From Escherichia phage HansTraber_Bas100, in the sequence record PQ850605.1: a stretch of 64,000 nucleotides of DNA. One strand, written 5' to 3'. The translations under genes were made by a program, and so were the position numbers. Below are positions 1-64,000 of this stretch, piece after piece; position 1 is the first letter of the stretch, and each line of letters starts with the position of its first letter. The notes under the pieces were generated by a model. That model was not told the DNA's origin. It saw nothing but the letters and a program-made list of their open reading frames with translations, and made no database searches.

Positions 1-74
1 ATTTGGTAACGGTTGGAACGGATTCGACTCAATTCACGAATTGGATGTAAACTCATTCAAGGAGTGGTTGAAGG

Positions 75-989
75 GTGATTGCTCTCAAGCATATGGAGCA
101 CTCAATAATCCTACTAATTCACCGAAGCAAGGTTGATATGGCTTTTAAAGCTTCGAAAAAACGTGAACGCCGCTCACCCGATAGAATCGGGCGCGGCAGT
201 CCGATAATCCCATCCAATGCTATTGCGATGGCCTATCGTCGTGAGATGAAAGGTCTTTGCTATGCGATGATTGACGACTATCAAGCAGGAATTGCTGAGT
301 GGCTTGAAAAGAAGCAGGTTAAAAAGTTCTTTGCGCAAGACTCTGCTGATTCAACTTTTCAGACCTTGATGAAGCGACTGCAACTGAAATGGGCAAAAGC
401 TTTCGCCCGTGTCGGGTCAAAGATTGCCGCAGATTTCATCAAGTCAGTTGAAAAGGGTGCCACTTCTGCTACATTTGCAAGTCTTAAATCTGCAGGAATA
501 GAAGCGCCAAAAGCCACATATAATAAATTCGTTGAGAACACTCTTAAAACAAGCGAGACGTTCAACACGACTTTAGTGACTAAGGTTGGCGAAGATATTC
601 ACAACAGGGTGTACGAAGCGGTGATGCTTTCGCTTACTTCGCCAGACCCAGCGCAACAAGGCACGTCCGGCATTCAGGCGGCATTAAGGAATGTAAAACA
701 CTTCTCTGCAAAACGCGTAGACCTTATCGCAAAAGACCAAACGAGCAAACTTTATTGCGTATTAAGTGATGAAAGGATGCGACAGAATGGCGTTGAGGAA
801 TTTGAGTGGGCGCATTCAGGAGCAGGAAAAGAGCCGCGAATATCGCATGAGCACGTCGACGGAATGAGATTTAAACTTGATGACAAGCGCCTATGGGAAG
901 TTGGCGGCGAATTGAAGTTCAAAAAGGGTGACATCGGTCCTCCTGGATGGGCGATACACTGCAAGTGCAGAAAAATACCAATTATCTGA
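75..989 (+). CDS. phage head morphogenesis protein (Mu gpF / SPP1 gp7 family)
   Basis: ORF track (GTG start); C-terminal RISHEHVDGMRF...GPPGWAIHCKCR fits the R-x-H-x-x-DG ... PP-x-H-x-C-R-C signature of this family; sits upstream of scaffold and capsid genes. Confidence 0.6.
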   Translation: MIALKHMEHSIILLIHRSKVDMAFKASKKRERRSPDRIGRGSPIIPSNAIAMAYRREMKGLCYAMIDDYQAGIAEWLEKKQVKKFFAQDSADSTFQTLMKRLQLKWAKAFARVGSKIAADFIKSVEKGATSATFASLKSAGIEAPKATYNKFVENTLKTSETFNTTLVTKVGEDIHNRVYEAVMLSLTSPDPAQQGTSGIQAALRNVKHFSAKRVDLIAKDQTSKLYCVLSDERMRQNGVEEFEWAHSGAGKEPRISHEHVDGMRFKLDDKRLWEVGGELKFKKGDIGPPGWAIHCKCRKIPII

Positions 990-996
990 GGTCATT

Positions 997-1917
997 ATGA
1001 CGATACCAATCAACACATTCCCTCTATCTGGACAAACTCCAGTCTTGCCTGCGGTGTATGCTAATGGCTTGGCAATTGTCTCAGAATTCACTTCTGATAA
1101 AAACTTGATTGTTCCACTGAGCCCGCCGCTTGCATCAGGGTATAACTCAGTAGGTCAATTCTTTATGATTGGCAATGATGGCGATTCGACCAGCAAGCCT
1201 AATCTGACGTTGTCTGTGCCTAAGATGAACATCACAGACGTTCAAACTGGCTTGACTGCATCTACAATCACCATTGCTTTTGGAGAAGCAGTGATTATAG
1301 GGATGGAGTCTGGAGGGTCCAAGAATGCTGTCGCCGTTAAGGTAGTAAAATCCAGCGACAACCAATACACTTTACCAGCTGCGACGGCTTCCGTTCTCGG
1401 CGGCGTCAAAATAGGAAGCGGAATAAGCGTCGCAGGTGACGGTACAATTAGCGTCACTCAATACTCATTGCCGATTGCGTCAGCATCTACTTTAGGCGGC
1501 GTAAAGGTCGGTACAACTCTATCAATTGATGGTTCTGGTATGCTTAATGTAGCGCCAAGCACCGTCCAGAATGCTACTAATAGTGTCAGCAATCCTCCAA
1601 CTACTCTGGTCAATCTGGCGACCTTAAACCTTCCTGCAGGGAAATGGCTTGTAACAGCAAGTCAGTTGACTGTCGCGACAGCAGGAATTCAAGCGAATAC
1701 CGGAATTACAGTCAAATTGTCAACAAGCGATTCAGATATTACGGATGATGCATTTACAATGTCAGCTGGCATTCGGGCTGCAGGTCGTTTCGGCGGCAAT
1801 ATTCCAACAAAGATAATTACTCTTGCCGCGCCTGGCGATGTATGTCTAAACTATCAGTGCACCGATGCGTTGACATCTACCGTTTACGGACAGATCACCG
1901 CAATTAAGCTGAACTAA
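997..1917 (+). CDS. virion structural protein with internal LGGVK(I/V)G repeats
   Basis: Internal ATG at 997 with GAGG RBS; repeated TLPAATASVLGGVKIGSGISV / SLPIASASTLGGVKVGTTLSI segments; located in head module. Confidence 0.4.
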   Translation: MTIPINTFPLSGQTPVLPAVYANGLAIVSEFTSDKNLIVPLSPPLASGYNSVGQFFMIGNDGDSTSKPNLTLSVPKMNITDVQTGLTASTITIAFGEAVIIGMESGGSKNAVAVKVVKSSDNQYTLPAATASVLGGVKIGSGISVAGDGTISVTQYSLPIASASTLGGVKVGTTLSIDGSGMLNVAPSTVQNATNSVSNPPTTLVNLATLNLPAGKWLVTASQLTVATAGIQANTGITVKLSTSDSDITDDAFTMSAGIRAAGRFGGNIPTKIITLAAPGDVCLNYQCTDALTSTVYGQITAIKLN

Positions 1918-1927
1918 AGAGGAAGTT

Positions 1928-2065
1928 ATGCAAAAGATTATTCAGTCACGTTATGTTAAAGTGCGAAATATTAATTGCAACTCTTTGCTTTCTTGGAAAT
2001 GGGCTGTTTATGACTCAATGCTGATTGGCGTTTTAGTTGCAGGAGTGCTATTTAATATTCACTGA
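1928..2065 (+). CDS. small hydrophobic protein (45 aa)
   Basis: ATG preceded by AAGAGGAAG RBS; not in the 60-aa track; hydrophobic C-terminal half (LIGVLVAGVLF). Confidence 0.25.
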   Translation: MQKIIQSRYVKVRNINCNSLLSWKWAVYDSMLIGVLVAGVLFNIH

Positions 2066-2107
2066 ATTCATCGGCAAAGGATTGCCGCGAGTTTTATACG
2101 TATAATG

Positions 2108-2373
2108 ACGTATCATACGTATCAAGTAAGTTATTGTTTTCAAAAGAATCTTACGGATGATACGGATGATACGCGTTGCCGCCGTACTATATAGGAATTC
2201 AAATAAATTAATTTAAAATTATATATCTAATTTAATTTTATTTTTTTTATAAACTCTTATATATGAAAAGTATCCGTATCATCCGTATCATCCGTAGCAC
2301 ACCAGTGATAGCGCGGCTTATACACCGATACGGATAAAAATACGCCTCATTTTATCCGTATCATCCGTATCAC
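2108..2373. repeat. iteron-like 9-bp repeat arrays (ATCCGTATC / GATACGGAT, both orientations) flanking an AT-rich core
   Basis: At least 10 copies or close variants at 2111-2128, 2152-2171, 2272-2296, 2327-2335, 2353-2373; AT-rich core 2191-2262 containing TATATAGGAATTCAAATAAATTAATT. Confidence 0.6.
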
Positions 2374-2481
2374 ACTAATAAAGGCGCGGCTATATCGGTT
2401 GTTATACATATTCAAACCATAATTATTGTTTGCCTAAGTTTTTTTCATTAGATATAATACACAATACTTATTTGAGGGTGG

Positions 2482-3903
2482 ATGCGAATGCAAACGGCAC
2501 GCGAAATTGACAAAAATGGATTCTTGACGATTATGGGTTGTCCAATTTCGTCATTTGGCATTTTTGATTATTCTGCTGGTCAAGTTGGTCTTGATGGTGA
2601 TCCGAATCGCATCGTAAAAGTCTATCGCCCTGAGTCAGCGGTGAAAGACCCCGAAGCGATAGATTCATTCAAAAATATCCCTTTCATCGACAATCACGAA
2701 ATGCTTTCTGGATTTGAAGGTGATGAGGATAACACAGCACCCGAAGAGTATGGAGTTGATGGCGTTCTGACTGGCAATGTTTATTATGACAAGCCATGGA
2801 TGCGCGGCGACCTTAAAGTGTTCAGCCGTCGTCTGAAGAAGGCCATTGATTCTGGAAAGGTTGACTTGTCTTTGGGCTATGACTGTGAATTCATCATACA
2901 GTCTGGAGAGTTTGACGGGCAGCCGTATGAAGTGGTGCAGACAACTCTTCGCGGCAACCACATTGCTCTCGTGGACGTTGGTCGAGTACCAGGTGCACGG
3001 GTGCTGGATGGTCGTTGCTTTGACCATCTTTGTTTGACGACTGTAACACCATCCAACGAGGATTTAGACATGCCAAAACCGTTAAAAGGTAAAGCGCGTG
3101 ATAATGCTGTTGAACAGCTGAAATCACTGATCCCTGCGCTCGAACAATTTCTGAACGAAGAGAGTACTGAAGCTGCTCATCAGGATGAAGTTGAAGTGAA
3201 AGCAGAAGAGAAGGACTCAACCGAAAATCGTGAAGAAGTAATGGTTGATCCAGAAGTCAAGGCAGAAGCAGAAGAAACCCCAGAAGGTGAAGAGAAGTTT
3301 GAAGTTGAAACTGAATCTCACGCTGGCGGCGAACTTCCGCAATTGATCAGCCAAATCGAAGCACTTATTGCAAAACTGAAAGGTGGCGCGGTAGGTGATG
3401 AAGAAGAAGTTGAAGCCGAAGTCAAAGACGAAGAAGAAGTTGAAGTCAAGGCTGAAGATGTATCACCTTGCGACAAAGCTGAAGATGTGGTTAGCGGCCT
3501 GCAAAACAGCAACGTAAAGGGGGCTTCGGTCGAAAAAGATGACAAACCGACAAAAGCGGCGAAAGCGTCGCCAGGTCCAGCAAAAGGGGAACACTCAATG
3601 GCATCTGATTCAGCAGTTGCTGCTTTCTACGCTGATTCTGCTCGTAAGAATAGCCTCTACCAGCGCCTGTCTAAAGTTGTTGGTGCCTTTGATCATGCAA
3701 CTATGGACTCCAAGTCCGTAGCGAAATATGGCGCTAAAAAGTTAGGCTTGAAGTGCGTTGATGGGGCTGAGTTTGACGTGGTGGATAATTATCTGCGCGG
3801 CGTTGAGCACGGTCAAAAACAGCGTGTAGTCGCAAAACAAAAGGCCGCTGCGGATTCTGCAGCAACTGACGAAGCATTTGAAGCTTGGTTGAAAGGGGAA
3901 TAA
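2482..3903 (+). CDS. prohead protease / scaffold protein (Mu gpI-like), acidic helical C-terminal half
   Basis: N-terminal ~180 aa with RGNHIALVDVGR segment; C-terminal half is Glu/Lys/Ala-rich (EEVEVKAEEK..., EEEVEAEVKDEEEVEVKAED) typical of scaffold domains; immediately upstream of capsid gene. Confidence 0.5.
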   Translation: MRMQTAREIDKNGFLTIMGCPISSFGIFDYSAGQVGLDGDPNRIVKVYRPESAVKDPEAIDSFKNIPFIDNHEMLSGFEGDEDNTAPEEYGVDGVLTGNVYYDKPWMRGDLKVFSRRLKKAIDSGKVDLSLGYDCEFIIQSGEFDGQPYEVVQTTLRGNHIALVDVGRVPGARVLDGRCFDHLCLTTVTPSNEDLDMPKPLKGKARDNAVEQLKSLIPALEQFLNEESTEAAHQDEVEVKAEEKDSTENREEVMVDPEVKAEAEETPEGEEKFEVETESHAGGELPQLISQIEALIAKLKGGAVGDEEEVEAEVKDEEEVEVKAEDVSPCDKAEDVVSGLQNSNVKGASVEKDDKPTKAAKASPGPAKGEHSMASDSAVAAFYADSARKNSLYQRLSKVVGAFDHATMDSKSVAKYGAKKLGLKCVDGAEFDVVDNYLRGVEHGQKQRVVAKQKAAADSAATDEAFEAWLKGE

Positions 3904-3905
3904 AC

Positions 3906-4523
3906 ATGACTTTCCAAACTAGTGTAGGCCGTCAATATACAACTGGCTTTCCTGGCGACATCGTTCGCGACGGCCCACAGCGTGGGAAGCCAGGCCGAAT
4001 CGTTAGCGCCAACGACGGTGCAAACGTAAACGCCATCAGCCGTGTGTTTGGTTTTAAGGCTGACGTGTCATTAATGGGTACTGGCCAGACCAAAACCTTG
4101 GGCGCGCAGGACTTTGAAGTTGAACTGGGCGGCACCAATTACTATGGCATCCTTGGCAACAGCAAGCGTTACGCTCTGTATGGCAACTCTACTGGTCCTT
4201 TGGGTGCCAGCATGGTTCTGCCTCAATATAGCGAAGGCGAGTTCTATGATATGTGCACGGGCCTCGTAGTTGAAGTATTCAACCCAAGCACCAGTCCGCA
4301 GACGCTGAACTACGGCGACCTGCTCGCTTATGTACCTAAAGGCATTTCCAGCGGTAACAACCCGAACAACTTGCCTATCGGTGCAATTATCGCCTATACT
4401 GGCTCACTGCCAACTGGCATGGTTGCCATTCCAGGCGGTATCGTGATTGACCCGACTGCTATTGCCCTTTCCGGCCCAAGCGTCCAGTCTTCCACTTATA
4501 CCATTGTACAATTGACTCGTTAA
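3906..4523 (+). CDS. head protein (possible decoration / minor capsid protein)
   Basis: ATG at 3906 with AGGGGAA RBS; Gly-rich 205-aa protein between scaffold and major capsid genes. Confidence 0.4.
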   Translation: MTFQTSVGRQYTTGFPGDIVRDGPQRGKPGRIVSANDGANVNAISRVFGFKADVSLMGTGQTKTLGAQDFEVELGGTNYYGILGNSKRYALYGNSTGPLGASMVLPQYSEGEFYDMCTGLVVEVFNPSTSPQTLNYGDLLAYVPKGISSGNNPNNLPIGAIIAYTGSLPTGMVAIPGGIVIDPTAIALSGPSVQSSTYTIVQLTR

Positions 4524-4537
4524 TAGGCAGGTGAATA

Positions 4538-5677
4538 ATGACTCGCATTAGCCAAACACACTCTCGCCTCCCAGCGAGCAAGGTGCGCCCTTTTGATATG
4601 CAATCCGTTACTGATGCGGCTGTTTCCCAGCTTGCTCGTATCGGTATTGTGTTTGATTCCGCGATTGTGCGTGATCAGATTGAGCACTTAAACCGTGCAG
4701 GCGCTTTTCGCGTAGGTGACGCCGCGTTTACTGCGCCGCAGACTACTCCGTCAATCCCGACCCCGTTGCAATTCCTGCAGCAGTGGTTGCCTGGCTTCGT
4801 CAAAATCATGACCGCTGCTCGTAAAATCGACGAGCTGGTTGGTATTGATACCGTTGGTCAGTGGGAAGATGCAGAAATCGTTCAGGGTATCGTTGAACCA
4901 GCTGGCACCGCAGTTGAATATGGTGATTTCACCTCTATTCCTCTGGCAAGCTGGAACGTAAACTTTGAACGTCGTTCTATCGTTCGTGGCGAAATGGGCA
5001 TGGCAGTTGGTATGCTGGAAGAAGGCCGCGCGTCTGCGATGCGTCTGAACTCCGCAGAAACCAAGCGCCAGCAGGCTGCTGTATCTCTGGAAATCATGCG
5101 TAACGCAATCGGCTTCTATGGCTGGTACAACGGGAACAACCGTACATTCGGCTTCCTGAATGATCCAAACCTGCCAGCGGCGATGACTTCCAACACCACT
5201 TCCGGCTGGGCCACTGCGACCTTCCAACAGGTGACTGCAGACATCCGTTTGATGGTTCGTCAAATTCGTGTGAACTCTCAGGACCAGATTGATCCAGAGA
5301 AGGTTGACATGACTCTGGCACTGCCGACCAACTCTATCGATTGGCTGTCCAACACCACTGACTTCGGTATTTCTGTACGTGACTGGATCACCCAGACTTA
5401 TCCGAAGATGAAGATCAAGTCTGCACCGGAACTCAACGGCGCACTTGGCAGCGACCCGACTTTCTTGAACGTGGCATACCTGTACGCTGATCACATCGAT
5501 TCCTCAATCGATGGTTCAAGCGATGATGGTTCCGTATTCAGTCAGCTGGTTCAGACCAAGTTCATGACTCTGGGCGTTGAAAAGCGTGCTAAGAGCTACG
5601 TTGAAGACTACGCAAACGCAACAGCAGGCGTTCTGCTCAAGCGTCCGTTCGCAGTCGTCCGTATGACTGGTATTTAA
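4538..5677 (+). CDS. major capsid protein
   Basis: 379-aa ORF after protease/scaffold, followed by a strong hairpin; size and position typical of a major capsid protein. Confidence 0.6.
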
Positions 5678-5702
5678 TTGCTGTGATTACACAGTAAAAC
5701 AC

Positions 5703-5732
5703 ATGGGGCGTGGTCGAAAGGCTTCGCCCCAT
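5703..5732 (+). terminator. hairpin downstream of capsid gene (ATGGGGCG...CGCCCCAT)
   Basis: 8-bp GC-rich inverted repeat directly 3' of the capsid stop codon; no clean T-run. Confidence 0.4.
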
Positions 5733-5792
5733 ATCAATAGACCTCAAGGGCTGTAGGGGCTTATCTGAGGCTTATATAAATAGGACTACAAA

Positions 5793-6257
5793 ATGTCAAA
5801 ATACATCGTTTCAACTATGTCTATGTCAGTTAACTACACTTTCTATACGGAAGTGAAAGAAAACCCGAATGCAAAAGCTGGTTCAGGCGCTCTTCCAAAT
5901 ATTCGCAAACAGATTCTAATCAAGGGCGGCGCTGGTCTTACTTCAGCAACTTCCGGCTTTGGTGAAATGGCAAAAGGCGCTGACGGTGCACCTTTGTGGA
6001 CTCCTGAAGGAATCGTCACCGTTGTAAGCGATGCAGATTTTGAGCATCTGAAAGATCATCACGTGTTTAAGCAGCATCTTGAAAAAGGTTTGGTGAAAGT
6101 CGTAAATCACGACATTGTTGGCAATCACAAAGCCGTCGCTAAAGAAGTTCGCGGCATGTCAGACGACCCGTTTGCGCCTATGACGCGCGAAACTGCTGAC
6201 AAGCGCATCAAGGTGAAATTGAGCGGCGACCAAGAAGATGATTTATTCCGCGTTTAA
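5793..6257 (+). CDS. hypothetical head/connector protein
   Basis: ORF track; AGGA RBS; morphogenesis module. Confidence 0.4.
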   Translation: MSKYIVSTMSMSVNYTFYTEVKENPNAKAGSGALPNIRKQILIKGGAGLTSATSGFGEMAKGADGAPLWTPEGIVTVVSDADFEHLKDHHVFKQHLEKGLVKVVNHDIVGNHKAVAKEVRGMSDDPFAPMTRETADKRIKVKLSGDQEDDLFRV

Positions 6258-6271
6258 ATAAGGTGAATGCC

Positions 6272-6727
6272 ATGTCATTAGATTACGAAAAGTTCAGAAT
6301 TAAATTTCCACAGTTTGCTGATCAGGTTAAATTCCCTGACACAACACTTCAAGTATTCTATGACATGGCATGTGAATTTATTGAATCACAAGACAGTCCT
6401 TGTCGTGTTTTAAATGGCAGTAAATTGGAGCTGGCATTGGAATATATGACGGCTCATCTTTTATGCATAGCCACAGACCAACAGGTGTCTGTGTCTTCTG
6501 GTGACGGAGTTGAACAAGGCGGCTTCGTGACTGGTGCAACAATCGGTGACATCACCGTGAATAAGGTAGCGCCGCCTGCAAGTGATGGTTGGGAATACTG
6601 GCTTTCAAGCACTCCTTATGGCATGGCGCTTTGGGCGCTTCTGCAAGCACTGGCTGTCGGCGGCTTGTCGTTTGGCGGTCTTCCAGAGCGCGAAGGATTT
6701 CGTAAAATTGGTGGGGTATTCTGGTGA
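6272..6727 (+). CDS. hypothetical head-tail joining protein
   Basis: ATG at 6272 with AAGGTGA RBS 6 nt upstream; morphogenesis module. Confidence 0.4.
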   Translation: MSLDYEKFRIKFPQFADQVKFPDTTLQVFYDMACEFIESQDSPCRVLNGSKLELALEYMTAHLLCIATDQQVSVSSGDGVEQGGFVTGATIGDITVNKVAPPASDGWEYWLSSTPYGMALWALLQALAVGGLSFGGLPEREGFRKIGGVFW

Positions 6728-7110
6728 GGATTCCTGGCGTAAACTTATATCGAGTTGCGACAAAGGTCATCGGTCGCCAACCGATTCAATATTACATGTA
6801 CAAGGGGCGCACTCTTGATAAAATGCGCAACTACGTTACCACTTATGAAGAACCAATCACGCTACTTGCTTCGGTGCAGGCTGTTCTTCGAAATCAATAC
6901 GTCGAGCTTGGATTGGAGCTTCAAAAGAACTATGTCAAAATCTGGGTAGACAAAGACATTGTTGACCTTGACCGCGACGCTTCCGGCGACTATTTTGTGT
7001 TTGGTGGGAAAACGTATAAAATGGAAGATGAAACGACATGGTTTGACCAAGATGGTTGGACGACTTGCCTTGCCGTGGAAATAAAACAAAGCTTTCCAGT
7101 GTCTACTTGA
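6724..7110 (+). CDS. hypothetical morphogenesis protein
   Basis: ORF track; GTG start overlapping the upstream stop (GTGA). Confidence 0.4.
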   Translation: MRIPGVNLYRVATKVIGRQPIQYYMYKGRTLDKMRNYVTTYEEPITLLASVQAVLRNQYVELGLELQKNYVKIWVDKDIVDLDRDASGDYFVFGGKTYKMEDETTWFDQDGWTTCLAVEIKQSFPVST

Positions 7111-7111
7111 G

Positions 7112-7693
7112 GTGTATATGACAGATGTCGACCTGATTGACATGCTGGCAACGCGAATTGAAGAAGGTCTGGCGACGTATAGTCGTGCAGACCTTTCTGC
7201 TGTTCCGGTCCAGAAAAAGTATCAACCGACTCAACAGGGTATTCCGACTGGTGACCAAATTTGGTTTAACCTTTTATTCTCAGTTCCGTTTGGATGGTCC
7301 ATGAGGAAAAGTGAATTTGTCAATGATGAGTCTCAATTTGTAAACGGAAAATTCAAAGATATTGAAGATCAAATATACGCTACACGTTTTCAAATCAGCG
7401 GCTTATTTCCAGAAGTTCCTGGCAATCCAGAAAAGCCTACTGCTAATGACGTATTGACTTATTTGGCAAGATTCATAACTCATAAAGCGAATTTGAGGGA
7501 TTGGTTCAACAAGCATCAGGCATCAGTATATCGAATCGACATGAATAATAATGAAAAGTTTTATGATGACATGTCGCAATTTGAATCATTCCCTTCTTTT
7601 GATTTGGTAATACTTCACAGAAACGCAATTTCAATTGATACTCCTGCTGTTGCAAGAGCTGTTAATAATGATTTGGGTGATATTCCGGTGTAA
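7112..7693 (+). CDS. hypothetical morphogenesis protein
   Basis: ORF track; start codon uncertain (GTG 7112 or ATG 7118). Confidence 0.4.
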   Translation: MYMTDVDLIDMLATRIEEGLATYSRADLSAVPVQKKYQPTQQGIPTGDQIWFNLLFSVPFGWSMRKSEFVNDESQFVNGKFKDIEDQIYATRFQISGLFPEVPGNPEKPTANDVLTYLARFITHKANLRDWFNKHQASVYRIDMNNNEKFYDDMSQFESFPSFDLVILHRNAISIDTPAVARAVNNDLGDIPV

Positions 7694-7694
7694 T

Positions 7695-8180
7695 ATGACA
7701 AAATCAAAAATGATAGAAAAACAGATTAAGGCGCTTCAGTCTATGAAGGGTCTTACTGTTGAGGCAGGATGGTTTGATTCTACCAGATACCCTTCAGAAA
7801 CTGGTGGAGAAGGAATACTGGTGTCAGAAGTAGCGCGGCTTAACGAGTTTGGTCACATAGCCGTTTTGAACTTTGGACAAGGCCCAGTCAGGGTAGAAGT
7901 GCCACCCAGACCATTCATGAGATATGCCTATGAATTATTCGTTAGTGAGCGCAGTGAAATAGAGAATAAAATTGCTAAAAAGATTTTTTCCGGTAAAATA
8001 GACGCTAGACAGGCATTGGGTCAAATTGGGCTTGCGATGGAAGCAAAGATTGTCGAATCAATTAAAAACGGACCGTGGCAACCAAATGCCAGATATACTG
8101 TACGTGTGAAGGGATTCGACAAGCCTTTGATTCACACTAGCCTCATGTGGCAATCTGTCAGCAGCCAAGTCATTAAATAA
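7695..8180 (+). CDS. virion morphogenesis / tail completion protein (Mu gpG / HK97 gp10-like)
   Basis: Internal ATG at 7695 right after the upstream stop; ~160 aa; positioned immediately before the sheath gene as in Mu-like phages. Confidence 0.4.
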   Translation: MTKSKMIEKQIKALQSMKGLTVEAGWFDSTRYPSETGGEGILVSEVARLNEFGHIAVLNFGQGPVRVEVPPRPFMRYAYELFVSERSEIENKIAKKIFSGKIDARQALGQIGLAMEAKIVESIKNGPWQPNARYTVRVKGFDKPLIHTSLMWQSVSSQVIK

Positions 8181-8192
8181 GAGGACACCGAC

Positions 8193-9731
8193 GTGATCAG
8201 TCAATCTCGTTATATTAAAATTGTATCAGGGGTCGGAGCAGGCGCGGCTGTTGCAGTTCGCAAACTGTCGCTTCGCGTCATGACTTCTAATACAGTTCTG
8301 CCGCCGGGCATTGTAGCAGAATTTTCAACGGCTGATGCTGTTGGATCATATTTCGGTTATTCTTCCGAAGAATATAAGCGCGCAGCATTATATTTTGGAT
8401 TCATCAGCAAGCAAATTAACTCGCCTGATTCAATCAGCTTCTCGCGTATTGTTTCAACTGCGATTCCAGCAATGGTCATCGGTGATACTGAGCCTAAAGT
8501 GCTTGCTACGTTTCAAGCATTCACTGGCGCTATTTTAAGCATCACTTATGATGGCACAGACTACCTGACTGACGCAATTAACCTTTCAGCGGCAACAAGT
8601 CTGGCGAATGTGGCTGAACTTCTGGAAACGGCAATCAATACTAAATTTGCAGCAGAAGGTGGCACGTCGGTGCCTGCACTTGCTGATGCAGAAGTGTATT
8701 GGAACGCTAATACTCAGCAGTTCACGCTGGAAGCAGCGCCGTCGACCGCTGGCGCAGGCAACCTGTCTATCAACGTCACAGGCCAACCGACCGACCCGTC
8801 TCAAGCATTGGGTTGGACCACCACTGGCACCGTAACCGTTGCAGGCCAGGGCGTTTCAAGTCCGGTAGAAGCAATCGCAGCATCTGTGGAAATCTCCAAC
8901 AACTTCGGCTCATTCCTTTTTGCTGGGGCTGACCGAACTCTGGAAGAAATTACCGCTGTGGCAGCGTGGAATCATTCGCAGAATAATATGTACATGTATT
9001 TATTCTCGACTTCGTTCGCTAATATCGGGTCATACTACACCGCTCTGAAAGGGTACTCAGGCGTTGGCATGATGATTCGCGCCACTAACCTTGCAAACGA
9101 TTACATCGACCAAGCGCCTGCTGAAATCCTCGCGGCGACGAACTATAATACTGTGAATGCGACTCAAAACTACATGTATTATCAGTTTGATACTCGCAAC
9201 GTGACTGTTTCAACTGACTCTCGCGCAGATACTGCTGATCAAAACCGTGCTAACTACATCGGTGCAACTCAGCAGGCCGGACAAACCTTGGCATTCTTCC
9301 AGCGCGGCGTATTGATGGGCGGGTCTACCGCAGCAGTTGACATGAATACTTATGCCAACGAGATGTGGCTTAAATCTGCTATCACTTCTCAGCTGTTCAG
9401 CATGTTCTTGAATCTTGGTCGCGTGCCTGCAAACGAAGAAGGTAAAGCGACTGTACAAGCCATGATTCAAGTTGCTGTTGACAATGCGAAGGTTAACGGC
9501 ACCATCTCTGTTGGCAAGGCGCTGACTGAGATTCAGAAACAATACATCACGCAAACTTCCGGTGACAACACTGCTTGGCGGCAGGTTGAAACTATCGGTT
9601 ACTGGCTGACTGTAGATTTTGATACTGAAACCACTTCCGATGGGCGCACCGAATACTATGCAACATACACGCTAATCTACTCTAAAGATGATGCTGTGCG
9701 TCGCGTTGAAGGTCGTGACGTCCTTATCTAA
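8193..9731 (+). CDS. tail sheath protein
   Basis: 512-aa ORF directly upstream of a ~155-aa tube-like gene; order matches sheath-tube of contractile tails. Confidence 0.5.
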   Translation: MISQSRYIKIVSGVGAGAAVAVRKLSLRVMTSNTVLPPGIVAEFSTADAVGSYFGYSSEEYKRAALYFGFISKQINSPDSISFSRIVSTAIPAMVIGDTEPKVLATFQAFTGAILSITYDGTDYLTDAINLSAATSLANVAELLETAINTKFAAEGGTSVPALADAEVYWNANTQQFTLEAAPSTAGAGNLSINVTGQPTDPSQALGWTTTGTVTVAGQGVSSPVEAIAASVEISNNFGSFLFAGADRTLEEITAVAAWNHSQNNMYMYLFSTSFANIGSYYTALKGYSGVGMMIRATNLANDYIDQAPAEILAATNYNTVNATQNYMYYQFDTRNVTVSTDSRADTADQNRANYIGATQQAGQTLAFFQRGVLMGGSTAAVDMNTYANEMWLKSAITSQLFSMFLNLGRVPANEEGKATVQAMIQVAVDNAKVNGTISVGKALTEIQKQYITQTSGDNTAWRQVETIGYWLTVDFDTETTSDGRTEYYATYTLIYSKDDAVRRVEGRDVLI

Positions 9732-9778
9732 ATAATTGCCGCCGTAACTGGCGGCCATCTCTCTGAGAGGAATCTGTA

Positions 9779-10246
9779 ATGATTAACGTTTCCGGTTTTG
9801 GCGCTTCGATTCGTTTAGTGGCATCAAACACTTTTCCAAATGGTGTAACTCTTTCTGATTTCGCAGATGATGCTGATCCGATTGACGCGCCTGATCTTCA
9901 AATCTCTGAAGCGGCAATGGGATTGAACGGTGACTTGGTAGTCTGGAACCGTGCCAACCCTCTTGAAGTAGGCGTCAACATCATCCCTACTTCTGAAAGC
10001 GATGTAAACTTAGATGTTCTGGCAGCGGCTAACCGTGTAGGTAAGCGCAAGAACTCTGCGAAAGACGTGATCACCCTTATTCTGACCTACCCTTCTGGCA
10101 TGGTCATCACACTGAACAAGGGAACTTTGACGACTGGTTCAGTGATTCCTGGCATCCAGTCTCAGGGTCGTGTAAAAACACGTCAATATCGCTTTAAGTT
10201 TGAGAACGTAGTCAAAACTGGCGTGAGCAACCAAGAGATTTTATAA
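9779..10246 (+). CDS. tail tube protein
   Basis: 155-aa protein after sheath; N-terminus MINVSGFGASIRLVA; paralogous to 11197..11694. Confidence 0.5.
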   Translation: MINVSGFGASIRLVASNTFPNGVTLSDFADDADPIDAPDLQISEAAMGLNGDLVVWNRANPLEVGVNIIPTSESDVNLDVLAAANRVGKRKNSAKDVITLILTYPSGMVITLNKGTLTTGSVIPGIQSQGRVKTRQYRFKFENVVKTGVSNQEIL

Positions 10247-10575
10247 TGTATCAAATACCACTTGACAGCGTACCTAACCAGAATATCAGCTTTAACGTTG
10301 ACGGTGCTTATTGGCAGCTGCACATATTCGCCGCAATTGAGCACATGTGCGCAGATGTTTACCGCAATGGCGAATTGTTGATTCAGGGGGTACGTTGTTT
10401 TGGTGGTATACCAATGGTGCCTTATAAATATCTCATGATTGGGTACGGCAACTTTATTTTTGACAGCGTACCCGATTATGAGCATTTTAACTCTGGCGGC
10501 TGTAATTTATATTACATGTCAGAATCTGAGTTGGCTGAATTCCAGAAAACTGCTGAAGCGGAGTTTGCAATTTGA
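10246..10575 (+). CDS. hypothetical tail protein
   Basis: ORF track; start overlaps upstream stop. Confidence 0.4.
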   Translation: MYQIPLDSVPNQNISFNVDGAYWQLHIFAAIEHMCADVYRNGELLIQGVRCFGGIPMVPYKYLMIGYGNFIFDSVPDYEHFNSGGCNLYYMSESELAEFQKTAEAEFAI

Positions 10576-10928
10576 CAACTCTAACGATTGAAGTTAATGA
10601 TAACAATGACCTGTTTCTGCCTGATGGAAGAAATTTGAATATTCTGTCAGGAGAAAAGGCCATGGTACAAGTTATCAAGGCGGCGCATCAAATGCGACTT
10701 GGTGAAGACTTGTACGATATAGAAAACGGGGTCGATTATTTGGGGACCGTTTTCAAGTCGCCCGTTGACGAAGACGGTGCGCGAAAGTCGATTGCAGATG
10801 CTATTCTGAAGAAAGCAGACGTTGCCGGAATCGACTCATTGACTGTCACCATCCAAAACGGTATTCTTGGATTCACCGCTGAAGTGGTGACTATTTATGG
10901 CGAACGTATAAAGGTGAGTAATCAATAA
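10572..10928 (+). CDS. hypothetical tail protein
   Basis: ORF track (TTG start); translationally coupled. Confidence 0.35.
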   Translation: MTTLTIEVNDNNDLFLPDGRNLNILSGEKAMVQVIKAAHQMRLGEDLYDIENGVDYLGTVFKSPVDEDGARKSIADAILKKADVAGIDSLTVTIQNGILGFTAEVVTIYGERIKVSNQ

Positions 10929-11194
10929 TGGCACAAGTAATTCATTTTGCAAATGGCGTCATGAAATTTGGCGAAAAATTTGAAGACGCATCAGAGCTGT
11001 TTAATAAGAAGGTTGAGCCTGTTGCAGAAATCAAAGAGCAGGTCGAAGAAGAATCCGTTGAACAAAAACTAGATTTTGATTCCATGAGCGTTTCAGAATT
11101 GAAGTCTTATGCTAAAGAAAATGGCATTGACATCAAGGGTCTTTCTTATAAGGATGAAATTCTTGCTGCAGTTAAATCTGCATCTGCGGAGTAA
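10928..11194 (+). CDS. small acidic protein with C-terminal HeH/SAP-like motif
   Basis: 88 aa; C-terminal SVSELKSYAKENGIDIKGLSYKDEILAAV resembles a helix-extension-helix motif. Confidence 0.35.
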   Translation: MAQVIHFANGVMKFGEKFEDASELFNKKVEPVAEIKEQVEEESVEQKLDFDSMSVSELKSYAKENGIDIKGLSYKDEILAAVKSASAE

Positions 11195-11196
11195 AC

Positions 11197-11694
11197 ATGG
11201 TCAATATTAGTGGATTTGGCACAAGCATTAGAATTGTCGCTCTTCAATCTTTTCCTGTTGGGCTGAATATCAGTTCTTTGTCTGATGACCAGGATTCGCT
11301 AATTATTGAGGAAGTTGAATCAGTAGGTTATCAACTTACTTACGACGGCGGCATTTGCATATACGACAAAGCCGCCGTCGTTCGCGTATCCATTGCGGTC
11401 ATTCCAAACACTGAAGATGACATAAATCTTAAGCTTTTATTATCTGCCCGTAAAGGTGGATTCAAGTGGTTGCCAATTCAGGATGTGACATCGATGCTTA
11501 TTACATATCCTGACGGTGGAAGGGTAGTATTCTCGAACGGAACAATAATCAGCGGTCCGCTTGGTGACTCCATAGAGCAATCAGGCCGTCGCAAGACAAA
11601 CCGATACACATTTGTGTTTGCCAGCTACGGTGGCGCACAGAGCACGTCTCAAATTGCCAAGGGCGTGGTGCAGAGCATATTGGGGTCCATTTAA
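11197..11694 (+). CDS. tail tube-like protein (paralog of 9779..10246)
   Basis: N-terminus MVNISGFGTSIRIVA parallels MINVSGFGASIRLVA of the upstream tube gene; similar length. Confidence 0.45.
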   Translation: MVNISGFGTSIRIVALQSFPVGLNISSLSDDQDSLIIEEVESVGYQLTYDGGICIYDKAAVVRVSIAVIPNTEDDINLKLLLSARKGGFKWLPIQDVTSMLITYPDGGRVVFSNGTIISGPLGDSIEQSGRRKTNRYTFVFASYGGAQSTSQIAKGVVQSILGSI

Positions 11695-12227
11695 TGGCTA
11701 TCGATTTACTGTCATATAGTCTATCAAACAGAAGCTTCACGATAAAGAGCTTCAACCTTGGAGAAGTATCCACGCTTGGATGGGCCATAGTCAACGTCAA
11801 AATAAGACTCCAAGCGAAGATATTCAAAAACCAAAGGGAAGACGGCAGCTATATTGTCGATGGCAGAGTAAAGATGCCGCGAATACTCACTGTCACCGTG
11901 ATAGCTCAGACGAAAAGCGCATCAGATGCAATCGCTAAGATGTTGCAAAACAGGTCGACTATATACACAATTAATTCCCGTGGTCTAATATTCGAACGTA
12001 TGGTGCTGCAAAATAACAACTTCAGCCAGGACGCTGACAATATAACGTCTCAGCCCATACAATTGGTCTTCCATGAGATATTAACACAGCAGGATGTGTC
12101 TATTCAAACAGCGCAGGCAGGCGACTCAACAGTAATAGAGCGCGGCATTGCATACATAAAAGAAACTTCTGCCAGCGTCACTGGCGTCGCTACAAAGGTG
12201 ATGAATGGTATCAAGGGGATGTTCTGA
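11694..12227 (+). CDS. hypothetical tail protein
   Basis: ORF track; tail module. Confidence 0.4.
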   Translation: MAIDLLSYSLSNRSFTIKSFNLGEVSTLGWAIVNVKIRLQAKIFKNQREDGSYIVDGRVKMPRILTVTVIAQTKSASDAIAKMLQNRSTIYTINSRGLIFERMVLQNNNFSQDADNITSQPIQLVFHEILTQQDVSIQTAQAGDSTVIERGIAYIKETSASVTGVATKVMNGIKGMF

Positions 12228-12787
12228 TGGACTTCGTTTCGATTCTGCTTTCTGGTCAATCTTTGACCATAACGAATGAGTCAACAGGTCTTCCTGTCTG
12301 GACAAGGCTTTCACCTGTTTCTGCAGAAATAACATCCCCAGCAGAAACAACTCAATTCCCTCTTGCTGGTACAGCCATGCAGGTTGTCGAAGTATCAAGC
12401 ACGTCATCAGTAAGCAATTTACAGGCGGCAAAGGTTGTAATGCCAGCCCATATGGCGTTAAACGTAATTTGCAATGACCAGTCTACAATTGAAAATATCA
12501 TAAATTCATTTGATGATGACGAAGTCACATTTTCAATAACTTCTCGAAGCATCATTGCCAGTAAAATGTCGATGTCCGACGTTGAAATAACCCAGTCAGA
12601 AGAAAACTTGAATGGAGTATCAATAGTAATAACTTTCGAGCAAACGTCATTTAGCATTCAAGGAAGCTTCGACCCTAAACAATCTGCAGACGAATCATCA
12701 AATGGTGTTGCTATTAAAGAACCAGTCAGTTTGACTACAACTGTGAGTTCGTTATATAATAAAATAAAATCAACAGTAGGAATATAG
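12227..12787 (+). CDS. hypothetical tail protein
   Basis: ORF track; tail module. Confidence 0.4.
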   Translation: MDFVSILLSGQSLTITNESTGLPVWTRLSPVSAEITSPAETTQFPLAGTAMQVVEVSSTSSVSNLQAAKVVMPAHMALNVICNDQSTIENIINSFDDDEVTFSITSRSIIASKMSMSDVEITQSEENLNGVSIVITFEQTSFSIQGSFDPKQSADESSNGVAIKEPVSLTTTVSSLYNKIKSTVGI

Positions 12788-12788
12788 A

Positions 12789-13205
12789 ATGAAGATCACC
12801 AACAAACAAACTGGTCGTACAGTAGAAATTAAAATCAGCAAAATGACTGCGATGGAAGGCTGGAATATTCAGCGTCGCTTTGTCGAATTTGCAATGTCGA
12901 AAGACCCTGCGTTCCGTTCAGAGTATACGATGGAAGTGTTGAGCTTCGCAAAAGTCGAGCTTGATGTGGGCCAAGAAATCCCATTAAGTACTGGTGCACT
13001 AATTGACAACCATCTTGGTGACTGGGAAAACCTTAAAGAAGTCTTCGAAGCAGTCCTCATGGAGAACGGTATAAACCCAGATACTCACGCCGAGCGTGAA
13101 GGCTACTGGGAACAAGCTGGCGGCGAAATGGCTGCAGCATTCATCGGCGAATCGATGCGATTAATCGCTCCATTCCTCAGCGGCGAGACTCCAAACAAGG
13201 GGTAA
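12789..13205 (+). CDS. putative tail assembly chaperone
   Basis: 138-aa acidic protein immediately upstream of the tape measure gene. Confidence 0.35.
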   Translation: MKITNKQTGRTVEIKISKMTAMEGWNIQRRFVEFAMSKDPAFRSEYTMEVLSFAKVELDVGQEIPLSTGALIDNHLGDWENLKEVFEAVLMENGINPDTHAEREGYWEQAGGEMAAAFIGESMRLIAPFLSGETPNKG

Positions 13206-13208
13206 ACT

Positions 13209-15389
13209 GTGTCTGACTCATTAGAAAAATTTGTGCTTCAATATACGGTGGACTTGAAAGAGTCCATCAATCGTCTTGAGCAATTGCAAGATAAGGTTGA
13301 TCAGACAAACAAAAAGGCAAAATCCGCTGGCAAAGATTTCTCTGGAGCATTCAAAGATGTTTTTGGCGAGCTAAAGCCGCTTACTGGTGAGCTAGGGTCA
13401 ATTGACGGAATACTTGCGCGGCTGACATATCGTTTTGCCGCGCTCGTCCCTGTTGTCGCAGGATTGGCAGTCGTCGTCAAATCCATCGTTGATGTTCGAA
13501 AAGAATACGAAGCGCAAAGAAAGCTTGGTTTTGAAGCCGGACTCTCTCCAATGGGTGTCGAACAACTACAACGACAGTTGAATGAAAGTTCAGGTGGCAT
13601 CCTTGGCGCACAGGGGTCGCGCGATTTAATCAGCAAAGCTTCTAATTTGGCATTCAATGCATACACCAACCCTGATGTGATGAACAAGGACAACTTGTTG
13701 CTGAACAAGATGGGGACAAGTCCTTTCAACAGTAACGGCGGCATCAAAGACACGAATCAGCTGCTTGATGAAATTGGAACAAAGCTGAGAAGTGTTAATG
13801 AGCAAACCGCTCGTGCCATTGGTGCTCTGGCAGGATTCACGGCTGATGAAGTCCGCGCCCTTCGTGAGCGCAACCAGTCTGTGAAAGAAAGCACGCGCAT
13901 AAGTGACGAAGAAACCGCGAAGCTGCAAAGACAGCAAGCTGCTCTTGAGACTATACGAAATAGTATGGGGCAAATTCAAGAAGATTGGCGGCGTATTGAA
14001 CTGGTCATCGGTGAAAACGTTATGCCTGCATTCTCGACGCTTGTCAGCAAAACCGCCGATACAGTCGAAGGATTCCAGATGATGTTCCAAAGAATGTCCG
14101 ATGGGTGGTCTGAATTCGTCGACAATTTCATTGCTGACTTGAAACATCCGTTCGACAAGCAGGCCGCTGTCAACGAGCGTCACGAGCGTGCCGTTGATAG
14201 ATGGATCACGCAGATGGCAGACGGCGATGTGAAACGCCAGAGGAACCAGGAGCAAAACGCTGCTGAACAACGCTCTGCACAAGCACTTTTCACTCGTGAT
14301 ATAAATCTTTTTTCAAGCGCCGTGTCAACTTTTGCTGGCGTGATTGATGAGCGTCAAGCTTGGGCGGCATGGGCAGGTGAAATTGGGCGCAGCGCAGGGC
14401 AATCCGCGATGCCTGGAACGCCTGCATTGAATACTGGCGCGACCATAGGGAGTAATCTTGGGTCAGGAAACCCGACAGCGTATGACTCAATATATGAGGA
14501 AGCTTCAAAACGCTATGGCATACCTGTGGCGATGATGAAGGCCGTGACTGAAGTTGAATCTGGATTCAATCCAAATGCTGTGAGCGGAGCAGGCGCGACT
14601 GGTTTGATGCAAATAATGCCTTCTAACTTCAAGGGTCTTGGAATAACCGATGGCAATGATCCTCGACAAAACATTATGGGCGGCGCTCAACTGTTGAAAG
14701 AGTATTTAAACGCTGCCAACGGCGATTGGAATCTTGCGCTGACGATGTATCACGGTGGCTACGACCGCAGCGGCTGGGGCAAGAATACACGCGCTTATCC
14801 TGGAAAGGTCATGGCCGCTCTCGACCGACAATCCAATGGTGAGTATGCCACGGCAGCGCCGCAAGGTGCACCAGTTACTCCAGTACTTAGCGGTAGCGGA
14901 GCGGAAGCACCAAAGGGCAGCTATGCACCAGTACAAGGCCAATCGCGCCAAACAGTGCAATACAGGCAATTGCAAGAAGCCATTGCAGGATACCTGAACG
15001 TACCAGTTGAGCAGTTGATGCAGGGACAAGTCAACAAAGGTGATATTGACTTTGCTCAAACTTACCTTAAGCTTGGCACGCAAAGGGATTATATTAAAAA
15101 CATGCAACTGGCTTCAACTCCAGGTGTAAGACCGAACATTCAAGCCGAAGCTATGAAAAACGCTCGTCTTGCTGCATTCCAACTTGAAGCATTCCAGAAA
15201 TACGGTGGCGACCTTTCCGCGAATAGTCGACCTGGTGGGCGTGATATTACTATGGGTCAGAAAAACGTTGTCATCAACGTCAACGGCGCTCAAGACCCAC
15301 GCAGCACGGCATTCGAAACGAAACGAGTGCTTGAACAAGATGATATCAACGACATAAACAACCTTACTGCTACACCTTTGAAGTGGTGA
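13209..15389 (+). CDS. tail tape measure protein with lytic transglycosylase (SLT) domain
   Basis: 726 aa; helical N-terminal half with a hydrophobic segment; SLT catalytic signature KAVTEVESGFNPNAVSGAGATGLMQIMPSNF. Confidence 0.7.
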   Translation: MSDSLEKFVLQYTVDLKESINRLEQLQDKVDQTNKKAKSAGKDFSGAFKDVFGELKPLTGELGSIDGILARLTYRFAALVPVVAGLAVVVKSIVDVRKEYEAQRKLGFEAGLSPMGVEQLQRQLNESSGGILGAQGSRDLISKASNLAFNAYTNPDVMNKDNLLLNKMGTSPFNSNGGIKDTNQLLDEIGTKLRSVNEQTARAIGALAGFTADEVRALRERNQSVKESTRISDEETAKLQRQQAALETIRNSMGQIQEDWRRIELVIGENVMPAFSTLVSKTADTVEGFQMMFQRMSDGWSEFVDNFIADLKHPFDKQAAVNERHERAVDRWITQMADGDVKRQRNQEQNAAEQRSAQALFTRDINLFSSAVSTFAGVIDERQAWAAWAGEIGRSAGQSAMPGTPALNTGATIGSNLGSGNPTAYDSIYEEASKRYGIPVAMMKAVTEVESGFNPNAVSGAGATGLMQIMPSNFKGLGITDGNDPRQNIMGGAQLLKEYLNAANGDWNLALTMYHGGYDRSGWGKNTRAYPGKVMAALDRQSNGEYATAAPQGAPVTPVLSGSGAEAPKGSYAPVQGQSRQTVQYRQLQEAIAGYLNVPVEQLMQGQVNKGDIDFAQTYLKLGTQRDYIKNMQLASTPGVRPNIQAEAMKNARLAAFQLEAFQKYGGDLSANSRPGGRDITMGQKNVVINVNGAQDPRSTAFETKRVLEQDDINDINNLTATPLKW

Positions 15390-15393
15390 TAAT

Positions 15394-16266
15394 TTGAAAA
15401 AGAGAATCCTTAAAGTCACCTTATCTATGCCGGATGGCACAAGCCAAGTGCTTGATGAAGGATTGATGCTTAGATGCCGAATCAAAAAGGCAGCACTTTC
15501 CGTGCAAAATAAGGCCACAATCGAAGTCGCAGGATTAACAGGGTACTTGAGAGAGTACCTGCTTTCCAACTTCACCGCATTCAACAAACGTCTGCGTGAT
15601 CAAGGCCAATTGGCGGCGAATTATGTCAACGTAACAATTGAAGCTGGATATAGAGAAGGCAACGTTGTTAGTAGCAACTTAGTCTACAAGGGGCAAGTCA
15701 CAACGGTCGAGATAACAGCGCCGCCGCCGAACATCGTCATACGCATCACTTGCTACACCAACCAGATAAACAGGACTAAGTTCATCACTCAAGCTGCGCC
15801 GTCAAACCCAACATTCAAAGAGTTTGTGGAGTGGTCGGCAAAGCAAATGGATATTGATACTGTTATATGCGATACTTCGATTAACAATCAGCGCCTTGTT
15901 AACCCAGGCCGCACAACATATGTTGCAGCCGCCTTGCTGCTTGAGATTCAGAACTATCAAAGGAACTCTATTGCGGCATATATCGATGATGATACGCTCA
16001 TCGTCAAGGATAAAGACAAAATTCTGAATCCAGAACAAATAACGGTGATTGAGGAATTTGTCGGAATACCGATGTGGAACGAGTGGGGCGCTGACTTCAC
16101 TTGCATGTATAACGCGGATTTGAAGCTTGCCCAAGGTGTGAAATTCAAATCAGTCTTAAACCCAAGCTTGAACGACACCACATTCGTCATCATGCAACTT
16201 GAATATGATTTAGCAAGTCGTGATGACATATTTACGGTGACGGGCGACGTTGCACCATCGGCCTAA
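15394..16266 (+). CDS. tail/baseplate protein
   Basis: 290-aa ORF (TTG start) directly after the tape measure gene. Confidence 0.4.
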   Translation: MKKRILKVTLSMPDGTSQVLDEGLMLRCRIKKAALSVQNKATIEVAGLTGYLREYLLSNFTAFNKRLRDQGQLAANYVNVTIEAGYREGNVVSSNLVYKGQVTTVEITAPPPNIVIRITCYTNQINRTKFITQAAPSNPTFKEFVEWSAKQMDIDTVICDTSINNQRLVNPGRTTYVAAALLLEIQNYQRNSIAAYIDDDTLIVKDKDKILNPEQITVIEEFVGIPMWNEWGADFTCMYNADLKLAQGVKFKSVLNPSLNDTTFVIMQLEYDLASRDDIFTVTGDVAPSA

Positions 16267-16268
16267 AT

Positions 16269-16790
16269 ATGAGAAAGAATAAAGTAATTGAGCTGTTTGG
16301 AGTTACTTATGAAATACATCAATTCAGCGCAATAGATGCGTTTGAAATGGTTGATGCGATAAGCATATTAACTCCACTTGAATTATTGAGTGAATGTCAT
16401 GTTATCAAATATGACGGAACTAAAGTCAGGTTAAACTCTGAGAAGGCAATAAGTGAAGAGGTGAAAAGTGTGCCAAATCACTTGCCGCCCAACCTTGTAT
16501 TGAAAGTTCTAATGGAAGCGGTAAAGAAGCACAATTTTGGATTCCTCAGCGATTGGAAAGGTACTAAGATTCCAAATAGATTCTTGGCTGACGTTCCGAC
16601 CGTAGAGCCTAATTATCTTGAGCCGATGGTTGCAAGCCTAATAAACAATGGTCTTGCTTCGTTAAAAGAATTGGAAGAATATTATTCATTGCGTGATGCA
16701 TTCGCTATGTTTGATGGACTAATAGCAAAATCACTTAATGAAGCCTACTCAAACGAAGCTGCCATTAAAGAATCAAAGTCAAATCGCTAA
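16269..16790 (+). CDS. hypothetical baseplate-region protein
   Basis: ORF track. Confidence 0.4.
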   Translation: MRKNKVIELFGVTYEIHQFSAIDAFEMVDAISILTPLELLSECHVIKYDGTKVRLNSEKAISEEVKSVPNHLPPNLVLKVLMEAVKKHNFGFLSDWKGTKIPNRFLADVPTVEPNYLEPMVASLINNGLASLKELEEYYSLRDAFAMFDGLIAKSLNEAYSNEAAIKESKSNR

Positions 16791-16847
16791 AATATTGCTT
16801 ATAGACTCCTTATAGATTATAATTTGTTGATCAGATATAAGGAGTCT

Positions 16848-17576
16848 ATGATGGCAGAAAAGTTAACCCAACTTACAAGCCCCAACCAAACTGACAAATC
16901 AAGTATGTTTGCCGCGCTGCAGGGAATGCTGGACCGTGGCAAGTATACCACTGACGGCATGATTCCTGCACAAGTAATATCTTATGACCGCAAACAGAAT
17001 TTAGCAGTCATAAAGCCTGTTATTCATTTCGTAAGTCTTGATGATAAACCAGTGGAGCGTCAACCTTTGGTGTCAATTCCTGTATTGGCAATCGGCGGCG
17101 GCGGCTTCGTAATCAACTTTCCTCTGAAAGAGGGTGATTTGGGCTGGATATTCGCTGGCGACCGCGAGTTGTCGACATTCCTTGAAGAATTGAAGCCGAC
17201 CGCGCCTACCAATGGCCGCGCGAAAACTTTTGCTGATGGACTGTTCATACCGGATGTATTTCGAAAATACGCCATAAGCGGAGAGGATGCAGGCTCAATG
17301 GTAATCCAGTCACTCAGCGGAGCTGTCCGCATCGCATTAAGTGATGACTCGATAAACATAACTGCATCGGCTGGAGTAAATGTGAAAACACCAATAACCA
17401 CTATCGACCAACAATTGATAGTTAATGGAAAGGCAACGTTCAATGGTGGTATAGAAGGGAAAGAAGGAACGACGGCAACGCTTCCGACTGGCACAACAAT
17501 CGGCGGCACAAATGTATCCACTCACGGTCACATAGGTAACGGACCTGGAAACAGAACTGGGGATATGATAGAATGA
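16848..17576 (+). CDS. baseplate spike protein (P2 gpV / Mu gp45-like)
   Basis: ATG with AAGGAG RBS; central PLKEGDLGWIFAGDRELSTF resembles the conserved GD-x-V-x-V-x-F-x-GD spike motif. Confidence 0.45.
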   Translation: MMAEKLTQLTSPNQTDKSSMFAALQGMLDRGKYTTDGMIPAQVISYDRKQNLAVIKPVIHFVSLDDKPVERQPLVSIPVLAIGGGGFVINFPLKEGDLGWIFAGDRELSTFLEELKPTAPTNGRAKTFADGLFIPDVFRKYAISGEDAGSMVIQSLSGAVRIALSDDSINITASAGVNVKTPITTIDQQLIVNGKATFNGGIEGKEGTTATLPTGTTIGGTNVSTHGHIGNGPGNRTGDMIE

Positions 17577-18844
17577 GTGCACAATATTCTTACATAGTAA
17601 GCACTGGTGTAATAACCATCGACACAGCCGATTTGCTGGCTGACGTTCAAAGTGAATGGATTGAGTCATTAGGGGTCGGGCTTGACGTTGATGCCTCGAC
17701 ACCGCAAGGCACCCTAATCGCAACGGAGACTTTGGCAAGAACTTCAGTGATGAAGAACAACGCCGAGCTGGGAAGTCTCATCAACCCAAATTATTCGTAT
17801 GGCGTATACCTTGATGCCATCGCGGCATTGCTTGGGATTGAGCGAACTAAAAACATCAGCACGATGCTAAAAGGAATTACCGCAGAAGGAACGCCGCTGT
17901 TGGAGATTCCTGCTGGAAGTTTGCTGACGGATTCAAATGGCACATACTGGTATGTTTTGGAAGACGTTCAAATCACTTCGACTGGCAAGACAAGTAATAT
18001 GACTCTTGCATCAAAAGAGTATGGCTCATTTACTGTTGCACCTGATGAAGAGTTTACCGTGGTGCAAGGATATGACGTCATCGGATGGTCAAGAACGTAT
18101 TCAACATCAGCAACGACGACCGTACCAGGTACGCAATACATGGGCGACGGAGCGTTAAAGGCCGCTCGCGTTAAGCGCCTTTACCAGCAGGGAATTGCAT
18201 CGCTTGGTGCTATTCGCGCTCGCGCCATGTCGGTCGACGGCGTGGAATCGGTGATGGTCGTGGAGAACGACACGGGATTGCCTGGAACGGTGCGCGGCAT
18301 CACCTTTTCAACGCCTAACGGTGTCTGGGTGTGCGCAAGCGGAACGTTCGATAAGCAAGTCTTTGCTGAGACTATTTTCAAGGCAAAGATGGGTGGCCAG
18401 CCGTGGGACTTTGGTGCTACCAACCAGGGTGATCCAGTCAACTCGCCTGATGGAATAGAAGTTGTCGACGAAGAATCGCAACTGTCTTATTTCGTAAAGT
18501 TCAACACTGCTGTCATATATGACTTGTATGTCGATATTACTGTTGTAAGAGGCACCGCAACCGCCGATGCCGAATCTATTATTGCCGCTGTGTTGAATTA
18601 CGGTAATGGAAATTTTAACGGCGAGCAAGGATATGCAGTGGGCCAATCTCAATCTTCTTTTGAGATTGCTTCAGCAGTGTCTTGCGAGTATCCAGGTCTG
18701 TACATTAAAGATTGCAAAATTGCAGCAGTAAAAAGCGGACAGGCAGCGCCAAATTATCCATCCGATTACGGCAGCGAGTGGATTGCCAATCCTTGGGATA
18801 AGGCTAATACTATGCGCGGCTTCATCAACGTTAAATTTGTGTGA
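17573..18844 (+). CDS. baseplate J-like protein
   Basis: 423 aa; follows the spike gene with 4-nt overlap; size and order as for P2 gpJ / Mu gp47. Confidence 0.5.
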   Translation: MSAQYSYIVSTGVITIDTADLLADVQSEWIESLGVGLDVDASTPQGTLIATETLARTSVMKNNAELGSLINPNYSYGVYLDAIAALLGIERTKNISTMLKGITAEGTPLLEIPAGSLLTDSNGTYWYVLEDVQITSTGKTSNMTLASKEYGSFTVAPDEEFTVVQGYDVIGWSRTYSTSATTTVPGTQYMGDGALKAARVKRLYQQGIASLGAIRARAMSVDGVESVMVVENDTGLPGTVRGITFSTPNGVWVCASGTFDKQVFAETIFKAKMGGQPWDFGATNQGDPVNSPDGIEVVDEESQLSYFVKFNTAVIYDLYVDITVVRGTATADAESIIAAVLNYGNGNFNGEQGYAVGQSQSSFEIASAVSCEYPGLYIKDCKIAAVKSGQAAPNYPSDYGSEWIANPWDKANTMRGFINVKFV

Positions 18845-18850
18845 GGAACT

Positions 18851-21589
18851 ATGCAAAAGTTTGACACAAACCTGTTGCAAAACCTTAAGTGGATGCAGAA
18901 CAATGCGCCAAACATCACATCTTTGGTGCAAAAGAAAAGTGACTGGTATGAAAGATACCAAGATCAGTTTTGGACTGACTGGTACAATAACATTTTTAAC
19001 ATTGACACTTGTGATGCAATGGGCATTTATATTTGGTGCGACATTCTTTGCATACCAAGAGACTTTGTGGACTTAAGCAATTATGAGCACAACTGGGCGT
19101 TTGGAACGACGCGCGACAACTTTGAAGGTGCGGACAACATCGGCGGCAACTTCTTTGGTGCTGGCGGGAAGGTTGTAAAGAATATCGAAGAAGCACGCAT
19201 ACTTCTTAAGCTTCGTTATCTGACGCTCACAAGTGATGGTCGCATCGAAAGTATCAACCGCATGCTTAAGTGGATTTTCAACCGTGGAGAGGCTTGGGAT
19301 TACTCTTCATCACGCTACGCATACGTGACCGACAACACTCAAGGCGCAGTATCTTCATCTGAATCAACAAATGGATCATTCCTTCTATACGACTGGCAGG
19401 GGTCAACTGAGATTCAGCACGATTATAAGCAGATACTTTTAAGCCATGGCAACAACGCCGGACTGACTATCAGCGGAGTGTCAGGCACCGTGTCACGGAT
19501 GGCGCACCCAGATTGGTACTCATGGGGGAATGGTTCCGGCACAGGTCTTGTCGGCGGCGACACAAGACAGTATGGCGGCCCTGATTACTATGGGCAGTTG
19601 TGTGGCGATTACCCAGGTGAGGCAATAGAGAATTTTGCCAACGCAGTAAGGGTCGTCAAGACGGCTTCAAGCGGTGAGCCTGTGTATTCTTTGGCCAATA
19701 ATCCAAGCGCACAGTCAATTGCCCTTCCTTCGCAGGCTGGCGTTAACGTTTGCTATAGCTTCTACATAAAGGTGCTTTCTGAAAACGTCGCTTCTGTTTC
19801 TGTTACAGAGAATAGTGATGCATCGAGTAATGGAAAGCTGTTTGACCCCGTCACTGGCCAGTTCAACTTGGACCCGTCATTGAGCTATTTCATCAAAGGC
19901 AAATTCGATGGAGTAAGAAGGGAATCAAACCGTGGTGGCATAAAAGCAATTGGCGGCGATTGGTATCGAATCTGGATTGTAGAGCAGACGGCAACCGCTG
20001 CTTCTGGAGTAAGTACCAGCTTTTCAATAGAGTTGAAGGCGACTGCCGCTGGATCAACTCAAACTCGTGAATTGCCTGAAGGGTCTGATGCTCTTTTGTT
20101 TGGATACTCGATTTGCGTCTGCGACCCTGTTCAGAATCCAAATGGACCTGAGCCTTATTTTTATGGAACGCAAAACCCTCCTTCTGACGGAATAGCAATC
20201 CTGTCTGTAACGGCGGGAACGCTCAATAACATCTCCTGTGCAAACGGACCGCTGACGACAAGAAACGGTGTAGTTGGCGAGTCATTCATGCAACCTGGCT
20301 CATCACTTGCATACTCTGGCTCAATCGGCGGCTACCCGTACCCAGGGAACGCCACGCTGATTGCAGAGACTGATGGAATCAGACGCTCATGGAACGTTAG
20401 CAGGCTGGATGGAGTACCGCCGCCGCCGACCGCCGACTATTACATGGAATACGTCATCGGACCTTATTTCGCCAACAACCTGTCTGACAACTTTAAGACG
20501 CTAGTTGGCGACAGGAATGAAGGATTCTTGCCAGCAAATGCCGGAATACGCTGGCAGCTTTACCAAGAAGTCGCAGACTTATCTGATATCGATTTGACTG
20601 TCAGCGACATAACAGACACGCGCGTAGGATTTGAAACGGAAGGTGTTGCGTGGATTAACACTGACGGCATCATCAGAGTTGGCGGCATTAACGAGTGGCC
20701 GCTGAACAACTTCAACGGTGTGATACGCCAGCTTGAATCTTTGAAAGGTGTAAACCAGGTCGTCGACGGCGCGCTTGTCAACGACTATTCAATCTCAAAA
20801 GCATCAAGAGATGACTTTGGTCGTGAAATACCACGCGCGGCAATCACTAACTATTGGCGCTACACACAGCCAAATGACGGTACATCTTTTGGCAATATCA
20901 TTGAGGATGGCGCAAACACTGTCACAGCGACGCCAATCAGCGGTGCGCCCAACCAGTTCCCATCATTCAAGCTTTCCGCTACAATAGGGACTGTGCCAGC
21001 GTCCGGTTATGCACGCGCTGTACTTGCTACTAAATACACTGGCACCCTGACTGGCCCTTTGTCATTTATCGCAATAGTCAAAAACAACACGGTTAACGGT
21101 CAAAAACTTTTTGTAACTGTACCGGATGGGATGGGCAGCTATATCCCTAAATTCTACAACATAGGCGCAGGTGATTTGCAACGTATCGAAATCGACCTTG
21201 GCGCTGAGATTGTTGAAGGCGCTACCTGGGATGGATCAACAGGCGGCATCAGCATCGGTTTGATATCAGGGAAAGACTTGCCGACCGAAGTTGGTACGAC
21301 TCTTGAACTTGATATTTTAAGCTTGATGCTTGTGTCTGGTAGTACGATGAATGCGCTTGCAATTTCAACAAGCGAAGATTTCGCAAAGAAAACTGCGACT
21401 TCTATATACATCAAAAACCCAGGATCACTTGCCACTGGAGTTCAATTGATTGCTTCTAATGGTGATGTTGTAGCAACAGTAAACTTTCCGAGAAGTGCTG
21501 CTGGTGGTTATGTTTCAAGCATGAACATAACTGACTTAACTGGTGATTGGGCATCAACCCTTTTATCAAAAATTAAATACATCGTGTAG
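18851..21589 (+). CDS. baseplate wedge / tail fibre protein (gpI-like N-terminus)
   Basis: 912 aa; Trp/Asp-rich N-terminal ~90 aa followed by a long Gly/Ser/Thr-rich region typical of fibres. Confidence 0.5.
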   Translation: MQKFDTNLLQNLKWMQNNAPNITSLVQKKSDWYERYQDQFWTDWYNNIFNIDTCDAMGIYIWCDILCIPRDFVDLSNYEHNWAFGTTRDNFEGADNIGGNFFGAGGKVVKNIEEARILLKLRYLTLTSDGRIESINRMLKWIFNRGEAWDYSSSRYAYVTDNTQGAVSSSESTNGSFLLYDWQGSTEIQHDYKQILLSHGNNAGLTISGVSGTVSRMAHPDWYSWGNGSGTGLVGGDTRQYGGPDYYGQLCGDYPGEAIENFANAVRVVKTASSGEPVYSLANNPSAQSIALPSQAGVNVCYSFYIKVLSENVASVSVTENSDASSNGKLFDPVTGQFNLDPSLSYFIKGKFDGVRRESNRGGIKAIGGDWYRIWIVEQTATAASGVSTSFSIELKATAAGSTQTRELPEGSDALLFGYSICVCDPVQNPNGPEPYFYGTQNPPSDGIAILSVTAGTLNNISCANGPLTTRNGVVGESFMQPGSSLAYSGSIGGYPYPGNATLIAETDGIRRSWNVSRLDGVPPPPTADYYMEYVIGPYFANNLSDNFKTLVGDRNEGFLPANAGIRWQLYQEVADLSDIDLTVSDITDTRVGFETEGVAWINTDGIIRVGGINEWPLNNFNGVIRQLESLKGVNQVVDGALVNDYSISKASRDDFGREIPRAAITNYWRYTQPNDGTSFGNIIEDGANTVTATPISGAPNQFPSFKLSATIGTVPASGYARAVLATKYTGTLTGPLSFIAIVKNNTVNGQKLFVTVPDGMGSYIPKFYNIGAGDLQRIEIDLGAEIVEGATWDGSTGGISIGLISGKDLPTEVGTTLELDILSLMLVSGSTMNALAISTSEDFAKKTATSIYIKNPGSLATGVQLIASNGDVVATVNFPRSAAGGYVSSMNITDLTGDWASTLLSKIKYIV

Positions 21590-21599
21590 AGGAACGGCA

Positions 21600-23387
21600 A
21601 TGCCAACACTTATTAACAGACCTTTCGCGCAAAGCGGTGATGTATCCGTGGTGCCGGATGCAAGTCCAAGCGGTTATGTGAACTTCCAGCGCGGCTACAC
21701 CCCTGACTATGCACTTGCGCTGGAAGCCGGAAACGTCGCCGCGAAAGCAGTTGAACGTGAGTCGATGAACTGGTTGCTGAATCTGATCACCGACAACCTT
21801 ATGTTCATCCAGGACCACGGCGCTCAACAGTATTTCTCGTCTGACTTGAAGCCAGATGGATACCCGAAAAATGCCATCGTTGTCAGCAACTCTGGCACCC
21901 CTTCAGCGCCTGAATGGCGCATTTTCCAGAGTGTGGTAGACGGCAACACCAGCGCAGTCCCAGCTAACGGCGAAACAGAATCTTGGCAGGAATTGACGCT
22001 GCCTAGCGAAGCGAGAAAATATATTCCTATGCCTGCTGGCGGCGATGCGCAAAACCCGTATTTTGTTCGCGGACTGATTTCAAACTTTGTGGACTTTGAT
22101 AATATCACGACTTCCACAACTATTGTCATTCAATCTGATGCCGTTGCCGCTCTCTGCTCTAACATCCCGAACGCGGTTGGTGCGACGAAGGTTGCAGGTC
22201 GTCTCCAGGTTTGCGCTTGGCAGGTTGATGCGCAGACTTTCGCCCTGCAACAATACACGTCAATGAACGGATATGTTTTCACCCGCTCTTATACGTCTGG
22301 TGCTTGGAGTGCTTGGATTCAAAATGCAACTGTTCAAGATGTGCAAATCGGCACGCCGAATCTTGCATCAGGTAAAGGCGCACAAGATATAATCCTTACC
22401 GTTCCGGCAGGTTATGCATGGCCGCCGTCAGCAGGTAGTCGCCTGACAATTGTCAATGATGTAACGACTACCGGACCTGTTACCGTGACCATTGGTGCAA
22501 ACAAAGTTGCAGTCCTTGGATTCGACGGCGGCGAGCTGCCAGCAGGGTCCATCGTCGGGCTTCTTCCTTTTACTATTATTTATGACGGCACCGTTTGGCG
22601 TCTTCTTCAAGCATTCGGCGCGGCGCAAATCGGTGTCGATGCTAGTGAGCCGCAACAGTTTGTTACAAAGCGCCAACTCGATGCTTTGGCCGCGAAGTTG
22701 ATCACTATGGGTGATGTGTTCGAAGTCGGTGAGACTCGATTCTTGACTAATGGCACCAACCCAAATACTAAACTGGGCGCTTACGGTCAGGTATGGACCA
22801 GATTGCCTGATAACATGGTCATCAGGACGTCTGGCACGGCAAGAAACGGTCTTGACACTGGAGGTGCAGACTCTGTTACTCTTACTGCCGCCATGCTTCC
22901 TCTGCACAATCACAGCGTGAACATAACTACGCGACAAAGTGGTCCATGGTCCAATACCACTGGAGACGCAGGCAACCATAACCACACAGGCGATACCAGT
23001 CAAAACGGTGCTCACGTGCACGGAATGGATTCAGCAGGCAACCACCACCATGACAGTAGCTGGGGTGAAGCAAATACGAATGATGCGCGGTATGGCGTGT
23101 ATGATGGGACGCACAACAACTTCGGAAGTCGAAAGGGCGGCGACTGGGACAACTATAAATACAACACCTCAACTAACGGCAACCACGTTCACAATATTCA
23201 ATCTTCTGGGTCACACACTCATGGGTTGAATATAAATTACGCTGGCAATCACAGCCATGGATATACCCTCCCCGCTCACACTCACGATGTGGTCGGTAAC
23301 ACTGGCGATGCAGGGCAGTCCGTCCCAACGGCTGTTTCAACTCTGCCGCGATATGTCGTCTTGAACGGCTGGTACAGAAGCGCATAA
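21600..23387 (+). CDS. long tail fibre distal protein with His-x-His repeats (T4 gp37-like tip)
   Basis: ATG at 21600 with GAGGA RBS; C-terminal region carries repeated H-x-H motifs (HNHTGD, HVHGMD, NHHHD, HVHNIQ, HTHGL, HSHGY, HTHDV). Confidence 0.55.
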   Translation: MPTLINRPFAQSGDVSVVPDASPSGYVNFQRGYTPDYALALEAGNVAAKAVERESMNWLLNLITDNLMFIQDHGAQQYFSSDLKPDGYPKNAIVVSNSGTPSAPEWRIFQSVVDGNTSAVPANGETESWQELTLPSEARKYIPMPAGGDAQNPYFVRGLISNFVDFDNITTSTTIVIQSDAVAALCSNIPNAVGATKVAGRLQVCAWQVDAQTFALQQYTSMNGYVFTRSYTSGAWSAWIQNATVQDVQIGTPNLASGKGAQDIILTVPAGYAWPPSAGSRLTIVNDVTTTGPVTVTIGANKVAVLGFDGGELPAGSIVGLLPFTIIYDGTVWRLLQAFGAAQIGVDASEPQQFVTKRQLDALAAKLITMGDVFEVGETRFLTNGTNPNTKLGAYGQVWTRLPDNMVIRTSGTARNGLDTGGADSVTLTAAMLPLHNHSVNITTRQSGPWSNTTGDAGNHNHTGDTSQNGAHVHGMDSAGNHHHDSSWGEANTNDARYGVYDGTHNNFGSRKGGDWDNYKYNTSTNGNHVHNIQSSGSHTHGLNINYAGNHSHGYTLPAHTHDVVGNTGDAGQSVPTAVSTLPRYVVLNGWYRSA

Positions 23388-23395
23388 GGTGATTT

Positions 23396-24040
23396 ATGAT
23401 TAATGCAAACGTAATATCTAAAGGGACCGGATGCAGCATGGATGTTGCTGAAAAATGGGTCGACCCCTTCAAGCAGGCTTGTGAGCACTACGGAATCAAA
23501 AGCAAGAATGCCATCGCTGCGCTGCTTGCAAACGTAGGAGTGGAAACAGGCAGTCTGAAGACCTTTGTGGAAAATCTGAATTATTCCGCTCAAGGTCTTG
23601 CTAATACGTGGCCTAGCCGTTACAGCGCCAGCGGTCGTTTCGGTGGCGCACCAAACTCCTTGGCATTGTCGATTGCCCGTAAACCAATGGAAATCGCCAA
23701 TAATACATATGCAAACCGAATGGGAAATGGTTCGGTAGCATCTGGCGACGGTTGGAAGTACCGTGGCCGTGGTGCCATTCAGCTGACTGGAAAGGATAAC
23801 TATGCAGAGTATTCAAAGCAATCAGGGTATGACGCATTGAATAACCCTGACATTTTGACTGAGCCGAAATACATTGCTGACAGCGCGGCATGGTTCTTCA
23901 AGAACAGCGGTTGCATTCCACTTGCCGATGCGGGCGCATTTGATTCGACCGTGAAGCGGATTAACGGGGCCGCGCCAAATACGGCTAACCATGGGGATTT
24001 GCGACGAAAGCGTTACAAGGAAGCACTAGCAGTTATGTAA
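23396..24040 (+). CDS. endolysin, glycoside hydrolase family 19 (chitinase-like) fold
   Basis: WKYRGRGAIQLTGKDNY matches the GH19 Y-R-G-R-G-x-I-Q-L-T signature; follows the tail fibre genes. Confidence 0.7.
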   Translation: MINANVISKGTGCSMDVAEKWVDPFKQACEHYGIKSKNAIAALLANVGVETGSLKTFVENLNYSAQGLANTWPSRYSASGRFGGAPNSLALSIARKPMEIANNTYANRMGNGSVASGDGWKYRGRGAIQLTGKDNYAEYSKQSGYDALNNPDILTEPKYIADSAAWFFKNSGCIPLADAGAFDSTVKRINGAAPNTANHGDLRRKRYKEALAVM

Positions 24041-24065
24041 GAAAAAGGCCCATATGGGCCTTTGT

Positions 24066-24296
24066 TTATTTTACGGCTTCAACCTGGACGGGCGGCGCGG
24101 AACTTGTATCGATGTCTGGCAAGTCGAAGTAATACCCCGCCATGCCAATCACGCCAACAATCGCGGCCCGTGCCACCTTGTTGCTAATTGACTCCCCAAT
24201 AAGCTTTACCAACAGGGACAAGATTTGAGACGTCAAAGCCTTTTTCAGCCTTTTGTTTTCTTCCAAATCTTTCTGCATAACTACCACCCATGTCAA
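24066..24296 (-). CDS. small membrane protein (holin candidate)
   Basis: 76 aa; one hydrophobic segment AAIVGVIGMAGYYF; convergent with the endolysin gene. Confidence 0.35.
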   Translation of the reverse strand: MTWVVVMQKDLEENKRLKKALTSQILSLLVKLIGESISNKVARAAIVGVIGMAGYYFDLPDIDTSSAPPVQVEAVK

Positions 24297-24835
24297 CGCA
24301 CATCCTGTGTCTTAACATTACCTGAAGCATCTCTTAATGGCAGTGGATAGTAGGCCATTTGGTAGTCTGATACGCCTTCAACATGATAAAACACGATTAC
24401 GTCTTTGCTGTTGATGAGCATGTTAACGACATCTGATTTATCTTCTGGAGTGAGTATGAGTGCGCCGCCTGTCCTGCTGTCTACTGCAACAGGGTATGTC
24501 TTATCGACAAGGCCGCTGTCCAATGTATTATACCTGACAACGATTTCAGGGGCATCAACTTTTGCAATTGACATTCCGAACACAAACGACACGACTTGGC
24601 GACCGCGATCATTCATTACGCACATCTTTTCCTTGTCAAACCTTTCCTTTATCACATCGTATTTATTCCAGCAAAATTCGAACGATTGGCCGTTGTTAAA
24701 ATATCTCGTTAACACTTTGGCATTACTATTTGGCGGCGTAAACATACTTTCAGCCGCTGCACTTTTGGTGAAGAACAAAACTGTCAGCATAGCCATGATG
24801 ATGATCAAAACAATCTTTAAGTTTTTCGATTTCAT
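24293..24835 (-). CDS. secreted protein with N-terminal signal peptide
   Basis: N-terminus MKSKNLKIVLIIIMAMLTVLFFTKSAAAE is a signal-peptide-like segment. Confidence 0.4.
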   Translation of the reverse strand: MKSKNLKIVLIIIMAMLTVLFFTKSAAAESMFTPPNSNAKVLTRYFNNGQSFEFCWNKYDVIKERFDKEKMCVMNDRGRQVVSFVFGMSIAKVDAPEIVVRYNTLDSGLVDKTYPVAVDSRTGGALILTPEDKSDVVNMLINSKDVIVFYHVEGVSDYQMAYYPLPLRDASGNVKTQDVR

Positions 24836-24910
24836 TATAATTCACCTTTTGATTACGAATATTAATAGTATAGGCCGAAGGTTTTGAAAGTAAATAAGGC
24901 GAAAGGTAAA

Positions 24911-24940
24911 TAAAAGAAAAGCCGGAGATTTCCGGCTTTA
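24911..24940. terminator. bidirectional rho-independent terminator (GCCGGAGATTTCCGGC)
   Basis: Perfect 6-bp stem with A-run upstream and TTTA downstream; downstream of ligase gene on the - strand. Confidence 0.55.
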
Positions 24941-25011
24941 TGTATACACTGTATATTAAATTCTATAAAACGACGCGATAGATTATCCGCACCAATTACT
25001 TATCTAGTGTC

Positions 25012-25989
25012 TTAAAAATACTCCATATCGGTAATATCACGGAAGCATTTATACAAAGCAGAGCGCGGCACGTCGACGATGCCAAAGTTAAAGAATTTAT
25101 ACGTTAGGTATTTATCGCGATAGTTCTCGCGATTCTCCCAAAGCATTTTACGCTCTGCCATAGGCATTGAACCAGCGGAGACGCGGAAAGGAATCATTTC
25201 ACCTTTCTCATCCACATATTTTGGATTGACGACTACGAATGAGCCAAGGTATCCTTTCGCAACTAAACCTTCAGCCTCTTTTGAACGCTTGGTGCGACCC
25301 AATTCGTCAATGAATGCTTCGTTGTTGTTCTCCATCATCTCAACGAAGTCTATGATCAACCCTTCTTCATCGGTCCACGGCTTGTCCTTCCACACATCAC
25401 GTGACTTCGGCGTCGCGCGGCCATGCTTATATTTGCCCGTCCAAGACTTGCCATACAAGCCTTCATAGCCAAGCTGGTCTGCTTCGATTTGCATTGCCGC
25501 GTACTGGTCCATATTTTCGATGTTGCGATATTCGAGAGCGCGAAGGAATGGACGTCGGCCATGGTCAATGAGATGTTGATTGACCTCAGCAACACGTCGA
25601 TTGTACTTCTCATAACGGGCCGAGAATGGCAAATCAGGTTCGCTAAAGTCATCAAACACCCACCATGTAAAGTTAGTGATTGCATCAGTGTTCATGCATG
25701 CAGTATAGGCCTGTTGCATGACGTTCTTGTCATTTGGATTGCCGTCGATTAGCTCTCCATCAAGTCCGTGAATTAATTCACCCAAGAAGAGGAACTCTTT
25801 TTTGATTTGAATGTTGCGCAGCGCCATGCCGGACGTGCCCATTGGCAAGTTGTCATACGCCATTGCGCGTATGCCATCGACCTTGAATGACAATCCGCAA
25901 GGCAGCGGCACGTCTTCGCCGCGCTCGATTATTTGCTTACGCTGGCAACCCTTCATTGGTTTTAATGCTTTGATTTCTCCTGCCATCAC
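25012..25989 (-). CDS. ATP-dependent DNA ligase
   Basis: Adenylation motif FKVDGIRA (K-x-DG) near the N-terminus, followed by DGELIDG, EGLYGK and KDK motifs. Confidence 0.6.
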   Translation of the reverse strand: MMAGEIKALKPMKGCQRKQIIERGEDVPLPCGLSFKVDGIRAMAYDNLPMGTSGMALRNIQIKKEFLFLGELIHGLDGELIDGNPNDKNVMQQAYTACMNTDAITNFTWWVFDDFSEPDLPFSARYEKYNRRVAEVNQHLIDHGRRPFLRALEYRNIENMDQYAAMQIEADQLGYEGLYGKSWTGKYKHGRATPKSRDVWKDKPWTDEEGLIIDFVEMMENNNEAFIDELGRTKRSKEAEGLVAKGYLGSFVVVNPKYVDEKGEMIPFRVSAGSMPMAERKMLWENRENYRDKYLTYKFFNFGIVDVPRSALYKCFRDITDMEYF

Positions 25990-26579
25990 TCAAACTCCTT
26001 ATTCATCACTTGTTCCAGCGCATAGGCGTAATCCTGATCAGTCGATTTGATAAACGTGCCGTTGTACATGACGCCTTTGCGGTCTTTGATGTCTTCGTAG
26101 GCAGCTTGCGCACAGTCGGATAAGCGAAGGCCATAATCATGAGCTACGCCGGAAAGGTAATCGACTGCGGCCATGATGTTGACGTCAATATCCATGGTTT
26201 GATTCTTGGCAATAGCATCACCAAGTCGTCCAAGGGTCTTTGCCAGGCGAAGGATAAATGAATGAGGGTGAGCGCCTTTATCAGCGCAACCGCCGCCATT
26301 AATGTTTTCGATTTCAGCACCGTTTTGCGCTGCCAGGATGGTCAACACAACAAGGCAATCGCCAATGTCGTCCTTAATTGCAGCTTGCAAGTCACAGATG
26401 GCCTGCTCTGTATATCCAATTTCAGGGTCGAAGAACACAAGGTCATGGAGTTGATCAACGTGGTCGGTTAACTCCCCAAACTCGCTGATAAGCTTCGGGT
26501 ATTGGTCCTTAAGGTCGCAACCTTGGATGATGTTACGGTCAGAAGCCCACTGGCGAATGTTTGCATAAATCTGTTTCAT
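25986..26579 (-). CDS. mazG: MazG-like nucleoside triphosphate pyrophosphohydrolase
   Basis: LISEFGELTDHVD and IKDDIGDCLVVLTILA match the MazG E-x-x-E-L-x-D / D-x-x-G-D helical motifs. Confidence 0.5.
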   Translation of the reverse strand: MKQIYANIRQWASDRNIIQGCDLKDQYPKLISEFGELTDHVDQLHDLVFFDPEIGYTEQAICDLQAAIKDDIGDCLVVLTILAAQNGAEIENINGGGCADKGAHPHSFILRLAKTLGRLGDAIAKNQTMDIDVNIMAAVDYLSGVAHDYGLRLSDCAQAAYEDIKDRKGVMYNGTFIKSTDQDYAYALEQVMNKEFE

Positions 26580-27094
26580 TTATTTTCCTTTGATGCATTG
26601 AATTGATCGATTTTTATTTTAGCCTGATTATAAGTATCAATCAAGCTATTAACTTTCTCTTTTAATCGATTTGTTTCTGCGGCGAACTGAACAAGAAATC
26701 TGACATCTTCTTCTGATAGTCCACAGTTTCCTTCTGGGATAGAGAGGCGTCCAGTGGTCGCAGAGTCGGGCACACTCCTGAGTAACTCACGGGAGCAGCT
26801 GAGTTGCTCGCGCAGCTTGATATTCCCAGACTTGTAACGAGCAATAGTGTCATCAGCAACCAGTTGCGCTTCCTGGCGACCTTTCTCATATGCCGATGCC
26901 GATTCAACCTGTAAAGATGCAATTTGCTCTTCGAGTGCATTTATCTTGTCCTTACGCTCATTAAGCGATGTCAGATATTGATTATCCTTGGCCAGTGATG
27001 CGTTGGTTTGCTGCAGGTCTTCAACGTATGATCCAGCGGCGAACGCGCCAACAAGGGCCAGAATCTTCAGGAGCGGTACAATTCTTTCTATCAT
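26576..27094 (-). CDS. i-spanin (Rz-like)
   Basis: N-terminal transmembrane segment IVPLLKILALVGAFAAGSY followed by a long coiled-coil-like region; contains an embedded out-of-frame lipoprotein ORF. Confidence 0.45.
   Translation of the reverse strand: MIERIVPLLKILALVGAFAAGSYVEDLQQTNASLAKDNQYLTSLNERKDKINALEEQIASLQVESASAYEKGRQEAQLVADDTIARYKSGNIKLREQLSCSRELLRSVPDSATTGRLSIPEGNCGLSEEDVRFLVQFAAETNRLKEKVNSLIDTYNQAKIKIDQFNASKENK
26662..26853 (-). CDS. o-spanin (Rz1-like lipoprotein) embedded in the i-spanin gene
   Basis: 63-aa ORF in a different frame inside 26576..27094; N-terminus MTLLLVTSLGISSC has a lipobox-like I-S-S-C; Pro-containing mature region. Confidence 0.35.
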   Translation of the reverse strand: MTLLLVTSLGISSCASNSAAPVSYSGVCPTLRPLDASLSQKETVDYQKKMSDFLFSSPQKQID

Positions 27095-27106
27095 GATGCA
27101 CCAGAT

Positions 27107-27132
27107 AAATAAAAGGCCGCCAATCGGCAGCC
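27107..27132 (-). terminator. rho-independent terminator downstream of SSB-like gene
   Basis: On the - strand GGCTGCCGATTGGCGGCC hairpin followed by TTTTATTT. Confidence 0.45.
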
Positions 27133-27151
27133 TTGTTGATTTGATTGTCGA

Positions 27152-28012
27152 TTAAAACTCTTCTGCGTCGGTCGGAGTTTCATTGACAGGACCAGCGGCA
27201 CCGCTTGCTTCTTCCTGCTTGCTGCGGTCAATGTTAACGTTGCCGCCAACTACGTCGTTGTGGAATGCTTTAGCGACTTCGTACAGACCTTTATCCTGCA
27301 CCAGACCTTCCAGCTCAAACTTAAGAACTGACCAGGTGTTGCCGTCTTTGGACTGAGATGCAGTGCCCATGCGAACAATGTTCATAAAGGTCGGCGGCGT
27401 TTTCAGACCCTGCGGAGTCTGAACTTTCTTCTGCTGCAGAGCGGTCATCAGCATGCGAGACGGCTTGATCATGGAAGAAGTCAGAGACAGCATTGCGCTA
27501 CCAAATTCACCAGTTTCTTCGTTCAACAGAATTACGAAGTGGTTGCGTGTATCTGCGTAGTAAGGCGATTTCTTCTCGTGCACCTTGCCGTTTTCGTCCG
27601 GCACGAATACCTTACCGTTGATCTCAACAGCGCGGCCTGCCGCGACTTCTGCATCAACGTGCTCTTTGGTGAATTCACCTTTAAAGCCTTTATCGTCGGA
27701 CTCGCGACCGCCCCAAAGGATGAAGGTGCGTTTGAATGCGCAAGGGATGATCTGCACGCCTTTCTTGCCGTCATACAACTCACCAGTAACGGTGTTGTAA
27801 AGCATGCCAGCTTTTGCACCAGGAACGTGTTTTGGATCATCTTCGTCGACCATAGGAGACATCTTCTGCAGGACGACGATAAAAGGAATGGCATACGCAT
27901 CGGCATCGGCACCTTCAAAACCAGCGCCAAAATCGGTCATGTCGACAAAATCAGCCATAGCGGACATCTGGGTGTTTTTCACTGCAACTTCGGTAGTTTC
28001 TTTCTTAGACAT
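27152..28012 (-). CDS. single-stranded DNA-binding protein (T7 gp2.5-like, tentative)
   Basis: 286 aa ending in an acidic tail with terminal Phe (ETPTDAEEF), as in gp2.5-type SSBs; replication module. Confidence 0.4.
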   Translation of the reverse strand: MSKKETTEVAVKNTQMSAMADFVDMTDFGAGFEGADADAYAIPFIVVLQKMSPMVDEDDPKHVPGAKAGMLYNTVTGELYDGKKGVQIIPCAFKRTFILWGGRESDDKGFKGEFTKEHVDAEVAAGRAVEINGKVFVPDENGKVHEKKSPYYADTRNHFVILLNEETGEFGSAMLSLTSSMIKPSRMLMTALQQKKVQTPQGLKTPPTFMNIVRMGTASQSKDGNTWSVLKFELEGLVQDKGLYEVAKAFHNDVVGGNVNIDRSKQEEASGAAGPVNETPTDAEEF

Positions 28013-28071
28013 TTGATATTTTCCTATAGTATCAAGTTTCGTGGCAACCTGATTTCAAGATAAAGGTTAAA

Positions 28072-28629
28072 TTACTTTTTGCTTTTAGGCAAGGTTATTT
28101 TAGCTTCTTTGTATTCAAAAACGCTAATATCTTCACTAACTGGATTGCCCGCTTCCAGCTGTTCTTTTACAAACGACTTCAGTGTAGCAGAATGAACGCC
28201 TTGTTTCAACGTGGCTTCAACACCATCTTCACGCAGCGCGGCAACAATCTCTTGCGCCTGTTCGATTTCTTCGCGACCGAACTCAGCCGTGACGCTGGAC
28301 TTGATCAAGCCGCCGTAACCGTTGTTGACAAGCCAATCGAAAACTTTTAATTCGTTTTCTTTCTTGATTGAAGCGTTCACCTTGGACTCGACCTTGATTT
28401 TGGTCTTGTCCTCAAGCTTGATTTCGGACACACCAAGCTCATCCATAACGCCAGGAAGCAGAACAGTTTTGATTTCACTGATGCGCTGCTTTTGCATATC
28501 AGCTTCATCTTCAAGCTCTGTCAAAGCCTCTTGGCGTTCTGCCAGTTCAGATACTAAGCGCGCAAGGCGCTCTTGAATGCTCTCAGGAGCGACCTGCGGC
28601 AAATCATCTTCCCAATTAATATTGCTCAT
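28072..28629 (-). CDS. hypothetical replication/recombination-module protein
   Basis: ORF track; acidic coiled-coil-like N-terminus. Confidence 0.4.
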   Translation of the reverse strand: MSNINWEDDLPQVAPESIQERLARLVSELAERQEALTELEDEADMQKQRISEIKTVLLPGVMDELGVSEIKLEDKTKIKVESKVNASIKKENELKVFDWLVNNGYGGLIKSSVTAEFGREEIEQAQEIVAALREDGVEATLKQGVHSATLKSFVKEQLEAGNPVSEDISVFEYKEAKITLPKSKK

Positions 28630-28889
28630 ATTTTACCTTCTTGCATTAGCCCTTCAACACGGGTCATTTGATAACGTTCAGGTTTCCAAGCCGCCAAAGC
28701 CTTCTCAGCGCCTTTTAAGGTTTTATATGCCTTGATGCCAGGCATAATAACGGTATTCACCCCAGCACCGTTGCCATAATCAAACTCTTTAACAACGCGG
28801 AACATCCCGTCAATTTCTTTGACCAAAAGACGTTTGAAAGCGATTGCGCCAGTAGCTTCATTTTTGTAACGTTCAAGGATGCGTACCAT
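28626..28889 (-). CDS. hypothetical protein
   Basis: ORF track; translationally coupled to flanking genes. Confidence 0.4.
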   Translation of the reverse strand: MVRILERYKNEATGAIAFKRLLVKEIDGMFRVVKEFDYGNGAGVNTVIMPGIKAYKTLKGAEKALAAWKPERYQMTRVEGLMQEGKI

Positions 28890-28963
28890 TTTGTATTCCT
28901 CTGTTTCGTTTCGATGAAGTAATTATGACTCATCTTCCGTGACAAGTCAAATTATTTTTGATA

Positions 28964-30487
28964 TTAATTCATCTTTTTGCCGTCGAGGATGTGATCAGCA
29001 AGCATAGACTTCATACTTAGTGATCGCTGAATTTCTTCGTCGATGGTGTCAACACCAATAAAATCAACATACAACACGCTTGATTTGGTGCCGATGCGGT
29101 GATTTCGGTCTTCGGATTGCTTGCGCAGCTCGTTGTCATAGTTGCAAGAATAATAGATTGCCAAGTCAGCGGCGGTAAGCGTGATTCCGATGCCTGCCGC
29201 TGCAGCGTGACAAACCAACACTTGCGTCCCACCGTTCTCGACTGTGTTCTTCTGGAAGTCATCAATCAAAAACTCGCGTTGCTCTTTTGATGTTTCACCG
29301 TTATATACACCAGTGACCACGCCTTCAGACTCAAGCCAATCCTTAATCTGGTTCATCTCTTCCTTAAAGATGGCCCACACAATGAATTTGCGCTCTGGGT
29401 CGTCTTCCAGCACCCCTTCCACATAGTCCTTAAAGGCCGTGAATCGTGGGTTGTCTTCCATGTAGACCATCTCATCATACACCTTAACAAAGCCTGATGT
29501 CACCTGCTTCATCTTGGTGCGAGACGCGATCATCTCAAACTTAACGTTTTCTTCTTCGCCTTTGTACTCCATCAGATAGTTGTACTCATTCTTGAGTTCA
29601 TCGTATACATCGCGCTGCTTAGGTGACAACTCGAAGTCGATAAACTTGTACACCTTCTCTGGAAGGTCCGGCAAGTATTCTGCTTTTGTCGCGCGGAAAT
29701 AATGCGGCTCCATCAGCCGGATAAGCTTGTCAAGGTTTTTGTACATCGGTCGGCCAAACTGGTCTTTGCGCGGCACTTGCGGAATGCCATAACCGTTGCC
29801 GCCGATTTTCTTGAGAATGGCCTGCATCTCTGGGTCGTGCGCTTCAAGCAGCACCGTGAATTCAGAATTGAATGCACGGAACGATTTTGTGCCAAGCAAG
29901 CCAGCTTCAAGGAAGTGATACTGCATGTAAATATCAGCAGGCGAGCGCGGCAGCGGCGTACCGGAAAGGATTCGACGGGCCTTTGCCAGCCGTCCCAATT
30001 CCACAACCTTGATGGAGCGTTTGGCTGTGTTATTTTTGATACGCGTCGATTCATCAATGATCATCAAACAGCGGTACTTCTTCAGGACGGACTCAATGTG
30101 TTGATAACCGACTGGCGTATTCACCGTATCAATGTTGAATGAGAAGATGCGCGCAGGCACTTCACCTTCAGGGTAGTGATCAGCAAACATCTTCTCCCAA
30201 AGCGCCTTGCCCTTTTTAGTCTTCATCTTGTCATTGCCGCGCCAGTAATGACCAATCCATTTGATGGAAAGGTGCTCTGGTGCTTCACGGCGAATCCAGT
30301 TCGAGTGGACACCGTTAGGAGCGATGACAACCATGGCATCAAATGCGCCAGCGGCGAAGTGTTTTTCAAACTCTGCCAAAGCAGTCCAGGTTTTGCCAAG
30401 ACCCTGCTCCATGAAATAAGCAAAGTATTTTCTGCGGCCTGCTTTATCAAGCGCCAATAATTGGTGGCGCATTCCTTGTGTTTTCAT
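28964..30487 (-). CDS. SNF2-family helicase
   Basis: N-terminal MEQGLGKTWTA (SNF2-type Walker A); 507 aa; adjacent VRR-NUC gene. Confidence 0.65.
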   Translation of the reverse strand: MKTQGMRHQLLALDKAGRRKYFAYFMEQGLGKTWTALAEFEKHFAAGAFDAMVVIAPNGVHSNWIRREAPEHLSIKWIGHYWRGNDKMKTKKGKALWEKMFADHYPEGEVPARIFSFNIDTVNTPVGYQHIESVLKKYRCLMIIDESTRIKNNTAKRSIKVVELGRLAKARRILSGTPLPRSPADIYMQYHFLEAGLLGTKSFRAFNSEFTVLLEAHDPEMQAILKKIGGNGYGIPQVPRKDQFGRPMYKNLDKLIRLMEPHYFRATKAEYLPDLPEKVYKFIDFELSPKQRDVYDELKNEYNYLMEYKGEEENVKFEMIASRTKMKQVTSGFVKVYDEMVYMEDNPRFTAFKDYVEGVLEDDPERKFIVWAIFKEEMNQIKDWLESEGVVTGVYNGETSKEQREFLIDDFQKNTVENGGTQVLVCHAAAAGIGITLTAADLAIYYSCNYDNELRKQSEDRNHRIGTKSSVLYVDFIGVDTIDEEIQRSLSMKSMLADHILDGKKMN

Positions 30488-30906
30488 GACAATTCCTCTA
30501 AATACTTGATGATGTGATGAATAGTTCCCTTCACGATTATCTCACGTTGAACGTCTGCAGTATTATAACGCTTTAATTCAATAGAAGGGTGGACTAAATA
30601 AAACATCTTCTCAGAATCAACCTTAAGCAAAACGAATGATGGGTATCGCCAATCATTCCACGAAGAAAGGAAGCTGCACTGTCCTTTCTCAAATGCATTT
30701 CTGAAAGGTGCAGTGGTTGCCCTTGCAGGCCACGATTCAAAGAACTTCATTTCAAGCCAAAAGCCGCGCCCTTTCCGGTTGGTGCCGATTACGTCCGGCA
30801 CGCCATCACCAGTCATCGACTCGATTCGTTGAAGCTTCAATACCGATTCTGAATGCTTCTTCAAAGGCACGAATATGTATTTCTGCTCACGGTTATTTGT
30901 TGCCAT
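30484..30906 (-). CDS. VRR-NUC domain nuclease
   Basis: GDGVPDVIG...GRGFWLEMKF gives a PD-(D/E)xK-type PD...E-x-K arrangement; paired with the SNF2 helicase. Confidence 0.5.
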   Translation of the reverse strand: MATNNREQKYIFVPLKKHSESVLKLQRIESMTGDGVPDVIGTNRKGRGFWLEMKFFESWPARATTAPFRNAFEKGQCSFLSSWNDWRYPSFVLLKVDSEKMFYLVHPSIELKRYNTADVQREIIVKGTIHHIIKYLEELS

Positions 30907-33790
30907 CTGGATACACCTGTTTGATCACGTCAACGATGAACATGTCAATGCCTTCAAGCTTACGACCTTTCATCAGGAAGAATGCGCCGTTCCCGACGTT
31001 TTCAGCAATGTACTTCCCGTACTTCTGGAACTTCTCTGGACGAATCCTGAAGCGCATTGGCGAGTCGGTCGAGTCGTCTTTGCACATAAGGTCGATGAAC
31101 TGAGTCTCAAGCTTGTTCCCGTACTGGTCAAACTCTGCGTAGCGGCCATCAGCTTGAAGACCCTTTTTAAGCTTTCCGTACTTTGTATAAATGCCGCGCT
31201 CAAGACGTTTGCGGATGCGTGTTGCTTCGTTCTCGTCTGCAAGCACTTTCTTTGTCAACTTGCCGATTACTATTGCGCGCTCGTCATCACCGACTTCCTT
31301 CATCTGGCGTATTGAAGCGCCGGACGTCACGCCAATAAGATAAGGGTCATTATACGCCCAGCCAAACTTTGTGTGCATCTCTGTAAGGTCGCCGTATTTG
31401 ACTTCAGCATTGGCCAATGCATCCTTTTGCTTTTGCGTTAAGGTTCCGGCTTCACGTGCTTCGATATACTTCATCGCCTTCACCATTCCGTACCCTTTCG
31501 CGTTCATGATGCCGCCGATTAGCTTTCCGTTCGCGATGGTCCAGTTCATCGAAGAGTGATCAGGGTCGATTGGCACATAATCCACGCCTTCCTTCGCAAG
31601 TTCACGTAATATCGCAATCGTCTGGTCTTCGTCCTTAGCAGCGCGTAAGCAGGCAGCGGCAAATTCCAACGGGTAGTGTCGCTTAAGCCACAAGGTCCAG
31701 TAGGTCACGACCGCGTATGACACGGAGTGTGACTTGTTAAAGCCCCATGACCCGAACGTAGCCATCGCTTGCCAAAGCTTTCTTGCATCCGCTTCCGGTA
31801 CGCCGTTATTGATTGCGCCTGCAACGAAGTCCTCGCCAAGCTTGTTAAAGTATTCTTCACCCTTACGGCCTGACATTGCCTTACGTACAGCGGACGTTTT
31901 CGCCCAGTCAAATGAACCAATCTCTTTAACCACTGCCATGATTTGCTCTTGGTAAAGAAACACGCCGTAAGTCTCTTTTAAGTACGGCTCAAGCTGCGGC
32001 ACGTCGTATTCAATCGGCGCACGCCCTGCCGCGCGTTCAATGTATTTCTGGGCCATACCGGATGACAACGGGCCAGGTCGACCCAAAGCTGTCAGGTTGT
32101 CGATTTTGTTAAAGTTATCGACGTGAACAAAGTTTGTTACTGATCGTACAGCATCACCTTCAAACTGGAAGATGCCTGACATCTTGTTTTCGTTAAGAAT
32201 GTCAAGGACGCTTTGATCATCAAGCTTGATTCCGTAGAGCGTTTCAGCATCAATAACGCCTGTATCAGAAATAATGCCGAGAGTACGAAGGCCCAGCGCA
32301 TCAAGCTTCAAAAGGTTGAGGTATTCGCTGTCAGGCTTATCGATTTGCGCAATCCCTTCTGCAGTTACAGTACAGTAATCAGAGATTGGGTCATTACACA
32401 CGATGATTCCCGCTGCGTGAACACCTGTGTGGGATGGGTGAATCTCAAGGTCACCCATGCAACGCGCGGCATCAGGATATTTCGCCACGAACTCTTGACC
32501 CGTGGTCGTTGTTGCAAAGGTATCCTCCAGGCCGTGACCATAACGGGCGTCACCGGATGAGTATTCAAGCAATGCGTTTTTAATGTTGGCCGTTTCGTGG
32601 TATCCAATGTTGAACTTCTTACCAACCTGCGCCATTACTGAGTTGGCCTTAAGCGTGTTGATGTTGCCAAGTTTTGCAACGTTCATTTCGCCGTATTTTT
32701 CTTTAAGGTAATCAAACACCATATAGCGTTTGGTATCCTCAAAGTCGATGTCGATGTCAGGAAGGTCGGCGCGGCTTACGTCGATGAATCGGGCAAACAG
32801 CAGCTTATACGGGATTGGGTCCACTTCCGTGATGCCGAGGCAATAGCAAACAAGTGAACCAGCTGATGAGCCGCGAGCAGGACCGACGAGCATTTTTGTT
32901 TTTGCGAATCGTACAAGGTCAGCTACTACCAGAAAGTATGAGTCGAAATCTTTCAGCTGAATCTGGTGAATTTCTTCATTGAATCGGTCCTCATATTCCT
33001 GAGTCCATTCTTTGATGTGACCTGCTTTTAGACGATACTCCATCCCCTCGCGAGCAAGTTTTACCATGTCACCAGCAAGGTGAATAATCGGTGCCTTGCG
33101 CAATTTCAAGTCAAGTCCGACTATGCCGTTTGCGATGTCAACAGCATTGGCCGTTGCCTGATCAAGTTCATCTTCAGTCAAGATGCCTTTAAGCTGTTTG
33201 CGCAAATCTTCAACGTCCACGATGCAATGCGGCTTAACCGTGTCGCGCACTTCCCACGCATAAGCGAAGTAAACATGCTCAGGAGAAGGCATGTGATTGT
33301 ATCCGGTTAAAACCAGCGGCCTTCCACCACTACGATGAGCCAATGCCTGGCGTTTTGCCAAAAGGAACGACGATGGGTTGACGTCTATATAGTCGTAGTC
33401 CTCTGGCCGCAGCAGCTCCACGGCACCGCCACAGAATTTAACGACGCCATCGAGCGCCCCGAACTCTGCACGGGTAAGCCCGCCGCGCTGCGTTGCAAGC
33501 GTTGTAGCATTGTAAAAAGATTTTAAGTCAAGGGCCAATATCCAAGCCTTCGGTTTAAATCCCTTTTTCGGGTCCGCATCAGGGTCGATGATTGGAATCT
33601 CCATCCCAAACATAGGCTTAATATCATTTTTCTGGCATTCCTTTTCCCAGCGAACGTGACCCCATGTATTGTTATCAACTAATGCCGCGACTTCGCAGCC
33701 CAACTCTTTGAGCCGTGCTATAATTTCAGGATGCCGTCCATAAACTTCTTTGAACGTGTAACCGCTGCGAACTCTCAATTGTGGAAACAT
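30893..33790 (-). CDS. dnaE: DNA polymerase III alpha subunit-like replicative polymerase (family C)
   Basis: Palm motifs PDIDIDF and GVHAAGIIV; LGRPGPLSSGM; GFNKSHSVSYAVVTYWTLWLKRHYP closely parallels bacterial DnaE. Confidence 0.75.
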   Translation of the reverse strand: MFPQLRVRSGYTFKEVYGRHPEIIARLKELGCEVAALVDNNTWGHVRWEKECQKNDIKPMFGMEIPIIDPDADPKKGFKPKAWILALDLKSFYNATTLATQRGGLTRAEFGALDGVVKFCGGAVELLRPEDYDYIDVNPSSFLLAKRQALAHRSGGRPLVLTGYNHMPSPEHVYFAYAWEVRDTVKPHCIVDVEDLRKQLKGILTEDELDQATANAVDIANGIVGLDLKLRKAPIIHLAGDMVKLAREGMEYRLKAGHIKEWTQEYEDRFNEEIHQIQLKDFDSYFLVVADLVRFAKTKMLVGPARGSSAGSLVCYCLGITEVDPIPYKLLFARFIDVSRADLPDIDIDFEDTKRYMVFDYLKEKYGEMNVAKLGNINTLKANSVMAQVGKKFNIGYHETANIKNALLEYSSGDARYGHGLEDTFATTTTGQEFVAKYPDAARCMGDLEIHPSHTGVHAAGIIVCNDPISDYCTVTAEGIAQIDKPDSEYLNLLKLDALGLRTLGIISDTGVIDAETLYGIKLDDQSVLDILNENKMSGIFQFEGDAVRSVTNFVHVDNFNKIDNLTALGRPGPLSSGMAQKYIERAAGRAPIEYDVPQLEPYLKETYGVFLYQEQIMAVVKEIGSFDWAKTSAVRKAMSGRKGEEYFNKLGEDFVAGAINNGVPEADARKLWQAMATFGSWGFNKSHSVSYAVVTYWTLWLKRHYPLEFAAACLRAAKDEDQTIAILRELAKEGVDYVPIDPDHSSMNWTIANGKLIGGIMNAKGYGMVKAMKYIEAREAGTLTQKQKDALANAEVKYGDLTEMHTKFGWAYNDPYLIGVTSGASIRQMKEVGDDERAIVIGKLTKKVLADENEATRIRKRLERGIYTKYGKLKKGLQADGRYAEFDQYGNKLETQFIDLMCKDDSTDSPMRFRIRPEKFQKYGKYIAENVGNGAFFLMKGRKLEGIDMFIVDVIKQVYPDGNK

Positions 33791-34332
33791 TATTTACTCC
33801 AGATGTCATATACGCCAATTTGTTGGCAGACTTTGTGCAGTAATATTACGTCGTCTAATGCACGGTGCTTCTGTTCATATTTTCCGAAATATAATTCATA
33901 CAACTCTTGAAGCTTAACTCTTCGGCCAAAAATAGGCAAGGTTTGCTCAACTGTACAGATGTTTATTTCTGGGAAATTAACATCATCAAGTGTAAGTCCT
34001 TCGCGCTGTAGTGCATAATCAAGAATGTTCTTATCGAACGCATGGTTGTGCGCGATAGTTGCATCCGTCTTCTTGAATATTTCTTTTAGCTGCGGGACAA
34101 AATTGATGAATGGTGGATTGCACTCAAGGTCTTCATTTGTTAATCCGGTAATCTTTGTGATGATTTCTTCAATCACGATTTCAGGATTAATTATGAATTC
34201 AAACGTTTCAAGAATCTCTTTGCCGTCCGTCAACAGGCCTGCAAATTCAATAGGGCGCGGCTGCATCCCAAGCGGCGCTTTCGGGTGCACGGTCAATCCG
34301 GTTGTTTCGAAGTCATAAGGGAGAAATAACAC
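33790..34332 (-). CDS. dnaQ: DnaQ-like 3'-5' proofreading exonuclease
   Basis: Exo I DFETTG, Exo II AHNHAFD, Exo III HRALDDV; GTG start with AGGAGG RBS; immediately upstream of the polymerase gene. Confidence 0.75.
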   Translation of the reverse strand: MLFLPYDFETTGLTVHPKAPLGMQPRPIEFAGLLTDGKEILETFEFIINPEIVIEEIITKITGLTNEDLECNPPFINFVPQLKEIFKKTDATIAHNHAFDKNILDYALQREGLTLDDVNFPEINICTVEQTLPIFGRRVKLQELYELYFGKYEQKHRALDDVILLHKVCQQIGVYDIWSK

Positions 34333-34345
34333 ATTAGCCTCCTAC

Positions 34346-34370
34346 AAAAAGGCCGCCCATTAGGACGGCC
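34346..34370 (-). terminator. intra-operon terminator/attenuator hairpin
   Basis: On the - strand GGCCGTCCTAATGGGCGGCC followed by TTTTT, between the VOC-like and exonuclease genes. Confidence 0.45.
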
Positions 34371-34386
34371 ACAGATTCACGATTCG

Positions 34387-34938
34387 TTATACGGTGTACG
34401 GAGTACCGTCTTGATTCAAGCGCACGATGAATTTCAAATCGACGCCGATGATTTCACGCGTATCAAAGATCACATAGTTGTAACGACGTTGGCCAGCAAT
34501 GTTTGGGTTGGTGTGAGAGTCAGTCACGACTTCCTGTGCAACCTGAATGCCTTCTTCGCTAAAGAACTTACGCCATTCGGCAAGTTCAACGGCAGTAACG
34601 TGCATGCCAAGATGGCTCACTTGATTGTCGTGCGCATCGAGCATTTCGATGTTTTCTTCAATCCAGTTACACCCTTTTGTATAGTCGAGAATTTCAAGCT
34701 CAAGAGGCTTACCAGCGCCGCCATCCGTGCCATTGCCAGACTGATAGTTGAAGCGCAAGTCAGCTTCATTGGTGCAATCGTCGCGACGACCTTTAAAGTC
34801 ATCAGCTTCAAATACGCGACCAGTAGCAACAACATGATCATGGAACCATTCTGTCAGGCCGATTTTAGCCAAGAAATCCTGTGCGCGCTGAGCATCTGGA
34901 ATTGACAGGGCGATTTGTTCAATTTTAAAATGTGGCAT
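34387..34938 (-). CDS. hypothetical protein (possible VOC/glyoxalase-like fold)
   Basis: 183 aa; fold assignment is weak, based only on general composition. Confidence 0.3.
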   Translation of the reverse strand: MPHFKIEQIALSIPDAQRAQDFLAKIGLTEWFHDHVVATGRVFEADDFKGRRDDCTNEADLRFNYQSGNGTDGGAGKPLELEILDYTKGCNWIEENIEMLDAHDNQVSHLGMHVTAVELAEWRKFFSEEGIQVAQEVVTDSHTNPNIAGQRRYNYVIFDTREIIGVDLKFIVRLNQDGTPYTV

Positions 34939-35035
34939 TTTTGTTTCCTTAATTAAATATTATTGATTAATTACTGTGTTGTCTTCGTCCTGTTTCTTTT
35001 CAGGAGCGGGTGTGACAACTTCAAATGTTCGTGAT

Positions 35036-35719
35036 TTATTTACCAAATGGAATATCAGTACCAGACATAAAGCGCCATGCGCCAGTAATTAAGATATGGC
35101 GAATGAAGTCGGCAATTACTTGCGGCTCAGTCTCCAATCCATTCATCAATGCCTTTTTCTGGTATTCAGCGGCGTATTCAGGAGTCCAGCCGCGAGTCGC
35201 ACAAACGGCATCTTCAATCTGTTTAGACATGCCGGTGCCGCGCAACTTGTTAGGACTAATAGAGAATACCGTGATGCCGTACTTAGGCGTAAGTTCGTGA
35301 GCCATCTGCTTGCTGATCATAAGCGCAGCAGCCTTGGATGCATTATAACACAAGCTGGACGTCATAGGAATATGCGCAGCGTTGGAAACGATGTTGATCA
35401 CAAAGCCTTTGTTGTCGATAAGACTTTTCAGCGCAGCCTGAGTCGTGTTAACGAAAGAGAATGCGTTGGTGTGCATAACGCGGTTAAACTCTTCATAGTT
35501 TACATCTTCAAACCAATTGTTAGAGTTGACACCAGCACAGTTGATCAAGCCTTCAACATCATATGGGCTTAAAATTTCTTTCATCTGTTTAGCATCGCGG
35601 ACGTCATATCCGTATGCTGAATCGATGCCAAGCACGTTATGACCGTAAGCGCCAAGGGTGTCAAAAATAGATTTACCAAGACCGGAATTGGAACCTGTTA
35701 CAACAATTACTTTTTTCAT
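35036..35719 (-). CDS. short-chain dehydrogenase/reductase (SDR)
   Basis: N-terminal VTGSNSGLGKS (TGxxxGxG) and catalytic YNASK (Y-x-x-x-K). Confidence 0.65.
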   Translation of the reverse strand: MKKVIVVTGSNSGLGKSIFDTLGAYGHNVLGIDSAYGYDVRDAKQMKEILSPYDVEGLINCAGVNSNNWFEDVNYEEFNRVMHTNAFSFVNTTQAALKSLIDNKGFVINIVSNAAHIPMTSSLCYNASKAAALMISKQMAHELTPKYGITVFSISPNKLRGTGMSKQIEDAVCATRGWTPEYAAEYQKKALMNGLETEPQVIADFIRHILITGAWRFMSGTDIPFGK

Positions 35720-35785
35720 TTATTTATCCTTTTTTGGACTTCGTTTCGATGAGGTAAATATAACTCATCGAAACGCACAAGTAAA

Positions 35786-36661
35786 CTATTTATTGAAATT
35801 AATATTATGGGTGTTGACAAGACGTTCACACATGGCGCTATAAACACCATCGTCGTGTATCGAGTCTTCATGCTTCAGGCCGCTGATTGCGAAGCGTGTA
35901 AGCTTGACAATCTTAAGCTCGAACAGGTGCCACATGTGGTAGTCTTCCGGTGTCTTCAACGTTACGCCATTAGGGAACAACACCTGCATAACCTGACCTA
36001 CCATCACAGCGTTATCGCCATAAACGGCATTGCGCTCACGGAAGGTCGCGGCCATCGCATCAAGAATATCAGCAGCGGTTGCTGGGGCTTGTTGTTCAAC
36101 TTCAACAAGTTTAGTCTCTTCTTTTCCTGTTGCACTTGGATCAACTGCTAATTGTTGCACCACTTCACCTGCCTTGCAAAGATTAAATGTAAAGGCGATT
36201 TTATTTTGCGCCATGGAATTATAATGCAAAGCTTCTTCTTGCATCCGCGCGAGTACGTCTTGTCTATCTTCAAATACGTTGATTATTCGATAATCGCCGT
36301 GTCGCAATACATACGATAACCATGCAGATTTCATAACAGTTGATGGACGCTTGTCGCCATGTTCTCTCATCTTGATTGTGAATTCATCAAAAGGGAAAAC
36401 GTTGTCCAGACGTTCAAAAGTGACTTGTCTGTATTTTTCTGGTCTTGCAGTCCAATATTCGACCGCCTCACCGCGAAGTGATGCCGTCTCTACTGCTGAC
36501 GCAATGTTAGGATAGAACTGATCATAACCAATGCCGCTGTGGTAATCATCATAGTCGGACAACGGGCCTGCCACCCTGATACGGTCTAAGCGCCAACGGT
36601 CATCAAACAGAGTTCCGTCAAGGTCGAATACGTTTAAGATTTGGTTATTTTTGATACTCAT
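35786..36661 (-). CDS. HAD-superfamily hydrolase with C-terminal extension
   Basis: Motif I FDLDGTL near the N-terminus; ~120-aa C-terminal domain of unknown function; stop overlaps the ThyX-like gene. Confidence 0.55.
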   Translation of the reverse strand: MSIKNNQILNVFDLDGTLFDDRWRLDRIRVAGPLSDYDDYHSGIGYDQFYPNIASAVETASLRGEAVEYWTARPEKYRQVTFERLDNVFPFDEFTIKMREHGDKRPSTVMKSAWLSYVLRHGDYRIINVFEDRQDVLARMQEEALHYNSMAQNKIAFTFNLCKAGEVVQQLAVDPSATGKEETKLVEVEQQAPATAADILDAMAATFRERNAVYGDNAVMVGQVMQVLFPNGVTLKTPEDYHMWHLFELKIVKLTRFAISGLKHEDSIHDDGVYSAMCERLVNTHNINFNK

Positions 36662-37461
36662 CCTTTTGATACTCCATCTTTGGCAACTGGATTATTGGTG
36701 ATTGGCATCGCATCCCAAAACTGGATGCGCAACTCTTCTTGCTGTGCAGTGGTATCCATCCAATCACGATACCATGGGCAATGGGCCTTACCGTGACGAG
36801 GAAATGCGCACTTACCCATACCGATGCACTGCGGCTGTAGTAAAGGATTGGCCCACGGGTGCACCTTAAGGACTTCCGCAACCATTGCACGGAATACTTC
36901 TTGATACTCGCCTTGAGTACGCGTGCACAAGCGGTTAGAGGCCATTTGTTGTAGAGTGCGCAAGTTGAACTTTGCCATGATATGCGTTTGCATATTAGAA
37001 GGCAACACGGCACGTGCATCTTGAATCTCTGCACCAGCCGCGCGAAGTTCTTGGTATAGGGCGTCAATGGTTGCCATTGCATCATCCCACTTCTCTGCAA
37101 GTTCAGCGGCCTTCTTGTCGTGACGAGTCCATCCCCTTGGATCATCCTCTGGGTAAGTGAATTTAGCAGGACGAATCGCATCAAATGCAGAAGATTCCTG
37201 AGCGCGGCTGGTGCGTTCTTGATATGCGCCTGTGCGTGTGCGTACCATCTGATGAGTCATATTCTTTGATACAGCGGTGATGTCAAAGATATAGTCCACA
37301 AAGTCAAAAGGCGACTTGATGGTGTCAAGCATGTAGTGCCAATGCTCTTGCTTCTCTGATTCCGTCATCTCAGAGACAGGCTTACCAGTCATGCGCGTGC
37401 TCTTTGTTTCCAGCAAAAGGTCAAGTGCATCTTGGGTGTATCGAATTAATTCAACTTTCAT
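36658..37461 (-). CDS. thyX: flavin-dependent thymidylate synthase (ThyX)-like protein, variant signature
   Basis: SPFDFVDYIFDITAVSKNMTHQMVRTRTGAYQERTSR and ARAVLPSNMQTHIMAKFNLRTLQQMASNR align with ThyX motifs, but RHR-x7-S appears as RTR-x7-T. Confidence 0.6.
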   Translation of the reverse strand: MKVELIRYTQDALDLLLETKSTRMTGKPVSEMTESEKQEHWHYMLDTIKSPFDFVDYIFDITAVSKNMTHQMVRTRTGAYQERTSRAQESSAFDAIRPAKFTYPEDDPRGWTRHDKKAAELAEKWDDAMATIDALYQELRAAGAEIQDARAVLPSNMQTHIMAKFNLRTLQQMASNRLCTRTQGEYQEVFRAMVAEVLKVHPWANPLLQPQCIGMGKCAFPRHGKAHCPWYRDWMDTTAQQEELRIQFWDAMPITNNPVAKDGVSKG

Positions 37462-37474
37462 TTTAATTATCCTA

Positions 37475-37921
37475 TTAACGGTAATTTACTAGTTGCTGAT
37501 CACCAGAGAAGGTGCAATGATAAACGAATTGTGCGTTATAAAGCAACTGAAAACTTTTCTTTGGTTCATTATTAGAACTCATTGATGTAAAGATTTCTGC
37601 ACCAGAACGGTTTTCACCAATCAGGTTGATAAAGCCGCCAGTTGAACGAGGCTGAACGAAAGTGAAACGTTGCATCCAAGGAGTGCGGTTGGCACCTTTG
37701 CCTGTGAATCCTTGAATCTGAATATTCAGACCTTCTTGCTCGTTCACGCCGATGTAAGCCGTGATAGTTGCGCCAGTGGCTGCTGCGGTTTTACCGTCCA
37801 TCGCTTCGCAATCATACACAGCGATTGAATCGGAAGTACGGACAGCGGCTTCAGTCGCTTCCATATACATGGTGCCGAGAATAGCAGTTGCGGCAAGCGC
37901 GATTCCAGTGATTCGTTTCAT
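37475..37921 (-). CDS. secreted protein with signal peptide
   Basis: N-terminus MKRITGIALAATAILGTMYMEA is signal-peptide-like. Confidence 0.4.
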   Translation of the reverse strand: MKRITGIALAATAILGTMYMEATEAAVRTSDSIAVYDCEAMDGKTAAATGATITAYIGVNEQEGLNIQIQGFTGKGANRTPWMQRFTFVQPRSTGGFINLIGENRSGAEIFTSMSSNNEPKKSFQLLYNAQFVYHCTFSGDQQLVNYR

Positions 37922-37986
37922 TTTCGTTTCCTCTATGAGTTCTGCTTCAATGATTAAAGTATACGCCCATTGAAGCAGAAAGCAAA

Positions 37987-38982
37987 TTATTTATTAGCAA
38001 TATAAGCAAATTTTTGATAGTTATTTGCTTTGATGAGTTTTTCAACTTCAACAAGGTCATGAGCGACATCATCAAGCAAAATGTTGCGCCAGGTAGCAAA
38101 TCGACCGACACTAAACACGTTCAAATCCATAGTCAGCTGCAGGAGTAGGGCGTGTCGCAAGTCCTTCGGAATGTCGACAATCTTGCCATATTTCTGGTCG
38201 ACCTTTTCAACTTCTTCAAGAGTAATGTCACTCCATGAGAGGCCAAAGGCTGTCAACACTTCGTCGACTTCTGCGCGCAGCTTCATGTCGCGGTAACGAG
38301 TGATGCCGCCTGCGGCTTCAACTGCAGCTGCACTTACGCTGACCAAAGGAATGGTTTCGATGATAAGTGTGTCACCAGTGATTGATGCGCGGTAAGTTCT
38401 GACGGAGTAGTCAGGGAAGTAAATTGTCTGATACAACTCACACTTACGTTTAATCTTAAAGCGGTAAACACGAATGTTTGTTTTATCAAATGAAAAATCA
38501 AGCTTTTGATCAATCCCAGCCAGCTTCATCATAACTGGAAGCGGCGACGTGTTGATGATTGGCGTCTCGCTATAGCCGCAAAGCGTGTCAACCGGAGTGT
38601 TAAAGAATATACGGTCCCCCAGTTTATCGACAAGCTGATCATAGAAGTCGTCTGGCGCAATATAACGCGTTGCAGTTTTAAGCTTCATGATTGAGCGGCT
38701 GCCAAACTGATTGGTGACCTTCATGGAATACATATTGGCAAGGTTGATTGGGCAATGGTCGTGATAGTAGTTACCGCGAAAATACACAGCCTTGTCAACT
38801 GTCACTGCCTTAAAAGGGATTCCGGTAATACGGCTTACTTCTTCGCCGCGAAAGCGTAGCAGCGCCTTGTGCTGTGGCGCTCGCTCCCCTGCTTCGTACA
38901 CAATAGAGTTCGGGAAGTGACACGCGGTAATAAGTCCTGCCAAACCGCCGCCGATAATCATTACAGGTTGTTTCATGTTCAT
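37987..38982 (-). CDS. FAD/NAD(P)-binding oxidoreductase
   Basis: N-terminal VMIIGGGLAGL Rossmann G-x-G-x-x-G dinucleotide-binding motif; 331 aa. Confidence 0.55.
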   Translation of the reverse strand: MNMKQPVMIIGGGLAGLITACHFPNSIVYEAGERAPQHKALLRFRGEEVSRITGIPFKAVTVDKAVYFRGNYYHDHCPINLANMYSMKVTNQFGSRSIMKLKTATRYIAPDDFYDQLVDKLGDRIFFNTPVDTLCGYSETPIINTSPLPVMMKLAGIDQKLDFSFDKTNIRVYRFKIKRKCELYQTIYFPDYSVRTYRASITGDTLIIETIPLVSVSAAAVEAAGGITRYRDMKLRAEVDEVLTAFGLSWSDITLEEVEKVDQKYGKIVDIPKDLRHALLLQLTMDLNVFSVGRFATWRNILLDDVAHDLVEVEKLIKANNYQKFAYIANK

Positions 38983-39061
38983 TTGTCCTTTGTGGGTGAT
39001 ATGAGAAGTATAATAGCTAAATTATTTTACAGCAACAAGTCATTTCTATTTAGTACAGACG

Positions 39062-39088
39062 AAAAAAGACCCACAACAAGTGTGGGTC
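39062..39088 (-). terminator. rho-independent terminator
   Basis: On the - strand GACCCACACTTGTTGTGGGTC hairpin followed by TTTTTT, downstream of the repeat-protein gene. Confidence 0.55.
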
Positions 39089-39116
39089 AATTACCGCTAT
39101 ATAACCGTCCTACAGG

Positions 39117-39962
39117 TTATTCCGCTTGATCACCGTCTTCAGCATCGTCGTTGGATTCAACATCGACAAACTCGATGTGGCCCATCTCTTCCAGCTTGCT
39201 CAGGTAGGAGCGAACGGAAGCGCCAAACAGTTGATCTTTAACTTTCTCGCCCAGCTCATCGATAGACTGTGCCACGCCAACTTCGCCTTCTTTGATCGCA
39301 GCCAGAACGCGTCCACGGGTGGAATGCTCTTGCGGCTGGCTCAGGCCATTACCAGTGTAGATGAAGTGAGTAGCTTTTGCACGACGCTGACCGTTTGCCT
39401 TTTTAGCAGCCTTACGTTCTGCGATGGCTTTGCGACGTTCTTCAGCTTCTTTCTTACGCTGTTCTTTCTGCTGTTCTGCAGCTTCTTTCGCCGCAATCTT
39501 AGCAGCTTCACGCTCTGCCTTGCGTTTCGCTTTAGCTTCTTCTTTGGCCTTCTCTTTTTCGGCCTTCGCTGCAGCACGGGCTTGATCACGCTCTGCTTTC
39601 TTAGCAGCAGCTTGTTCAGCTTTCAGGCGCTTGGCTTCTTCTTTAGCCTTTGCCTTTTCGATTTCTTTCGCTGCTTTAGCGGCTTCACGCTCTGCTTTCT
39701 TAGCAGCGGCCTTTTCTGCACGCTCTTTAGCTTTCTTGGCTGCTTCTTCAGCACGCTTCTGAGCCTTCTCATCAGCAGCCTGCTTGCGTTTCAGCGCAGC
39801 TTCTTCACGCTTGGCTTGTTTTTCCTGCTCACGCTTCTGGCGTTTTTCTTCGGCTTCTTTCTTTTTAGCCAGGCGTTTTTCTTCAGCCACGCGACGACGT
39901 TCTGCTGCAGCTGCTTGTTTTTCTTCTTTAGATAATACTTTGATTGCTTCGGCCATGTTCAC
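39117..39962 (-). CDS. Lys/Ala/Glu-rich repeat protein (TolA-like helical region) with ~80-aa C-terminal globular domain
   Basis: ~200 aa of KAEE/AAKK-type repeats visible at DNA level; distinct C-terminal domain. Confidence 0.5.
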   Translation of the reverse strand: MNMAEAIKVLSKEEKQAAAAERRRVAEEKRLAKKKEAEEKRQKREQEKQAKREEAALKRKQAADEKAQKRAEEAAKKAKERAEKAAAKKAEREAAKAAKEIEKAKAKEEAKRLKAEQAAAKKAERDQARAAAKAEKEKAKEEAKAKRKAEREAAKIAAKEAAEQQKEQRKKEAEERRKAIAERKAAKKANGQRRAKATHFIYTGNGLSQPQEHSTRGRVLAAIKEGEVGVAQSIDELGEKVKDQLFGASVRSYLSKLEEMGHIEFVDVESNDDAEDGDQAE

Positions 39963-40115
39963 AGTCCTTAAATAAATTAGTTTATTTTATATTCCCCGTT
40001 TGGGATAACTTAATTATGCCTTCAGTCGCCGCCAGTAGCAACTAAAAACTATGGCGGCGATGCCACTTTAATTAAACTGATTTTCAGTTTTATTTTTCGT
40101 AAATTTACGTCAACA

Positions 40116-41300
40116 TTAACGCGCTTTCAAATCACGGTACACGGTCAGATTCTTCTTAGCACGGGTGATTGCGGTGTACATCATCTTGGAGTACGGAACG
40201 CCGCGCAAGATTTCTTCCAGCACGCACACATTATCCCACTCGCTGCCTTGCGATTTGTGCACCGTGATGACATAGCCATAGTCCATCCCGCCAACAGCGC
40301 GTTGCGCTTCTTTGCGCACTTCCTGATCAGTAGAGAAGGAAAGAGGATTAATCTTAACCTTTATATCTTTACCATCAGTCAATGAACGCAAGTTGACATA
40401 CATTATTTCATTCGACTCATCTTCACCCCTTTCAAAGTCCGGCACTGGCTCATAGCCAATAACAATCCCTTGCTCGCCATTACAGAATCCTGGCCCGTGT
40501 TGGTTGAAGGTGCAAATAACCTTCTCGCCGATTCCTGGCATTGGTGTTATACGTCCGCTCACTTGCCGTAATAATGAATTCCATTTATCTTTGGTGCTAT
40601 TATAGGAGCAAATAATTTGATCATCTTCGCCCATGAATTTCTTCAATGCAGTAACGCGCGGCGATTCTGCCAATACTTTGACGTCATCGTATTCACGCGG
40701 AGGAAGGCGGTTGCCTTGGCGAACGAAGAAGGAAGCACGGATGATGTTGGACTCTTTCCCTTGCCGCATGATTTCTGTTAACAGTACGTCAACGGCTTCT
40801 TCGGTAAAGTAGGCGGCGGCTTTTACCGGAGGGACTTGTCCAATGTCGCCTAATGCCAGTACAGGGATGCGGTGATCAAGAAGGCGCTCTGTGTCCCACT
40901 CGCCAACCATTGAAGCTTCATCAAGGACGACAAGGAGCGGCTTTTCGTCAAGCTTTGACTTTCTCGAAAAGATTGGCTCATTGTCGTCATTCACGCCGCG
41001 CACGTTATAGATGAACTGGTGAAGGGTCTTAGCGCCACGACAACCTTTCTGCTTTAATCGGCTTGCAGCCTTTCCGGTCGGCGCAATATAGATAGCGCCG
41101 TACTCACCGACACAACGGCGCACAATCTCGCGAGCAATAGAGGTTTTACCAGTCCCTGCATAGCCAGCAATGAAAAACACGCGCTTCGTCGTTTTACCGT
41201 CCTGCAATCGCTTGTACCATGCAACGGCCTTCTCGATGGCATCGATTTGTTGCGCGTTAAACTGAATCACTGGCTCATCATTAAATTCTGGAATGTTCAT
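40116..41300 (-). CDS. Dda/RecD-like SF1 DNA helicase
   Basis: Walker A GYAGTGKTS, Walker B LLVVLDEASMVG; 394 aa. Confidence 0.65.
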   Translation of the reverse strand: MNIPEFNDEPVIQFNAQQIDAIEKAVAWYKRLQDGKTTKRVFFIAGYAGTGKTSIAREIVRRCVGEYGAIYIAPTGKAASRLKQKGCRGAKTLHQFIYNVRGVNDDNEPIFSRKSKLDEKPLLVVLDEASMVGEWDTERLLDHRIPVLALGDIGQVPPVKAAAYFTEEAVDVLLTEIMRQGKESNIIRASFFVRQGNRLPPREYDDVKVLAESPRVTALKKFMGEDDQIICSYNSTKDKWNSLLRQVSGRITPMPGIGEKVICTFNQHGPGFCNGEQGIVIGYEPVPDFERGEDESNEIMYVNLRSLTDGKDIKVKINPLSFSTDQEVRKEAQRAVGGMDYGYVITVHKSQGSEWDNVCVLEEILRGVPYSKMMYTAITRAKKNLTVYRDLKAR

Positions 41301-41626
41301 TATAACTCCACTACGCTTTCAAGGTCCAGATATACTGGAATAAAATGGCAATCTTCTTTTCGTTCAAACATCTCACCATCAACATGGCTGAAGAAAACAG
41401 TCGTGTTTGGTATCTTCCATCCTTTCTCGTCGCGCACTAAGTACGCCATGGATTCAACAGGGATGTACAGCGATACCGGATTTGCGGCAAAAATAAATTT
41501 GATTCTGTCTGGTTGACCCAGGAATCGCATAATTGTTAGGCTTGAGTTCAATCTTGTATTAAGGAAGGACTCAACGATGCCGACGTGTGTTGCACGTTCG
41601 CGTTGCTTCGTATCTTTTTCGTTCAT
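41300..41626 (-). CDS. hypothetical protein (first gene of the - strand operon)
   Basis: ORF track; start adjacent to the divergent promoter region. Confidence 0.4.
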   Translation of the reverse strand: MNEKDTKQRERATHVGIVESFLNTRLNSSLTIMRFLGQPDRIKFIFAANPVSLYIPVESMAYLVRDEKGWKIPNTTVFFSHVDGEMFERKEDCHFIPVYLDLESVVEL

Positions 41627-41729
41627 TTCAGGCGACCTTTGTTAGTGCGGAAATATTTTCTGATAGTATAATTGCAGATATAGTATAAAGCAAAGTAAAT
41701 CGAAATTGTGAACTAAATGGTAAATATTG

Positions 41730-41757
41730 TTGACTTTGTATCACTCAATATTATACT
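41730..41757 (+). promoter_or_regulatory. sigma70-like promoter in the divergent control region (TTGACT-16-TATACT)
   Basis: Hexamers with 16-nt spacer about 30 nt upstream of the primase-like gene. Confidence 0.45.
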
Positions 41758-41786
41758 GCAGGTATTGATCACCGAAGGAAAGAAAG

Positions 41787-42869
41787 ATGGCTAGTTTAAG
41801 AGAAGAAGCAAAAATAATCGAAGAGTTTTTAACAGAACTCCAAAGAGGCATTCCAGAAGATGAGCGCGTCATGACGGTGTTTGCGCCTGAAGCAACGGTG
41901 CAGACTGACGAGCGCGGCAAGAAGATTAACAGCAGCTTCTGGCCTAAGCCTTGGAAGTTGGGCAAGCCGCTCATGCAGCACCAAAACGGCTATGCCTGCA
42001 TCAGTTCAATGCGTAAGTCTCCCAACCCGAAGACGGGTGAGATGCGATACTGGCGTACAGAGTCAGCCTTTGGTCACGGTATGGCGATGATGGTCGACGA
42101 CATCGGTCACGGTAAAGGGTCCAAAGGCGATTTAGATTTGGAATTCTTTTTCGAGCGACTGAAGCCGACTGTCATTGTCGAGACGTCACCGAACAACCAC
42201 CAGCTGTGGTACTTCTTTAAAGAACCAATTGACCATCTTATTCAGTTCAAAGCATTCCTTGGGTCTTTCGTAAACATGGTACTCAAGAAGGGCGGCGACA
42301 ACACGATTAAAGACGTAACGCGCGTGGGCCGTGTTCCTGGGTGCATCAACAACAAGCGCGTGACTCACGACGGCCCCTATAAATATGTCGATGAGAACGG
42401 CGACCCGTTCCGCTGCCGACTTGTCCATGCAGATTACTCCTTGCGCTACACCATCGAAGACATTTGTCAGGCATTCGGCTTTCACGTTGTAATGCCGCAA
42501 AAGCGTGAGATTCAAATTGACGTCGATGAATACAAATACGATGCTGTTTGGTATAAGATAGCCCAGCAGATTCTAGCGCGCAACAAGATGGGTGAAGGGT
42601 CTGATGGCGACGTTATCGAGAATATGTCAGGTAAGTGTCGCATAATCTGTCCTTGGGGTGAAGAGCACACCAACGGCGACCCGTATGGCGCTTACTTTCG
42701 CGGCCCTATTCCTGGTGCAGAACATGAATTTGTGTTCGGTTGCGCCCACGACTGTCACCGGAAAGGGGAAGGCAAGAAAGGTTGGACCGCTTTTGTTGAA
42801 GCAATCGTCATGCCTTATATTGAGAATCAACTTGACATGATAAATCGTCGTGCAGGTGGCATAAAATAG
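41787..42869 (+). CDS. putative DNA primase (primase-polymerase-like core with C-terminal Cys/His cluster)
   Basis: MMVDDIGH and VIVETSPNNHQLWYFF resemble prim-pol Asp and H-x-W motifs; C-terminal CPWGEEH...CAHDCH; followed by a D5/VirE-like helicase. Confidence 0.45.
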   Translation: MASLREEAKIIEEFLTELQRGIPEDERVMTVFAPEATVQTDERGKKINSSFWPKPWKLGKPLMQHQNGYACISSMRKSPNPKTGEMRYWRTESAFGHGMAMMVDDIGHGKGSKGDLDLEFFFERLKPTVIVETSPNNHQLWYFFKEPIDHLIQFKAFLGSFVNMVLKKGGDNTIKDVTRVGRVPGCINNKRVTHDGPYKYVDENGDPFRCRLVHADYSLRYTIEDICQAFGFHVVMPQKREIQIDVDEYKYDAVWYKIAQQILARNKMGEGSDGDVIENMSGKCRIICPWGEEHTNGDPYGAYFRGPIPGAEHEFVFGCAHDCHRKGEGKKGWTAFVEAIVMPYIENQLDMINRRAGGIK

Positions 42870-42927
42870 TTTGCTTTTATTTTTATAGCAACTATAATCA
42901 TTTTATGAACTGAAGCAGAGGTGGTTT

Positions 42928-43074
42928 ATGCAAAGCGAAGAATTGAACATCGAGGTTGAAGGTCTGTTAAAGGCGTTAGAACCTAAACCAGTAGAGCTTC
43001 CGACCCTTCAAGGCGTCATGGCTCACCATCAAGCGGCTGCGGCCCAATACTACTCTGAATTTGTTAAGGAATAA
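42928..43074 (+). CDS. small ORF (48 aa)
   Basis: ATG with GAGGTGG RBS; below the track size cutoff. Confidence 0.25.
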   Translation: MQSEELNIEVEGLLKALEPKPVELPTLQGVMAHHQAAAAQYYSEFVKE

Positions 43075-43077
43075 AAG

Positions 43078-43368
43078 ATGAACGAACCAAAAATGATGAC
43101 CGTTGAAGAAGCACAAAAGCTTCGTGTTGAAAACGAGCTTAAGCTTGTCAACCAGATTCTCCCCTTGTTTGCAGGCTACGCAGTGGAGGAAGTTGTTGGT
43201 GCAATCCTTAACGTATCAACGCATGTCGCTATGAATCTTCAGGCCGAGCGATTCAACACACTTCTGACTATTAAAGACCTTACCGTCAGCGCAACGTTCA
43301 CTGTTGAGCCAGTCAATTTTGACGAAGCTTCAGCCGCGATTCAACAGCAAAGAGATCAAGAGGTGTAG
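43078..43368 (+). CDS. hypothetical early protein
   Basis: ORF track. Confidence 0.4.
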   Translation: MNEPKMMTVEEAQKLRVENELKLVNQILPLFAGYAVEEVVGAILNVSTHVAMNLQAERFNTLLTIKDLTVSATFTVEPVNFDEASAAIQQQRDQEV

Positions 43369-43369
43369 C

Positions 43370-43633
43370 ATGGGCGCTTTCCGTAACGAGTTCATCTGGA
43401 ACGTTACCAGCAATCTCTCGACTTGTCCTAACTGTGCGAGCGATGTTATCAAGGTGCGGCAGCATCGCAACGCGGAGGAAGGTGCCTGGGAAGATGGCGA
43501 CCTTGTAGAGTGCCAGTGCTGCTCTCATGAAGGTGTTGTGGAGCTTTACGCTGGCGAAGGTTGCCCACCAGCAGAACGCACAGCACGCGTTGAATGGGAT
43601 GCGACAGACTCCATTGGTGATCCTCAACAGTAA
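43370..43633 (+). CDS. zinc-ribbon protein
   Basis: Internal ATG at 43370; CPNC...CQCC cysteine pairs. Confidence 0.4.
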   Translation: MGAFRNEFIWNVTSNLSTCPNCASDVIKVRQHRNAEEGAWEDGDLVECQCCSHEGVVELYAGEGCPPAERTARVEWDATDSIGDPQQ

Positions 43634-43651
43634 ATTTAGGTATAGATACTT

Positions 43652-43756
43652 ATGAAAGCCGTAAAGAAATACACATTAATCATTTCCCTTGTTATCATCC
43701 TGGGGCTATTATATGTATTGGATATGGCATATTATTTGGCAGGGGTGAGCGGATGA
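43652..43756 (+). CDS. micro-protein, 34 aa, hydrophobic
   Basis: MKAVKKYTLIISLVIILGLLYVLDMAYYLAGVSG; stop overlaps the next start (ATGA). Confidence 0.2.
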   Translation: MKAVKKYTLIISLVIILGLLYVLDMAYYLAGVSG

Positions 43757-44043
43757 ATATTGTAATTCTTTATGGTGAAAATATCAGCGATGACGACATC
43801 GAAGTTGCCGTTGATGTTTACGGTATCGATGAGGTGAAACGTGTTGAAGAAATTAGTGGCGCAAATCTCAATGAGATTGTCAAAGAAGCTGGTTGCCCTT
43901 CGGAAGAGATTCTGGTGGTTACTAACGATGACCTGTCTTCTATGGATCATTTGCGCCGCATCTTCACCGATTGCCAATACCTTCATGCTGTTCAATCAGT
44001 AAACAAATTGAGAAAGGCATACGCCAACCAATTTCCTTGCTGA
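43753..44043 (+). CDS. hypothetical early protein
   Basis: ORF track. Confidence 0.4.
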   Translation: MNIVILYGENISDDDIEVAVDVYGIDEVKRVEEISGANLNEIVKEAGCPSEEILVVTNDDLSSMDHLRRIFTDCQYLHAVQSVNKLRKAYANQFPC

Positions 44044-44094
44044 TAGTTCACCAGTTATATTGCTTTAAATTGAGTTTTACTATATTAATATACA

Positions 44095-44119
44095 ACGCCA
44101 GATTTCTGGCGTTTATTTA
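44095..44119 (+). terminator. rho-independent terminator (ACGCCAGATTTCTGGCGT + TTATTTA)
   Basis: 7-bp stem hairpin followed by a T-rich run, upstream of the helicase gene. Confidence 0.5.
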
Positions 44120-44179
44120 CCGCACCCTGAAAGGATATATCCATGCAACAATATAACAAAGCCGTATCAGGAGGATTAA

Positions 44180-45850
44180 ATGTCAATTAATAACGACAAT
44201 CTTCCAGAGGATACAGGTGATGAATTTGGTGCAATCTTTGACGAAATTCAAGATGCAGGCGTTTCGGAAGAAATGCAGGCAGCAGAGCAGCAAGGCACCA
44301 GAGCTAAAATCAGCCTTCAACATAAAGCCGTTGAAAAAGATTCAGAGCGCATGGAATGCTACGGTGAAGAAGACTTGGTTGAAAGAGCACGCTTGCTCGC
44401 CTCACTTCAGGTAATCAAGTTCCCTCACTACAAGCCGACCAAAGATGACTTCGTTCTACAGGCAGACCGGACGAGTGACATGAACCGTTATGCGGTTTTC
44501 GACGCGTTGTTTGATAAGGGAAGTGGCGTTGTTCCATTCCCTCACAAAGATACCTTTCGTGGGCGCTTAGTCGACCATCGCGGCGAAACATTCACCGACC
44601 GTACTTTGGAAGTCACAGAGATAGTTGCCGCTGTCGACGCAGCAGGATTGTCCAACCCAAACTCACGTCAGGTCGCTCAATCCTATAAGGAATGGGCCAT
44701 GCGTTATCAGCGCGACGACCTGATGGACTTCTTCTACAAGAAGCTGCCTGAATGGGACGGTACTGCGCGCATCGAGAAATACCTTATCGAGCTATTCCGA
44801 CCGTTCGATACAGAGTTAAACCGACAAATCGGTGTGTATTTTTGGCTATCGCTCTACAACCGCCTGACCAACCCTGGCTGTCAAGCGCCAATCTCCATTG
44901 CGCTCATCGGCGGCCAGAACGCAGGGAAGAGTTATTTTAGCAAGCTGCTTTGCGAAGCTATTATGAACGACCGCCACGCAACACCGATTCCGTTGAACTT
45001 AGCCGCGCAGAACTTCAACCCGTTCTTGCGAGCTATTACGGGTCGCTCAATTATCGCGAACGTCGGCGAGATGACAGGCTTTAAAAAGGCCGACATCGAA
45101 AACATGAAAGCATTCCTGACTAAGACGGAAGATGACCTGGACTTCAAATTTGAAGATACGCAGGTTAAACCACGCCAGTGGATTGCTATCATGGACGGCA
45201 ACGAATACGCAGGCATGCAGCGTGATGACACGGGCAACCGTCGTGTGTATCCTATCTTTGTTGGCCAACTCGCTGACAAGGACGGGCAACCGAACTGGTC
45301 GAAAGACTTCCAAGCTGACCTTTCCACTTTGAAAGAAGATGTTTGGCAATTGATGGCTGAGTGCGCTGCTTGGATGGAGAAGCACGGCGAAGCAGGCTAC
45401 AACGCGTTTGTTGGTGAAACATCTCGCATGCTTACTGAGTTCAGTAAAAACGAAATGGAACGTGCGCGCGGCGTTATCCGTGATGAGATGGTTGACAATG
45501 ACCTTGTTGAAGTCGTCATCACCGCGCCTTATGACCGACATCACAGCGGACGCTGGCACATCACCAGTGGTGCTATTGCTATGGGATTCAGAGCGAAGTG
45601 TGGCAAGTCGCCTTTCTCTCGTACCCTTGCGCCGCACATGTCGAAGCTTGGTTTTGAGCCTGCAACCTATCGCAACCAGCGCGGTTACTTTACGCCGCTG
45701 ATTAAGAATGAAGCAGGGGAATACATTTCTGACTTGATGACCATCTTAGCGTATCTTATCCGTGATGAGTCTGACCCTGAAGATATTGAATTCTTGAAGA
45801 AGGTTATCGAGCGTAAACGTTCTTTGGGAAGAGATAAGGATGAATTCTGA
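44180..45850 (+). CDS. primase-associated helicase (D5 / VirE-like P-loop NTPase)
   Basis: 556 aa; Walker A IALIGGQNAGKSYF; downstream of the primase-like gene. Confidence 0.6.
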   Translation: MSINNDNLPEDTGDEFGAIFDEIQDAGVSEEMQAAEQQGTRAKISLQHKAVEKDSERMECYGEEDLVERARLLASLQVIKFPHYKPTKDDFVLQADRTSDMNRYAVFDALFDKGSGVVPFPHKDTFRGRLVDHRGETFTDRTLEVTEIVAAVDAAGLSNPNSRQVAQSYKEWAMRYQRDDLMDFFYKKLPEWDGTARIEKYLIELFRPFDTELNRQIGVYFWLSLYNRLTNPGCQAPISIALIGGQNAGKSYFSKLLCEAIMNDRHATPIPLNLAAQNFNPFLRAITGRSIIANVGEMTGFKKADIENMKAFLTKTEDDLDFKFEDTQVKPRQWIAIMDGNEYAGMQRDDTGNRRVYPIFVGQLADKDGQPNWSKDFQADLSTLKEDVWQLMAECAAWMEKHGEAGYNAFVGETSRMLTEFSKNEMERARGVIRDEMVDNDLVEVVITAPYDRHHSGRWHITSGAIAMGFRAKCGKSPFSRTLAPHMSKLGFEPATYRNQRGYFTPLIKNEAGEYISDLMTILAYLIRDESDPEDIEFLKKVIERKRSLGRDKDEF

Positions 45851-46497
45851 TGAATAAAGCAATCAACATCGCTAAATTCTTTCAACATCTTGGTGAACTG
45901 AACAAAGAAAGTGACGTTCACGGCGAAGAAATGAACCGGATGATCTCAACCGTGTTGCGTGGCTTTGGTTATGATAAGGACTCAATCACTTGCAAGCGTA
46001 CAAAGCTTGTTGATGAGTCTTATCTTTACTACGTAGAGCTGCGCATCGGGAAAGATGTGATGATCATTGACCCTAAACTGGAAGGGGCGCACTGTTTTGG
46101 CGCTCACCCTCGTGCGAGTGAATTCAAGGGTCGCGGTCGCAACCGAATCCAGAAGCTTGATGACGCAGGCGACTTGAACATTGCAATGTTCCTCAAAGAG
46201 TTCCTTGCTCTTCCAAAGGTTGCATCATCCACGGGTCGCGATGACCCTTGCAAGATTGGCTTCAGAACTAAAGATTTGCGCAATGCGCTACGCAAGAAGG
46301 GATTTGTGCCTTCTTATGACAACGTCGCCGCGCTGATGGCTTCAATGGAGGAAGCTGAAGCGATGGACAAGGTGCGCGGCTATTTCCTGAATACAGGCTT
46401 CACCATGTATGAATGGCACACGAAGGGATTGACTGTCGCCGACTTCATCTATTCATTAGAGCAGAAGTATGTACGCAATATGCAGGCCACAGGATAA
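45850..46497 (+). CDS. hypothetical early protein
   Basis: ORF track; start overlaps the helicase stop. Confidence 0.4.
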   Translation: MNKAINIAKFFQHLGELNKESDVHGEEMNRMISTVLRGFGYDKDSITCKRTKLVDESYLYYVELRIGKDVMIIDPKLEGAHCFGAHPRASEFKGRGRNRIQKLDDAGDLNIAMFLKEFLALPKVASSTGRDDPCKIGFRTKDLRNALRKKGFVPSYDNVAALMASMEEAEAMDKVRGYFLNTGFTMYEWHTKGLTVADFIYSLEQKYVRNMQATG

Positions 46498-46536
46498 TTA
46501 TCATCAAAATATTTGCTTTTCTGACGAGGTGATATT

Positions 46537-46761
46537 ATGATTAATTTAGACAGGATTGAGTTAGCACTTAGTACCTTAATCAAATATTACCAGTTTGCGT
46601 TTAAGGCTAGTTTGTTTGGCTTGTTCAATCCTCATCAAGCAGCAAAGGCGAGAAGCAATGCCAACCGCCTGCGCTGTACTGGTATAGTTATCCATGACCG
46701 GATATTGACAGAGGGTAGATTCAGCCATGAATACACAGGGGAGAATAACAAATCAACGTAG
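46537..46761 (+). CDS. hypothetical early protein
   Basis: ORF track. Confidence 0.3.
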   Translation: MINLDRIELALSTLIKYYQFAFKASLFGLFNPHQAAKARSNANRLRCTGIVIHDRILTEGRFSHEYTGENNKST

Positions 46762-46936
46762 GGCTTTACAAGTCCTCATCCACTACCTGTCACGCCTTTA
46801 TCCAACGGCGCACGAGCAGAATCCAGCAACTGGTCATCTGTTTAAGCGCCGTAACCTTTCGCTAAAAACATTCACTTTAATCCAATATGACCGCTACCTG
46901 GACGGGCGCTACTGCGGCCCGAAGGATTCTCTATGA
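46727..46936 (+). CDS. hypothetical early protein
   Basis: ORF track. Confidence 0.3.
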   Translation: MNTQGRITNQRRALQVLIHYLSRLYPTAHEQNPATGHLFKRRNLSLKTFTLIQYDRYLDGRYCGPKDSL

Positions 46937-47211
46937 TTAATACATACAAAGTATTCTTTGTCAAGTGCACATCATCTATTGATGACCAATTTACTGCTGG
47001 CAAGAATTATCCCGTGATTTCTGAGTCAAGGCTAGATATAATCTTGAATGATCATGAAATCTATGAGCCGATGCCAGCGACTGCGTTTGATGTTATCGGT
47101 CACGTTCGGATTAAGACTAATGTTGAGACGATGCATGACCCGTTGTTCAAGAAACAAATCAAGAATGCCATGCAAGACTTTTGCGCGGCCATGTTTAAAT
47201 ATTATAAGTGA
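46933..47211 (+). CDS. hypothetical early protein
   Basis: ORF track. Confidence 0.35.
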   Translation: MINTYKVFFVKCTSSIDDQFTAGKNYPVISESRLDIILNDHEIYEPMPATAFDVIGHVRIKTNVETMHDPLFKKQIKNAMQDFCAAMFKYYK

Positions 47212-47218
47212 GTTGAAG

Positions 47219-47440
47219 ATGAGCAAGAAAACCCTTAAGGCTGGCGACCGTATCCGTTGGGTGTCAGGACAGCACATGCGTGCGGGCACCATCCTTGAGC
47301 TGGATGAATACCTTACCGATTCTCGCGGTCGCAATCATTACCGTGTAAGAATCGATACAGTAAAAGAAGATGACAAGTCAATGGTTGGTGAAGTGGTCAT
47401 CGTTACTCCACGTCAAATTAAGGCGGCTTGTGAAGCATGA
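47219..47440 (+). CDS. hypothetical early protein (73 aa)
   Basis: Internal ATG of track ORF 47048..47440; the upstream part overlaps the preceding gene. Confidence 0.35.
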   Translation: MSKKTLKAGDRIRWVSGQHMRAGTILELDEYLTDSRGRNHYRVRIDTVKEDDKSMVGEVVIVTPRQIKAACEA

Positions 47441-47592
47441 ATAAATATCAATTTAGCGATAATAAAATCAGTAAGGCAGATGCAATCAAGCAGCTTCGCC
47501 GCGTACTTGAAGCCAGCGGCCATACGAAAGAGCGCGCACGCGTCCTGGCCAAAGAACATTATAAACGTTTTGTGTCACAAATCAGAGGTTAA
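47437..47592 (+). CDS. small ORF (51 aa)
   Basis: ATGA overlap with the upstream stop; ends 2 nt before the next start. Confidence 0.3.
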   Translation: MNKYQFSDNKISKADAIKQLRRVLEASGHTKERARVLAKEHYKRFVSQIRG

Positions 47593-47594
47593 TT

Positions 47595-48089
47595 ATGATC
47601 ATCCATCGCCCTTTAATGTTAAACAAAGAAGAAGCTAAAGAAATTTTACACGCATTGAGACGTGCAGAAGCAGATGTTAACCTTCGTGTAAGGGTGAGAG
47701 ACTTTATCATGAAGGAGTTTGAAAGTGATGACGTTGACTATGCCATTGATGAATTACTGAAGCGCAACGTCAAAGGCGCAACAAGACCCATTTGCCATCA
47801 ATCACGTTGCGTACAAGTTCCTATCAAGACTTATGTTGATAAAAAGCCGCGCCTTAAGCCTGTTCCGGCTGATAAAATAGAAGTCGGTGATGTTATCGTC
47901 TGCGTCTATTACGGCAGTCAGATTTTCAATGCTGTTGTAGTAAGGCGATACAGCATAAACGGTTGCCAATACATGGAAGTGACAAACGCAAAGAAAGAAC
48001 CTGGCAGCTTGAACGTGGCTTACGCATTAAGGGAATTCAGCAGTCCTTCTTGCACTCTTTATAAGGTACTCGACCATGGCTCATGTTAA
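47595..48089 (+). CDS. hypothetical early protein
   Basis: ORF track. Confidence 0.4.
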   Translation: MIIHRPLMLNKEEAKEILHALRRAEADVNLRVRVRDFIMKEFESDDVDYAIDELLKRNVKGATRPICHQSRCVQVPIKTYVDKKPRLKPVPADKIEVGDVIVCVYYGSQIFNAVVVRRYSINGCQYMEVTNAKKEPGSLNVAYALREFSSPSCTLYKVLDHGSC

Positions 48090-48423
48090 AGACGAAGTGT
48101 TGTTTGGCGCAGAGATTAAGAAACGTGTCAGAGAAATGGCAGGAGAAGAAAGAGTGAAGCCGCTGCGAAAAGGTTTTGATCACATCAATGGTGTATCCGG
48201 CACGAAGGAGATGGGCGTGTTGGTAAAAGACATTCGCATTGGCGATGTCATGGTCATCGACCGACAAGCGCGCGTCGTTATCCAGGTACAGACGAACGAT
48301 GATGAAGGTTGTGTCCTATTGAAGCTGAAGAAGCTTTCATCAAGCCCAGCGAAGGCCGTTATCAAGAAGGTGTGGCCCGAAGGGTTACGCAAACTCATCC
48401 GTCGACCCGTGGAGAATGTATAA
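48076..48423 (+). CDS. hypothetical early protein
   Basis: ORF track. Confidence 0.4.
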   Translation: MAHVKDEVLFGAEIKKRVREMAGEERVKPLRKGFDHINGVSGTKEMGVLVKDIRIGDVMVIDRQARVVIQVQTNDDEGCVLLKLKKLSSSPAKAVIKKVWPEGLRKLIRRPVENV

Positions 48424-48659
48424 TGGAAGATTATATCAACGCTATGTATATGGCATTCTATGTCGTGCAACTTCCGAATGGCGCGGTATTCTATGGCGAG
48501 TATACCTTTGACGTTCAATATGACGTTTCAGAGCGTACAGTGTTAACAAGGGAGTTGATTGCTGACCTTAAGGACGACATCAAACGCGTCGCGCGGCAGC
48601 AGTTCAATTTGGATGACACAGTCATCGTTCGAATTACCGGAATAACAGAGGTGCAGTGA
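48423..48659 (+). CDS. hypothetical early protein (78 aa)
   Basis: Internal ATG at 48423 overlapping the upstream stop (TAATG). Confidence 0.35.
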   Translation: MEDYINAMYMAFYVVQLPNGAVFYGEYTFDVQYDVSERTVLTRELIADLKDDIKRVARQQFNLDDTVIVRITGITEVQ

Positions 48660-48988
48660 TGACCCGTGATCAGATACTCGCCGCGCACAGACGCGGATCA
48701 GTAAAAGACATCTGGAAAAGACACAACGCCTTTGCCGAAGCCTATTACTTCTTAAAGAAGTGCATAAAAGAGAATGTGAGGATGGGCGATACCGTTTTGA
48801 CATTCAACCTTTTGTCTTATGGCAATAAGCTTAATGCAATATATGCTTGTCGCCTTGCAAGCATGAGGTTTGATGCAGGCAGCGACGGAGAGTTGACCAT
48901 CTATCGATTCTCTCACCGGACGGGTGATACAAAGATAACAAGGACAAGGCACGAGATAGAGATTGACCTACTCCACTATGTAAAATGA
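48656..48988 (+). CDS. hypothetical early protein
   Basis: ORF track. Confidence 0.4.
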   Translation: MMTRDQILAAHRRGSVKDIWKRHNAFAEAYYFLKKCIKENVRMGDTVLTFNLLSYGNKLNAIYACRLASMRFDAGSDGELTIYRFSHRTGDTKITRTRHEIEIDLLHYVK

Positions 48989-49006
48989 ATATCAAAAAGG
49001 TGATTT

Positions 49007-49201
49007 ATGAGTGTTAAACTAGACATACAGAAAACTCTTGATAAGGCCGCTGCAATAAAGAACTTCATGGATTGTTATGCCAGTTGCACGCTTTATGGAA
49101 GCGTTCCAAACGGCGACGTAAGACCGGAAAGCATGCTTGAGTGGCTTGTTGAACATCGTTACATCATCGACATAGTTGATGAATACATAAAGCAGAAATG
49201 A
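49007..49201 (+). CDS. hypothetical early protein
   Basis: ORF track; AAAGGTGA RBS. Confidence 0.35.
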   Translation: MSVKLDIQKTLDKAAAIKNFMDCYASCTLYGSVPNGDVRPESMLEWLVEHRYIIDIVDEYIKQK

Positions 49202-49224
49202 ATATCAAAAGGTGAGCTAAATGC

Positions 49225-49253
49225 TTGCCTTTTCTTTTATCAATACTTATACT
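49225..49253 (+). promoter_or_regulatory. sigma70-like promoter (TTGCCT-17-TATACT) within a repeated intergenic element
   Basis: Hexamers with 17-nt spacer; element repeated at 50478..50505. Confidence 0.4.
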
Positions 49254-49285
49254 CTTTTCATCAAGACGAACAAGTGAGGTGAATT

Positions 49286-49603
49286 ATGATTTACTTAGGA
49301 ATGGACGAAGACGCGCACAAAGACCTTTCAAGGGTGCCAAACGTTAAGTTAGACACAGCTGTACACATCAAGCCTTGGCCAATCGCCCACCCCGACGTAG
49401 TTGTACCAGTTGCGCCTGGCACGCGTTACGTGGCCATTGATGACGACGGAGTAATTCACTGTTATTCGGAAAAACCAAAGTATATAAAGCAATATCACGG
49501 TTGGTTTTTGGACGAGCACGCAATGGCGCGTTACTGCGGCGAAGTCGGTCTGGAAGGCTGGAGCTTCGAGGCTAGTGAATCGTGTGTCGAGGTGCAATTA
49601 TGA
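49286..49603 (+). CDS. hypothetical early protein
   Basis: ORF track; AGGTGA RBS. Confidence 0.4.
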   Translation: MIYLGMDEDAHKDLSRVPNVKLDTAVHIKPWPIAHPDVVVPVAPGTRYVAIDDDGVIHCYSEKPKYIKQYHGWFLDEHAMARYCGEVGLEGWSFEASESCVEVQL

Positions 49604-49818
49604 ATGCCGCGCTGGGTAAGCTGTCTTTCAACAAGCGCAACGAGTTGCGTATGGTGTCGCGCTTTCAACAAACGCATTTATCACTAATCAAGATTGCAAA
49701 CAAGGCCTACTCTCTAAATTGTCCTGAAGAAGAATGGAAAGAATTGAATGAGCGTCGTAAACAATTACAAAAGGCTGCATTTAAGCTGCAGCAATATGCT
49801 ATGGAGTATGCAAAATGA
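49600..49818 (+). CDS. hypothetical early protein (72 aa)
   Basis: Internal ATG at 49600 overlapping the upstream stop (ATGA). Confidence 0.35.
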   Translation: MNAALGKLSFNKRNELRMVSRFQQTHLSLIKIANKAYSLNCPEEEWKELNERRKQLQKAAFKLQQYAMEYAK

Positions 49819-50198
49819 GAATGAAGCGTTGCCCTTATTGCCACGATGTGATGCACCTTCCACACGAAGAGTTCGTGCAGCACATGATTAACTGTGATAA
49901 GAATCCTAAGAGCGAAAGCGAACTTGAACAGAGGATGTTACTTATTGCATTCAAGACGTCATCTTATCACCGCCAATTAAGTTATGGAGAGCGATGCGAC
50001 TCTGGGTCGACAACAACATTGATAACAGACATTGACTCAATTCAAATTTCTGTCTGGCTAAATGTAAAAGAGGGAATTACACCGCACATAATATCGCGCA
50101 TACAATCTCAGATTCTACAAATTAAGCGCGAACATAACAAGCGTATTGCAGAAGTAAAAGTTTTATCCATAACGCCGATGAATAAGGAGTTGCCGTGA
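49815..50198 (+). CDS. zinc-finger-like early protein
   Basis: N-terminal CPYCHD...H...C cluster. Confidence 0.4.
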   Translation: MRMKRCPYCHDVMHLPHEEFVQHMINCDKNPKSESELEQRMLLIAFKTSSYHRQLSYGERCDSGSTTTLITDIDSIQISVWLNVKEGITPHIISRIQSQILQIKREHNKRIAEVKVLSITPMNKELP

Positions 50199-50455
50199 AC
50201 AAGGGTCCGATGAATAAGTTGGCCGTTGCCGCGCGGAAGCTTCGACAAGCCGTTAATGGGTCGCGGCCCGTGGCGTTAACACTCGACGATGCAAAGGCAT
50301 TGGTAGAGCTACTCGACGAGCACAACAGACGCAAGAATCTGGAGAACACATTACGATGGCGCGTTACTCCAGCCGGGCGGGAGAGCGAGAAGAAAGCTTA
50401 CTTGCGACGCAAACTAAGGTCGGTCGGCCTCCACGAAGAGGCGAAGAATATTTAA
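50195..50455 (+). CDS. hypothetical basic early protein
   Basis: ORF track. Confidence 0.4.
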   Translation: MNKGPMNKLAVAARKLRQAVNGSRPVALTLDDAKALVELLDEHNRRKNLENTLRWRVTPAGRESEKKAYLRRKLRSVGLHEEAKNI

Positions 50456-50477
50456 TTCAAAAAGGTGAGCTAAGTGC

Positions 50478-50505
50478 TTGCCTTTTTATTTGCCTGTATT
50501 ATACT
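50478..50505 (+). promoter_or_regulatory. sigma70-like promoter (TTGCCT-16-TATACT), second copy of the repeated intergenic element
   Basis: Near-identical context to 49199..49260 (AAAAGGTGAGCTAA(A/G)TGCTTGCCTTTT...TATACT). Confidence 0.4.
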
Positions 50506-50533
50506 TAGTTCATCAAGCAAAGGAGAGGTGATT

Positions 50534-50839
50534 ATGAGTTGCGACGAAAGGTTTGGCAGAAGCGGATTGTTTCATGATGCTGTATACAAAGACAGCCAAG
50601 ATGTTGTCTGCGTAGCGTTGAATGAATCTTATAACGGTGTGTTCAAGCCGTTCAAAATCGGTGAGACATACGAGCTGTTTCACGGATGGTTGACGCGTCG
50701 CAACAACCTTCCTGATATGGAAGTCTGGTGGATAGAATACAAGGGTCAGGCTCATCGGTGCAAGGTTGTAGAGATGCACGGCGTCAAATACTATCAATCG
50801 ATTATCAGCGGCTTTGTTTTTAAAGAGGGTGAGCTATGA
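50534..50839 (+). CDS. hypothetical early protein
   Basis: Internal ATG at 50534 with AGGAGAGG RBS. Confidence 0.4.
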   Translation: MSCDERFGRSGLFHDAVYKDSQDVVCVALNESYNGVFKPFKIGETYELFHGWLTRRNNLPDMEVWWIEYKGQAHRCKVVEMHGVKYYQSIISGFVFKEGEL

Positions 50840-51141
50840 GTACCGAAGCGATGAAGAAAAAGATTTTGAACGCTTTGCAAGAAGCCGTGAATTGTGGTGC
50901 CATTAAAGAGTTCAATGAAGCGGAAGTTAGCGGAGAGAATGCAATAGGATTCAGCAATAATCAAGGTGGAATTGCCGCGATACTTTTATTAAATAACAGC
51001 GATGACAAGTTTATCCTTTACGTCGGCGGGTATGAGCTTGTTGTCGATGATTTATTCATCACCTGTGCCGACGGCCTTAATCCTATGTTAACATTTGAGC
51101 GCTGTGGCATCCGTGTTGCAACATTTGGAGGGAAGTTATGA
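50836..51141 (+). CDS. hypothetical early protein
   Basis: ORF track. Confidence 0.4.
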   Translation: MSTEAMKKKILNALQEAVNCGAIKEFNEAEVSGENAIGFSNNQGGIAAILLLNNSDDKFILYVGGYELVVDDLFITCADGLNPMLTFERCGIRVATFGGKL

Positions 51142-51350
51142 GACTAAGCCTAGCACAAATTCAAACGTTGTACCGAATGGAAGATGGAACGCCATACATG
51201 CTGCGCGGCGACCGAAAGAAGGCTTATGAAAGCGGCCTTCGTTATTCCATGACGTCAACGCGCCATCCATCCCTGTCTTATTCCGGTTGGGCCTTGTTGA
51301 TTGGGCGATGCCAGGAGAGAAAGACACAACGCGATATTCATCCGTGGTGA
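51138..51350 (+). CDS. hypothetical early protein
   Basis: ORF track. Confidence 0.35.
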   Translation: MRLSLAQIQTLYRMEDGTPYMLRGDRKKAYESGLRYSMTSTRHPSLSYSGWALLIGRCQERKTQRDIHPW

Positions 51351-51413
51351 TGACAAAAGCAGGTCGCGCAGCATTAAAAGAGATTAAAGAGAATATGACC
51401 GGAGGTAAATATT

Positions 51414-51578
51414 ATGACATCAAATCTTAAAGCCCGTTTATTATTCATCAAGCCGCATGTGCCGTATAAGATTAGTAAGCGCACCTGGCTTAACATCTAC
51501 AACCGCAGCGGCGACCGTTGCTTGTACAAGGCCAAGCGGCGCAAGAAAACCTATTCACACAATACGCAATCTAATTGA
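51414..51578 (+). CDS. small basic protein (54 aa)
   Basis: ATG with GGAGG RBS 7 nt upstream; Lys/Arg-rich. Confidence 0.3.
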   Translation: MTSNLKARLLFIKPHVPYKISKRTWLNIYNRSGDRCLYKAKRRKKTYSHNTQSN

Positions 51579-51593
51579 ATCAGGAGTAAAGAA

Positions 51594-52103
51594 ATGAAAA
51601 TTGAACAACTTGAAGCAGTTCTGGAAATGGCTGTAAAGGCCGGAGCAATCAAAAGCTACAGCCGCGAGAAGTCTGATGATGCTGCGCACTTTTGTCGCAA
51701 CTTCTATATCGTCGGCAACCTTAATGACCACTACACCATCGAGTGGTATACAAATGTCATGACTCTTAAGTCGCGCACCATGGAGCTTTGGTGCGATGAC
51801 GTTTGCCTTTCTCATAGTCACCCGTGCTACGACGTTGCAATTGGATTCTTTCACGAAAGCAAACGTCCAATTGCCCACATCGGCGAGAAGCATGAGCATT
51901 TGAAGGATAAACAAAAGACTGCTGACGGTTGGATTGATTGGGATGGTGGAGACTTGAATCCAGTCCCAGGTAAGAAGGTGCTTTACATGCTGCGCGACGG
52001 TGCTACAGCGACAAAGCCGATTGCATCAAATGAATTGCGCTGGGAGAAGATTGAGCGCCACCGCGACGGCGATGTCATTAAATACAAAGTCGTGGAGGAA
52101 TAA
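51594..52103 (+). CDS. hypothetical early protein; C-terminal domain shared with 53110..53535
   Basis: C-terminus DWDGGDLNPVPGKKVLYMLRDG...IKYKVVEE parallels VWLGGDNPVPGEIVEYKLRNG...IAYRVVKEG. Confidence 0.4.
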   Translation: MKIEQLEAVLEMAVKAGAIKSYSREKSDDAAHFCRNFYIVGNLNDHYTIEWYTNVMTLKSRTMELWCDDVCLSHSHPCYDVAIGFFHESKRPIAHIGEKHEHLKDKQKTADGWIDWDGGDLNPVPGKKVLYMLRDGATATKPIASNELRWEKIERHRDGDVIKYKVVEE

Positions 52104-52444
52104 TGGAAGAGCAAGAAGGCCGTGAGCTAACGTTCGACGAGCAAATGCAAGAGCTTCAGCGCACATCGCCGCTGCGCGGTAAGGTTGTTGACATCGAGGC
52201 GAGCGAATCCAATCTCACCCAGTGGCGGCTCAAGTGCACCAGCACAAGCAAAGAGCTGTCGAGCTTCAAGGTCGGTCAGACCTATTTGCTTTATGAGGCA
52301 AAAGGACTTATTATTGATGGAAGGCAAATTGTCTTCACGGTAGTCAGCGGAATGCGCTGGTTCGTGAAGCGTGATGTCGAGGGCCGTGACATGTTTGTCG
52401 CAGGCTTTCCAGAAACAAGATTCCAATTGGAGAAGGTTAAATGA
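52103..52444 (+). CDS. hypothetical early protein
   Basis: ORF track. Confidence 0.4.
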   Translation: MEEQEGRELTFDEQMQELQRTSPLRGKVVDIEASESNLTQWRLKCTSTSKELSSFKVGQTYLLYEAKGLIIDGRQIVFTVVSGMRWFVKRDVEGRDMFVAGFPETRFQLEKVK

Positions 52445-53106
52445 CTAATAAAACGCAGCGCATTAATTTCGAAGGCAAAGAATATGAAATCGATGCTCGT
52501 GCAAAGTTTATCGCGCGCGATTCTAACGGAACCATCTGGGCGTATGAGGGAAAGCCTGCATGGAACGATTGGCGCGGCCAGTGGGGATGTGCAATTGGCG
52601 ATTCACTTTGGTGTAAGCAAATTGGTGATGGAAAGATGTTCGAAGAGAATAGACCATCATCACGTGATTCATTGAAGGAAGTTGAATCAATCAAAATCCA
52701 AGACCAAGCGCCATCGACCGATAATCAATACGCAGTCGGACAACGTGACATCGAGCAACTCGACGAGGGCGGCTATTATACGCGCCACATCTATGCCATG
52801 ACTCAAGAAGGACTTTACAGCAAGTCGGACATCGCCGCTGAACTGGCCCATCGTGACTTGCAAATTGACCTTATGAGAAATTCAGGTGAAGAATATACTG
52901 TTGTCAAAATGGTCAATGCTCCTGGTAGCGTTTATGCATTCCCGACCAGCGATAACAGCGACGGCATAATCTATGAGATTGTTGACGGTCAACCTTGTCG
53001 CACCACTTGGATGCGTTTCGAACTCCTTCGCGCAATCGAATATAAACGCGCAAAAGTAATTGGAAAGGCCAACGTAAAATTAACTATTCAATACAAACAG
53101 GATTAA
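52441..53106 (+). CDS. hypothetical early protein
   Basis: ORF track. Confidence 0.4.
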   Translation: MTNKTQRINFEGKEYEIDARAKFIARDSNGTIWAYEGKPAWNDWRGQWGCAIGDSLWCKQIGDGKMFEENRPSSRDSLKEVESIKIQDQAPSTDNQYAVGQRDIEQLDEGGYYTRHIYAMTQEGLYSKSDIAAELAHRDLQIDLMRNSGEEYTVVKMVNAPGSVYAFPTSDNSDGIIYEIVDGQPCRTTWMRFELLRAIEYKRAKVIGKANVKLTIQYKQD

Positions 53107-53109
53107 ATC

Positions 53110-53535
53110 ATGATACAACGTTACGACCTGACATATGATGTGGTATCAGAAGATTGCGCCATCACTCCCGTTCCAGAGAGTCATGAAGGACGTTTTGTTG
53201 CATATGAGGACTATGAATCATTGCTCAAACTTAATGAGTCGCTAACAAAAGAGATCGAGCAATACCGCGAGCGCATCAAAGCCGCTGAAGATGTTATCAA
53301 GCTTTTTAGCGAGGCTGTTGATAAATACAAGGAGTGCAACGTACCGATTAAGGAGGAAGCGTGGACCGTGTGGCTTGGCGGCGATAATCCGGTGCCTGGC
53401 GAGATTGTTGAATACAAGCTGCGCAATGGAGGTGATAAAGTACTGTCGAGACTTTCTGACTATCTTCACTGGGGTCATATAGGAGCACTCAAAGGCAGCG
53501 ACATCATTGCTTATCGGGTTGTTAAGGAGGGGTGA
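53110..53535 (+). CDS. hypothetical early protein; C-terminal domain shared with 51594..52103
   Basis: See 51594..52103. Confidence 0.4.
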   Translation: MIQRYDLTYDVVSEDCAITPVPESHEGRFVAYEDYESLLKLNESLTKEIEQYRERIKAAEDVIKLFSEAVDKYKECNVPIKEEAWTVWLGGDNPVPGEIVEYKLRNGGDKVLSRLSDYLHWGHIGALKGSDIIAYRVVKEG

Positions 53536-54068
53536 TGGGTAACGATGCAGGATGGGGCAAGCCGCGATACTCAAAACTTGCCCACTACTTTGACGACGGC
53601 GAGCAAATCAGCTTGTGCGGTAAATTCAGCAAAGGCAATACAGAGTTGACCGATGCTCAAGAAATGGAATCAAGTTTGACAATTGGTGATTGCTCTAAGT
53701 GCAGAAAGGCATTATATGAGTTATTAACTCTAAGGGGATTGAAAGCGGCAAAATCAAGGGATGAATGGGTCATTAACGTCTGTGAAGGGAATCCAGAATT
53801 AATGGATGAATTGCTGAAAACAGATGCCGTAAATGCAATTTTCAAAAGGCATTATAAAACTTGTATGCGTTACAAGATGAATGATGATATTATTTTTATG
53901 GTATTATCTTATTCAAGGAGCACAATGGACGTCAAAAAGCTTCGACAATATCGCCACAAGGTCATGTGTGAATTGCGCCGTTTAGGAGTTATTGTGGATA
54001 ATAATGTCATTAAAACGGAATTGAAGAAGCGTGATAAAAGGAATGGTGACTGGAAGGTCAGCGGATAA
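53532..54068 (+). CDS. hypothetical early protein
   Basis: ORF track. Confidence 0.4.
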   Translation: MMGNDAGWGKPRYSKLAHYFDDGEQISLCGKFSKGNTELTDAQEMESSLTIGDCSKCRKALYELLTLRGLKAAKSRDEWVINVCEGNPELMDELLKTDAVNAIFKRHYKTCMRYKMNDDIIFMVLSYSRSTMDVKKLRQYRHKVMCELRRLGVIVDNNVIKTELKKRDKRNGDWKVSG

Positions 54069-54330
54069 ATAAACACTGTTTACGTGTTTTGAAGAATGGA
54101 ATGTGTGCAATTGGTCGCTTTATGCGGCCTTTTGTCGTTTGGGTCGTGTTTTGCGATGGAATGATTATGAGGTTGTGTTTTATTTATTGATTGTGCGGAA
54201 ATATTTAGAAATATATATAAACAGGATTGTTAATATTTTAATAGTGTATGGCTATTGGTCCGTGGTGTTTGTTAGATTATATCTATGGATTGAAATTTTA
54301 GTGTCGTGAAACGTGGTTTTGAACACATTT

Positions 54331-54700
54331 GATACGCCTAAAATACGGTTAAAAATTAAGCGTATCATGGCTGCAGGCCGCGCCGTTGCTGGATTCCTAT
54401 TTTCAAAAGTGGTACACCCTTACGTCATGATACGTCATGGTTTTCTATCCGTAAGAGTGTACAGCCCTTGCCGCGCCTGGCTTGTACATTAATCTTACGG
54501 ATGATACGGATAAAACTGAGCATCGTTATATATAGAATTCGAAAAATTAATTAACTCCATTTTAAAAACATTTATATTAATTTTTTTCATATCCTCATAC
54601 TTATGTTAATTTATATATTTAACGTATCATCCGTAAGATATAAGTAAAAACAAAGACTTGCGGCAATACGGATGATACGTCATGATACGCTTCAACCAGC
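54331..54700. repeat. second iteron-like ATCCGTATC/GATACGGAT repeat region with similar AT-rich core
   Basis: Same architecture as 2108..2373; core TATATAGAATTCGAAAAATTAATTAAC closely resembles the first region. Confidence 0.6.
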
Positions 54701-54917
54701 CAGCAGCGGCTAAGTCATTGATTTGCATAACAAGCGGCGAAAGGGATGGATTTCTTTTATACGTATCAAACAGTACACCACGCACCACGGTCCGCTATTC
54801 ATTCAGCACTATGATTTATGTACTTTTACAGCCAATCTGAACATCAATCTGCACTTGAATATAATGTTCATTCATTGTATAATTCACACTATTAATTTGC
54901 ACTATGGGATTTGCACT

Positions 54918-55391
54918 ATGAGTCAAGATTATGTAGCAATGCCTGAAGACTTTGAAGACCCGCGATTTGCAGAGCATAATCAGGCATTATTCGATGAGTT
55001 CATTGACCTTGTTATTCAGGGCCATGACATGCGCGCAGCTTTTGCACTAGTATTTGGCATGGAGGTTGCGACCGATAACTACACTGGCCAGCGAATCCTC
55101 TGCACGCAACGCAATCCGTACTACAAGATGCGCTACAAAAAGCGTATGGAAGAGATGCCATTGAAGGAATTGTGGAGCGTAAAGAGTTCCATCCACAATT
55201 TAGTGAAGCTTGTGCGTGATCCAGAAGTCGCGGCGTCAGCCAAGCTTAATGCCATTCGTGAACTGAATATCATCTACGGCATCACGATGATTGATGAAAA
55301 TGGCAATAGTAAAATGGGCCGTTCCATGGACGATTTCTACAAGGATTTTGGAGAGGCAGCCAAAGAGGGTGAGCAATTCTCCCGCCACTAG
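54918..55391 (+). CDS. hypothetical protein (158 aa); start codon embedded in the ATTTGCACTATG motif
   Basis: Internal ATG at 54918 preceded by two motif copies; phage-like base composition; function unknown. Confidence 0.4.
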   Translation: MSQDYVAMPEDFEDPRFAEHNQALFDEFIDLVIQGHDMRAAFALVFGMEVATDNYTGQRILCTQRNPYYKMRYKKRMEEMPLKELWSVKSSIHNLVKLVRDPEVAASAKLNAIRELNIIYGITMIDENGNSKMGRSMDDFYKDFGEAAKEGEQFSRH

Positions 55392-55408
55392 CCAATTTGC
55401 ACTATAAA

Positions 55409-55446
55409 ATGGCCCTAGAACACATTTTCTCCACTTCTAGGGCCAT
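55409..55446. other. perfect 12-bp-stem hairpin (ATGGCCCTAGAA / TTCTAGGGCCAT, 14-nt loop)
   Basis: Perfect inverted repeat 3 nt after the motif copy at 55394-55405 and 18 nt after the stop of 54918..55391; no T-run. Confidence 0.5.
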
Positions 55447-55505
55447 CGGTAATACGACGGGGAAGGTTACAACCATAAACGCGTTAGAAAGTGTATTATT
55501 ATAAG

Positions 55506-55769
55506 TCATCTTTTAGTCACTTTACGTAACAATTTACGACCTTCCGCCGTCCAGTCGAACGACTCCACCAGCAGATTTGCACTATAACCTAAGACGATGC
55601 GTCCCTTCTCGTTATCGACCCGCCAACAAGTCTCGAATAGCATTCGATTTGCACTATTAACTATCGCCGCGACGCGCGTTGGGTAAGCGCAATTTGCACT
55701 ATGGTCATAAAGGGATAAGGTGCGACCGCTTCCGATGGACAACGTAGCGATAAGAATAAGCGTATTCAT
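55506..55769 (-). CDS. doubtful ORF reading through the motif array (motif encodes S-A-N three times)
   Basis: ORF track; hydrophobic N-terminus MNTLILIATLSIGSG; weak RBS; may be an artefact of the in-phase DNA repeats. Confidence 0.2.
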   Translation of the reverse strand: MNTLILIATLSIGSGRTLSLYDHSANCAYPTRVAAIVNSANRMLFETCWRVDNEKGRIVLGYSANLLVESFDWTAEGRKLLRKVTKR

Positions 55770-55819
55770 AAGCCACCAATTTGCACTATGAAAAGCGACC
55801 CCGAAGGGCCGCCATTCGA

Positions 55820-56446
55820 TTAGATAATCTGGAATGTGTAGGACTTGTTGCCGAACTCGAAGTTCAAGCGTCCAGCTTCCTTAAGCTTCATGCGGAAGCG
55901 AATGTGCTTGCTATCCGGTAATCCCAGCGCGGCGAACGCTACGCGGACCGATTTGAACTCGCCTACACCCTCGACCATGACACCGTTACGGGTGAGACGC
56001 TTTTGCGCCACTTCCTTATTATCCCAGCTTTTTGCAATACCTTCGCTATTCGAACGGCGATGGGAAGGAGTTCCATTTTGCACTACGCAATTTGCACTAT
56101 CGTTTAAACCGCTCTTAACGAAGGCTTCATACTCTTCGTCGGTCATCGCGTCGAGTTCTTCCTGGGTCGGCTCGGCCTTTTTAACGACCGCACGCGCCTT
56201 ATGCGTTTTTACATCGCTGGGCACTTCCTCGCGCGACTTCGCGTCTGGGATGGGCGACTCGTTGGACGGCTCATCGAGCGCGTTTAAGGACTCGATTAAC
56301 GCTATTACGCGAGTCTCGGCGGTCCGGCGGTCCGCAAATTTTTTGATCGGCTTCGAACCGGAATTTGCATTGTAAAATGCAACGAGGTCGGCGGTCTTAG
56401 TTGCGATAACGTCGCCGCTAGTCGAGAAACGATTTAAGCTAACCAT
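55820..56446 (-). CDS. hypothetical two-domain protein (208 aa) of the foreign cassette
   Basis: ATG with AGGAG RBS; structured N- and C-terminal regions separated by an acidic low-complexity linker; contains motif copies at 56075-56100; CpG-rich codon usage. Confidence 0.5.
   Translation of the reverse strand: MVSLNRFSTSGDVIATKTADLVAFYNANSGSKPIKKFADRRTAETRVIALIESLNALDEPSNESPIPDAKSREEVPSDVKTHKARAVVKKAEPTQEELDAMTDEEYEAFVKSGLNDSANCVVQNGTPSHRRSNSEGIAKSWDNKEVAQKRLTRNGVMVEGVGEFKSVRVAFAALGLPDSKHIRFRMKLKEAGRLNFEFGNKSYTFQII
56075..56100 (+). repeat. two adjacent motif copies (ATTTTGCACTAC, AATTTGCACTAT) inside the 208-aa gene
   Basis: Read directly; on the coding strand they translate as D-S-A-N-C-V-V-Q-N. 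Confidence 0.6.
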
Positions 56447-56526
56447 AATGAACTCCTATTTGTTAGGGCGCTAGGCGCGAAAGAATTTTATTAAAGCGCC
56501 GCGCACGACGCTCTAAAAATCCTCTC

Positions 56527-56811
56527 TTACGCTTCGACGAGGGAGAAGGTCTCAAATTCTTCTTCGCCCATAACGAGTAAGATGTTACCGATTTCGACCG
56601 CTTCGAAGAAGTATCCGTTAACGTTTACTTCGAAGGCTTCGCGGTCCGATTCCGGTAACGCCGCGTAAAGTTTAAAAGCCTCGGCGACCGTTACCCCACC
56701 CGCCTCGATAGTTTGGTCTACGTTCGCGGCGTAGACTTCGGATAAAATTTGTTTTACGCCGTAGTTCTCGACGATAGCGTTACGAATAGAAGAAACGTTA
56801 AGAATAGCCAT
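56527..56811 (-). CDS. small acidic protein, paralog family member 1 (94 aa)
   Basis: AGGAG RBS; shares SEVYAANVDQTIE and VNVNGYFFEAVEIG blocks with 57445..57735; net charge about -12. Confidence 0.5.
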   Translation of the reverse strand: MAILNVSSIRNAIVENYGVKQILSEVYAANVDQTIEAGGVTVAEAFKLYAALPESDREAFEVNVNGYFFEAVEIGNILLVMGEEEFETFSLVEA

Positions 56812-56834
56812 TTTAAACTCCTAGTTGGGAGAGG

Positions 56835-56860
56835 CGTTAACGACCTATTCGTTAACTCAT
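56835..56860 (-). promoter_or_regulatory. 5' leader element: mini-uORF (ATG-AGT-TAA) overlapping a hairpin GTTAACG-AATAGGT-CGTTAAC
   Basis: Conserved with the leader of 57445..57735; stem differs but stays complementary, loop AATAGGT identical. Confidence 0.45.
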
Positions 56861-56879
56861 CCCGTCCCGATATGAGTAC

Positions 56880-56907
56880 ATTATAATATAGTGTAGAAAA
56901 AAGTAAA
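56880..56907 (-). promoter_or_regulatory. cassette promoter P1 (TTTACT-17-TATAAT on the - strand)
   Basis: - strand reads GTGCTTTACTTTTTTCTACACTATATTATAATG, near-identical to P3. Confidence 0.45.
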
Positions 56908-56917
56908 GCACTTTTTC

Positions 56918-56944
56918 GATAAAAATGAGATAAATTATTTTATC
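56918..56944. promoter_or_regulatory. palindromic operator-like element between divergent promoters (GATAAAAA-11-TTTTTATC)
   Basis: 8-bp inverted repeat centred between the -35 elements of P1 and P2. Confidence 0.35.
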
Positions 56945-56951
56945 TTTTTTC

Positions 56952-56979
56952 TTTACTTCTTCGTACACTCGCGTATACT
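56952..56979 (+). promoter_or_regulatory. cassette promoter P2 (TTTACT-16-TATACT)
   Basis: CTTTACTTCTTCGTACACTCGCGTATACT shares the TTTACTTCTTCGTACACT block with P3. Confidence 0.4.
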
Positions 56980-57035
56980 TGTTTATATCGAGACGGGCGA
57001 TGGCCCTTCCTTCTACTAGCATCGGGAGTTTTATT

Positions 57036-57338
57036 ATGACTACTTTAATCTCTTCTATCCTTACTTACGACGAAGACCGTTTAACCGTTCGTTCTCTTAT
57101 CGCCGCCGTTAACGCGGAACTAGAATCCACCATCATTAAGGTCCGCGCGGTCGCTTTCGTCGGGCTTTCCTTCGACGATATGAAATACGCCGAACGTAGC
57201 GCCATCCGCTTCGCGAAGACCGACGACGAAGCCGTTACCCTTATCGAGACGGTTACGCCTCACGGCGAAGCGTTAATTATCGTCGAGTATATCGACGTAG
57301 AAGGCGATAAAGCTTATAAACATTTTATCGCAAAATAA
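57036..57338 (+). CDS. small acidic protein, possible divergent paralog family member 2 (100 aa)
   Basis: ATG with GGGAG RBS 7 nt upstream; an in-frame upstream ATG at 57000 is also possible; N-terminus MTTL resembles the other two. Confidence 0.45.
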   Translation: MTTLISSILTYDEDRLTVRSLIAAVNAELESTIIKVRAVAFVGLSFDDMKYAERSAIRFAKTDDEAVTLIETVTPHGEALIIVEYIDVEGDKAYKHFIAK

Positions 57339-57348
57339 CGAAAAGTGC

Positions 57349-57377
57349 TTTACTTCTTCGTACACTAAGACTATAAT
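57349..57377 (+). promoter_or_regulatory. cassette promoter P3 (TTTACT-17-TATAAT)
   Basis: GTGCTTTACTTCTTCGTACACTAAGACTATAATG upstream of 57445..57735. Confidence 0.45.
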
Positions 57378-57395
57378 GTTTTATATCGAGAGGGG

Positions 57396-57419
57396 ATGAG
57401 GTAGCGAATAGGTCGCTAC
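57396..57419 (+). promoter_or_regulatory. 5' leader element: mini-uORF (ATG-AGG-TAG) overlapping a hairpin GTAGCG-AATAGGT-CGCTAC
   Basis: Counterpart of the 56835..56860 element with compensatory stem changes. Confidence 0.45.
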
Positions 57420-57444
57420 CCGCCCGACCAACTAGGAGATTATT

Positions 57445-57735
57445 ATGATTACTTTAGCCGCTATCCGTTCCGCTCGCGTCGAGACTTCCGAAAACTCTAA
57501 CGTATTTGGCGAGACTTTAGAGAGCGTTTATCTCTCTAACGTCGACGCGACTATCGAGTCTATTTATGAGCCGATCAACTTCCTCGACCTTTACAAGTAT
57601 CGCGACGAGGACATCGTATCGTCCCGCGTAACGATCAACGGCTTCGTTTATACGATTACCGAAATCGGCGGCGAATATATCGCGGTCCCGCAACTCGGCG
57701 GCGAAGTAACTTATTTTAAAATCGTCTCCTTATAA
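57445..57735 (+). CDS. small acidic protein, paralog family member 3 (96 aa)
   Basis: AGGAG RBS; ESVYLSNVDATIES and VTINGFVYTITEIGG blocks shared with 56527..56811. Confidence 0.5.
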   Translation: MITLAAIRSARVETSENSNVFGETLESVYLSNVDATIESIYEPINFLDLYKYRDEDIVSSRVTINGFVYTITEIGGEYIAVPQLGGEVTYFKIVSL

Positions 57736-57755
57736 TACCCTTCCGTTACTAATAG

Positions 57756-57780
57756 GCCGCGCTTAGTCGCGGCTTTTCTT
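57756..57780 (+). terminator. rho-independent terminator (GCCGCG-CTTAGT-CGCGGC + TTTTCTT)
   Basis: Perfect 6-bp GC stem followed by a T-run 20 nt after the stop of 57445..57735. Confidence 0.6.
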
Positions 57781-57900
57781 CGTCCCTATCTCGTTGCGCT
57801 CCTACGCGAAAACTCCTTTATCCTTCCCTTCGTCGTCGCATAATCTTCGTCGGTATGCGCCTTAGTTCGCATAACAGGTATTACGTTAAATGGAGAACAT

Positions 57901-57973
57901 CGCGTAAGTCCTTGTTTTATATAGACACCTATATCGGACCGTTAGGGCGGGTCGCGTAAGTCGTTGTTTTATA
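57901..57973 (+). repeat. 21-bp direct repeat CGCGTAAGTC(C/G)TTGTTTTATA, two copies 52 bp apart
   Basis: Copies at 57901-57921 and 57953-57973 inside the 0.6-kb non-coding stretch; palindrome ATATAG-ACAC-CTATAT between them. Confidence 0.55.
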
Positions 57974-58202
57974 AAGGCGCAAAACTTTCCCTTCGTTCCG
58001 AACTAAAACGAGAAATATGCGGACCCTTCGCTCGAAAATAGTACGCATGCGAAATTACCGACATCTAGAATAATCCCCATCGATATTATCCTACGCGCAA
58101 CCATTCGCTTTCGAATTGTAACGCTGGAAACTGTAACGGCGATTGATTATTGCGTTCGTGTGGTTTTTAGGGCATGGGTCTTTTGGTGCGTTTTGCTACT
58201 TG

Positions 58203-58318
58203 ATGGAATTTGCAGTACACTAATCAAAATACGACACATTTGGTCCACTAACTTTTCAAAGAAAAAGTCCTAGACAGTACCGTACTATTTTGTATCCACA
58301 GGAAATTTGCAGTACACT
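58203..58318 (+). repeat. two copies of 17-bp GGAA(A)TTTGCAGTACACT, a variant of the left-end motif
   Basis: Copies at 58203-58219 and 58301-58318; palindrome CAGTACCGTACT between them at 58274-58286. Confidence 0.55.
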
Positions 58319-58390
58319 CCTGCGCGCGGCAGGCAAAATAAAGGGCCGCACTAAGCGACCCACGATTCACGGTTAAATCAACAACACCCA

Positions 58391-58771
58391 CTATTCACTC
58401 TTATGGGCATCACCAAATCCATCAGCAATCTGGCTGATCAACGACTCAATGGACACAGTTTTACCAATTGATCGAGCGGTTATGGCGAGCATATTATCAA
58501 TCAAACCGTGATTAACACAATACTCTGGAGATTTAGAATCATCTTCAGAACAACCAAAAAGCTGGTCGCGCAGACTTTCAAGAGAACGCTCAATATTTTC
58601 CAACTTCTCTTCTAAATCGGATTGGCGACGTAAAACCCATGTCAAGTCACGGTTGCCAACTTCCAATCCATCAGAATAGCAAGGTGGAGCGTCAATTTTG
58701 ATGCTGGAACCAAAAGCAGTGCCGCTGCCTTTAGTATAAGTATGGCTCATAGAATCATTTTTATTTGACAT
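58391..58771 (-). CDS. hypothetical protein
   Basis: Internal ATG at 58771 with AGGTAA RBS; phage-like composition resumes here. Confidence 0.4.
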   Translation of the reverse strand: MSNKNDSMSHTYTKGSGTAFGSSIKIDAPPCYSDGLEVGNRDLTWVLRRQSDLEEKLENIERSLESLRDQLFGCSEDDSKSPEYCVNHGLIDNMLAITARSIGKTVSIESLISQIADGFGDAHKSE

Positions 58772-58846
58772 ATCATTACCTTTAATATTTGGGTGATTAA
58801 CAATAACTATAATAAAGCCGCATAGCGCGGCATTCAAATCGATTTA

Positions 58847-59095
58847 TTAATTGTGACGATTGGATTCATCAATCGATACCAATTGTGCAGGGTCGCCGGA
58901 CACCGTTGCGTCGATGATTCCCATTTGAGAGAAAAATTCTGAATAAACTTCTTTCCAGTACTTGCGCGCAGCTTTCTGGGCCTGCCCTTTGCGCTTGTAA
59001 CTTTTTCCTTGAAAGATGAAGCGGTCGTTTGCTGCGTTATACTCCACCACACCTTCCAGCCATTGTAAGAATGCTGCTGATTCATTTTGATTCAT
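58847..59095 (-). CDS. hypothetical protein
   Basis: ORF track. Confidence 0.4.
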   Translation of the reverse strand: MNQNESAAFLQWLEGVVEYNAANDRFIFQGKSYKRKGQAQKAARKYWKEVYSEFFSQMGIIDATVSGDPAQLVSIDESNRHN

Positions 59096-59102
59096 GTTAA
59101 CC

Positions 59103-59498
59103 TCAATATTTTAATAAGAAAGCACCCAACCAACTTTCCTCAATCTCGCGGCCAGTAGCCACACGGTCGGTCTTGGCTATGGGTCTGGATTCGCCGCAGG
59201 GCAATCCGTCCTGTAGTTGTGTACTATTGCCAATTCTCACCAGAATCTTTCCATCAGGGTCGATATAAGCGCGACAGCCCATGATTTCGAGCCGTTGTAG
59301 ACACTGGCGAATCGTTTTCAGCTTCTCACCGGACCGGATAGAGCGCGGTCGCGACCGCTGACCATTCTTATTCACTGTACGCTTGAAGACCGGAATATCA
59401 TTGGTGCGTTGCGGCTTCGGTCGGTAGTAGGCTTCTTCGCCAGGAGTCGCGCCTGGCGTCAGTTCGCGCTTAAGCGCCTTTTCAATATCAATGATCAT
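59103..59498 (-). CDS. hypothetical basic protein
   Basis: ORF track. Confidence 0.4.
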   Translation of the reverse strand: MIIDIEKALKRELTPGATPGEEAYYRPKPQRTNDIPVFKRTVNKNGQRSRPRSIRSGEKLKTIRQCLQRLEIMGCRAYIDPDGKILVRIGNSTQLQDGLPCGESRPIAKTDRVATGREIEESWLGAFLLKY

Positions 59499-59592
59499 AA
59501 TTCATGCCGCAGCAGCGTGAATGATTGCGTAAACAATTCCTAACAGGGCGACGACACAAACCGTGCCCCAAAATGCAAAGCGCCTTGCTTCT

Positions 59593-59880
59593 TTATCCAT
59601 TAGACCCTTCTCCGCTGTTAATGTTGTCTAGAATCAAGGTTGGAATTTCATCTTGAGTCCTGACTTTGTAATGCGAAGGCATCTTGCTTTCTAACAATGC
59701 CTGTTCTGCTTCTCCCTTTGTCTCAAAGAGCGGGATGCACCAATCAACTGCATTGCCGTGTTCATCACTATTGACGGCCTTCAAAAAGACAAGTCGTTTG
59801 TCTGCAGGGTCGATTCCGCAAATTAAGTATTTTGGAAGAGCCTTTGCTTTCTGAGCCTTATCAATATCTTCAAATTTCAT
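59593..59880 (-). CDS. hypothetical protein
   Basis: Internal ATG at 59880 with GAGGTG RBS. Confidence 0.4.
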   Translation of the reverse strand: MKFEDIDKAQKAKALPKYLICGIDPADKRLVFLKAVNSDEHGNAVDWCIPLFETKGEAEQALLESKMPSHYKVRTQDEIPTLILDNINSGEGSNG

Positions 59881-59927
59881 AAAACACCTCACTTGTTAAC
59901 GTATAATGAGTATAACTTAATTGCGCA

Positions 59928-59952
59928 TAAAGTAAAGGCGCTGAAAAGCGCC
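59928..59952 (-). terminator. terminator-like hairpin downstream of the second tail-fibre gene
   Basis: GGCGCTGAAAAGCGCC hairpin; on the - strand followed by a T-rich run. Confidence 0.4.
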
Positions 59953-59961
59953 TTGAGTGAA

Positions 59962-62295
59962 TTATTTTGCTGCTTTCAGCGCGGCTATCTCTGCCTCTAG
60001 GGATTCAACTTTTTTCATCAACTCCTGCACCACGTGCATAGTATCCAAGAGCATAGGCGTGGTGTCAAGTTGCTTTTGCTCGACCTCTACACCTTCACTC
60101 GGATAAAACTTCACCGTTTTTACATACAACGGGTCGATTATCTCTGCTTTTTGAGCGATGACGCCCCTTCTTACCCTTTCCTTTTCATCATTGTTGTAGA
60201 TGAACGTTACATACTCCAGCGATGAAAGGTTGCTCCATGCCTTTTCAACCGTTCCTGGTTGTATGTCATGCTTCAAATTCTCATCAGAGATGGCATTCTT
60301 CTGAAGAGTGTAAAAGCTATCTGATCCAAGAATTGACACAGAGAAAAATACATCATGAGAGTTAGGCTGTATGTTCATCCTTGTCTGGTACTGAGCGTTG
60401 TCATCACCAACAACAAGCCAAGTCCCCTGCGCAAAACTTCCGTTATTATTATGGATCAAACCGTGATGAAGAGTGGTTGCATAGCCTGTATCTACTTGTT
60501 GACCGCCGCTGAAAAGGCTGTTGAATGCATAGTTTTGACCTATTGACTGTCTCACCGTTGCATAAGTGCCGATTCTTGTGCCAGTCTCGCTCCAAGACAT
60601 GAGACTTCCATATCTCGCAGCAAATCTGTCACTGCTAAGGGTGCCCGCATCGTCAAATGCAAGGTCCTTAGTCACCCCTTTTGTTTTATTGTACACAGAC
60701 AGGATTGCATAATAAAGCCCATCCATGTATGCATCACACCGCAATCCAGCATCTGCTTCAACAACAGCACCAATTTTGTATTGTGCTCTTACCTGCCCTG
60801 AAGATGCCTTGACTCCTGAACCTGGGCGAACAGCATCAGCATTGATGACTTGCCATTGCGTATTCGCAGCAACAAATCCACCCGATGCACGAATCACCCA
60901 AACGCCAACAAAGTTACGCGGAACGATTTCCGCTGCTGAACGACCATAAACAGGACTGCAGCGAGAAGCGTCAAAGTTTGTTTGTATGAATCTTGACCCA
61001 GAGCCTGCTGCCGCAGGAGAGTCACCCGAAGTGATTGACTGAAAAGCACCGTTAGTCGCCACCTGGCTTGGCGCAGAAGCCAATGTCACCATTGTGTGCG
61101 GCGCTGCGTAAGTTATATTTGGAGCGCCTGATTCAGACACGATACCGTTGGATGATGAATTCCCGCCGTCACCCCTGCCGAATAAGGCTTGTATGGAACC
61201 GGTCTGGACACCATTTCTGTCTGGTACACGGAATGTCGTTGTGCCGTTACCCAGAGAATATTTGCCGCGTTTCGCTGGGTCCGCTAACCAATCTGCATCT
61301 GCAATAGGTGAAAGCATTTGCGCATACGCCCAAAGCTCAGGCCAGTCCGCACGGTTTAGCAACTGTCCATCAGCAACGACTTCATACGGTTGGATGTAGG
61401 CGCGACTGTCGCGCAAGTGGAAGTCGCCAACACCATAGTTCATAACGCCGTTCATACTTGGTCCAACGGTGCCTGTGCTTACTAAATTCTCAACCCAACG
61501 CTTAGTCGCGGCATCATAATCATTAACGGGGTCGCCAGCCAGTGGTGTTGAGCCTTGTGGACGAATATTCAACCATGCTTGCGCATTGTCTGCTGATCCG
61601 GTGCCGCCCATGGAAGTTGGGACGATGTTTTGATCAGCAACAGTCCCGAATCCAAAAGCAGACTTCATTCCTTGGATGGTAGTTTGGCCTGTGCCGCCAT
61701 TTACTACAGGGATTACGCTTGACTCGGAGTAAATCATTACCCAAGAAGACCATGATTGAGTTTCCATGGTGAATCTTCTTTGATATGTATTGTTGGAATC
61801 GAATGTCGTATATCGCTGAATGCAACTTTCTGCGATAACGCCAGTTTGCAATACTTCTAATATTCCTGCTTGCTGCGCAGGGTAGTTCAGCGCGGAAGAA
61901 GCACCACCGTTTGAATTTTGGAAGTATTGCCCAAACCAAGTCCCTGTAAGGGCATTGAGATTCATGCCGGACGGAACAATACCAAAATTTCGGACAGTGC
62001 CTGTCAAAGTGGCAGCAGTGGTTCGAATGGAAAGCATGTCACCAGCCGCCCATGCACGCGCTGCAGTTCCTTCCTGCGCACGCTGCACGGTTAGCACGTT
62101 TCCAACTACGGCTGTTACTGTGACGATTTCAAATTGGAGGCCTGTTGCAGCGTCGACGATTGTCGCCACTACACGCTCGTTCGCGCCCAAGGTCGGAAAG
62201 CCCGACCCTGAGCGGATTGTGATTGTGGTGTCTGAAGTCGTCGTTGGCTGGGCAAGCGCGACCTCAAAGTTGTTTTTGAATATTAGCCTTGGCAT
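59962..62295 (-). CDS. tail fibre / tailspike with C-terminal intramolecular chaperone (peptidase S74-like) domain
   Basis: 777 aa; C-terminus ...QKNAISDENLKHDIQPGTVEKAWSNLSSLEYVTFIY...LEAEIAALKAAK matches the autoproteolytic chaperone domain of endosialidase-type fibres. Confidence 0.65.
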   Translation of the reverse strand: MPRLIFKNNFEVALAQPTTTSDTTITIRSGSGFPTLGANERVVATIVDAATGLQFEIVTVTAVVGNVLTVQRAQEGTAARAWAAGDMLSIRTTAATLTGTVRNFGIVPSGMNLNALTGTWFGQYFQNSNGGASSALNYPAQQAGILEVLQTGVIAESCIQRYTTFDSNNTYQRRFTMETQSWSSWVMIYSESSVIPVVNGGTGQTTIQGMKSAFGFGTVADQNIVPTSMGGTGSADNAQAWLNIRPQGSTPLAGDPVNDYDAATKRWVENLVSTGTVGPSMNGVMNYGVGDFHLRDSRAYIQPYEVVADGQLLNRADWPELWAYAQMLSPIADADWLADPAKRGKYSLGNGTTTFRVPDRNGVQTGSIQALFGRGDGGNSSSNGIVSESGAPNITYAAPHTMVTLASAPSQVATNGAFQSITSGDSPAAAGSGSRFIQTNFDASRCSPVYGRSAAEIVPRNFVGVWVIRASGGFVAANTQWQVINADAVRPGSGVKASSGQVRAQYKIGAVVEADAGLRCDAYMDGLYYAILSVYNKTKGVTKDLAFDDAGTLSSDRFAARYGSLMSWSETGTRIGTYATVRQSIGQNYAFNSLFSGGQQVDTGYATTLHHGLIHNNNGSFAQGTWLVVGDDNAQYQTRMNIQPNSHDVFFSVSILGSDSFYTLQKNAISDENLKHDIQPGTVEKAWSNLSSLEYVTFIYNNDEKERVRRGVIAQKAEIIDPLYVKTVKFYPSEGVEVEQKQLDTTPMLLDTMHVVQELMKKVESLEAEIAALKAAK

Positions 62296-62333
62296 TTTAC
62301 GGTCCTCGTTTTGTCGACAACCGTATTATAACC

Positions 62334-62675
62334 TTAATTTCTTTTGAGAGGAATATGACGGTGGCTGCCATTATTTGGTTTAATAATGAGCATAAAAACG
62401 ATTAGAAAGATGATGGCTGATATACTTAATTCAATCAGCGCGGCTTGAGATATAGATTGATCTTCATGATACTGCTTTTGCATTTCCGCTTTCTTCTGAG
62501 CGCAAACTTCAGGTGATATGTAATCGCCTTTTGAGTTGCCATAATAAATTTCACCGTTTTCAGAAATCAGTCTGCCGCAAATATCCGTTTCAGCCTTTGC
62601 GCTTGACATCATAATAACGGTGCCGATGATAGCGGCGATAGTCCAGATTAGCAGTTGTGATAAAGTGTTGTTCAT
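62334..62675 (-). CDS. membrane protein (113 aa)
   Basis: Internal ATG at 62675 with AAGAGG RBS; N-terminal signal/TM segment and C-terminal TM segment LIELSISAIIFLIVFMLII. Confidence 0.4.
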   Translation of the reverse strand: MNNTLSQLLIWTIAAIIGTVIMMSSAKAETDICGRLISENGEIYYGNSKGDYISPEVCAQKKAEMQKQYHEDQSISQAALIELSISAIIFLIVFMLIIKPNNGSHRHIPLKRN

Positions 62676-62871
62676 GATAACCTCTTTAAATTCCCTTCCC
62701 GAAGTGGGAAGGGTGATAATTATTTTACGCGAAAGAATAGGCGCGTACCACACAGCGAGTCCCAACGGCCTTCGCCATCCCATACCGACCCAACGCCAGC
62801 GGTGATGACGCCAGCAGAATTGGCGGCATTGGCCCAGGCAAGACGTTTCAACTTCCAACTGCACCAACGAT

Positions 62872-63123
62872 TCACAGTTCGTCTCCAGATTGCAAAATCA
62901 GACCTGTATAGAGTATTGCCAGAGCTAAAGGCGCACCGCTTCCAGCCTCTCTATTCTCTTTAATTTGAAGCGTGTCCTTAAGGAATTGCAATTGAACGTT
63001 AAATTCATTTTCAATCCCAAGCACCACGGCCAATTCTTTTACAGAATCTGCATATGTCTTATCTAGCACTTCTTTTGGTACTTTTAAAGTTAATTCACTT
63101 GCCATTTTCTTTCCACTCCACAA
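62872..63123 (-). CDS. hypothetical protein
   Basis: ORF track. Confidence 0.35.
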   Translation of the reverse strand: MWSGKKMASELTLKVPKEVLDKTYADSVKELAVVLGIENEFNVQLQFLKDTLQIKENREAGSGAPLALAILYTGLILQSGDEL

Positions 63124-63316
63124 ATGTGCTGCCGATTGTTTCTCTGTTTAGCAGGTATCTGCCGCGCATTCCATGAAGGCTAAACTCAACCGTCGATGGA
63201 TTAGATTTTGAAAGCCACATCGCTTGACCGTCGAATGGACCGCCTACGCATGTATATTTCGCTTTTGGCTCACTCCTTTTGGGACGTTTTGCCCGCTCTT
63301 TTATTGATAGTCTCAT
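63095..63316 (-). CDS. hypothetical basic protein
   Basis: ORF track. Confidence 0.35.
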   Translation of the reverse strand: MRLSIKERAKRPKRSEPKAKYTCVGGPFDGQAMWLSKSNPSTVEFSLHGMRGRYLLNRETIGSTFVEWKENGK

Positions 63317-63531
63317 CAGTCTTCACCTTGAGATTCCAGACAAGTAAGGACAAGCCACGTCATCGGAAGAATCAAAACCAGAGAAATGAGGGACCAGATA
63401 GACCAGCACAAGATGACAGACTTGAATGTGTGAACGTCGCCAAACGCAGCAGTAAAACAGAATCCCATTACAAATGCAATAGCCGTGGAATGGTTGTCTA
63501 TGGCTTTGATGGCGCGGTCGATGAGTTTCAT
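63316..63531 (-). CDS. small membrane protein
   Basis: Two hydrophobic segments (ITSGFELI-side context; WSIWSLISLVLILPMTWLVL). Confidence 0.35.
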   Translation of the reverse strand: MKLIDRAIKAIDNHSTAIAFVMGFCFTAAFGDVHTFKSVILCWSIWSLISLVLILPMTWLVLTCLESQGED

Positions 63532-63619
63532 ATTACCTCCGGTTTTGAGTTAATATGATTATAACGCAGAGTTTCAGAAAGGCAAACTTTTTGTGAATTA
63601 TGCCGTCCATGGCATCGTA

Positions 63620-63850
63620 TCAGTGTGAAGACACAATTAATGTGCCACTTCCCTTTGCGAAAATCTCAACGCCTGGCGGGATTGTGACTGTACCAACAAC
63701 TGCGATTCCGATCAAATTGTCATCGGCCTTTTCCCCAAAACAAATCTCAGCGGCACCGCCGCGAACTTGAATAAGTGCTCCTGATACGTTTTCAGCAACA
63801 GAGATTACGGAAGTATAAGAGGGAGTGAGTTGAATGTTGACTAGGGCCAT
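63620..63850 (-). CDS. hypothetical protein
   Basis: ORF track; AGGAGT RBS. Confidence 0.35.
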   Translation of the reverse strand: MALVNIQLTPSYTSVISVAENVSGALIQVRGGAAEICFGEKADDNLIGIAVVGTVTIPPGVEIFAKGSGTLIVSSH

Positions 63851-63863
63851 GGTTTACTCCTGA

Positions 63864-63891
63864 TAAAAAAATGGCCAGAAAGAATCTGGCC
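63864..63891 (-). terminator. rho-independent terminator
   Basis: On the - strand GGCCAGATTCTTTCTGGCC hairpin followed by TTTTTTT. Confidence 0.5.
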
Positions 63892-64000
63892 GAAAGATCA
63901 CCCTTTATCCACTACTAAGCTGGAATCATAATTTTACTTGATATAGCTTGCACAAGCAAACTATAATATGAATAAAATATTAACACATAATTGGAAAGTC

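What the first reader, a model, noticed from the sequence alone, without database searches (positions are those of the whole stretch)
57781..58390. 0.6-kb non-coding tail of the cassette with direct and inverted repeats
No ORF of 60 aa or more on either strand despite CpG-rich composition. It holds a 21-bp direct repeat (57901-57921, 57953-57973) flanking the palindrome ATATAG-ACAC-CTATAT, two 17-bp copies of GGAA(A)TTTGCAGTACACT (58203, 58301), and the palindrome CAGTACCGTACT. This is a candidate structured non-coding RNA, origin-like region or recombination site marking the right boundary.
Basis: seen in the sequence. Interest (0 to 1): 0.55.

Follow-up and report, generated by a model that had tools for sequence, protein, structure and literature searches.

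The report
Phage terminal-repeat end and its signals
This 0.6-kb gene-free stretch is where the 3.6-kb direct terminal repeat of an E. coli Wifcevirus phage ends, so it contains the physical end of the packaged genome and conserved DNA signals that most likely direct the cut, and it is not an RNA gene.

Summary
The window is a Wifcevirus (E. coli myovirus) genome assembled with one copy of its direct terminal repeat (DTR). The "cassette" is that DTR, window 54560-58183. The finding is the last 403 bp of the DTR plus the first 207 bp of unique DNA.

- **Terminus:** four of five independent records place the right end at ...GGGCATGGGTCTTT|TGGTGCG (58183|58184).
- **Non-coding but constrained:** diversity is 0.040, against 0.10-0.23 at neighbouring third-codon positions. 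Convergent terminators bracket the stretch.
- **No RNA signal:** no Rfam hit, no covariation, no excess folding stability.
- **Repeats:** both direct-repeat pairs exceed chance; the two palindromes do not.
- **Cross-genus match:** Serratia phage MyoSmar (TerS 35% identical, termini mapped separately) has the same composite in register: GGGCA[A/T]GGG, the cut, TGGTGCG at +1, GTACACTAA at +32.

Best reading: this is the cis site for making the terS-distal genome end.

Unexpectedly, the "CpG-rich" composition is a 2.6-fold CA/TG depletion. It is anchored at this terminus, independent of gene content, and recurs in three other lineages. Its cause is unknown.

The parts
54560..58183 (.). Direct terminal repeat (DTR), present once in this assembly. 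In virions it is duplicated at both genome ends.
   Evidence: Mansfield's PhageTerm DTR is 1-3673. The WFH, SP13 and Ro157lw records carry both copies and end at the same base; WFC ends about 80 bp later. Korf et al. report a ~3.7-kb terminal repeat (PMC6563267).
57754..57783 (+). Intrinsic-terminator-like hairpin plus T-run that closes the rightward DTR genes.
   Evidence: Annotated as a terminator in Mansfield, WFC and WFH. 88% identical in the distant relative L029.
57784..58183 (.). Non-coding part of the tail inside the DTR. It is CA/TG-depleted and under purifying selection.
   Evidence: Diversity 0.044 with 335/400 columns invariant, against 0.10-0.23 at codon position 3 of flanking genes. 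No small ORF shows a codon-position signature.
57900..57924 (+). Direct repeat, copy 1 (TCGCGTAAGTCCTTGTTTTATATAG).
   Evidence: The TAAGT core pair is kept in L029 with 51-bp spacing.
57952..57976 (+). Direct repeat, copy 2 (23/25 identical), 52 bp from copy 1, about 5 helical turns.
57919..57934 (.). Palindrome ATATAG-ACAC-CTATAT. Probably incidental.
   Evidence: Not above chance. Not conserved in L029.
58099..58116 (+). Single remaining copy of AA(C/T)CATTCGCTTTCGAAT. All 18 relatives have two copies flanking an extra 45 bp, so this genome carries a repeat-mediated 45-bp deletion.
58106..58183 (.). Terminus-proximal conserved core inside the DTR, including GGGCATGGG at 58170-58178.
   Evidence: Diversity 0.028. 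80-96% identity to L029, the highest in the tail. GGGCA[A/T]GGG lies just inside the terminus in MyoSmar too and occurs only once in the window.
58183..58184 (.). Right (terS-distal) DTR terminus, the last base of packaged DNA at the right genome end.
58184..58190 (+). TGGTGCG heptamer immediately outside the terminus.
   Evidence: Identical at +1..+7 in Wifceviruses and in MyoSmar.
58205..58221 (+). 17-bp repeat, copy 1. Its GTACACT(AA) core starts at +32 from the terminus.
   Evidence: The same offset (+32) is found in window, WFH, Mansfield, Ro157lw, L029 (GTACAC) and MyoSmar (GTACACTAA).
58250..58286 (.). A/T hairpin AACTTTTCAAAGAAAAAGT plus CAGTACCGTACT. In L029 this island sits within a clear minus-strand terminator.
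   Evidence: 92% identity to L029 at 58261-58285. L029 sequence read. The WFC record's DTR end falls here.
58301..58318 (+). 17/18-bp repeat, copy 2 (GTACACT at +129). Genus-specific in position.
   Evidence: Absent from L029. MyoSmar's second box is at +64.
58333..58361 (-). Intrinsic-terminator-like hairpin plus T-run that ends the leftward late operon (148-aa ORF at 58391-58837).
   Evidence: Annotated in WFC and WFH.
55500..58165 (.). CA/TG-depleted, CG- and TA-enriched block anchored at the right terminus. This is the context of the finding's 'CpG-rich' composition.
   Evidence: Replicated in L029, L030 and MyoSmar.

Best explanation
The stretch is the inner (terS-distal) end of the phage's 3.6-kb direct terminal repeat together with the junction to unique DNA. 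It most likely works as the cis-acting site where the packaging machinery makes the right genome end.

What the sequence and comparisons show:
- The terminus is at 58183|58184.
- The flanking DNA is non-coding, selectively constrained, and bracketed by convergent terminators. These would keep early DTR transcription and late leftward transcription from running across the site.
- A composite signal, GGGCA[A/T]GGG, the cut, TGGTGCG (+1), GTACACTAA (+32), is kept in register in a different genus.

What is inferred:
- The composite is bound by terminase (TerL nuclease guided by the DTR-encoded TerS or a partner protein).
- The cut or nick is made there when a head is nearly full. The repeat is then duplicated by staggered nicking at the two DTR boundaries and strand-displacement synthesis, as established for T7/T3-type DTR phages (my own knowledge, not tested here).
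- The upstream 25-nt repeat pair and the second GTACACT box are accessory protein-binding sites.
For: Location:
- Four of five independent records end the DTR at the same base inside this region, and all five agree on the left end.
- Literature confirms a ~3.7-kb terminal repeat (PMC6563267).
- The DTR encodes a bona fide small terminase: the profile hits PDB 7UXE, E217 TerS, at E=1.3e-45.

Constraint:
- Diversity is 0.040 against 0.10-0.23 at codon position 3 of neighbours, while adjacent genes vary or are replaced.

Footprinting:
- Against a relative with 70% TerS identity (L029), identity peaks at 80-96% in the 75 bp abutting the terminus.
- MyoSmar (TerS 35% identical, PhageTerm-mapped DTR) has TGGTGCG at +1..+7 and GTACACTAA at +32..+40, the same offsets, plus GGGCAAGGG just inside. 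The naive chance of these at fixed offsets is 6e-5 and 4e-6.
- All five GTACACT copies in the 64-kb window are DTR-associated.
- The core sequence occurs only in Wifcevirus-like contigs in two public collections.
Against: - No biochemical or read-level data were available here. Cleavage by terminase at this site is inferred.
- The WFC record ends its repeat about 80 bp further right.
- The terS-proximal terminus does not share the composite, so one recognition rule for both ends is not shown.
- GTACACT also sits in the spacers of two early promoters (56963, 57360), so the box could belong to a transcription regulator.
- The second box and the minus-strand terminator are not conserved in L029.
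- The homologous E217 TerS showed no appreciable DNA binding in vitro (PMC9611059).
Confidence: 0.6

Rival explanations
1. A T5-like injection-stop or first-step-transfer boundary. Only the terminal repeat enters the cell first, and this repeat-rich untranslated block at the inner end of the repeat holds DNA entry until early DTR proteins have acted.
For: - The organisation matches T5 Repeat Region 3: untranslated, repeat-rich, at the inner end of the left repeat, overrunning into unique DNA, and better conserved than the repeat's ORFs (10.1101/866236; T5 annotation).
- A terminus-anchored compositional block suggests special treatment of this DNA.
- Wifceviruses resist nearly all tested RM and defence systems without a known protection mechanism (10.1101/2024.09.12.612763).
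Against: - No DnaA boxes or relaxed variants, which are the hallmark of T5's iss.
- No sequence similarity to T5; a distant search finds only Wifceviruses.
- T5's repeat lacks the strong CA/TG depletion (0.94 against 1.02).
- No two-step entry has been reported for these myoviruses, and which end enters first is unknown.
Confidence: 0.15
2. A purely transcriptional intergenic region. Convergent terminators sit alongside operator sites (GTACACT boxes and the 25-nt repeats) for a phage regulator that also controls the DTR early promoters. On this reading the coincidence with the DTR end is secondary.
For: - Terminator-like hairpins lie on both sides.
- GTACACT occurs in the spacers of two of the three early-promoter copies.
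- All DTR intergenic regions are similarly conserved, with diversity 0.018-0.053.
Against: - There are no genes for such operators to control between the terminators, and no sigma-70-like promoter on the plus strand there.
- The box keeps a fixed distance from the mapped terminus across genera, whereas MyoSmar's early promoter lacks it.
Confidence: 0.15
3. A replication origin or replication-priming site at the repeat boundary.
For: - Direct repeats are spaced about 5 helical turns apart.
- The non-coding DNA is conserved.
Against: - No DnaA boxes, and only two-copy repeats rather than iteron arrays.
- GC is 0.43-0.46 with no AT-rich unwinding element.
- The cumulative skew turning point follows gene orientation.
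Confidence: 0.05
4. A structured non-coding RNA gene.
For: The region lies between two terminators and is conserved.
Against: - No Rfam hit at E<=1.
- 0/163 compensatory pairs, with a positive covariation term.
- It folds no better than shuffles on either strand.
- No convincing promoter.
- The low diversity limits the power of the covariation test.
Confidence: 0.03

Closest known systems
Serratia phage MyoSmar (Myosmarvirus) terS-distal DTR terminus
   Same: - The terS gene lies inside a ~3.6-kb PhageTerm-defined DTR.
- About 0.5 kb of non-coding DNA straddles the terS-distal terminus.
- The composite is identical in register: GGGCA[A/T]GGG, cut, TGGTGCG (+1), GTACACTAA (+32), plus a second GTACACT.
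- It has the same CA/TG-depleted block abutting that terminus.
   Different: - Its second box is at +64, not +129.
- Its terminal non-coding DNA holds an inward-reading early promoter and a C/A-rich tract.
- The 25-nt repeats are absent.
- DTR genes near the end point inward, not toward the terminus.
- A GTACACT box also lies 25 bp inside its terS-proximal end.
Phage T5 left-terminal-repeat 'Repeat Region 3' / injection stop signal (iss)
   Same: An untranslated block rich in direct repeats and palindromes, at the inner end of a long terminal repeat, overrunning into unique DNA and more conserved than the repeat's ORFs (10.1101/866236).
   Different: - T5's block is 1.2 kb or more and is defined by paired DnaA boxes in long inverted repeats, which are absent here.
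- There is no sequence similarity.
- T5 shows only mild CpG enrichment and no CA/TG depletion.
- Two-step transfer is unproven for Wifcevirus.
T7/T3 concatemer-junction packaging signals and lambda cos (cosQ-cosN-cosB)
   Same: From my own knowledge, not tested here: site-specific terminase cuts that define unique genome ends, with recognition elements on both sides of the cut, and with the terminal repeat (T7/T3) regenerated at packaging.
   Different: - T7's repeat is 160 bp, and lambda has cohesive ends without a repeat.
- No sequence resemblance was tested.
- The binding protein here is unknown, and the related E217 TerS has no demonstrated DNA target (PMC9611059).

Membership tests
Boundary of a packaging-generated long direct terminal repeat (DTR phage genome terminus) | The sequence lies exactly where the duplicated terminal sequence stops in virion-derived records. 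| tested here: met
   The WFH, SP13 and Ro157lw duplicated ends and Mansfield's PhageTerm call all map to window 58183|58184. WFC maps ~80 bp later.
Boundary of a packaging-generated long direct terminal repeat (DTR phage genome terminus) | The terminus is fixed, not permuted, and conserved among isolates. | tested here: met
   The same base is used in 4 of 5 records. The terminus-flanking sequence is invariant or nearly so in 19 genomes and is kept in register in MyoSmar.
Boundary of a packaging-generated long direct terminal repeat (DTR phage genome terminus) | The phage encodes a terminase. | tested here: met
   The TerS profile hits PDB 7UXE (E217 small terminase) at E=1.3e-45. TerL was not examined.
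Boundary of a packaging-generated long direct terminal repeat (DTR phage genome terminus) | Terminase binds and cleaves at this site. | not testable with these tools
   This needs biochemistry or genetics.
T5-type injection stop signal (Repeat Region 3) | An untranslated, repeat-rich block at the inner end of the left terminal repeat, overrunning into unique DNA. | tested here: met
   403 bp lie inside and about 150 bp outside the DTR, with direct repeats above chance.
T5-type injection stop signal (Repeat Region 3) | Paired DnaA boxes within long inverted repeats. | tested here: not met
   No TTWTNCACA or TTWTNNACA in 57781-58390.
T5-type injection stop signal (Repeat Region 3) | Sequence homology to the T5-like iss region. 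| tested here: not met
   A distant blastn of 57736-58390 against 50,697 phage records finds only Wifceviruses.
T5-type injection stop signal (Repeat Region 3) | DNA entry pauses at this site (two-step transfer). | not testable with these tools
   This needs infection time-course experiments.
Structured non-coding RNA | A match to a curated RNA family. | tested here: not met
   0 Rfam matches at E<=1 over 53800-59000.
Structured non-coding RNA | Compensatory base-pair changes, or stability above shuffles. | tested here: not met
   0/163 compensatory pairs; z = +0.88 and +1.18. Power is limited by the low diversity.
Replication origin (DnaA-box or iteron type) | DnaA boxes, an iteron array of 3 or more copies, and an AT-rich unwinding element. 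| tested here: not met
   No DnaA boxes, only two-copy repeats, and GC of 0.43-0.46.

The most novel reading that the evidence does not exclude
The terS-distal 2-2.7 kb of the terminal repeat, starting at this terminus, may be a functionally special 'leading' DNA segment kept almost free of CA/TG dinucleotide steps. Selection could be against a host or phage activity that acts on duplex CA/TG, or for a DNA-physical property needed during ejection or entry. On this reading the non-coding tail is its entry or hand-off end. It would be a previously undescribed, sequence-composition-based strategy for the first DNA into the cell. It could underlie the unexplained restriction and defence insensitivity of these phages.
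Probability: 0.2. Interest if true: 0.85.

Novelty: new variant of a known kind. Interest (0 to 1): 0.58.

Why it matters
Wifceviruses are candidate therapeutic and biocontrol phages. They are reported to have very short latent periods and unexplained resistance to restriction and defence systems. Their packaging signals are unknown, and so is the DNA target of their TerS family, which has a solved structure (7UXE).

The finding contributes two things:
- **A testable terminus signal.** GGGCAWGGG | TGGTGCG - N24 - GTACACTAA is a concrete signal conserved across genera. It can be used for correct genome-end annotation, synthetic rebooting, and packaging or transduction assays.
- **An unexplained compositional feature.** The terminus-anchored CA/TG-free block is reproducible across genera and independent of gene content. 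If it reflects selection on first-entering DNA, it opens a direct experimental route, synonymous recoding, into how these phages survive the first minutes of infection.

Tried and rejected
- **Rfam scan** at E<=1: nothing. No tRNA or tmRNA.
- **Alignment folding and single-sequence folding** on both strands: no covariation and no excess stability.
- **Small-ORF hypothesis.** ORFs of 23-47 aa are 'conserved' only because the DNA is. None shows third-position enrichment of substitutions, and annotators disagree on them.
- **Host-factor sites** (DnaA, IHF, Fis, CRP, Chi, GATC) in the tail: none.
- **Sigma-70 promoter scan:** no plus-strand site inside the tail and one weak minus-strand site. Attempts to read the repeats as promoters failed on spacing.
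- **Pfam and PHROGs on the flanking genes:** no functions.
- **IMG/VR relatives via neighbouring proteins:** only the same genus.
- **17-mer terminus-core search** in metagenome and viral collections: 81 loci, but only 10 were true Wifcevirus-like carriers and the rest were chance (one script timed out).
- **Restriction-site avoidance** as the cause of the bias: rejected as a general explanation. TCGA, CGCG and CTAG are enriched, and all CA/TG-containing trinucleotides are depleted symmetrically.
- **Pbunavirus Pa193 and T5:** neither shows the CA/TG depletion.
- **Synthetic-genome paper** (PMC11074155): nothing on the termini.
- **AlphaFold job for TerS**: not collected, because the PDB sequence hit made it unnecessary.

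Full report
**Identity of the window.** Megablast and blastn of the region against 50,697 phage records hit only 28 records. All are Wifcevirus myoviruses of E. coli or Shigella (WFC, WFH, ECML-117, FEC19, Mansfield, Bas98-101 and others), at 92-96% identity. Several records start at window ~54560. The Mansfield record annotates 1-3673 as a 'direct terminal repeat predicted by PhageTerm'. Korf et al. report a ~3.7-kb terminal repeat for WFC and WFH (PMC6563267).

**Where the repeat ends.** Four records (WFC, WFH, SP13, Ro157lw) carry the repeat at both ends, so I compared their two ends directly.
- All four, plus Mansfield, agree on the left end: ...TTAACTCC|ATTTT, window 54559|54560.
- WFH, SP13, Ro157lw and Mansfield agree on the right end: ...GGCATGGGTCTTT|TGGTGCG, window 58183|58184.
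- WFC's record stops ~80 bp later.

The finding is the last 403 bp of the DTR plus the first 207 bp of unique DNA.

**The observation.** All listed elements are present; one start coordinate is 2 nt off.
- No ORF of 60 aa or more exists in the stretch.
- In 300 dinucleotide-preserving shuffles, none reaches the 15-nt exact repeat or the 23/25 repeat.
- Hairpins like the two palindromes are common in the shuffles (118/300 and 249/300).
- 'CpG-rich' applies only up to ~58165.

**Coding or RNA?** Neither is supported.
- Small ORFs (23-47 aa) persist in relatives only because the DNA barely changes. None shows third-position enrichment of substitutions.
- Rfam gives nothing at E<=1.
- RNAalifold on 18 genomes finds 0 of 163 pairs with compensatory change and a positive covariation term.
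- Both strands fold slightly worse than shuffles.
- The covariation test has limited power, because the region is so conserved.

**Constraint.** Across 15 genomes, nucleotide diversity in 57784-58334 is 0.040, with 469 of 551 columns invariant. Codon position 3 of the flanking genes runs at 0.10-0.23. The gene just to the left exists as divergent alleles (65% protein identity in WFC), and one clade has an extra ORF inserted there. The non-coding DNA is thus more constrained than its coding neighbours. This genome alone lacks a 45-bp segment bounded by an 18-bp direct repeat.

**Transcriptional setting.** Terminator-like hairpins with T-runs face each other at 57754-57783 (+) and 58361-58333 (-). 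Other groups annotated them independently. No convincing sigma-70 promoter lies between them.

**Phylogenetic footprinting.** A TerS search gave two more distant relatives, L029 (70% TerS identity) and L030 (50%). Both keep the layout: terS, then leftward genes, then two rightward genes, then a 0.5-0.65-kb gap, then leftward late genes. Against L029, the tail resolves into conserved islands:
- the plus-strand terminator (88%);
- 57861-57910 (84%);
- 58111-58185 (80-96%, the peak, abutting the terminus);
- 58261-58285 (92%).

The ATATAG palindrome, the second 17-bp copy and the minus-strand terminator are not conserved there. The left terminus is also an island of conservation within diverged DNA.

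**Cross-genus test.** Serratia phage MyoSmar has a TerS 35% identical, and its DTR (1-3559) was mapped by PhageTerm. Its junction, oriented like the window, compares as follows:
- MyoSmar: ...TGGGCAAGGGC | TGGTGCG-N24-GTACACTAA...GTACACT
- Window: ...AGGGCATGGGTCTTT | TGGTGCG-N24-GTACACTAA...GTACACT

The heptamer at +1 and the 9-mer at +32 are identical and at identical offsets. L029 keeps GTACAC at +32. In the 64-kb window, GTACACT occurs only five times, all DTR-associated: +32 and +129 from the right terminus, ~100 bp outside the left terminus (inverted), and in two early-promoter spacers. This is the main reason I favour a terminus-generation (packaging) function. TerS identity is solid, with PDB 7UXE at E=1.3e-45. 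However, the E217 homologue has no demonstrated DNA target (PMC9611059).

**Comparison with T5.** T5's Repeat Region 3 / iss is organisationally the closest described element (10.1101/866236; annotation). Its hallmark DnaA boxes are absent here, and there is no sequence similarity. I keep a T5-like entry-pause role as a rival rather than filing this region as a member of that family.

**Composition.** The 'CpG-rich' signal is really a depletion of CA/TG.
- Counts are 151 against 391 expected, compensated by CG (584 against 310) and TA (426 against 258).
- TG/CA o/e in 500-bp windows averages 0.42 inside the block and 1.19 +/- 0.11 outside.
- It holds in genes (CpG mostly at codon 3-1 junctions) and in non-coding DNA. 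It is strand-symmetric and affects all eight CA/TG-containing trinucleotide classes.
- It is strongest from 250 to 1750 bp inside the right terminus, relaxes by ~2750 bp, and jumps to 1.27 immediately outside.
- Divergent alleles and lineage-specific inserted ORFs share it.
- L029, L030 (more weakly) and MyoSmar share it at the same terS-distal position. Pbunavirus Pa193 and T5 do not.

It is not general restriction-site avoidance, because TCGA, CGCG and CTAG are enriched. I found no description of such a bias. Its cause is unexplained.

If packaging starts at the terS end and the last DNA packaged is ejected first (a general rule for tailed phages, from my own knowledge), this block would be the leading DNA. 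That is an inference only. MyoSmar's inward-reading early promoter next to that terminus is consistent with it.

**Verdict.** The finding is real. It is best explained as the terS-distal DTR terminus with its flanking cis signals and insulating terminators. The feature class is known, and the DTR itself is annotated in public records. The signal composition, its conservation across genera, and the terminus-anchored CA/TG-free block appear undescribed.

Noticed in passing
window 55500-58165: A CA/TG-depleted block (TG/CA o/e about 0.2-0.6, CpG about 2.0, TpA about 1.2). It is anchored at the right DTR terminus, strand-symmetric, and present in coding and non-coding DNA. Divergent alleles and inserted ORFs share it, and it recurs in L029, L030 and Serratia phage MyoSmar but not in Pbunavirus Pa193 or T5. 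Cause unknown.
   Followed up: partly
window 54895-56099 (copies at 54895, 54909, 55041, 55395, 55575, 55647, 55692, 55779, 56077, 56090): An oriented array of (A)TTTGCACTA(T): 10 copies on the plus strand and none on the minus strand anywhere in the 64 kb. It surrounds the terS gene regardless of local gene strand. Position is conserved in 15 Wifceviruses, and the array is present (5 copies each, same strand) in L029 and L030. It is a candidate TerS/pac recognition array.
   Followed up: partly
window 54421-54689: The left (terS-proximal) DTR terminus (54559|54560) sits inside its own repeat cluster. This comprises TACGGATGATACG and TACGTCATGATACG direct repeats and a 27-nt inverted repeat (54482-54508 / 54623-54649) straddling the end. 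The terminus motif GAAAAAT[T/A]AATTAACTCC|ATTTT is conserved in L029.
   Followed up: partly
window 56889-56915 (-), 56951-56997 (+), 57348-57395 (+): Three copies of an early-promoter module (AAAAGTGCTTTACTT...GTACACTA-TATAAT/TATACT followed by GTTT(T)ATATCGAGA-GGG) drive divergent and tandem DTR genes. Two of them carry the GTACACT box in the spacer.
   Followed up: no
window 55565-55572; L030 323-1824; L112 (MyoSmar) 2107-2454; L113 (Pa193) 340-386: E. coli Chi (GCTGGTGG) copies cluster next to terS. All are oriented to be read by RecBCD entering from the terS-proximal genome end: 6 in L030, 4 in MyoSmar, 2 in Pa193, and one in the window directly abutting an array motif.
   Followed up: partly
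window 58098-58116: This genome lacks a 45-bp segment present in all 18 compared relatives. The deletion lies between two copies of AATCATTCGCTTTCGAAT, so that part of the tail is dispensable.
   Followed up: yes
window ~58355-58365 (Mansfield L001 ~3850-3890): Just after the minus-strand terminator there is a variable heptamer tandem repeat (CGACCCA). It is expanded about 6-fold in Mansfield and differs in Bas99 and SP13.
   Followed up: no
window 24601-25300: A second, much weaker dip in TG/CA o/e (0.71-0.87), the lowest outside the DTR block.
   Followed up: no
L233 (T5 AY587007.1) 1-10139 vs 10140-16000: T5's left terminal repeat has mildly higher CpG o/e (1.31) than the adjacent unique DNA (0.77), but no CA/TG depletion.
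   Followed up: no
L002/L003 (WFC MK373777.1): The WFC record's terminal repeat (3784 bp) ends about 80 bp beyond the terminus shared by four other records, inside the AACTTTTCAAAGAAAAAGT hairpin. This could be a different end-calling method or a real alternative cut.
   Followed up: no
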